Origin: Halalkalibacterium halodurans
Lineage (GTDB): Bacteria; Bacillota; Bacilli; Bacillales; Bacillaceae_D
DNA length: 24,065 nt
Reading direction: 5' to 3'
NCBI RefSeq assembly: GCF_004376175.1
Contig: NZ_SNUY01000054.1
Location: 1 to 24,065 of the forward strand
The translations under genes were made by a program, and so were the position numbers. The notes under the pieces were generated by a model that was not told the DNA's origin, did not search any database, and worked only from the letters and a program-made list of their open reading frames with translations. Shown piece by piece: positions 1 to 24,065 of this stretch. Every line of letters starts with the position of its first letter. Position 1 is the first letter of the stretch.

Positions 1-121
1 GCCCTTGATTGACCTCTGAATAAACCATTGGCGTGTTTGTCAAGAGCGATAGCGCGGCCTTTCCACCTAATAAATGGTAGTAGTGTTAGATCCAAATAAG
101 GTTTTCATAGAAGTTTTGACA

Positions 122-1339
122 CTACCGTCTAAAGCACTCTTTTGGTGTAAGTCTCCTGATGCGATAGTTTTTATCCAAGGTAGCCATTTGACATCCTGTG
201 TCTATAGTATTCGAAATGCCCTTTCCCACTCTACCTCTTCTTGTTTTCGAATTTGGAACTGAAATATTTATGCTGTCACCAATCTCGGCCTCAGCATAAC
301 CTTTTTTGGTAGCTTCTTTTATGGCAACCCCATGTCGGTCTTGAGATGTTAGTGTAAACATAGGCTCTTCAGATTCTTTCATTCTTCTGCCATTCTGCCT
401 TTTATCTTCTCTTTCAGGAGTGATTACCGCCCTAGCTTCCAATACGGCACTGTTCATAGCAGTTCTATTAACAATACCTCCAGTATACCTTGAAGTAATA
501 CATCTTGAAGTTTCAGTAATCTGTGTTTTGGTATTGGATTGATCTATAAAATAAAGGCCTGTCTTAGCACCTGTTCCTCCTCCATTAGCTGTTATAGTGG
601 GAGAAATTCCTTCAGTGCCATAAACATTGCCACTGGAACCTCGACCACTTGGATTGATATTCCCGATTTTGTAAAGTCCAGTTTTCGCTCCAGCCCCTCC
701 AGCACTGCCAACAAGAGTTGCTGAAATTCCATTTGCATCGTACACCCTATACCCTTGCATTCCACCTATAATTTGCTTAAGAGTTGCTGCGTTTTCTCCT
801 CCGATAGGTAGTATTTCTCGTCTACCTCTGCTTCTAAGATTTGCGATAATGAACACTCGTTCTCGGTTTTGGGGAACTCCAAAGTCTTTAGAGTTGAGCA
901 CCTGCCACATTGCATCATACCCTGCTTGTTCCAACTCAGCGAGAACTTCGGCAAAATCAAATCCTCCATTAATTGATAACAGATTCTTAACGTTCTCAAT
1001 AAGTAGGTATGTGGGTTTATCTTTTTCTTCTTTGCCTTTGACGAGGTCAATAATGCTGAAATAGATTCCACTTCTCTCTCCACTAATTCCTCGCTGTTTT
1101 CCTGCGACTGAGATGTCTTGGCACGGGAATCCAAAACACCAGATGTCTGCATAGGGGACTTCATCTGATTTAAGTTTTGTAACGTCATCCGCATACCACT
1201 CTCCTTCTGTATTAAACATTGCTCTATAGCTTCTTACTGCAAATTTGTCTTTCTCACAAAAACCTATGCACTTATATCCTGCAAGTTCAAGCCCTAGTCT
1301 AAATCCACCGATACCTGAACAAAAATCAATAAAGTTCAA
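122..1339 (-). CDS. Phage-type DNA (cytosine-5)-methyltransferase; ORF ends immediately after motif IX (possibly truncated)
   Basis: C5-MTase motifs occur in the canonical order: I FCSGIGGF, IV GFPCQDIS, VI ENVKNLL, VIII QNRERVFII, IX RRLTPKECFRR. The longest ORF runs to 1378 (TTG). The more likely start is TTG at 1339, preceded by GGGGGTGGA, giving (M)NFIDFCSGIGG. A TAG stop at 122-124 falls where motif IX normally continues (RLQGFPD). No GN[AS]V motif X was found in any downstream frame I translated. Confidence 0.85.
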   Translation of the reverse strand: MNFIDFCSGIGGFRLGLELAGYKCIGFCEKDKFAVRSYRAMFNTEGEWYADDVTKLKSDEVPYADIWCFGFPCQDISVAGKQRGISGERSGIYFSIIDLVKGKEEKDKPTYLLIENVKNLLSINGGFDFAEVLAELEQAGYDAMWQVLNSKDFGVPQNRERVFIIANLRSRGRREILPIGGENAATLKQIIGGMQGYRVYDANGISATLVGSAGGAGAKTGLYKIGNINPSGRGSSGNVYGTEGISPTITANGGGTGAKTGLYFIDQSNTKTQITETSRCITSRYTGGIVNRTAMNSAVLEARAVITPEREDKRQNGRRMKESEEPMFTLTSQDRHGVAIKEATKKGYAEAEIGDSINISVPNSKTRRGRVGKGISNTIDTGCQMATLDKNYRIRRLTPKECFRR

Positions 1340-1387
1340 CGTTCCACCCCCTTGAAAGGAAAAAGAGCAATTAGCCAAATGTATTAG

Positions 1388-2638
1388 CTACTGCTCTTTT
1401 ATCAGATCACTATATTTGATTTTCTCACCATCTCTTATTAGAAACACATCATCGTCTTTTCCTATATAATCAATGTATCTTTTGGTTATTACATCAACGT
1501 ATTTCCCATCAAGTTCGATAGCATAACAGATTCTACCTGTTTGCTCGCAAGCAATTAAAGTAGATCCACTACCTCCGAAAGGCTCAAGCACAATACAGTT
1601 TGACATTGAACTGTTCTGTATGGGATATGCTACAAGTGGTACTGGCTTCATTGTTGGGTGAAGTTCCGATTTTGTGGGTCTATCGAAATTCCAAACAGTA
1701 GTCTGCTTTCTATCTCCATACCATCTGTGTTTTCCTGTGGGTTTCCACCCATAAAGCACTGGCTCATGCTGCCACTGATAATCGGATCTACCCAGCACCA
1801 GAGACTGCTTGACCCACTGACATACACCTGAAAGTTTAAATCCAGCATCCTTGAATGCTTTTCTAAAGTTAAGTCCTTCCGTATCAGCGTGAAAAATATA
1901 AGCTGCTCCACCATCGTCAAGATGGTTATAAATATTCTTGAAAGATGCTAAAAGGAATTCATAAAAACTTTGGTCATCCATGTTGTCGTTTTTAATAACT
2001 CGTTCATTTTCTTTACCCGCTGTGTAATTCACATTGTATGGTGGATCTGTTACGCAGAGATTTGCTTTTTTGCCCTCCATGAGCCTTTCATAGGTTTCAG
2101 CTAAAGTACTGTCACCACAAATAAGACGATGCCTTCCCAAAAGCCATATATCACCTAACTTTGATATAGGTTCTAATTCCAATGCCGCATCTACATCAAA
2201 CTCATCATCAGCTACATCCTTATCGTGAATATTAGAAAATAGCTCATCAATTTCTGCAGCTTCAAATCCTGTTAGATTCAAATCAAAGTTAAGACCTTTT
2301 AAGGATTCAAGTTCAATAGCAAGTAGTTCATTGTCCCACCCAGCATCCATAGCTAGTCTATTATCAGCCAAAATATAAGCCTTTTTCTGAGCTTCCGTTA
2401 GATGCTCTACCATCACGCATGGAACATCTTTTATTCCTTCTGCTTTTGCAGCCGCAACTCTACCATGACCTGCTATGATATTGTAGTCTTTGTCTATCAG
2501 AACTGGATTGACAAACCCAAATTCCCTGAGACTGCTTCTTAGTTTTAGTAGTTGCTCCTTATTGTGGGTTCTAGCATTATTTTGATAGGGGATGAGCTTG
2601 TCTATTTCGATAATTTTCATTTCTTCCGTTCTTTTCAC
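1388..2638 (-). CDS. ParB-like nuclease domain fused to a beta-class N6-adenine/N4-cytosine DNA methyltransferase
   Basis: The N-terminus is ParB/Srx-like (IPYQNNARTH...IIAGHGRVAAAK). DPPY motif IV (CVTDPPYNVNY) precedes the AdoMet motif I (LEPFGGSGSTLIACEQTGR), which is the beta-class order. The GTG start at 2638 is preceded by GGAGGTG. Confidence 0.9.
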   Translation of the reverse strand: MKRTEEMKIIEIDKLIPYQNNARTHNKEQLLKLRSSLREFGFVNPVLIDKDYNIIAGHGRVAAAKAEGIKDVPCVMVEHLTEAQKKAYILADNRLAMDAGWDNELLAIELESLKGLNFDLNLTGFEAAEIDELFSNIHDKDVADDEFDVDAALELEPISKLGDIWLLGRHRLICGDSTLAETYERLMEGKKANLCVTDPPYNVNYTAGKENERVIKNDNMDDQSFYEFLLASFKNIYNHLDDGGAAYIFHADTEGLNFRKAFKDAGFKLSGVCQWVKQSLVLGRSDYQWQHEPVLYGWKPTGKHRWYGDRKQTTVWNFDRPTKSELHPTMKPVPLVAYPIQNSSMSNCIVLEPFGGSGSTLIACEQTGRICYAIELDGKYVDVITKRYIDYIGKDDDVFLIRDGEKIKYSDLIKEQ

Positions 2639-2660
2639 GGTTTCACCTCCAAACTTAGAT

Positions 2661-2710
2661 AATAAAAAAACACCTTCAAACCTTGTGTTTTCAACAAGTT
2701 TTTGTAGGTG
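2661..2710 (-). terminator. Rho-independent terminator-like hairpin between the HNH 3' region and the ParB-MTase gene
   Basis: The minus strand reads CACCUACAAAAACUUG-uugaaaaca-CAAGGUUUGAAGGUG followed by UUUUUUUAUUAU. The stem is imperfect (5+4+4 bp with one mismatch and a small internal loop) and is followed by a 7-U run. Confidence 0.5.
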
Positions 2711-2757
2711 TTTGATTTTGCTTATTTTCAGCTATACCAATACTTTAGATTGCCTTT

Positions 2758-2864
2758 AGCCCCCATTGACCCCCGCCCTGTAATTTTGCGATTTTTCACG
2801 CGTTGGGGGGCGGCGGTCCCAGCCATGAAGGGTTGTAGAGATTTGATCCCCCCCTCCCCTACAA
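2758..2864. other. GC-rich structured island in an otherwise AT-rich phage region (candidate cos/packaging site or structured 3'UTR RNA)
   Basis: There are runs of C and G: cccccattgacccccgccc, ggggggcggcggtccc, ccccccctcccc. A 10/11-bp GC stem forms between gacccccgccc (2768-2778) and gggcggcggtc (2808-2818). An outer pair forms between ttgtag (2833-2838) and ctacaa (2859-2864). No RBS-preceded ORF is present. The island lies directly downstream of the HNH gene. Confidence 0.3.
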
Positions 2865-2870
2865 TCTTTT

Positions 2871-3224
2871 CTAATATGTGTACTCTTGGTACTGATCCTT
2901 ATTCCTTGTCTTCCTGTCATGACACTTCTTACAAAGTGCCTGCCAGTTACTCTCATCCCAAAATAGTTTTTTATCTCCTCGATGTGGAACTATATGATCT
3001 ACTACCGTAGCTTTGACTAGTTTATCTTCTTCTTTACACTTAACACACAGTGGATGAACCTTTAAGAACCTCACTCTAGCCTTTCGCCACCTGCTGTCAT
3101 AACCACGCTCAACAGCACTACCTCTTTCTTTTTCATAAATCCTTCCATGTTCTTTACAATATCTATTATCAGTAAGAGAAGGACACCCAAGATGCCCACA
3201 CGGTTTTTGGGGTTTCTTAGGCAT
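2871..3224 (-). CDS. Phage HNH endonuclease
   Basis: The protein has an N-terminal CxxC-type Zn motif (KPCGHLGCPSL...YCKEH) and an HNH core (VDHIVPHRGDKKLFWDESNWQALCKKCHDRKT). The ATG at 3224 is preceded by GAGGTGA. Confidence 0.9.
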   Translation of the reverse strand: MPKKPQKPCGHLGCPSLTDNRYCKEHGRIYEKERGSAVERGYDSRWRKARVRFLKVHPLCVKCKEEDKLVKATVVDHIVPHRGDKKLFWDESNWQALCKKCHDRKTRNKDQYQEYTY

Positions 3225-3237
3225 TAAATCACCTCAC

Positions 3238-3277
3238 CAAAACAAAGAAATAGCCCTCGTGGTTTTCCACAAAGGCT
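3238..3277 (-). terminator. Rho-independent terminator-like hairpin immediately upstream of the HNH RBS
   Basis: The minus strand reads AGCCUUUGUGG-AAAA-CCACGAGGGCU (11 bp including 2 G.U pairs) followed by AUUUCUUUGUUUU. The HNH Shine-Dalgarno sequence comes directly after. Confidence 0.55.
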
Positions 3278-3334
3278 TTTTACAGTTTTCCACAATACCA
3301 CTATATAACCTTTCTTTAAGAAATTCGTCCACAA
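3263..3334 (-). promoter_or_regulatory. Three direct copies of TTGTGGA(A/C) between the activator gene and HNH (candidate activator-dependent late promoter or leader)
   Basis: On the plus strand, ttttccacaa occurs at 3263-3272 and 3286-3295, and tccacaa at 3328-3334. A TATATAGT -10-like element on the minus strand lies between them, with no canonical -35. Confidence 0.3.
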
Positions 3335-3343
3335 TATTACTCA

Positions 3344-3802
3344 TCATTTCCCATACAACAGAAGTGCAAGGTGATGAAGTGCACGATTTTTCTTATTGTA
3401 GGCTGACGACCTCTCGATGTTAAAATGTTCACAGATGTTATAAACTGCATCGATCTGTTTCTGTTCCTCATTTAAATAGAACTCCGTTAGCACGTACCTT
3501 TCTTCCTCCGTTAGTTCATCCCATGCTGGTTGAAACCATTCCATGTATTCTAATGCCTGTCGATAGCGTTCTTTTAATACATCAATTTCGTTTATAGTCG
3601 CTATTAGCCTTTTCTCTCCAGTTTTTGGATCATGGGTAGATGGCATTCCATTTAGAACTGATGAAGCTGGGGAAGTCATCTTTTCGTTGAGAGTAGCAAT
3701 GTCCTCATCTGTATGTTCTATAATATATTTCATACTGCTATAATCCTTTAAGACATTGATAGTCGCTGCTTTTTTATCTAAATATTGCCAGACAATGTTC
3801 AT
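3344..3802 (-). CDS. Sigma-70 region-4-like phage late transcriptional activator (RinA/ArpU/Xpf-like)
   Basis: This is a 152-aa protein with a C-terminal HTH-like segment (LTEEERYVLTEFYL...IERSSAYNKKNRALHHLALLLYGK). It sits between the replication genes and HNH, as phage late activators do. The RBS is AAGGAGG. The family assignment rests on resemblance only. Confidence 0.5.
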   Translation of the reverse strand: MNIVWQYLDKKAATINVLKDYSSMKYIIEHTDEDIATLNEKMTSPASSVLNGMPSTHDPKTGEKRLIATINEIDVLKERYRQALEYMEWFQPAWDELTEEERYVLTEFYLNEEQKQIDAVYNICEHFNIERSSAYNKKNRALHHLALLLYGK

Positions 3803-3806
3803 CGTA

Positions 3807-4796
3807 TCAGACCTCCTTAATTGTTGCCTTGACTGCTTCTATCAGTGCAGATTGGGTATTATCTTTATCTCTTAATGCTTTCATCACTCGTTCGTCAATT
3901 GTTTCTTTAGCGACAATGTGGTGAATTACTACTGTATCCTTTTGACCTTGTCTCCAAAGTCTCGCATTGGTTTGCTGATAGAGTTCAAGACTCCAAGTAA
4001 GTCCAAACCAGATAAGTGTTGAGCCACCACTTTGTAAATTGAGACCGTGTCCTGCTGATGCAGGATGAATAACTCCCACCAATATATCACTGTTGTTCCA
4101 ATCCTTAATATCTTTGGAAGTTTTAATCTCCCTTACATTGAATCTCGCCTTAATTCGCTCTAAATCGTGATTATACCAATAGGCAATAAGCACGGGTTTG
4201 CCGTTTGCACCTTCAATTAAATCCTCAAGAGCATCTAGCTTGCGGTCATGAATAATATGGGGCTTTTTATCATCATCATAGATAGCACCATTTGCCATTT
4301 GCAGAAGTTTTCCTGAAAGGACTGCAGCATTCATGGCATCAATCTCCTTATCCGCAAGTTGAAGAACCATCTCCTTACGAAAGTGCTCATATGCTGATTG
4401 TTCTTTGTCATTTAGATACACGGGTACTTCATTTATCACACATTCTGGCATTTTCAGAAAATCCACTGATTTCATGGAAATGGTGATATCCGAAATGAGT
4501 CGGTATATGGCATCTTCAGCACCTGGCAATGGTTTATATGAGAACACGATCTGCTGATTGCGTTTATCTGGTGTAAAGAAGGAATTGCGGTAGTGAGTTA
4601 TGTACCTGCCGAGTCTTTTACCCATGTCGAGAATACGAAACTCTGCCCACAAATCCATTAACCCATTACTGGATGGTGTACCCGTAAGACCTACAATTCG
4701 TTTTGCTCTGGGTCTGACTTTTAGTAAACTTTTAAATCTTTTTGCCCCATAGGACTTAAAGGATGACAATTCATCGATTACCACCATGTCATAATT
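3807..4796 (-). pseudogene. SNF2-family helicase, C-terminal fragment (motif II DELS through the helicase C domain), separated from its N-terminus by an IS
   Basis: The fragment carries YDMVVIDELSSF (DExx box), LTGTPSSNGLMDLW, and the helicase-C motifs HPASAGHGLNLQ and QQTNARLWRQGQ. Its 5' end abuts the IS end at 4797. Confidence 0.85.
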
Positions 4797-6269
4797 GAGC
4801 ATTTTGCAAAATTAGATTTTTGGGATAAAAGTATAAAAAATAAAGCACTCGACAAATAGCTACCAGCATGTTATTTTACAAAATATTACAATAATCTTGT
4901 TTTCGGGCATACCTACAGAATTTTTCACATTGAATTTTTTTAAGCGGCTTTCTTCCCTTTATTTTCCTTTGCCATCGCTAGCGCTGAAACAAGTAATACA
5001 ATAGCGTTCAGGTAAATATGGGTCTTTACTTTTTCAATTCCCCATACATGTAGGGAGTTCGCCGTAAGGTAGCTTTTCATTCTTGAATTACAGCGTTCTA
5101 CACTTGTCCTCTCGTTGTAAAGCTCTTTCCAACGTTTTGTATCACGGTGCGGATTGGAATATCGGCGCACATCCTTTTTGATGTCGACTTTTACCACCAT
5201 TCCATAGTTGGAAGATGAACAGGCTGCCATTCCTAATGGGCAATCCACTTTGCCGGTTGCGTGAGGACATCTGAACTTGAGCTGGTCCTTATCAGCTCCC
5301 CAATAAGTCATTTCATAACCCATGGAACAACGCGGAGTTCCATTGGAAGAAATCCCTTCAGGAGGCTCTTTTTCGTTGCGCAAATTGAGCGGGATAATGG
5401 CTTGCGCTCCAATGTTTTTGGCTGATTCATAGTTTTTTAGTTGGTCATATCCGCCATCCATGATCAGAAATTCAATTTTGGATTTGGTACGCTCTGCCAC
5501 TTGCTCTATTAATTCTGGTGCGACTTCTCCATCGTTCACATGGGCAGGGGTTACTTTTATGGCCATTGGCAGTTCGCTTGCGGTATCGACTGAAAGATGC
5601 ATCTTATAGCCAAACCAGGTAATTTTATTGCCGAAGGAATCATATTTTGCGCCCCAATTGGCATTACCCGTTTGTTCACTACGCTTTTTGGGCTGTTTCT
5701 TTTCATAGGCATCAATGGCGGCACTGTCGATGGCCTGGTGGCTGCCGTCAATTATTCCTTCCTCCTGAGCTAACTGTACCAAGTCAAGGAAGATCTTTTC
5801 AGCCAGCTTTTTTTTGGTAAGTGCCGCAAAAACCCGGCTGAGAGTGGAGATAGACGGTGCGGGGCGATCAATCGATAAACCGCATTGATAACGGAAACGA
5901 AGGTCTTTATCCAATCGATGATGAAGGGCGGTAAAGGTGTCGATGCCTTCGAGTGGGGCAGCGATGAGAGCCCTTAGAATCCCTTCTCTGGAATGACCGT
6001 CAGCCCCTCGGGGTGAAGAACTTCTCAACTGTTTAGCATAAGGGCGTAAATCAAGCGAGCTAAAAAAGATAGGTAATTTCTCTTTTGACTCTAATTTTTG
6101 CAGTTCTTCAAAGGAAAATAGGCTTTCTTGTAGAATATACAAAGTGACTTCCTCCTTTTGAATTTTTGTGGTTTCGTCACTTCAAAAATTCTACATTTTA
6201 GGGGTGAAGTCCTTTTTTATGTCTTTGAAATCCTTATGGCTCTTGGGTCAAAAAATATGCAAAATGCTC
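4797..6269 (-). mobile_element. 1473-bp insertion sequence (IS4/IS5-superfamily, DUF772+DDE_Tnp_1 type) inserted in the SNF2 gene
   Basis: Perfect 12-bp terminal inverted repeats: gagcattttgca at 4797-4808 and tgcaaaatgctc at 6258-6269. They are flanked by a 4-bp direct duplication, AATT, at 4793-4796 and 6270-6273. Removing the IS and one AATT copy restores the frame ...GIPFN-YDMVVIDE... Confidence 0.85.
4940..6142 (-). CDS. DDE transposase (IS4/IS5 superfamily)
   Basis: The N-terminus is an InsH/DUF772-like domain (GHSREGILRALIAAPLEGIDTFTALHHRL..LRFRYQCGL). The DDE candidates are AIDSAAIDA, LIMDGGYD, and the Y(2)R(3)E(6)K signature YNERTSVERCNSRMK. Confidence 0.9.
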   Translation of the reverse strand: MYILQESLFSFEELQKLESKEKLPIFFSSLDLRPYAKQLRSSSPRGADGHSREGILRALIAAPLEGIDTFTALHHRLDKDLRFRYQCGLSIDRPAPSISTLSRVFAALTKKKLAEKIFLDLVQLAQEEGIIDGSHQAIDSAAIDAYEKKQPKKRSEQTGNANWGAKYDSFGNKITWFGYKMHLSVDTASELPMAIKVTPAHVNDGEVAPELIEQVAERTKSKIEFLIMDGGYDQLKNYESAKNIGAQAIIPLNLRNEKEPPEGISSNGTPRCSMGYEMTYWGADKDQLKFRCPHATGKVDCPLGMAACSSSNYGMVVKVDIKKDVRRYSNPHRDTKRWKELYNERTSVERCNSRMKSYLTANSLHVWGIEKVKTHIYLNAIVLLVSALAMAKENKGKKAA

Positions 6270-6672
6270 AATTAAAAGGGATGCCACTTTTGTTTACTAG
6301 CCAGTCTACATTTTCTCTGTTTATTAGATAGACACTTGCAGGCTTCTTAAGAGCCGACAATCGTTCCTGTTCTGTACCGATGGCTACCGAAAACTCCAGT
6401 CCTTTTAAATGCTCCCACTTATTTATCTCAGCTGGCCAAGTATCCCTTGCTACCCTTAGAGGGGCAATGACCAGAACCTTTCCAATTTCAAAACTATCAA
6501 GACATAAATCAAATATAGCAGTTAAAGTGATTACGCTTTTGCCAAGACCCATCTCTAAAAACACCGCTGCTATGGGATGCTCTAGAATGAAGTTCGTTGC
6601 ATAGGTCTGATATCTATGAGGATTGTATTTCACCCAGTATCCCTCCAATCTGCTTAACGTCATCAATGACAT
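6270..6672 (-). pseudogene. SNF2-family helicase, N-terminal fragment (Walker A/motif I)
   Basis: The fragment carries HRYQ (motif Q/Ia-like), LEMGLGKSVITL (motif I) and VLVIAPLRV. The frame ends in ..GIPFN and then runs into the IS end (stop TGA spans 6268-6270). The likely true start is GTG at 6633, after GGAGGG. Confidence 0.85.
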
Positions 6673-6895
6673 AACAGGTAAAACCTAGCTTCTGTAATTG
6701 CTTTATTCTTCTAATCTGTAACAGGCGAGGTTTCTTTCCGGGAGCCTTTAATTCTATAAAAGCCATCTTCCCATGTGGTAAAAGCACTAGGCGGTCTGGC
6801 ATTCCATCTAAACCTGGGCTAACAAACTTCGCTGCAATGCCTCCCATCTTTTTTACCTCAGCCACCAGTTTCTTTTCTATATATTTTTCAAGCAT
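6614..6895 (-). CDS. VRR-NUC domain nuclease
   Basis: The sequence MLEKYIEKKLVAEVKKMGG...GMPDRLVLLPHGKMAFIELKAPGKKPRLLQIRRIKQL..GF matches the VRR-NUC D..(E/D)xK pattern. The ATG at 6895 is preceded by GGGAGGT. The longer track ORF to 6979 has no RBS and runs through a repeat tract. Confidence 0.85.
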   Translation of the reverse strand: MLEKYIEKKLVAEVKKMGGIAAKFVSPGLDGMPDRLVLLPHGKMAFIELKAPGKKPRLLQIRRIKQLQKLGFTCYVIDDVKQIGGILGEIQSS

Positions 6896-6952
6896 AAATA
6901 CCTCCCATATAAAAAGGCTCGGAACAAGAAAACAACTTTGACCCAATTTTCC

Positions 6953-6980
6953 TATACGCGCGTGTATGCGTGTATGCACA
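6953..6980. repeat. 28-nt perfect alternating pyrimidine-purine tract containing a tandem 8-mer (cgtgtatg x2)
   Basis: tatacgcgcgtgtatgcgtgtatgcaca alternates pyrimidine and purine at every position. cgtgtatg occurs at 6961-6968 and 6969-6976. Confidence 0.9.
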
Positions 6981-7027
6981 AGCTACTATTACTTCTTTTT
7001 ACTATTTATAAATAAATTAGGATACTT

Positions 7028-7207
7028 CTTGTTCCTCTTGTTCCAAACCGTTGATTTTCCTTGTCATTACTTACTTTAGGGAAAGAACTAGTATGGGAAC
7101 AAAGTAAGGGACAACTTAGCTTTGTTCCTCAACTCGGGAATAAGCTCGTTGCTTTCCATAGATAGGAAAGTTACTTGTTCCATTCTTGTTCCCAGTGTAC
7201 TTGTTCC
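7028..7207. repeat. Iteron-like array: five perfect CTTGTTCC copies plus two degenerate copies
   Basis: cttgttcc occurs at 7028-7035, 7037-7044, 7174-7181, 7185-7192 and 7200-7207. tttgttcc is at 7121-7128 and the inverted ggaacaaa at 7096-7103. The array straddles the primase stop codon (7116) and is adjacent to an AT-rich stretch (6985-7022). Confidence 0.8.
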
Positions 7208-9482
7208 ACTCACTAATCTTTCTCATAATGGCACCGATGGCATAAGAATCAGAAGGTCTCATGGATGATGCATCTTTTCCAAAACATTCGCACCAAATCT
7301 CCATATTGCAGACAAGGGTCCTTTTTACTGTTCCAACACGGGTGCCACCGCCAAACTCGCTACCACCGAGGAAGTTTCTACGCTCGTACAAAGACATCGT
7401 GTCCCAATCATCCGGTAAGAGCGTATCCAAGTAAGTGCGAACTAGTCCTTCTCGTTCATCTGTTTCCATAGCATCTGCCTGTTCACTGGTTGCCATGGTT
7501 ACATCATCACCTTCAAGGTAGAGTTTTTCGCCCTTCTCATAAAGAACTAGAGCCTCTGCCCAAATCTGCTGTACTTCTTCTTTAGTCATCTGCCAAGCTT
7601 TCTTTCTACTGTTACCACTAATGCGGACTGGCCAAAATCTGCGGTTGCCCGTAATATCACGAAGAAAACCGCTTTCCGCATTGGTAGAACCTACAATCAC
7701 GCATTGACGGGGATGGCTTTCGACGTTGACCCCATAACTTGCCCGGTACTTATCGTCCGCCCTCGAAATAAAGGACTTCACAATCTCCACATCCGTCTTA
7801 CGCATTCCCGCAAGTTCACCTAGTTCCAACAACCAATATCCTTGAAGTTTTTCAGCACCTGATTTATCTTTCATGTCTGTAATAGTCAAACTGTCTGAAA
7901 ACCAATCTCCAGCAAGCTTAGCAAAGAAGGTTGATTTACCGATGCCTTGAGGACCGTTTAAGATCAAAACACTATCAAACTTTGTGCCTGGTCTATAAAT
8001 ACGGGCTACCGCTGCAACCATCGTTTTGCGAATAATTGCTTTTGTGTAAGAATTATCTGTTGCACCGAAATAATCAATTAGTAGATTTTCTACTCGGCTA
8101 ATACCATCCCATTTTGGTAGGGAATCTAGGTACTCCTTAACAGGGTGGTAGGCTCGTTCAGCCGCTACCGCTAACACAGCATCCTTGGTCTTGGTAGGAG
8201 AATAGACCCCGTATTTGCCGCTTAAGTACACCTTCAGCAGTGCATTGTCTGAATCATTCCAACCCGCCTTGATCTGTTCCCAAGGCAGACCACCTTTGGC
8301 ATCAATACCATCACGGTGGCAGTTGAAAGCGATATGCTGTAAATCCTTATCATGCCTAATAATCAGGACGATGTTGTCTAATGTGTCTTTTATCCGACCT
8401 TGCTTATCCAATTCCAAACCTGTCTGCCAATCCTCATCACTAAACTCCTCTTCAGCTTGGGCTTGTCTTTCCTTAGCAAACTCAGATTTTACCACTTCAT
8501 CTTTTATAGCAAACTCGCACATTGCCACAAAAGACGGCATCTTACTAGGAGCTATAGTAGTGGAAGCTCTATCATCTAAAGTACCGAATTTATGAATACG
8601 AACGAGATCAAAAGCATTTAACAGCAGGCCACTTGCAGGATCAGTAGCATGGTGGCTGTATGCGAATTTATCATCATAGATAATCACACCCGCACTACTG
8701 TCGGCTGGAATATAGTCATAGCGACCTTCCATAGCAGATGGTGCATAAATTGCACCTAAGAATTTCTCTATTGCTTCACGAACGGGATAGGCACGACAGA
8801 ATGTTCCTACCACACCTTCCTTTAAAAGAGGATCTGCTTGTTCTTTAAGACTGCGATTTATAACTTCAGACTGCCTGCTTGATACCGGCCAAGTTGATGT
8901 ATCCCGCCAGTTTTCATATTTTGAAAGATAAACATCAGGGTCAAGCAATTCTCCATCCTGCTCTTCATAGACAAATTCACCATTAGAGGAAGTGGATGGC
9001 CAATACATTATGCGATGGGCTTCATAAGTCGTATCATCGAAAAGGTCAATACCGATTTCTTTTGCCACCATACGTCCAACAGCTGCATATTCTTCTTCGC
9101 TGATCTCACGAGCAAGTGGAACGATAAGTCTGAGTCTTGGATTTTCCGGTGTGTGCTTATGGGTGGAGTATACACAGCATTTGAAATCGAAAAGCATACT
9201 GATTTGCTCCCAGATATCTGGTCTACCATAATCCATATCAAGGGTAAGCAAAGAACGGCAGAGAACATTGCCCTTCTTTCGCCTTCCTTCTTTTAAATGT
9301 CCTCCGACAAAGCCGCCCACATCTTTGATATCATCTTGCTGGCCCTTTTTAAGTTTCCGGTATTCTTCTACCGTTTCCGTAGTGCGTTGGGTTGTCTTTA
9401 CACGGGAGCAAAAATCCTCCCAAGAGATATCTTTGTTTTTCCATTTCTTGTCCATCCGGCTGTTGCCCACAGCGATTTTCAT
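7116..9482 (-). CDS. Phage/plasmid primase-helicase, VirE (virulence-associated protein E) family with an N-terminal primase-like domain
   Basis: This is a 788-aa protein with Walker A LNGPQGIGKSTF and a D5/VirE-like C-terminal NTPase region (GYWLLELGELAGMRK...CVIVGSTN...RRFWPV). The N-terminal region is typical of VirE_N/prim-pol proteins. The RBS is GGAGG. Confidence 0.9.
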   Translation of the reverse strand: MKIAVGNSRMDKKWKNKDISWEDFCSRVKTTQRTTETVEEYRKLKKGQQDDIKDVGGFVGGHLKEGRRKKGNVLCRSLLTLDMDYGRPDIWEQISMLFDFKCCVYSTHKHTPENPRLRLIVPLAREISEEEYAAVGRMVAKEIGIDLFDDTTYEAHRIMYWPSTSSNGEFVYEEQDGELLDPDVYLSKYENWRDTSTWPVSSRQSEVINRSLKEQADPLLKEGVVGTFCRAYPVREAIEKFLGAIYAPSAMEGRYDYIPADSSAGVIIYDDKFAYSHHATDPASGLLLNAFDLVRIHKFGTLDDRASTTIAPSKMPSFVAMCEFAIKDEVVKSEFAKERQAQAEEEFSDEDWQTGLELDKQGRIKDTLDNIVLIIRHDKDLQHIAFNCHRDGIDAKGGLPWEQIKAGWNDSDNALLKVYLSGKYGVYSPTKTKDAVLAVAAERAYHPVKEYLDSLPKWDGISRVENLLIDYFGATDNSYTKAIIRKTMVAAVARIYRPGTKFDSVLILNGPQGIGKSTFFAKLAGDWFSDSLTITDMKDKSGAEKLQGYWLLELGELAGMRKTDVEIVKSFISRADDKYRASYGVNVESHPRQCVIVGSTNAESGFLRDITGNRRFWPVRISGNSRKKAWQMTKEEVQQIWAEALVLYEKGEKLYLEGDDVTMATSEQADAMETDEREGLVRTYLDTLLPDDWDTMSLYERRNFLGGSEFGGGTRVGTVKRTLVCNMEIWCECFGKDASSMRPSDSYAIGAIMRKISEWNKYTGNKNGTSNFPIYGKQRAYSRVEEQS

Positions 9483-9913
9483 AAGCTTTCGACCTCCTCA
9501 TGCTCCGGACTAAAATACCTGACCGTTTGTCTACGTTTCTTGGCTACTTCAATCTCCCTTGCCATACCGCTTGAAATGGTATTGCCTAGCACCCAAACCT
9601 CGGAGCATTTACCCATGAGCACGATGTCCATAAAAATGGCAAGTTCCCGTTCCTCAGGATTTTCATCATCCATAAACTGCGGAAACATAAGGTGGGGAGC
9701 AATTGGTATACAATTACTTTCCAAGGCAAACCTGCAAAAGCTACGAGCCTTTTCAACGTTTCCTTCTACATCACCGGAATAGGGAGAACAGATATATACA
9801 AGCGGCTTAAAGGCAGATTTTTTCTCTGCCTTTTCCTTTCTCATTATGTTGGTTAGTGCTTCATGGGGAGTTGGGTCATGGTATCCTTCATGGTTAAATT
9901 TGTTGATTCCCAT
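9479..9913 (-). CDS. Nucleoside 2-deoxyribosyltransferase-like (DUF4406/DUF1937-type) phage protein
   Basis: The core LVYICSPYSGD...NVEKARSFCRFALESNCIPIAPHLMFPQFMDD..ERELAIFMDIVLMGKCSEVWVLG..ISSGMAREIEVA resembles that fold family. The assignment is from memory of the family pattern only. Both gene ends overlap their neighbours (TAATG at 9913, a 4-nt overlap at 9479-9482). Confidence 0.5.
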   Translation of the reverse strand: MGINKFNHEGYHDPTPHEALTNIMRKEKAEKKSAFKPLVYICSPYSGDVEGNVEKARSFCRFALESNCIPIAPHLMFPQFMDDENPEERELAIFMDIVLMGKCSEVWVLGNTISSGMAREIEVAKKRRQTVRYFSPEHEEVESL

Positions 9914-10665
9914 TACACACCCTCCATTTCTATCTGCGGCAAAATACCGTCCGCCTTCATCAGTTCGTAAATGAAGAGTCTGCCTTTTTGAGTCCAGTAT
10001 GTATGGACCTTTGTATGCTGTTCTCCGTTCCTACCTAGGTAGCTATGTGTCTTTGTACTGGTGTATTCTTTTTCCGCATGCTTCTGATATAAAAGCCAAA
10101 TGCCGCCTTGTTTAAACTGGACGCCCTTTTTATTGAGATAGCGGTTCATCCAAATAGCTGATTTACCGTAATCTTTGGCAATTGCTGATGTGGAAATGAG
10201 GTCTTTGCAATTTAAAACCACATCGTAATAGGACACTTTCGGTTTCATTTCTGCAATTTGCTGATTCTGAACAGCAACCGTACCTTCAAGCACTTTATTT
10301 TGTTTTCTTACTTGAGTTAGCTGTTGATTGGCAATTTGAAGTGCCCTTGCCATGATTGCTTCTGGGGAATTCCATCTTCTTTCTATTTCAAGAAAGTATT
10401 GGCGGCACTCTTTTCCTTTTCGAGTACGCTGTATCATGCATAGCTCTTTTGCCATATCTAATGTTATTTGATGATCTACAGCTGGTCTTCCACCTGTACT
10501 TTCCGACAGAAATGTCGAAAAGTCCGCCCCTTCCTCAAATCCGTACTCACACATTCTTGGAAACCATTTATCATAAGGTGTTTTTACTTCCAAGGTTTCA
10601 TGTAAATCACGACCGAGTACGGTTGGTCGTTGATTTTCATAATTGATTTTTACTAATTCGTCCAT
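9913..10665 (-). CDS. Phage antirepressor (AntA/AntB-type N-terminal domain plus KilA-C/ANT C-terminal domain)
   Basis: The N-terminus reads TVLGRDLHETLEVKTPYDKWFPRMCEYGFEEGADF...DHQITLDMAKELCMIQRTRKGKECRQYFLEIERRW. The C-terminus reads ISTSAIAKDYGKSAIWMNRYLNKKGVQFKQGGIWLLY. The ATG at 10665 is preceded by GGAGGT; the track start at 10683 is a TTG lying inside that RBS. Confidence 0.85.
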   Translation of the reverse strand: MDELVKINYENQRPTVLGRDLHETLEVKTPYDKWFPRMCEYGFEEGADFSTFLSESTGGRPAVDHQITLDMAKELCMIQRTRKGKECRQYFLEIERRWNSPEAIMARALQIANQQLTQVRKQNKVLEGTVAVQNQQIAEMKPKVSYYDVVLNCKDLISTSAIAKDYGKSAIWMNRYLNKKGVQFKQGGIWLLYQKHAEKEYTSTKTHSYLGRNGEQHTKVHTYWTQKGRLFIYELMKADGILPQIEMEGV

Positions 10666-10704
10666 ACGAATTACCTCCTGCAATATAGTCAGAGGAAAGT
10701 TCCT

Positions 10705-12720
10705 CTACCTAATAGCCACAGGAGGAGGCGTTTCCGTATCCTGCGTCCACACATAACGTAGACTGAAATCGTCCAACTCGTGGTCACTCGCGGTCACAGT
10801 CACAGTCGTGGATGCGGATGGAGACCAATCCTCGCTTCCGTTTATTTCGAAATCAATGTTGGGAGCAGCACGTTCCACATGGACGTCAACCGTTGCTTTC
10901 AAGTCCTCTGGATTCCGAACATCCTCGGGCAGCTGGAGCTCTCCTGTGAACGTATATGTCCCCATTGTCCAGTGGTCATATTCCGGTTCCCCGTCGTCCC
11001 ATACAACGTCCAATGGAACGTTCAATTCCACCGTATCTCCTTTTTTCAAGGCAACCTCCGCCTGGGACGGCAGACCTATGCGCGAACGTTCAACCCCAGT
11101 AGTAACGTGAATATCATCTAGATTGGAAACCGCTACGATTTCCTGATAACCAGCAACAGAAACCGTAACGTTGTCGCTTGCCATACCTCCATATTCCGTT
11201 TTAACGGTCACCTCCACGTGAAGTTCTCCTTCGCTGCTCGTGTCGAGCAGCAGCGTATCAGCGGACCCTGCAGAAGCATCATCAACGAACCATTCAACGC
11301 TCGTGATATCAAAATGGCTATGTTCATATTCCACCGTTAAGGAAATTTCCGTGCCAAGTGCGAACTCAATTGGTTCGGGTACTCTCTCACCATCGTAAAG
11401 GATTGTTACGTCCGGTTCAGATTCAAATGCGACAAAAGCAAACCCTTGTGTGTCAGCGTATTCTTCCGTCGTCGATCCTGTATTACCGATTAACGTAAGT
11501 TCAGAAGGGTTGTTCGCAAAAACATTTGACCAAAACTCAATCTCTGGATTGTGAATCACGACATCAGTAAGGTTATTATCTTCAAAAGCGTTAGGCCAAA
11601 TCTGCTCTACACTTTCAGGAATGACTACTTTCGTCAGCATGTTTTTGCTAAAAGTATAGTTATTAATAATGGTCAGGCGATTAGGCAGTTCAACTTCAGT
11701 AAGGTTATTATTGTAAAAAGCACTATCCCCGATCGCCGTCACACTGTCAGGAATAACGACAGACTCCAGTGCGTTATTCATAAAAGCAGCTGCGTTAATT
11801 CTTGTCACGCTGTCCGGAATGACCACTTCCTTCAACCGGTTATACTCAAAAGCATAGCTGCCGATGGTCGTCACACCATCCGGAATGACCACAGATTCCA
11901 GGCGATTCCCGGAAAAAGCATTTTGCCCAATCGTGGCCAAGCCGTTCCCATAGGTGATCTCGGTTAGTCTGTTGTTTTTAAAAGCATCTTGTCCTATCGG
12001 TGTCACACGATCCGGGATCATTAATGTCCCCAGCTGGTTTTCCTCAAAAGCCCGATCGCCAATCGTCGTGACATTTTCGCCAATGACAACGTTTTGCAGG
12101 CGGTTCTGGGCAAATGCCCAATTGCCAATCGAAGTCACACTATCTGGAATGGTCACTTGTGTAATAGGGTTCCTTGATCTAAACCACGAAGTATCCCCTG
12201 TGAAAGCATAATTCCCGATGGTCGTCAGCGTCTCAGGCAAGGTCACCGCTGTAAGCCGATTATCCTGGAAAGCCCGGTCCCCGATCGAGATCACACCATC
12301 CGGAAGGATTAATTCAGTAAGCTGATTACCATAGAAAGCCCGCTCCCCAATCTGCGTCACCTTCAATCCACCGATTTCACTTGGAATCTCCAGCGTGGTC
12401 GACGAAGAGCCGTTCCAGCCCGTGATCGTCGCTGTACCGTCTCCATTGTCAGCGTATTCAAAATCGCTGTCCATGTCCATGATTGTATAGCCGTGATCGC
12501 CATCATGTTCTCCTGACATTTGATAAGCCAGCTCTGAAGGAATCACCAGCTCGGTGTCTGTACTGTTATCGTGGGAATTTATCGTGTTTCCGTTATCTCG
12601 CTCCCACGACAAGTCAGCTGATTCGTCCGCGTTCACCTGCAAAACAGGTGATAATGGAGCCAATAATAAAACAATAATGACGAGCCATGAAGTCAATGTC
12701 CTGTTCCTTTTATTCACCAA
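10705..12720 (-). CDS. Secreted BspA-type leucine-rich-repeat protein with C-terminal Ig-like region and no recognisable anchor
   Basis: The signal peptide is MVNKRNRTLTSWLVIIVLLLAPLSPVLQVNA/DES. About 13 tandem 22-aa repeats follow the pattern V(V/T)IPDxVTxIGxxAFxxNxLxx. A beta-rich region with acidic stretches follows. The TTG start is preceded by AAGGAG. GC content is host-like, unlike the phage block. Confidence 0.85.
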   Translation of the reverse strand: MVNKRNRTLTSWLVIIVLLLAPLSPVLQVNADESADLSWERDNGNTINSHDNSTDTELVIPSELAYQMSGEHDGDHGYTIMDMDSDFEYADNGDGTATITGWNGSSSTTLEIPSEIGGLKVTQIGERAFYGNQLTELILPDGVISIGDRAFQDNRLTAVTLPETLTTIGNYAFTGDTSWFRSRNPITQVTIPDSVTSIGNWAFAQNRLQNVVIGENVTTIGDRAFEENQLGTLMIPDRVTPIGQDAFKNNRLTEITYGNGLATIGQNAFSGNRLESVVIPDGVTTIGSYAFEYNRLKEVVIPDSVTRINAAAFMNNALESVVIPDSVTAIGDSAFYNNNLTEVELPNRLTIINNYTFSKNMLTKVVIPESVEQIWPNAFEDNNLTDVVIHNPEIEFWSNVFANNPSELTLIGNTGSTTEEYADTQGFAFVAFESEPDVTILYDGERVPEPIEFALGTEISLTVEYEHSHFDITSVEWFVDDASAGSADTLLLDTSSEGELHVEVTVKTEYGGMASDNVTVSVAGYQEIVAVSNLDDIHVTTGVERSRIGLPSQAEVALKKGDTVELNVPLDVVWDDGEPEYDHWTMGTYTFTGELQLPEDVRNPEDLKATVDVHVERAAPNIDFEINGSEDWSPSASTTVTVTASDHELDDFSLRYVWTQDTETPPPVAIR
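11506..12396 (-). repeat. Coding tandem repeats (about 13 x 66 bp) of the LRR domain
   Basis: The periodic motif IPD(S/G)VTxIGxxAF...N.L spans aa 109-405 of the 671-aa protein. Confidence 0.8.
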
Positions 12721-13022
12721 TCCTCATTCTCCTTTCCCTTGTATGACTAGCTCACTGTTCACCACATTATGTTCAACATTCCCTGTTCAAAAATGGCTTC
12801 CGACTGGAACCTACAGAATATTCTATCATCAGCGACCGCCTTATTCGGTTAAAGCTTAGTTAAAGGATGTTGTGGAAAAGTGAGTTGTCCACCATACAGA
12901 ATGAACTGAATAAATAGAATAGAGGATCATCCGAACTACGGGAAGGCACGAAGACCTTCATGTGTTGACATCAATCGTAGCCACATTGTTCTCCAGCTTC
13001 CTCCCTCATGATTCTTCCCAGA

Positions 13023-13059
13023 TTAAAAAGCCAAGAGAGGAGCATCTTCTCCTCTCTTG
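13023..13059 (-). terminator. Rho-independent terminator ending the guanidine-operon/VOC-remnant transcription unit
   Basis: A perfect 12-bp stem forms between ccaagagaggag (13030-13041) and ctcctctcttgg (13048-13059), with a 6-nt loop. On the minus strand it is followed by CUUUUUAAU. Confidence 0.6.
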
Positions 13060-13119
13060 GCAGGTAGCTATTTTCAATTTTTCCCCACACATACTCCTGT
13101 GAAGTTTTATACGTTCACG

Positions 13120-13456
13120 TCAATCTTTGTTCGCGTCTCCTGAAAAGACTGAAATTGTCTCTATCAGTTTTTTACTACTATTTTAATCGTATTTCCGGAA
13201 GGATCTTCAATCGTCATGTCTTGATTGTCCTCCCTGTAAGCGTACCCGTAATGTTTAACATTCTCTTTTGCCCTTCTCTACTCTTCGTCAGTAAAATGAA
13301 GGGTAAAATACTTTAATCCTAATACATTTGTTGTCGGTTCAGGCAGACCCTTTCCTGACCAAATATTCATCCCAATGTGATGATGGTAGGCGGCCTTGAT
13401 ACAAAAAGCGAGTGTTCCTACATCGCTCCTGAAAGATACTCCGCTTTCCGTCTAAG
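13120..13456 (-). pseudogene. Remnant of a VOC-family ring-cleavage dioxygenase (CatE/Mhq-like), C-terminal part only, with an in-frame TAG
   Basis: My minus-strand translation reads VSFRSDVGTLAFCIKAAYHHHIGMNIWSGKGLPEPTTNVLGLKYFTLHFTDEE*RRAKENVKHYGYAYREDNQDMTIEDPSGNTIKIVV. The YHHHIG.N.W block and the ...EDPSGN.I.I ending are typical of type I extradiol/VOC proteins. The internal stop is at 13278-13280. There is an upstream stop and no start codon. Confidence 0.5.
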
Positions 13457-13534
13457 CTGGTGAGCGGCCTCGTGCTACGCACGGGGGTGTCTCATCATTG
13501 CTTTTTCTTCCGCGTTCTTTAACAAAATGCCCCG

Positions 13535-15286
13535 CTAACAGGATTCATTTAGTTGCAGTAACTTGCGCCAGCCCCCTAACGCTGTTATATCTTCTGCTCC
13601 GTCTGCTGCATATGCCTCACAGACAAAGCCCGGAACCTCACTGCCATCAGCAAGCTCGACTTTGCCAATACCAAGCGGCGCTGGAATCATCTTTGTAAAT
13701 TTCCCAAATTCGGAAAGCGGCATTTCCCAAATTTCTAGCTCAATTGATCCACCGCTGCCATCATTCTTTTTTATCATTCCAGGCTTTGCCGGCTCGGATG
13801 GCAATTTAACGAGTTGATATACCGGGGCTGACATGTCTTCACGCATAAAACGAGCACGGCACTCCTGCATTTGCTTTTCTAACGGTAACCCTCTCATGTG
13901 TAATCCGCAAACAGCAATCAAAGTCTTCTCTTCTTCGGATTGAGTGCTTGATTGCAAGAATAAATTAGCCGCTCCGCGAATCAAACCTTCCCCCTCTGCT
14001 AAGCCAAATATCGTGATGCCAAACGGTAGATGCACATCAGCCTCTCCTGCCGGAATCGCAACAGCGCACATATCTAGCAAATTACAATGATTCGTATAGC
14101 GTCCCATCTCACTGTTGGTTCCAATTGGATTTTCACGTACTTGGTCGCGCGTCCACGTTCCCCCTGCTGTCGGAAGAACGAAAACGCTATTTTCGAGAAG
14201 CTTCTGCGCCTGACGTTTATAGGCTTGAAGCTGATGTTGCGCCCGGAAAACAGCTGCTGCATCATACTGGCTTGCAGAACCAGAACGAAGCACCTCTTCT
14301 GTCACGGGGAAAGTCGCGCCTGGATGCCCTTCGACAAACTCCCCGAGTGACGCCCAGCGTTCTGCTACCATCGGTCCGCCATATAAAAGCTCAGCTGCAT
14401 CTGAAAGGAACGTAGTGTCGACATAATCTACGTCCACACCTAAGCATTCAATTTGAGCAACAGTACGTTCCCAGGCATTCTGATACTTATTAGCAAAAGG
14501 TCCATAAAACTCCGGTGCCTGCTTCGGTAATACAAACCGTTTAGGGAGCGATGCATTGGGCACTGGTAATTCCCGTGACCACGGATCCTCCTCCTCAAAT
14601 CCACGTGCCACACTGTCGACTAAAATAGCATCCTCAATACGATGGGAGAAAACCGTTACACAATCCAAACTCGCACAAGCCGGAACTACACCTTTTGTTG
14701 ACCAAGCTCCAAGACTCGGTTTATATCCAACTAGATTATTCAACAATGCTGGAATTCGGCCAGATCCTGCTGTATCGGTTCCTAATCCAAATACGGCTTG
14801 ACCACGAGCGACTGAAACCGCTGATCCTGAGCTTGAACCGCCACTAATTAATTCTGGACGAAGCGAATTATGAGTTTCACCAAACGGGCTGCGTGTCCCG
14901 ACTAATCCTGTTGCAAATTGATCGAGGTTTGCTTTTCCAACTGGAATCGCACCTGCAGCAATCAACCGCGCCACAACCGCCGCATCCTCGTTCGGCTGAT
15001 ACGCATATTCCGGGCAGCCTGCTGTTGTTGGAACCCCAGCTAAATCAATATTGTCTTTAATGGCAAATGGAATTCCCCAGAGAGGTGAACTCTCGATATC
15101 AAGAGAGTTCAGTCTTTCTAAGTAAGGATGGATCAGCTCAAGGGAAGGTGGAGTAATCCAAATATTCATGTCTGCGTCTGCTTTCGCTCGTTCAATAATT
15201 TCGAGAACAACTTCTTTTGGAGTCAGTTTCTTCCTATAATATTGTTCTCTTAACCATTCAGCCGTTAATTGATACGGAATGTTCAT
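13535..15286 (-). CDS. Allophanate hydrolase (amidase-signature family with C-terminal AtzF-type domain)
   Basis: The amidase signature is GGSSSGSAVSVA...GTDTAGSGRIPA and the protein is 583 aa. Its start overlaps the carboxylase stop (ATGA at 15283-15286). Confidence 0.9.
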   Translation of the reverse strand: MNIPYQLTAEWLREQYYRKKLTPKEVVLEIIERAKADADMNIWITPPSLELIHPYLERLNSLDIESSPLWGIPFAIKDNIDLAGVPTTAGCPEYAYQPNEDAAVVARLIAAGAIPVGKANLDQFATGLVGTRSPFGETHNSLRPELISGGSSSGSAVSVARGQAVFGLGTDTAGSGRIPALLNNLVGYKPSLGAWSTKGVVPACASLDCVTVFSHRIEDAILVDSVARGFEEEDPWSRELPVPNASLPKRFVLPKQAPEFYGPFANKYQNAWERTVAQIECLGVDVDYVDTTFLSDAAELLYGGPMVAERWASLGEFVEGHPGATFPVTEEVLRSGSASQYDAAAVFRAQHQLQAYKRQAQKLLENSVFVLPTAGGTWTRDQVRENPIGTNSEMGRYTNHCNLLDMCAVAIPAGEADVHLPFGITIFGLAEGEGLIRGAANLFLQSSTQSEEEKTLIAVCGLHMRGLPLEKQMQECRARFMREDMSAPVYQLVKLPSEPAKPGMIKKNDGSGGSIELEIWEMPLSEFGKFTKMIPAPLGIGKVELADGSEVPGFVCEAYAADGAEDITALGGWRKLLQLNESC

Positions 15287-18200
15287 GATACCGACACCGC
15301 CTCTTCCTTTTCTTGTCGAATGCCAACAATGAGTTGACCTGCATGCACTTCATCACCTGGTTTGACGTAAATGTTGTCGATATAGCCGTCACATGTTGCC
15401 TGCTGAGGAAATTCCATTTTCATGCTTTCTTCGATTAACACCGTTTCGCCCTTTTTAACGAATTGACCAGGCTCAATTAGCACTTTCCAAACACTTCCCG
15501 GCATGGAGCAACGAACACCGACAACTCCCTGAGGAAGCTCTTCTTCTTCCTTTTCAACAATTGTATCCTGCTCTGAGATGTACTCCGCAAGACCTTGTTT
15601 CTTCCAGCTTTCGCGCTCAGCTCTAAACGCATCCTGCTGCTTCTTACGGAACACAGTGATTTCTTCCTCAATTGACGCTAAAAAGGCTAAATAATCCCCC
15701 AGTTTAAAAGTCGTTTCGGTAATATCTACTTCAAAGCGGCCACGCGGGAAATCTTCACGGAGCTTAAGCAGCTCATCGGCACTTACTGGGTAGAACTGAA
15801 TTTGATCAAAGAAACGAAGCAGCCATGGCTTACCTTCTTCAAAGTTCTTTGTTGAATGAAGCTTATTCCACATTTGAATCGTCCGACCGACAAACTGATA
15901 TCCGCCAGGGCCTTCCATTCCGTAGACACACATATACGCGCCACCGATTCCAACGGCATTTTCCGGAGTCCAAGTACGTGCCGGATTGTATTTTGTTGTG
16001 ACAAGACGGTGGCGCGGATCGATTGGAGTCGCCACTGGAGCTCCTAAATACACATCACCTAAGCCCATAACTAAATAGTTTGCATTGAATACGACATCTT
16101 TTACTTCATCTAAATTGTTCAAACCGTTAATGCGGCGGATAAATTCCAAGTTACTTGGGCACCACGGTGCATCTGGACGGACATTTTTTTGATAGCGATC
16201 CGTTGCAAGCTGTGTCGCTGGATCATCCCAAGATAACGGAAGCTTAACGATACGAGATGGCACTTCAATTTCCTCAAGCGGCGGCAGCTGGCTGTCGAGC
16301 TCCATTATTTTCACTGCGGCTTCTTGTACGGTTGTTTTCGTTCGGTCAATATGAACTTGTAACGAGCGAATCCCCGGTGTTAGTTCAATGTACGGAATGT
16401 CACCGCAATCTTTAATCGCATCCATTAAGACATGAGCTTGAAAACGAAGCAATAAATCAAGCTCCATGTCTCCGTATTCAACAAGTAGATATTCATCGCC
16501 TGAGCAGCGAATCGTCATCGGGAATCGTCTGTTTTCCTCCTGTGCCAAAATCGGATAATTGGAATCAATCTCTCTTTTCTCTGGCAGCACACTCTCGACA
16601 CGGACATTCGTTCTTTTTCCTTCGCCAATCGCCATTAATTGCTTTTCCTGCTCCTGCCTGAGTTCGTTCGCATCATCAAGAGTTAACAGTTTAAAACGGA
16701 TTGTATCACCTGGATGCAGCTGTCCAAGCTTCCAGAATTCAGCCGATGCCGTTGTGACGGGACAAACGAAGCCCCCTAAGCTCGGGCCATCCGGGCCTAG
16801 TAAAATCGGCATATCTCCTGTTAAATCAAGCGTTCCAACAGCATACGCATTATCATGGATGTTCGATGGGTGCAAACCCGCATCTCCGCCATCTTCGCGC
16901 GTCCACTTAGGCGCAGGTCCAATTAAACGGACACCCGTCCGAGAGCTGTTAAAATGTACGTCAAAGCTTGTTTCCGTTAATTGCGTTAAGTATTCCGGTT
17001 CTAAAAACTCCTCCGTACAATGCGGACCAGGAATCACACCGATCGTCCACGTATTCGTCATTCTTGGTCGTGAAGGAAGATCAAGCTCATTTATTTCAAC
17101 TGGCTCCACTCCACCGTTAACGTTTAACACATCGCCAGGACGTAGAGCACGACCACCATGACCGCCAAAACCGCCCAATGTAAACGTTGCGGCACTTCCG
17201 AGAGTAAGCGGCATATCAAAACCGCCGGCAACCAATAAGTAGCTGCGCATCCCTATTTTCGCTTCTCCGAATTCAAGCACTTGACCTTTTTTCGCTAAAA
17301 TCGGCTGATACAGTGGAACATTTTTTCCATCTAAATGGGCGTCCATGTCAGCCCCTGTCAGGCAAAACCAAATATCATTTCTAAATTTGTACGAACCACC
17401 GCGTAATGTCAGCTCAAGTCCTGGTGCCGTGTCATCGTTGCCAAGTAGTTTATTCCCCACTCGGAATGAAAGTGGATCCATTGGGCCGCATGGCGGAACT
17501 CCAACATCCCAGTAACCAGTTCTTCCAGGGAAATCTTGTACTGTCGTTTGCACACCGCCATCCAAGACTTCAATTGCGTGTTCTGCTGGCTCAAAGTCAT
17601 TTAACATTCGGGTATAGACGCGACCTGCTCGACACTCTTCGTTTAGTAATAACGCTTGCAAATATTGCAGGTTCGTCGTGACCCCGTAAAACCGTGTTTC
17701 TTCTAACGCTTGGTGAAGCTTGTTTATCGCATCTTCGCGATTATTACCGTGAACGATTATTTTCGCCAGCATCGGATCATAAAGCGAAGTCACCGTGACA
17801 CCGTCACGTAGCCATGTTTCAACACGAGCTTTCTTCGATAGTACAACTTGATCTACTTGCCCAGCACTTGGCCGGAAGTTTTGTAGGCAATCTTCTGCAT
17901 AAATACGCGCTTGAATACTATGTCCTGCTGGCTGCTGCACAAGTGACGGTAAATCCTTCAATTCATTTGCCGCTTCTTTCACCATCCATTCCACTAAGTC
18001 AACGCCTAACACTTCTTCTGTAACACCATGCTCAACTTGAAGTCTCGTATTCACTTCTAGGAAGTAGAACTCCTCCGTTTCAGGGTCATATAAAAATTCG
18101 ACCGTACCCGCACTACGGTAACCCACCTCTTCAGCCAAGCTCTTTGACGCGGCAAACATTTTTTCTCGCACGGAAGCGGATAGATTAGGAGCTGGACTTT

Positions 18201-18918
18201 CCTCAATTACCTTTTGGTTTCGGCGCTGAATCGAGCAGTCACGCTCTCCCAATGTGACGACTTCCCCTAAAGCCGTTCCGAAGATTTGTACTTCCACATG
18301 ACGCGCTTTTGCAATATATTTTTCTAAAAAGAGTCCGCCATTATTAAAGTTTGTTTCAGCAAGATGACGAACCCCTTCGTACGCTTGTCTTAATGCCTTC
18401 TCGTCTTCACAAACACGCATACCTATTCCGCCGCCGCCCGCAGTGCTTTTTAAAATAACAGGGTAGCCAATTTTTTGGGCTTCCCGGAGCGCTTCATCTA
18501 ATGCTGTCAATAAATTCGTACCTGGCAGCAACGGGACGCCCGCTCTCATTGCAATTTCACGAGCCGAGTGCTTCAACCCGAACATCTCCATTTGCTCCCC
18601 AGTTGGTCCGATAAAGGCAATGCCCTTTTCCATACAGGCACGAGCGAAATCAGCATTCTCACTTAAGAAGCCGTAGCCTGGATGAATCGCTTCAGCCCCC
18701 GTTTTTACGGCTGTTTCCAAAATAAGCTCAGCATTTAAATAACTATCTTTTGCCGGGCCTTCTCCGATTAGCACGGCTTCATCAGCATGCTCGACATGGA
18801 GGCTGTCCTGGTCAGCTTCTGTATAGACAGCAACCGATTTCACCCCTAATTTTTTTAATGTTCGCTCTATTCGAACCGCAATAGCGCCGCGGTTTGCGAT
18901 TAAAACTTTCTTAAACAT
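15283..18918 (-). CDS. Urea-carboxylase-family biotin enzyme, predicted guanidine carboxylase (given the ykkC leader)
   Basis: This is a 1211-aa protein. It has an N-terminal biotin carboxylase domain (KVLIANRGAIAVRI, ATP-grasp GGGGIGM), a central KipA/KipI-like carboxyltransferase region, and a C-terminal biotinyl domain (ESMKMEF). Confidence 0.95.
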   Translation of the reverse strand: MFKKVLIANRGAIAVRIERTLKKLGVKSVAVYTEADQDSLHVEHADEAVLIGEGPAKDSYLNAELILETAVKTGAEAIHPGYGFLSENADFARACMEKGIAFIGPTGEQMEMFGLKHSAREIAMRAGVPLLPGTNLLTALDEALREAQKIGYPVILKSTAGGGGIGMRVCEDEKALRQAYEGVRHLAETNFNNGGLFLEKYIAKARHVEVQIFGTALGEVVTLGERDCSIQRRNQKVIEESPAPNLSASVREKMFAASKSLAEEVGYRSAGTVEFLYDPETEEFYFLEVNTRLQVEHGVTEEVLGVDLVEWMVKEAANELKDLPSLVQQPAGHSIQARIYAEDCLQNFRPSAGQVDQVVLSKKARVETWLRDGVTVTSLYDPMLAKIIVHGNNREDAINKLHQALEETRFYGVTTNLQYLQALLLNEECRAGRVYTRMLNDFEPAEHAIEVLDGGVQTTVQDFPGRTGYWDVGVPPCGPMDPLSFRVGNKLLGNDDTAPGLELTLRGGSYKFRNDIWFCLTGADMDAHLDGKNVPLYQPILAKKGQVLEFGEAKIGMRSYLLVAGGFDMPLTLGSAATFTLGGFGGHGGRALRPGDVLNVNGGVEPVEINELDLPSRPRMTNTWTIGVIPGPHCTEEFLEPEYLTQLTETSFDVHFNSSRTGVRLIGPAPKWTREDGGDAGLHPSNIHDNAYAVGTLDLTGDMPILLGPDGPSLGGFVCPVTTASAEFWKLGQLHPGDTIRFKLLTLDDANELRQEQEKQLMAIGEGKRTNVRVESVLPEKREIDSNYPILAQEENRRFPMTIRCSGDEYLLVEYGDMELDLLLRFQAHVLMDAIKDCGDIPYIELTPGIRSLQVHIDRTKTTVQEAAVKIMELDSQLPPLEEIEVPSRIVKLPLSWDDPATQLATDRYQKNVRPDAPWCPSNLEFIRRINGLNNLDEVKDVVFNANYLVMGLGDVYLGAPVATPIDPRHRLVTTKYNPARTWTPENAVGIGGAYMCVYGMEGPGGYQFVGRTIQMWNKLHSTKNFEEGKPWLLRFFDQIQFYPVSADELLKLREDFPRGRFEVDITETTFKLGDYLAFLASIEEEITVFRKKQQDAFRAERESWKKQGLAEYISEQDTIVEKEEEELPQGVVGVRCSMPGSVWKVLIEPGQFVKKGETVLIEESMKMEFPQQATCDGYIDNIYVKPGDEVHAGQLIVGIRQEKEEAVSVS

Positions 18919-18984
18919 CTAAAAACCTCCACTCTTTTTATCTATAGGGAGAAGATTCCAAGAAAACCTCCCTCTCAGAAAATG

Positions 18985-19635
18985 TTATTTTTCCCAGATT
19001 AGTACTCGTATCGGTGTCGGATTGTAAGCATTACAAGGGTTATTTAACTGTGGACAATTACTAATTAACGCTGTCGTACGGCATTCTGCTTTCATTTCAA
19101 CGTAACGATTTGGACCCGATACTCCATCTTCGAATGTGAGACCTCCCTCTGGTGTAACAGGGACATTCATAAAAAAGTTAATGTTCGGTGCTAAATCCCG
19201 CTTCGTATAATTGCCGTCGTATTTTGCCATTTGCAGCATGAACGTATCGCGGCAATTGTGCATAGGCAGCGTGTCATGTGCGTAACGAACAGTATTACTT
19301 TGGGCTGAACACGCCCCGCCTAATGTATCATGGCGGCCACATGTATCAGCGACAATCGTCATTAATCGTTTCCCCGATTCTGCTCTAAGGATCGACCCTG
19401 TTGATAAATAAATATTTTTTTGCCCGACAATCGTCGCCACAGCACTATAATGATCATCTGGATTCTCAGCATCAAAAAATAACGTGTCCGCTGCTTGATT
19501 TCCCTCTAAGTCCTCAATTCGAAGTACTTGCCCCGGCTCTATTTCACGCATCCAGCCATCTCCTGCTTGAATAACCTCACTATAAATCGCTTCTTCCACT
19601 TTGCGCTCGCTTTCAACTCGATTAAAAACAGCCAT
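18985..19635 (-). CDS. Urea-carboxylase-associated DUF1989 protein (candidate carboxyguanidine deiminase subunit)
   Basis: This is a 216-aa paralogue of the upstream gene. The shared pattern is ...D(T)LGG...S..., NCRDTF versus the [24 protein letters not shown] blocks. It holds the conserved position between the riboswitch and the carboxylase. Confidence 0.85.
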
Positions 19636-19647
19636 GTGATCTCCTCC

Positions 19648-20358
19648 TTATTTCATTAATGTTTCGTATTCCCAAGTATTTTCAAAAGCACGACGGTTTT
19701 CAGGGCGGAAATTCAAACAAACATCATCTTCTGTGACTTCATCAGCTTCCACCACTTCAATCGTGACTGGAACAGACGGATACGTCGTTCTAGGATCTAG
19801 CGGGTTTGGCGTGTTTGATAGGAGAACAAGCAGATCCATCTCCGTTCTCAATGTAACCGTTGCTCCTTTTGGACAATGGCCAAGAACATAATTCATATCT
19901 CCTGCCTCATCACAGAACACTTTAGAAAATAGATTTACATTCGGAACGAAATCTCTCTTTCCTAACCCATTTCGCACAAGCTCTACTAAAAAATTTTCCT
20001 GCCCGCTGCGGTACCATTCATTACGTAACTTTTGATATGTTGTTTTTCCGTATTTATCATCTGTCAATTCTCTCGTTGTGTAACCAGAGATGGAATCATG
20101 CCAGCCAAGTGTGTCATCGACAATACTCGCCATCACCCGACCGTTGTCACTCATAAGAACATGCCCTGTTGTTAAATGAGAGGTATGCTGCGCTTTTAGA
20201 GTATCCGGCATATTGTAGCGCTCGCTTGTATCGTTCGGATTATAGAGCAACAGAGAAAGATTTGCGCCTTCCTCAAGTGCGGTAAATCGCACTTGCTTCC
20301 CTTTACTAATCACACCCGACCATTTTCCTCCTGCAGGAATCGTTTTAGTCCAGTTCAT
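19648..20358 (-). CDS. Urea-carboxylase-associated DUF1989 protein (candidate carboxyguanidine deiminase subunit)
   Basis: This 236-aa protein is the first gene after the riboswitch. The RBS GGGAGG lies 8 nt before the ATG. It is a paralogue of 18985-19635. Confidence 0.85.
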   Translation of the reverse strand: MNWTKTIPAGGKWSGVISKGKQVRFTALEEGANLSLLLYNPNDTSERYNMPDTLKAQHTSHLTTGHVLMSDNGRVMASIVDDTLGWHDSISGYTTRELTDDKYGKTTYQKLRNEWYRSGQENFLVELVRNGLGKRDFVPNVNLFSKVFCDEAGDMNYVLGHCPKGATVTLRTEMDLLVLLSNTPNPLDPRTTYPSVPVTIEVVEADEVTEDDVCLNFRPENRRAFENTWEYETLMK

Positions 20359-20384
20359 TTCTATTTCCTCCCTGTTTGAAATGA

Positions 20385-20428
20385 TAATAAAAAAGGATAA
20401 AAGCCTGGGAGAAGTCTCCCAGGCTTTT
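20385..20428 (-). terminator. Riboswitch expression-platform terminator
   Basis: The stem pairs aaaagcctgggaga (20399-20412) with tctcccaggctttt (20415-20428). On the minus strand it is followed by AUCCUUUUUUAUUAU. The 5' arm is shared with the conserved 3' block of the aptamer. Confidence 0.8.
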
Positions 20429-20512
20429 ATCCTTCCGTGTAATACAGATTATCTGTACCGCTCTCTCTCGGACCAGGCTTGATGATTCATTCATCAACGG
20501 AACCCTAGATAG
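20415..20512 (-). promoter_or_regulatory. ykkC: Guanidine-I (ykkC) riboswitch aptamer
   Basis: The minus strand reads CUAGGGUUCCG-UUGAUGAAUGAAUCAUCAA-GCCUGGUCCGAGAGAGAGCG-GUACAGAUAAUCUGUAU-UACACGGAAGGAUAAAAGCCUGGGAGA. All the conserved ykkC blocks are present in order: CUAGGGUUCCG, GGUCCGAGAG and ACACGG(A/C)GGGAUAAAAGCC(C/U)GGGAGA. Confidence 0.9.
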
Positions 20513-20565
20513 CTTTTTCGTCCTCAACGCTTTGCGAGAACCTTTATTCGATTAACTTAATTCGA

Positions 20566-20594
20566 AGTATAAAACACAATGAATCCGGCAACAA
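20566..20594 (-). promoter_or_regulatory. Candidate sigma-A promoter of the guanidine operon
   Basis: On the minus strand, TTGTTG (-35, 20589-20594) is followed by a 17-nt spacer and TATACT (-10, 20566-20571). The promoter lies about 45 nt upstream of the riboswitch 5' end. Confidence 0.5.
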
Positions 20595-20600
20595 GGAGTT

Positions 20601-20617
20601 TGTTAGAAAATGTTACA
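20601..20617. promoter_or_regulatory. TnrA/GlnR box upstream of the guanidine-operon promoter
   Basis: TGTTAGAAAATGTTACA is a perfect match to TGTNAN7TNACA. It lies 6 bp upstream of the candidate -35, with its centre about 50 bp from the inferred TSS. Confidence 0.65.
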
Positions 20618-20751
20618 CAGTTTTCTCCAAAAAAACAAGCAGCGGATTTTCCTAGAAGCCATGTGCAAAGCCGATACGATTTTTGCACTTGACTGATTTA
20701 AGCGTGTAACGCATGGAGACTATGCCTTTCCCCTCTTCTATTAAAAAAGCG

Positions 20752-20768
20752 TGTCAGGTTATATCACA
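20752..20768. promoter_or_regulatory. TnrA/GlnR box upstream of the permease promoter
   Basis: TGTCAGGTTATATCACA is a perfect match to TGTNAN7TNACA. It lies 6 bp upstream of TTGAAT. Confidence 0.65.
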
Positions 20769-20774
20769 CATAAG

Positions 20775-20804
20775 TTGAATTCATTACGAATTTCATACAA
20801 GAAT
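20775..20804 (+). promoter_or_regulatory. Candidate promoter of the APC permease gene
   Basis: TTGAAT (20775-20780) is followed by an 18-nt spacer and AAGAAT (20799-20804). The -10 is weak, as expected for an activator-dependent promoter. Confidence 0.35.
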
Positions 20805-20905
20805 TAACTCCATAATCATTTCAAAAATTGGCGAAACAAAATCATTATCTTAGAAAAATTTTAAAGAAGTAGTCGTAGTTATTATCAAAAGGAGCTGGTT
20901 AAAGC

Positions 20906-22273
20906 GTGCGGAAAGAAACAGATTTAAAAAGAACGTTAACCTTGTTTCAAGTTGTCATGCTTGGTCTTGCATGGAATACCCCGATGATTTATTTTTCTGT
21001 TTTTGGTGTAGCGTATGAAGGTTCAAGCGGTTTTTTAACTCCCGCATACACACTAGCTGTCCTAGCTGTACTCTTTACAGGGGCGAGTTATGCTGTTATG
21101 GCGAAAAAAATACCGATTTCAGGATCAGCTTATACGTTTGTCAAAAAAACAATGAACCCGAAGCTCGGTTTTATCGCAGGCTGGATTTTACTATTTAACT
21201 ACCTTTTTGCACCGATTATTGCTTGCATTACGTTTGGAATTTTTCTGAATGCCCAATTCCCGCAAGTACCACCATATGCATGGATTATCGGATTAACACT
21301 ACTCCTCGCTCTTATTAGCATTGTAGGAGTCAATTCTTCAGCGAACATTAGCAGCTTCTTCGTTTTATTGCAAATTATCTTTATTGTCGTTTTCTGCGGC
21401 TTTATGATTAAAGGTTTGATTAACGGTACAGGTGAAGGAACACTTGTATCAATGGAGCCATTTATCAATAGCGACATGTCGCTCTCTGTTGTTTTAGCAG
21501 GCGCCTCCATCGTCATCTTCTCTTTCTTGGGATTTGATACGATGACGACTTTGTCAGAAGAAACAATCAATCCGAAGAAAACGATCCCGCGTGCCATCTT
21601 TATTATGATTGGGATCGTCGGTATTCTCCATGTCTGTACATCTTATTTTATTCAATTAATTGTCCCGAATTTTACATTTCAAAACCCAGATTCAGCTGCT
21701 TTAGAATTAGTTAATATCGTAGGCGGCAGCCTGCTAGGCTCCATATTCATTACCGTCTTAATTGCCGCCATTTTCACGCAGGGATTGGCTTCCGTCACAG
21801 CTGTTTCAAGGCTTCTGTACGTCATGGGGCGCGACTCAATGCTACCGAAAAAATTCTTCGGCTATGTTCATCCTAAATATAAAACACCAGTGTTAAATAT
21901 TATTTTTTCATCCGTCATTACACTATCAGCGATTTTTATCTCTGTTGATGCCGCCCTTCGCTTTGTCAATTTTGGGGCGCTCACAACTTTCTTCTTTGTC
22001 AACCTATGTGTCATCACCATGTACGTTAAGAACAACGAGCAGCGCAACCGCTCCATTAAAGGGATTGTAACTTACTTACTGTCACCGCTGGTTGGCGCCG
22101 CCTTTATTACTTGGCTCCTATTCTTATTAGACTTCACGACGTTAATTGGTGGATTCATCTGGATCGCACTCGGCATGCTCTATCTTATGTTCTTAGCGAA
22201 AGGGGGTAAACGACCGTTTCCACAATCTCAGGCAGAACAAGTAGAGGCCGTAGAAGAGAAAAAAGCGATTTAA
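20906..22273 (+). CDS. APC-superfamily amino acid/polyamine/organocation permease
   Basis: This 455-aa protein has about 12 hydrophobic segments and an APC-type N-terminal pattern (LTLFQVVMLGLAWNTPM...SGSAYTFV). The GTG start lies 11 nt after GGAG. It is divergent from the guanidine operon. Confidence 0.9.
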   Translation: MRKETDLKRTLTLFQVVMLGLAWNTPMIYFSVFGVAYEGSSGFLTPAYTLAVLAVLFTGASYAVMAKKIPISGSAYTFVKKTMNPKLGFIAGWILLFNYLFAPIIACITFGIFLNAQFPQVPPYAWIIGLTLLLALISIVGVNSSANISSFFVLLQIIFIVVFCGFMIKGLINGTGEGTLVSMEPFINSDMSLSVVLAGASIVIFSFLGFDTMTTLSEETINPKKTIPRAIFIMIGIVGILHVCTSYFIQLIVPNFTFQNPDSAALELVNIVGGSLLGSIFITVLIAAIFTQGLASVTAVSRLLYVMGRDSMLPKKFFGYVHPKYKTPVLNIIFSSVITLSAIFISVDAALRFVNFGALTTFFFVNLCVITMYVKNNEQRNRSIKGIVTYLLSPLVGAAFITWLLFLLDFTTLIGGFIWIALGMLYLMFLAKGGKRPFPQSQAEQVEAVEEKKAI

Positions 22274-22311
22274 CTTTTTCAGGTGAAGAATTATATATTC
22301 AAATAATAAAA

Positions 22312-22376
22312 GGACTTGTCCCGTAAAGGCTGATTTTCACCCTTTACGGAACAAGTCCGAAGTTGTTTCCTTCTTT
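22312..22376 (+). terminator. Terminator-like hairpin after the permease gene
   Basis: ggacttgtcccgtaaagg (22312-22329) pairs with cctttacggaacaagtcc (22341-22358) at 17/18 bp. The following sequence is the T-rich GAAGTTGTTTCCTTCTTTT. The opposite strand also has a T-run. Confidence 0.5.
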
Positions 22377-22499
22377 TAAAAAACTGTTTGCCACCTCAAG
22401 TTGTATAAAACTATATGGAAGTAAGCAAATACCAACTGATTACTTCGATTATAGGGCTATACCGCTCCTATTCAACAAAATAATGTAAAACTGATAACT

Positions 22500-24065
22500 G
22501 AGTCAATTTCATAATTTGAACCCTTAGTCTCGCAAGGTTTTCAAGGCACGAAAAAAGGAGTACCTCCCCAAAAGTCGAATGAGTTAAGTGACGAAACAAA
22601 ACTACAGACTGGAGGAAGACTCCCTATGCCTATTATACGACAAGAAAGCCTGTTTGACCTGCATGATTTATATGAGTTAGAGCCTACCCATCGTTTTGAT
22701 GCGGTTTTTTCAGCAATTGATATCAACCCGATTCTTGCGGTCGTGTCAAAAAAAGCCCTATACGGTGCGCCTGTTCAGCTCACCTATTCCGCCATGATCT
22801 ACTCACTCGTCGCTCGAATTCTTGAGCGAATTCCGACAATAAAGGATTTGATTAAACGTCTGAAACACGATTTTATGTTCCGATTGGATTGTGGATTCCT
22901 TCTTTCTGATGCGATTCCATCTGAAGCATCTTATTCAAGAATGCTCTCTAAAATAGCAGAATCACCTGTTCTTGAACAGGTTTAAGAACAGCTCATCCAT
23001 CAAGCGATAGCAGAAGGATTTATCACCGATGACACGATCGCCATTGATGCGACTCACATTGAAGCGAGAGACCAAGCCCCAGCGAAAAAAGAAAAGCCTA
23101 GGTCTGAGCCAAAAAAGCGCGGCCGCAAATCAAAAGAAGAGAAAGAAAAATGGCTTCAAGAACAAGCGGAACAAGAAGCCGTTCGTCCGATTTTCGAGAA
23201 AAAGATTGAAGCCCAACTTGACGCGTCTTTAGTCGAGTTGCGATCCGCTGTCCCCCTTGATCCTAAGTGGGGCATCAAGAAAAACAGTGAAGGAAAAAAC
23301 ATTTTTTGGTTTGGCTACAAAGGCCACTTCGCGGTTGGAGCCAAAAGCCAGTATATCCTTCAGTCGCTCTTTTCCTCGGGAAACCTGAACGATGGAAAAG
23401 CAGCCATCCCTTTATTAAAAGGACTGCAAGAGCGTCTTTTTGAATTAAAAATCGCCTTTAGCACACTCGATGCAGGGTATGATGCCCCTGCGATTTACGA
23501 ACAACTCTATCGAATGAAGACTGGGGCTGTCATTGCTTACAACAAGCGAAATGAACCGAATATAGAAGGATTCGATCACCATTTTGCCCCTACGTGTGTT
23601 CGAGAGCATTCGTATCGGTACGACAGTTACGACGCGAGATACGAGACGTTAAAATACACACGACCGAAAGAATGCAAAGGCTGTCCGTTAGCGCAAGATA
23701 CCCTCTGTCAAAAGGTGTATAAAGTCAAAATCACCACCGATTTGAGACGGTATACATCCCCAGCTCGCGGTTCGAAAGCATGGAAAACCCTTTACAAGCA
23801 ACGAAGTTCAGTCGAGCGAGTCATTGCGTATCTAAAAGAATTCTTCCAATTAAACAATATTCGCTATCGCACAGGAAAACGAGCAAAAGTACAATTTGAT
23901 TTGACGCATTTGATTTATAACGCGGCGAAGCTCGCGTGTGATCGTATAGCCAAGTCCCTTTCTAGCAAGCAGACTAGTCAAGCCGCGTAATTAATTTTTT
24001 AAAAACACTAAAAGCGAAATGGGGGTCGTCTAACAATCGTGAACTAGGCTTTATGAAATTGATTC
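22500..24065 (+). mobile_element. Second IS of the same superfamily (right end at or beyond the window edge)
   Basis: gagtcaatttcataa (22500-22514) matches the reverse complement of 24051-24065 (gaatcaatttcataa) at 14/15 positions. The element encloses a transposase frame homologous to, but divergent from, the one at 4940-6142. Confidence 0.75.
22626..23990 (+). pseudogene. DDE transposase (IS4/IS5 superfamily) interrupted by a single in-frame TAA
   Basis: ORFs 22626-22985 and 23238-23990 are in the same frame (offset 612 = 204 codons). I translated 22986-23237 in that frame without a stop (EQLIHQAIAEGFITDDTIAIDATHIEARDQ...). The only break is TAA at 22983-22985. The DDE/YREK elements are present (LDAGYD, YKQRSSVERVIAYLK). 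Confidence 0.85.

Follow-up and report, generated by a model that had tools for sequence, protein, structure and literature searches.

Guanidine carboxylase operons have been described in Pseudomonas syringae, Raoultella terrigena, Klebsiella michiganensis, and Vreelandella boliviensis. According to Schneider 2020, Sinn 2021, and PMC12508155, they encode a carboxylase (Gca) with an Asp signature, the DUF1989 pair CgdAB, and an allophanate hydrolase, and they are headed by a Guanidine-I riboswitch that acts through terminator destabilization. The locus examined here, part of a 24,065-nt stretch of Halalkalibacterium halodurans DNA (hereafter, the window), shares these features. In the four described species, however, an ABC importer lies inside the operon and a second, Guanidine-II riboswitch often precedes gca, whereas the window has a divergent APC permease and no Guanidine-II match in Rfam. 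The window further differs from operons of the P. syringae type in that cgdA-cgdB-gca-atzF form a single transcription unit and the host is a Gram-positive alkaliphile.

The regulatory logic of the locus resembles that of gdmH and gimABC in Synechocystis, where a global nitrogen regulator at the promoter is combined with a Guanidine-I riboswitch in the catabolic leader and where the importer has its own nitrogen-regulator-dependent promoter, as is predicted for the permease of the window (PMC12704784). In Synechocystis this control was shown by experiment, whereas in the window it is inferred. The regulator is NtcA, with GTA-N8-TAC at -42, rather than a TnrA/GlnR-type box near -50; guanidine is degraded by a Ni-dependent guanidinase rather than by an ATP-dependent carboxylase route; and the importer is of the ABC rather than the APC type (PMC12704784). 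The founding Guanidine-I riboswitch, the leader of Bacillus subtilis ykkCD (gdx), represents the same aptamer class and the same transcription-terminator ON switch in Bacillaceae, and the ykkC promoter region carries a TnrA box and is bound by TnrA in vivo (PMC4475385). It controls, however, a guanidinium exporter that serves detoxification, in contrast to the assimilation pathway encoded here. Lastly, APC permeases are linked to guanidine catabolism in Nitrospira inopinata and Nitrosospira, as in the window, with ATP-free guanidine import predicted (PMC11410670). These nitrifier permeases are riboswitch-controlled (PMC11410670), as are those of most Bacillales relatives but not those of the window and its closest relatives.

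Descriptions of the pathway and of its control by a riboswitch are given in PMC12186494, PMC11410670, and PMC12508155, the first two of which cite Nelson 2017, Schneider 2020, and Sinn 2021 for the pathway model. Pathway and control were reported from 2017 to 2021 and are already covered by reviews, so the cluster is a new instance and not a discovery. A preliminary description of this DNA had interpreted it as a guanidine-to-ammonia route, and all elements of that reading that sequence can test (aptamer, competing terminator, carboxylase signature, and DUF1989 pair) were found; the interpretation follows what PMC12186494 and PMC11410670 already set out and is correct but not new. The only additions to the known picture are the probable importer gene and the likely nitrogen-starvation control site before it. 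Taken as a whole, the region is very probably a riboswitch-gated and nitrogen-regulated guanidine-assimilation module with an importer, a reading drawn from the DNA sequence. What was computed is the aptamer and its overlap with the terminator, the protein families, the signature residues of the carboxylase, the synteny of the module, and, for the boxes, enrichment and geometry (Table 1).

Table 1. Coordinates of the features of the guanidine locus in the window.
Feature	Position	Strand	Evidence
First strong intrinsic terminator 3' of the operon	13030..13061	-	13-bp stem and T-run
Allophanate hydrolase, atzF type	13535..15286	-	amidase and AH_C domains; NF006043 680 bits; TIGR02713 623 bits
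Biotin-dependent guanidine carboxylase (annotated urea carboxylase)	15283..18918	-	TIGR02712 1755.8 bits (cutoff 1304)
DUF1989, UAAP2 type, second carboxyguanidine deiminase subunit	18985..19635	-	PF09347 202.4 bits; TIGR03424 303.8 bits (cutoff 284.7)
DUF1989, UAAP1 type, carboxyguanidine deiminase subunit, cgdA	19648..20358	-	PF09347 194.6 bits; TIGR03425 312 bits (cutoff 206)
Intrinsic terminator (expression platform)	20386..20435	-	20-nt arms, loop, U-rich run
Guanidine-I (ykkC subtype 1) riboswitch aptamer	20414..20519	-	RF00442, 90.5 bits
Inferred sigma-A promoter of the operon	20566..20594	-	-35 TTGTTG (20594-20589), 17-nt spacer, -10 TATACT (20571-20566)
TnrA/GlnR-type box 1, TGTAACATTTTCTAACA on the - strand	20601..20617	.	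exact TGTNAN7TNACA match
TnrA/GlnR-type box 2, TGTCAGGTTATATCACA on the + strand	20752..20768	.	one mismatch to the extended consensus
APC-superfamily permease, probable guanidine (guanidinium) importer	20906..22273	+	AA_permease, AA_permease_2

Enzymes encoded by the operon

All four enzymes score above the curated NCBIfam cutoffs. The first DUF1989 gene, named cgdA from gene order only, has a ribosome-binding site (GGGAGGA) 8 nt 5' of its ATG; a sequence search for a solved structure of CgdAB found none. The carboxylase comprises biotin carboxylase, carboxyltransferase (CT_A_B and CT_C_D), and biotin carrier domains, with the biotinyl-lysine motif SMKME at residues 1165-1169. The allophanate hydrolase translation contains the amidase signature GGSSSGS and the FAIKDN lysine, and the start codon of its gene shares bases with the stop codon of the carboxylase in an ATGA overlap. 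The four open reading frames had been assigned earlier to DUF1989, DUF1989, carboxylase, and allophanate hydrolase, and each is matched by the corresponding model, with the two DUF1989 genes fitting two separate equivalog models for the paired subunits. The ATGA coupling proposed earlier is likewise real in the sequence, and the prediction that automated labels would point to urea metabolism was accurate, given that NCBIfam attaches urea-related names to all four proteins.

Those names would imply a urea amidolyase-type route comprising a urea carboxylase, an allophanate hydrolase, and two accessory proteins, and the carboxylase does align end to end with the urea carboxylase of Kluyveromyces lactis (PDB 3VA7, 5I8I; residues 2-1198, 1130 bits), with which it shares its domain architecture. 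Nevertheless, such a route is highly improbable. Guanidine carboxylases are distinguished by Asp at the positions equivalent to K. lactis N1330 and D1584 (PMC11410670). In alignment to 3VA7 and 5I8I, the carboxylase of the window has D698 at the first position, where urea carboxylases have Asn, and D955 at the second, where the K. lactis enzyme also has Asp; unlike in K. lactis, which acts on urea, the carboxylase is not fused to the hydrolase. The Asp pair occurs in 69 of 70 complete homologues from related loci. The presence of Asp at both positions supports the guanidine reading and agrees, at the sequence level, with the carboxylase type assigned in the preliminary description, although guanidine carboxylases are reported in the literature to retain some urea activity. 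Furthermore, a urea route has no role for the paired DUF1989 genes, which carboxyguanidine requires (PMC12186494, PMC11410670), and the leader aptamer is guanidine-specific, its binding pocket not being satisfied by urea according to the structural paper on Guanidine-I.

Aptamer and expression platform

In an Rfam cmscan of the whole window, RF00442 (Guanidine-I) matched 20519..20414 on the - strand over model positions 1-107 of 107 with an E value of 2e-15; it scored 90.5 bits (gathering score, 63), and no other match in the window rose above its gathering score. The complete set of conserved ykkC blocks claimed previously is borne out, as is the expectation of a significant hit to the Rfam ykkC covariance model, whereas the right edge placed at 20512 falls short of the aptamer end at 20519. 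The aptamer scores 104.8 bits with a covariance model built in this analysis, and across 119 homologous matches its helices are 96.7% paired, with 393 compensatory cells versus 107 in shuffles.

A subtype-2 ykkC variant responding to ppGpp, PRPP, or a nucleotide shares the overall fold and could produce an RF00442 score, and yet this assignment is scarcely credible here. Subtype 2 has pyrimidines at the positions of G67 and A38, whereas the window has G and A; the neighboring genes belong to guanidine catabolism rather than to purine or amino-acid biosynthesis; and no other Rfam family matches the aptamer stretch even at E <= 10. With the purines G67 and A38, together with G84, G85, A86, and the AAAA loop, the leader is by its sequence a subtype-1 (guanidine) ykkC aptamer in which every ligand-contacting nucleotide is present.

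The terminator overlaps this aptamer, its 5' arm (20435-20416, - strand) consisting of P3 and the 3' tail of the aptamer, followed by the loop ACTT, the 3' arm (20411-20392), and the U-rich run. The hairpin (20435..20392) is perfect, with a folding energy of -35.3 kcal/mol (z = -8.5 versus shuffles), and its stem has 17 Watson-Crick pairs, or 20 counting the U-tract. In the minimum-free-energy fold of the entire leader, the hairpin takes the place of P3, and the same overlapping layout is found in 116 of 116 related aptamers. A terminator that shares the 3' part of the aptamer is, in its layout, an ON switch; the mutually exclusive ON design proposed before thus stands, while the 14-bp stem length given with it does not.

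Putative promoter and TnrA/GlnR-type boxes

Box 1 also fits the extended consensus TGTNANAWWWTNTNACA, as given in PMC4335299 and PMC4475385, without mismatch. The -35-like hexamer of the operon follows it after 6 nt, and the center of the box is near -50 relative to the putative transcription start. In two Halalkalibacter loci (L001 and L002) its consensus positions are kept while its N positions vary, and TATACT and TTG of the putative promoter are kept as well, recurring in many other relatives. A simple promoter scan misses this promoter because its -35 element has only 3 of 6 matches. Box 2, on the permease side, is followed after 6 nt by TTGAAT and is kept in L001, where it is at -317. 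These are the only two matches to TGTNA-N7-TNACA in the 24 kb, where 0.48 are expected per window, and both fall inside the 386-nt intergenic region.

A box occurs within 300 nt upstream of 99 of 116 related aptamers, and box density in these stretches is 1 per 331 nt versus 1 per 32,576 nt elsewhere, an approximately 100-fold enrichment among 80 related loci that come from related species and are not phylogenetically independent. Among the boxes of relatives, 41 of 87 are followed by TTG at exactly 6 nt, and a complete promoter follows in 41 of 87. Together, the boxes and the aptamer suggest an AND gate of nitrogen limitation and guanidine, one that may be analogous to the combination of NtcA and riboswitch in cyanobacteria. 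This putative nitrogen-regulator site was omitted from the preliminary description.

Divergent permease

The divergent APC permease is probably the guanidine importer of the module. Its homologues adjoin cgdA in 39 of 80 related loci, and a Guanidine-I aptamer of its own accompanies the homologue in 33 to 35 of 38 evaluable loci; it is this aptamer in most relatives that points to guanidine import. The window contains no second aptamer for its permease, and the match to TIGR03428, the only curated 'urea carboxylase system permease' model, reaches 61.8 bits, far below the cutoff of 740, so the substrate is proposed through guilt by association. The permease was also omitted earlier, and the earlier interpretation is incomplete in lacking both this neighboring probable importer and the probable site for a nitrogen regulator.

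The permease and the boxes also bear on whether the operon serves mainly guanidine detoxification rather than nitrogen scavenging, with the upstream palindromes not being nitrogen-regulator sites. Guanidine is toxic, many Guanidine-I riboswitches control exporters (PMC12186494), and in B. subtilis no regulation of ykkC by TnrA was seen in the tested conditions (PMC4475385). Such a role is nonetheless unlikely, given the roughly 100-fold enrichment of the box, the fixed promoter geometry, and an operon-linked transporter that is probably an importer and not an exporter. Moreover, published strains with the pathway use guanidine as sole nitrogen source (PMC12186494), and the cyanobacterial analogue is controlled by NtcA (PMC12704784).

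Proposed mechanism and extent of the module

For the assimilation module, we infer from these features how the leader responds to its ligand, what the enzymes do, where transcription starts, which regulator binds the boxes, and what the permease carries. The operon transcript would begin about 40 nt upstream of the aptamer at a weak sigma-A promoter, which under nitrogen limitation is probably activated by a TnrA/GlnR-family regulator at the box near -50. Without guanidine, the nascent leader would fold into the 17-20 bp terminator and transcription would stop before the first gene. Guanidinium bound by the aptamer would stabilize P3 and permit read-through by RNA polymerase, since P3 and the 5' arm use identical nucleotides (G68 to G87, Dickeya dadantii numbering) and the terminator cannot form once P3 is stable. 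The carboxylase would then convert guanidine, with ATP, bicarbonate, and biotin, to carboxyguanidine, which the heteromeric DUF1989 deiminase would convert to allophanate and ammonium, and allophanate hydrolase would release two more ammonium and CO2. Guanidinium would most likely enter via the divergent permease, which in this clade lacks a riboswitch and appears to be governed by the nitrogen-regulator box alone, such that the importer could precede any intracellular inducer.

Beyond the aptamer, the predicted functional unit takes in the putative promoter with its TnrA-type box, up to 20617, and the divergent permease, up to 22273. At its other end, the downstream terminator lies about 470 nt past the atzF stop codon, with no open reading frame of at least 60 aa on the - strand between them. 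In 64 of 80 related loci, the genes follow the same order and an aptamer precedes the first DUF1989 gene by less than 250 nt, and a conserved 8.7-kb module, the block common to H. urbisdiaboli (13543-22279), holds both the operon and the divergent permease.

Guanidine-I Riboswitch and Expression Platform

When the whole window was searched with the Rfam covariance models, a single match scored above gathering threshold, the Guanidine-I riboswitch RF00442 (formerly ykkC), which covers the model from end to end and bears out the leader with conserved ykkC blocks that the preliminary description had read directly from the sequence. The location given there was right, but its end at 20512 trims 7 nt of the aptamer, which extends to 20519. 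A permissive Rfam scan of 20350-21000 gave no other credible RNA family. The subtype-1 ligand pocket is complete in this aptamer: G67, which forms its floor, is present, as are G68, G84, G85, and A86, together with the AAAA loop and the dinucleotide G37/A38. When the D. dadantii numbering is placed on the window by our own mapping from the published pairings (PMC5340920), ACACGGAAGGAUAAAAGCCUGGGAG puts G67 at 20436, G68 at 20435, G84/G85 at 20419/20418, and A86 at 20417, while CCGAGAG puts G37/A38 at 20469/20468. Subtype 2 (non-guanidine) ykkC RNAs carry pyrimidines at positions 67 and 38 (PMC5340920); since the window aptamer keeps every pocket nucleotide, it has the subtype-1 purines where subtype 2 has pyrimidines.

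Directly 3' of the aptamer is a hairpin in which the 5' arm GGAUAAAAGCCUGGGAG pairs perfectly with the 3' arm CUCCCAGGCUUUUAUCC across an ACUU loop. Three extra pairs into the U-tract bring the stem to 20 pairs in total, and UUUUUUAUU follows. The hairpin alone has a predicted energy of -35.3 kcal/mol (z = -8.5), and when the complete leader is folded, the minimum-free-energy structure contains this hairpin in place of aptamer helix P3. Because the 5' arm of the terminator corresponds to G68 to G87, that is, to nearly all of P3 including ligand contacts, a ligand-stabilised P3 and the terminator would be strictly exclusive. This exclusivity identifies the leader, from its predicted pairing, as an ON switch in which the terminator competes with the aptamer 3' region. 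The exclusivity of terminator and aptamer 3' block had been proposed beforehand and stands, but the stem length of 14 bp proposed with it was an underestimate.

When one genome per species was scanned with the first DUF1989 protein, more than 590 relatives came up, and 80 loci (given L-numbers here) were kept for comparison. Closest are two loci from Halalkalibacter, one in H. urbisdiaboli, which shares 89% protein identity and, over 7 kb, 87% DNA identity, and one in H. flavus; they point to a Halalkalibacter-like alkaliphilic Bacillaceae as the source of the window. Aptamers in these loci were counted with a covariance model built from Rfam-confirmed aptamers; this model replaced a fuzzy sequence-motif census, which had overlooked real aptamers such as the permease-side one of L013 found by Rfam. 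The 80 loci contain 116 full aptamers by this model, every one of them with a terminator overlapping the aptamer 3' end (median -25 kcal/mol). In 64 of the 80 loci, fewer than 250 nt separate the first DUF1989 gene from an aptamer upstream of it, and the same gene order follows; 13 loci, mostly from Clostridia or Treponema, lack any aptamer. Given this shared aptamer and gene order and the invariable terminator, the riboswitch-operon architecture is common in Bacillaceae and Paenibacillaceae. Across 119 aptamer matches, in an alignment that was fitted to the model and that consequently favours structure, 96.7% of helix cells were paired (26-61% in slid controls) and 393 cells carried double changes versus 107 in shuffles. 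Covariation was strong in helices P1 and P1b and in one P3 pair.

Additional Guanidine-I aptamers were observed before genes that encode neither an APC permease nor the first DUF1989 protein: in L004, L007, L010, and L021 (about 7550-7760), L027 and L036 (about 7760 and about 17060), L054 (17821-17946), L031 (8722-8820), L020 (3264-3358), L045 (7785-7948), L050 (222-335), and L063 (7466-7570, minus strand). The genes behind them may encode further transporters or enzymes belonging to the guanidine regulon.

Operon Genes and Predicted Substrate

Four tightly packed minus-strand open reading frames lie downstream of the leader, each preceded by a Shine-Dalgarno sequence, and an ATGA overlap joins the carboxylase and hydrolase genes. 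This arrangement had been described beforehand, together with the expectation that automated annotation would assign all four genes to urea metabolism; reading frames and family models agree with the former, and the curated models do give all four proteins urea names. The family assignments predicted from these models are unambiguous. The carboxylase comprises biotin carboxylase, carboxyltransferase, and biotin carrier domains, with an SMKME biotinylation motif at residues 1165-1169. The allophanate hydrolase comprises Amidase (PF01425, 246 bits) and AH_C (PF21986, 158.5 bits) domains, and its translation shows GGSSSGS and the FAIKDN lysine. The DUF1989 (PF09347) genes are adjacent paralogs, one in each subunit clade as assigned by the TIGR03425 and TIGR03424 HMMs rather than by a tree. 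That each of them scores above the cutoff of one subunit model agrees with the pairing of two such proteins with the carboxylase that had been pointed out earlier, and the pair is supported as the predicted carboxyguanidine deiminase subunits CgdA and CgdB, the letters following gene order only. A search of the PDB by sequence returned no CgdAB structure; all matches were either trimethylamine N-oxide demethylase or distant members of DUF1989.

Features of the window, with model scores, domains, and motifs
Feature	Coordinates	Strand	Evidence
Mobile or prophage-like module	122-10683	-	
SNF2-related helicase, C-terminal part	3807-4802		
IS transposase, 400 aa	4940-6142		DUF772 + DDE_Tnp_1
SNF2-related helicase, N-terminal part	6268-6672		
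Secreted-looking, adhesin-like protein, 671 aa	10705-12720	-	BspA-type leucine-rich repeats; Big_4 Ig-like domain
First strong terminator after atzF	13061..13030	-	
Stretch between atzF stop codon and terminator	13062-13534	-	
Allophanate hydrolase (atzF)	13535-15286	-	TIGR02713, 622.6 bits (cutoff 511); NF006043, 680.3 bits (cutoff 487)
Carboxylase (gca), 1211 aa	15283-18918	-	TIGR02712 'urea carboxylase', 1755.8 bits (cutoff 1303.85)
DUF1989, UAAP2 type (cgdB)	18985-19635	-	TIGR03424, 303.8 bits (cutoff 284.7)
DUF1989, UAAP1 type (cgdA)	19648-20358	-	TIGR03425, 312 bits (cutoff 206); fails TIGR03424
Terminator, 3' arm	20411-20395	-	
Terminator, 5' arm	20432-20416	-	
Guanidine-I aptamer	20519..20414	-	RF00442, 90.5 bits (gathering 63), model positions 1-107 of 107
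Box 1, operon side	20601-20617		TGTNA-N7-TNACA, exact
Box 2, permease side	20752-20768		TGTNA-N7-TNACA, exact
APC-superfamily permease	20906-22273	+	TIGR03428 'permease, urea carboxylase system', 61.8 bits (below cutoff 740)
IS1182-family transposase, N-terminal ORF	22626-22985	+	DUF772
IS1182-family transposase, C-terminal ORF	23238-23990	+	DDE

A published rule for guanidine carboxylases requires Asp at the position of K. lactis 1584 and Asp replacing Asn at that of 1330 (PMC11410670 Methods, citing Schneider 2020; also PMC12186494). In an alignment to the K. lactis enzyme (5I8I) with native numbering, D698 of the window carboxylase lies opposite N1330 ('AVGTLD' versus 'SLGAIN') and D955 opposite D1584 ('GLGDVY' versus 'GLGDVF'), so both residues of the rule are present; the same D/D combination occurs in 69 of the 70 complete homologues from related loci. 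This match to the published signature argues for a guanidine-type carboxylase, as had been predicted, and the guanidine interpretation of the operon in the preliminary description is supported. The sole urea-type Asn at the 698 position (K. lactis 1330) was found in L080, from the Paenibacillaceae MAG ZCTH02-B3 (gca at 2255-4579), where gca adjoins a DUF1989 pair. An aptamer was not found in this locus, whose short contig reaches no more than 333 nt upstream of cgdA.

The guanidine interpretation is textbook for the field. The route from guanidine carboxylase through a heteromeric DUF1989 carboxyguanidine deiminase to allophanate hydrolase has been described (PMC12186494, PMC11410670, PMC12508155), and the pathway, its control by Guanidine-I riboswitches, and its mis-annotation as urea metabolism have all been published and reviewed. 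This locus leaves the established view of guanidine metabolism unchanged. It extends the list of organisms predicted to use guanidine as a source of nitrogen by an alkaliphilic Bacillaceae, and its four urea names should give way to guanidine carboxylase, allophanate hydrolase, and, for the DUF1989 pair, carboxyguanidine deiminase subunits. Unlike the Gram-negative model operons, which are served by ABC importers (PMC12186494), the window has a candidate APC importer, its operon forms a single predicted transcription unit, and an internal Guanidine-II riboswitch is lacking. Such an element, which in enterobacteria separates the second DUF1989 gene from that of the carboxylase, was sought but not found: Rfam gave no match at gathering score there, and the 66-nt spacer before the carboxylase holds only a short hairpin without ACGR loops.

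Divergent Permease

The APC-superfamily permease gene on the opposite strand was omitted from the preliminary description. The DNA block in common with H. urbisdiaboli has its ends exactly at 13543 and 22279 and takes in the operon, the permease, and the intergenic DNA, with unrelated flanks on both sides. Homologues of the permease (50-90% identity) adjoin the operon in 39 of the 80 loci, in either a co-directional (aptamer-permease-aptamer-cgdA...) or a divergent arrangement, and a Guanidine-I aptamer belongs to the permease itself in 33 loci when strict criteria are applied and in two more by inspection. Because its homologues are linked to the operon and most have their own Guanidine-I aptamer, the permease is probably a guanidinium importer, as judged by genomic association, and its 'amino acid permease' annotation should be flagged as a candidate guanidine importer. 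It parallels the APC permeases of nitrifiers that have been predicted as importers (PMC11410670).

No second aptamer was detected upstream of the window permease, even at E <= 10; an 18-bit plus-strand match at 20350-20413 is the palindrome of the terminator. A permease without its own aptamer was found in the window, in two Halalkalibacter species (L001 and L002), and in Alteribacillus (L065), that is, in the window's own clade. Just downstream of the Alteribacillus permease gene, a Bacillaceae-1 sRNA (RF01690, 65.4 bits) was observed at 7851-7917 on the minus strand of L065.

TnrA/GlnR-Type Boxes and Proposed Two-Input Control

The shared 17-bp operator consensus of TnrA and GlnR is TGTNA-N7-TNACA (PMC4335299). 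Only two exact matches to it occur in the window, versus 0.48 expected over all 24 kb, and both lie in the 386-nt region between permease and operon. Box 1 matches the extended consensus TGTNANAWWWTNTNACA (PMC4475385) as well, and its consensus positions are kept in both Halalkalibacter species while its N positions vary. Exactly 6 nt past each box, and facing its gene, is a -35-like hexamer: TTGTTG for box 1, followed after 17 nt by TATACT, and TTGAAT for box 2. The centre of box 1 falls near -50. In TnrA-activated promoters, the box is centred near -49 to -51. Box 1 would probably be at an activator-type position of its predicted promoter, as counted from an inferred transcription start. Neither tnrA nor glnR is present in the window.

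The proposed promoters were absent from a simple sigma-70 scan, and the case for them is their conservation in relatives. A box was found within 300 nt upstream of 99 of the 116 aptamers, a count that comes from related loci which are not phylogenetically independent; in the same related loci, box density was 1 per 331 nt upstream of aptamers versus 1 per 32,576 nt elsewhere. Boxes are most frequent at 80-110 nt before the aptamer; that of the window is at 90. Of 87 boxes, 41 have TTG at a distance of exactly 6 nt downstream and 41 lead into a complete promoter, whose -10 is TATACT in the examples listed. Several aptamers without a box are internal and would be read through from an upstream aptamer-controlled gene, which fits the box as a promoter element.

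Variation in box arrangement was also observed. In many Paenibacillaceae loci (25 cases in the histogram), a second box lies 10-30 nt upstream of the cgdA aptamer, where it would overlap the promoter or transcription start; in L005, from the Paenibacillus/Cohnella group, boxes start at 9696 and 9790. These pairs recall the activating and repressing GlnR site pairs reported for Paenibacillus nif (PMC6191146). About 90 nt between the two boxes of the window (about 20641-20732), which hold a small hairpin (GTGCAAA...TTTGCAC), have no counterpart in H. urbisdiaboli.

With moderate confidence, we favour a model in which guanidine assimilation in Bacillales would be controlled by an AND gate of nitrogen limitation and guanidine, and in which the importer of the Halalkalibacter/Alteribacillus clade would have lost the riboswitch and kept the nitrogen-regulator box. 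The putative TnrA/GlnR box, fixed at about -50, would report nitrogen limitation and drive a weak promoter, and the resulting transcript would be gated by the Guanidine-I terminator as guanidine sensor. In the Halalkalibacter/Alteribacillus clade, where the APC importer appears to keep the nitrogen-regulator box alone, a nitrogen-starved cell could take in the first inducer molecules through this riboswitch-less importer.

We found no paper that joins TnrA or GlnR to guanidine catabolism or that describes such AND-gate coupling in Bacillota. The closest precedents are an unexplained TnrA ChIP signal in B. subtilis, where TnrA binds a TnrA box of the ykkC promoter in vivo, yet no effect on regulation was seen under the conditions used (PMC4475385), and Synechocystis, where gdmH is controlled jointly by NtcA and a Guanidine-I riboswitch and the importer has its own NtcA-dependent promoter (PMC12704784). 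The window looks like a Gram-positive counterpart of the latter logic. The model might also explain the binding of TnrA without effect at B. subtilis ykkC, because the riboswitch terminator would stay closed if guanidine was not supplied. The additions to the known picture are modest and testable: a conserved TnrA/GlnR box and, in the Halalkalibacter clade, an importer without a riboswitch. The conserved box in particular provides a directly testable model in which a global Gram-positive nitrogen signal would be combined with a substrate-specific riboswitch.

DNA Around the Operon

About 470 nt separate the atzF stop codon from the first strong terminator. Within this stretch, no open reading frame reaches 60 aa, Rfam gives no match, and there is no resemblance to the Halalkalibacter loci; a 17-codon open reading frame in it has a good ribosome-binding site (MTIEDPSGNTIKIVVKN) and may be a gene remnant. 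Beyond it, the secreted-looking, adhesin-like protein is encoded between the operon and a prophage-like or mobile replication/modification module that is absent from the Halalkalibacter relatives. The module encodes a C5 cytosine methylase, a ParB-N/N6-N4 methylase, an HNH endonuclease, a VRR-NUC nuclease, a SNF2-type helicase, a VapE-like primase/helicase, a DUF7768 protein, and an AntA/KilAC antirepressor. The helicase is apparently split, with an insertion sequence encoding a DDE transposase between its two parts. On the other side of the operon, the right edge of the block in common with H. urbisdiaboli is marked by an IS1182-family transposase that is split into two open reading frames and is probably degenerate.

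Follow-up and report, generated by a model that had tools for sequence, protein, structure and literature searches.

Predicted TnrA/GlnR operators at two back-to-back promoters point to nitrogen-limitation control stacked on guanidine sensing

The divergent intergenic region between a guanidine carboxylase operon and a permease gene probably carries a two-input control, in which TnrA/GlnR boxes at back-to-back weak promoters add nitrogen limitation to the sensing of guanidine. The region is 547 bp long (20359-20905) and lies in a stretch of 24,065 bp, which was analysed as a whole and is called the window below. Two 17-bp boxes are located inside it, one on the side of each gene start, and the minus-strand leader contains a guanidine-I riboswitch. 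The transcription start sites, the protein that binds the boxes, the sign of the regulation and the substrate of the permease are those that we infer.

A pattern search of the window for the consensus TGTNAN7TNACA, which is common to GlnR and TnrA (PMC6191146), finds exactly two matches (0.48 expected), and these are the two sites pointed out in the initial annotation. Box 1, TGTTAGAAAATGTTACA, occupies 20601..20617 and box 2, TGTCAGGTTATATCACA, occupies 20752..20768; no strand is assigned to either. Both match at all specified positions, of which the consensus has 8 and not 10 as first counted. Versions of the box with one mismatch are found 14 times in the window against 11.2 expected. This is the chance level, so the two exact sites alone stand out. 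In dinucleotide-preserving shuffles of the 547-bp intergenic region the mean number of matches is 0.0074, and two or more occur in only 4 of 200,000 shuffles (~2e-5), which bears out the earlier view that such a pair is unlikely by chance. Box 1 fits every position of the extended consensus known from B. subtilis, TGTNANAWWWTNTNACA (Yoshida 2003, cited in PMC4475385), and box 2 deviates from it once, with G at position 7.

Each box is followed by promoter-like hexamers in the same arrangement. On the minus strand, box 1 is separated by 6 bp (20595-20600) from a predicted -35 element TTGTTG (20589..20594, CAACAA on the plus strand), and after a 17-bp spacer there is a predicted -10 element TATACT (20566..20571, AGTATA on the plus strand). 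On the plus strand, 6 bp (20769-20774) separate box 2 from a predicted -35 element TTGAAT (20775..20780), which is followed by an 18-bp spacer and a predicted -10 element AAGAAT (20799..20804). From these hexamers, transcription of the operon is predicted to start near 20559 and that of the permease gene near 20811. The 6-bp distance to a candidate -35 on both sides, claimed previously, is thus correct. When the -10 hexamer is placed canonically at -12 to -7, the centres of box 1 and box 2 fall at about -50 and -51, in agreement with the earlier estimate of about 50 bp, although measured from predicted, phylogenetically conserved hexamers. In B. subtilis TnrA-activated promoters the box is 49-51 bp upstream. 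TnrA/GlnR are recognised to activate from a site upstream of the -35 element (PMC6191146). Both predicted promoters are weak. TTGTTG matches the -35 consensus at 3/6 positions, and AAGAAT with its 18-bp spacer is weak as well. A consensus sigma-70 promoter scan of 20300-20950 reported no promoter, because it needs at least 4/6 matches in each hexamer and these elements fall below that threshold. Such sub-threshold hexamers are what we expect activator-dependent promoters to show, and the promoters were defined by phylogenetic footprinting in place of the scan.

The footprinting is based on an alignment of four genomes with the same divergent layout and a permease leader without riboswitch: the window, Halalkalibacter urbisdiaboli, H. 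flavus and Alteribacillus. The nearest relatives are H. urbisdiaboli, with 89% identity for the first operon protein and 90% for the permease, and H. flavus, both Bacillaceae. An identical 9.5-kb contig is also present in a Logan assembly. Taking both boxes together, 15 of 16 specified columns are invariant in the four genomes, compared with 6 of 18 N columns and 42 of 283 (15%) of the remaining intergenic columns. In box 1 all 8 specified positions are invariant and the N positions vary; in box 2 the count is 7 of 8, the exception being an A-to-G change in H. flavus. In all four genomes exactly 6 bp lie between each box and the TTG of its -35 element, and the TTG on the permease side is itself invariant. 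Box 2 also keeps its distance from the permease -10 element. The operon -10 element is invariant at 6/6 positions and that of the permease at 5/6 (AAAAAT in Alteribacillus). The spacing between the two box centres is 151, 59, 91 and 118 bp in the four genomes and the sequence between them is unconserved, which speaks for a separate box at each promoter and against cooperative looping. This pattern supports the view that the boxes are under selection as TnrA/GlnR-type operators.

Downstream of the minus-strand promoter, Rfam identifies a full-length guanidine-I riboswitch aptamer (RF00442) at 20414..20519 on the minus strand, with 90.5 bits against a gathering score of 63, an E-value of 2.1e-15 and coverage of model positions 1-107 of 107. 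The terminator scan and the minimum free energy (MFE) fold of the leader (z = -6.0) place an intrinsic terminator with a 20-bp stem and a U tract at 20385..20436 on the same strand. Its stem (20436..20391) overlaps the 3' part of the aptamer, and the U tract follows. The riboswitch with its competing terminator is a transcriptional ON switch, and the promoter and the riboswitch therefore act in series on the operon. Directly 5' of the aptamer, RNA folds show a small hairpin, GUUCUCG...UUGAGGAC (20520..20541, minus strand), which is outside the Rfam model. It is found in 33/36 Bacillaceae leaders, and both sides of its stem differ among them. RNAalifold gave no consensus for this hairpin because the loop lengths were misaligned, and single-sequence folds were used for it. 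The start of box 1 is 109 nt from the riboswitch core on its upstream side, inside the Bacillaceae range of 103-121 nt, and 259 bp ahead of the first operon start codon.

The operon itself (13535..20358, minus strand) comprises four genes of the guanidine carboxylase pathway, assigned from Pfam and from NCBIfam matches that all exceed their curated cut-offs (TIGR02712, TIGR03425, TIGR03424 and TIGR02713/NF006043); the pathway assignment follows PMC12186494. Two DUF1989/UAAP proteins (20358..19648 and 19635..18985), each a carboxyguanidine deiminase subunit by family, precede a urea/guanidine carboxylase of 1211 aa (18918..15283) and an allophanate hydrolase (15286..13535). The carboxylase substrate is taken to be guanidine solely because of the association with the riboswitch. 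Elsewhere the window is prophage-like and IS-related, and its two IS-type transposase regions share no DNA similarity at the megablast level.

On the plus strand, the gene at 20906..22273 encodes an APC-superfamily permease of 455 aa (AA_permease and AA_permease_2 matches), a candidate guanidine importer. Its predicted leader of about 95 nt (20811..20905) contains neither a riboswitch nor an attenuator. Rfam gives no match in this leader even at E<=10, and the leader is less structured than its own shuffles (z = +1.8), so a cryptic riboswitch or attenuator was rejected. Syntenic orthologues of the permease with 50-90% identity adjoin the operon in 39 other loci, and their arrangement differs between lineages. 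In Neobacillus, Robertmurraya, Metabacillus and others, the permease gene precedes the operon in tandem and has a box and a riboswitch of its own. Paenibacillus and Cohnella have a divergent permease gene that also carries a riboswitch, and in Halalkalibacter and Alteribacillus the gene is divergent and keeps the box without a riboswitch. Since the orthologues adjoin the operon, and many have their own riboswitch and box, the permease is assigned to the guanidine regulon, probably as the importer. In the Halalkalibacter/Alteribacillus lineage it would respond to nitrogen status alone.

The same promoter architecture is widespread. We fetched 80 Bacillota loci around homologues of the first operon gene, added the window, and located 112 guanidine-I riboswitches by their conserved core. 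An exact box is present 95-140 nt upstream of the core in 76 of these 112. The density of exact boxes is 7.97/kb in 100-nt segments upstream of the riboswitches and 0.064/kb elsewhere, an enrichment of about 125-fold. It is confined to one spacer length: the upstream segments hold 79 matches with N7, one each with N5 and N6, and none with N8 or N9, which excludes an effect of base composition as well as CRP/FNR-type sites. Among Bacillaceae riboswitches 34/40 have a box, and TTG follows 6 bp after the box in most Bacillaceae loci. Nearly all of the riboswitch promoters in this family (about 35) show the order box, 6 bp, weak -35 element TTGnnn, 17 bp and TATACT. The profile of 27 distinct Bacillaceae boxes, TGTnAGAwAAtCTnACA, agrees with the B. 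subtilis TnrA consensus. No boxes are found in those fetched loci of Clostridia type or from Treponema that have homologous operons, and this absence fits the taxonomic range reported for TnrA/GlnR (PMC3412718). A two-box layout is found at the guanidine loci of Paenibacillus and Cohnella, and in Paenibacillaceae the proximal box overlaps the -10 element of a strong TTGACA promoter. This is repressor geometry, so that nitrogen control would vary among the loci in both sign and mechanism.

The regulator that recognises the boxes is most likely TnrA in this alkaliphilic Bacillaceae lineage. No tnrA or glnR gene is present in the window or in the fetched loci, where the only candidate is a weak MerR-family match in locus L058. 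Nor is any transcription-factor gene found near the locus in the window or beside the locus in the fetched loci, and the factor therefore acts in trans. TnrA orthologues with 63-72% identity over near full length are found in Neobacillus pocheonensis, N. cucumis and Bacillus dakarensis, all of which carry the module of box and riboswitch (loci L041, L013 and L042). Protein database searches with TnrA returned zero Halalkalibacter entries among the matches listed. Kormelink et al. (PMC3412718) report TnrA for B. pseudofirmus and also for B. halodurans, B. clausii and B. selenitireducens, and these last three are without GlnR. It is because these alkaliphilic relatives have TnrA without GlnR, and because the orthologues occur in species with the module, that we consider TnrA the likelier protein.

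In the proposed circuit, the intergenic region would comprise two back-to-back activator-dependent sigma-A promoters, each with a 17-bp operator at about -50. Under nitrogen limitation TnrA would be released from feedback-inhibited glutamine synthetase, bind both boxes and recruit RNA polymerase to the weak promoters. The plus-strand promoter would then produce the APC permease directly, a probable guanidine importer with a leader that has no riboswitch. The minus-strand transcript would terminate at 20436..20385 in its guanidine-I riboswitch leader unless guanidine is bound, and the four-gene operon would be expressed only if nitrogen limitation coincides with guanidine in the cell. The importer would be a single-input gene that needs only nitrogen limitation, which would allow the cell to sample for the inducer. 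The initial annotation proposed an AND-gate; this description suits the operon, where a promoter with a box and a riboswitch stand in series, and it does not extend to the permease, which has a box and no riboswitch.

TnrA activation has to be weighed against control by repression, in which the boxes would work mainly in nitrogen excess through GlnR with feedback-inhibited glutamine synthetase. The outcome would be similar, as expression would again be restricted to nitrogen scarcity, though by another mechanism and another protein. In favour of repression, GlnR and TnrA share the consensus (PMC6191146) and both boxes keep full TGT/ACA ends. In Paenibacillaceae the proximal box lies on the -10 element of a strong promoter, a repressor layout, and at B. 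subtilis glnRA the GlnR site is directly upstream of the -35 element (PMC6191146). At the present locus, however, the -35 elements are weak (3/6 for TTGTTG), the box is fixed 6 bp upstream and off the core promoter, and each promoter has a single box without the second overlapping site of glnRA. Together with the presence of TnrA and absence of GlnR in B. halodurans, B. clausii and B. selenitireducens (PMC3412718), this makes repression by GlnR unlikely as the main mode of action. There is only a slim chance that the palindromes are bound by another regulator altogether, either a pathway-specific factor or one of the CRP/FNR type, although TGTNA/TNACA half-sites resemble those of other families and the TnrA/GlnR assignment is made from sequence. 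The CRP/FNR site is TGTGA-N6-TCACA. A spacer of N6 is seen once against 79 cases of N7, and CRP/FNR-type sites were rejected on this spacer specificity. The inner positions G6, A7, W8-10, T11 and C12 reproduce the TnrA consensus, no regulator gene is located in or beside the locus in the window and the fetched loci, and a TnrA ChIP signal has been obtained at the analogous box of B. subtilis ykkC.

Two boxes in one intergenic region could also mean that box 2 is an auxiliary site that loops with box 1 onto the operon and is not the operator of the permease; looping has been discussed for paired GlnR sites (PMC6191146). We regard this as slightly less probable still than another regulator. The spacings of 151, 59, 91 and 118 bp keep no conserved helical phase and the sequence between is not conserved, whereas the distances from box 2 to the permease TTG (6 bp) and to its -10 element are, and a tandem permease in other genomes carries its own box. 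Functionless chance matches in AT-rich intergenic DNA would be conceivable for a short consensus with 8 specified bases in a region of 63% A+T, but here the probability is negligible. Composition-matched shuffles give about 2e-5, the boxes persist across genera in which the adjoining bases have diverged, and the enrichment of about 125-fold is at one fixed position in 80 loci. Shuffles, N7 enrichment and cross-genus conservation together effectively refute a chance occurrence. Nitrogen-limitation control through TnrA/GlnR-type operators, one for each promoter, remains the preferred reading.

These comparisons indicate that a predicted TnrA/GlnR regulon in Bacillaceae and Paenibacillaceae includes both the guanidine carboxylase pathway and its APC permease, with about 75 counterparts of the present arrangement. 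With such regulon membership the pathway would be one of nitrogen scavenging and not of detoxification, and the use of guanidine by these bacteria is probably confined to conditions of scarce nitrogen in which guanidine is present. A broader proposal, for and against which we see the chances as evenly balanced, is that the coupling of TnrA/GlnR to guanidine-I riboswitches is a general and ancient rule of the Bacilli. Under this rule nearly every guanidine-I promoter of assimilation genes would be boxed, possibly including that of the exporter ykkCD in B. subtilis. The site may serve for activation from -50 in Bacillaceae and, overlapping the -10 element, as a repressor-type box in Paenibacillaceae. 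The importer may have lost its riboswitch in some lineages, the present one included, and such a loss would solve the problem of how the first inducer molecules enter the cell. If the rule holds, the nitrogen-scavenging regulon of soil Bacilli would regularly include guanidine. The TnrA ChIP peak at B. subtilis ykkC would also be explained, with the riboswitch gate closed in that experiment.

The two-input circuit of nitrogen status and guanidine is directly testable, and the locus supplies a candidate guanidine importer of the APC type. It is incremental and not surprising, in that nitrogen control of a nitrogen-rich substrate is what a specialist would expect; yet it appears to be general across two families. 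A literature search found no regulatory statement joining TnrA/GlnR to urea/guanidine carboxylase or to guanidine riboswitches, and searches on NtrC with guanidine riboswitches and on TnrA with Halalkalibacter found no statement of a link. It was only in 2017 that guanidine riboswitches were deorphanised. In a review of guanidine biology from 2025, riboswitches are named as the only known guanidine-responsive regulators, and promoter-level control is left unmentioned (PMC12186494). The supplement of Kormelink et al. 2012 gives one occurrence of the motif in Paenibacillus sp. JDR-2, 190 bp ahead of 'urea carboxylase-associated protein 2', and the main text is silent on it. The earlier remark that such a gate had not been seen spelled out for this pathway holds for the link between TnrA/GlnR and guanidine in the literature searched; the logic itself has precedents in work on Synechocystis NtcA and in the ChIP signal at ykkC.

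The closest match in promoter architecture is the set of TnrA-activated promoters of B. subtilis (amtB-glnK/nrgAB, nasB, gabP and tnrA). These share with the present locus the 17-bp TGTNAN7TNACA operator and its extended form (PMC4475385, PMC6191146), one site directly ahead of a sub-optimal -35 element, which is a predicted one at the present locus, and targets for import or breakdown of alternative nitrogen sources (PMC4475385, PMC6191146). In contrast to these promoters, the promoter predicted here is followed in series by a riboswitch, and neither B. subtilis nor the described TnrA regulon includes the guanidine carboxylase operon or the APC permease. B. subtilis ykkC, the founding guanidine-I gene, is similar in another respect. 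It has a TnrA-type box, TGAAAGAAAATCTTACA, upstream of its guanidine-I riboswitch, and TnrA is bound there in vivo by ChIP-on-chip, where the gene was placed in a 'secondary regulon' (Mirouze et al. 2015, PMC4475385). That box is 243 bp ahead of the start codon, compared with 259 bp here, and has one mismatch, unlike the two exact boxes of the window; ykkCD is a guanidine exporter and not an assimilation pathway. Expression of ykkC showed no tnrA effect under the conditions tested (PMC4475385). This could be explained by the absence of guanidine, with which the riboswitch would be closed, and offers a rationale for a ChIP signal that was left unexplained. At the time of the 2015 study guanidine was unrecognised as the ligand, and TnrA was not connected with the sensing of guanidine.

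The nif promoter of Paenibacillus polymyxa has two GlnR sites with the same operator consensus; the site upstream of the -35 element activates, and the promoter-proximal or downstream site represses (PMC6191146). It resembles the two-box layout of the Paenibacillus and Cohnella guanidine loci. The window differs from it in having one box for each promoter, no proximal repressor-type box and other target genes. B. subtilis ilv-leu, with CodY, TnrA and CcpA at the promoter and a T-box riboswitch downstream, likewise stacks a global nitrogen regulator on a leader RNA switch (PMC12452182). There TnrA represses, the RNA senses tRNA and not guanidine, and the operon is biosynthetic and not catabolic.

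The nearest parallel in logic comes from another phylum. Experiments published in 2025 showed that the gdmH operon of Synechocystis is under NtcA together with a guanidine-I riboswitch, and that NtcA is the sole control on the importer gimABC (PMC12704784). As proposed here, a nitrogen activator and a guanidine-I riboswitch act on the catabolic operon, while the importer has a promoter of its own, for which the nitrogen regulator suffices. The components differ. NtcA is a CRP-type protein that recognises GTA-N8-TAC centred near -42, the enzyme is a guanidine hydrolase and not a carboxylase, the importer is of the ABC and not the APC type, and the control is experimentally validated where ours is predicted from sequence. 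The conclusion that the present locus adds to a known type of regulon, by placing a putative TnrA/GlnR promoter in series with a known riboswitch, is well supported, and the arrangement is not categorically new. One logic would thus be built from different parts, NtcA in cyanobacteria and TnrA/GlnR in Firmicutes.

The permease encoded at 20906-22273 of the window belongs to an APC-permease subfamily with orthologues in 39 of the related Bacillota loci. These orthologues share synteny with the operon for the guanidine carboxylase pathway, and in most cases they carry a guanidine-I riboswitch of their own. The protein scores under the cut-off of every NCBIfam permease model, TIGR03428 ('permease, urea carboxylase system') among them. 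As a candidate importer of guanidine, it differs from the ABC systems already known. Many Bacillaceae have two tandem units, each composed of a TnrA/GlnR-type box, a promoter and a guanidine-I riboswitch, one ahead of the permease and one ahead of the operon. In these loci (L004, L013, L019, L025, L031, L034-L036, L040-L044 and L054 among those fetched around homologues of the first operon gene) the two riboswitches are ~1.6 kb apart. In the Halalkalibacter/Alteribacillus lineage the permease is inverted and its riboswitch is lost, while the box is kept. The spacer between box 1 and box 2 (20618-20751) exceeds its H. urbisdiaboli counterpart by ~92 bp, and none of the relatives shows conservation of it. 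Within this spacer lies a short inverted repeat (TGCAAA...TTTGCA).

On the minus strand, a small hairpin of 6-8 bp (20520-20541) is located directly 5' of the guanidine-I aptamer and is not covered by the Rfam model RF00442. The hairpin is conserved: 33 of 36 Bacillaceae leaders contain it, and in the leaders of loci L002-L066 it precedes the riboswitch core by 10-35 nt. The stem varies on both sides (GUUCUC/GAGGAC, GUUUCC/GGAAAC, GUUCAC/GUGAAC, CUUCUC/GAGAAG and GUUUUC/GAAAAC), and the flanks are AUAAAG before and AAAAAGCU after the hairpin. It possibly serves as a 5' stabiliser or forms an additional helix of the riboswitch.

A prophage-like block (122-12720, minus strand) is found directly downstream of the guanidine operon. 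It encodes two DNA methylases, one C-5 and one N6/N4 with a ParB-N domain, together with an HNH endonuclease, a VRR-NUC protein, a VapE-like primase/helicase, a DUF7768 protein, an AntA/KilAC antirepressor and a BspA-type leucine-rich-repeat protein of 671 aa with a Big_4 domain. A SNF2-family helicase gene (3807-6672) appears to be interrupted by an IS insertion: an intact 400-aa DUF772/DDE_Tnp_1 transposase (4940-6142) sits between the N-terminal part (6268-6672) and the C-terminal part (3807-4802). Another transposase from this family, again with DUF772 plus DDE_Tnp_1, is located just downstream of the permease (22626-23990), and the guanidine locus therefore has mobile DNA on both flanks. 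This second copy is not intact but split between two ORFs, one of 119 aa and one of 250 aa, and its DNA shows no similarity to that of the intact copy at megablast level.

Paenibacillus and Cohnella have a strong operon promoter with TTGACA, in which the -10 is overlapped by a TnrA/GlnR-type box, TGT[TATGTT]TAnTAACA, which precedes the riboswitch core by 35-45 nt (loci L006, L007, L010, L012, L014-L016, L023, L024, L026, L033, L047, L053, L067, L069 and L070). The geometry is of the repressor type. Another ~94 bp upstream there is a second box, within the DNA that the operon shares with a divergent, riboswitch-controlled permease. The putative nitrogen control is retained in these genera, but it is built otherwise than in Bacillaceae. 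The two-box layout of their guanidine loci resembles that of the P. polymyxa nif promoter, which has two GlnR sites.
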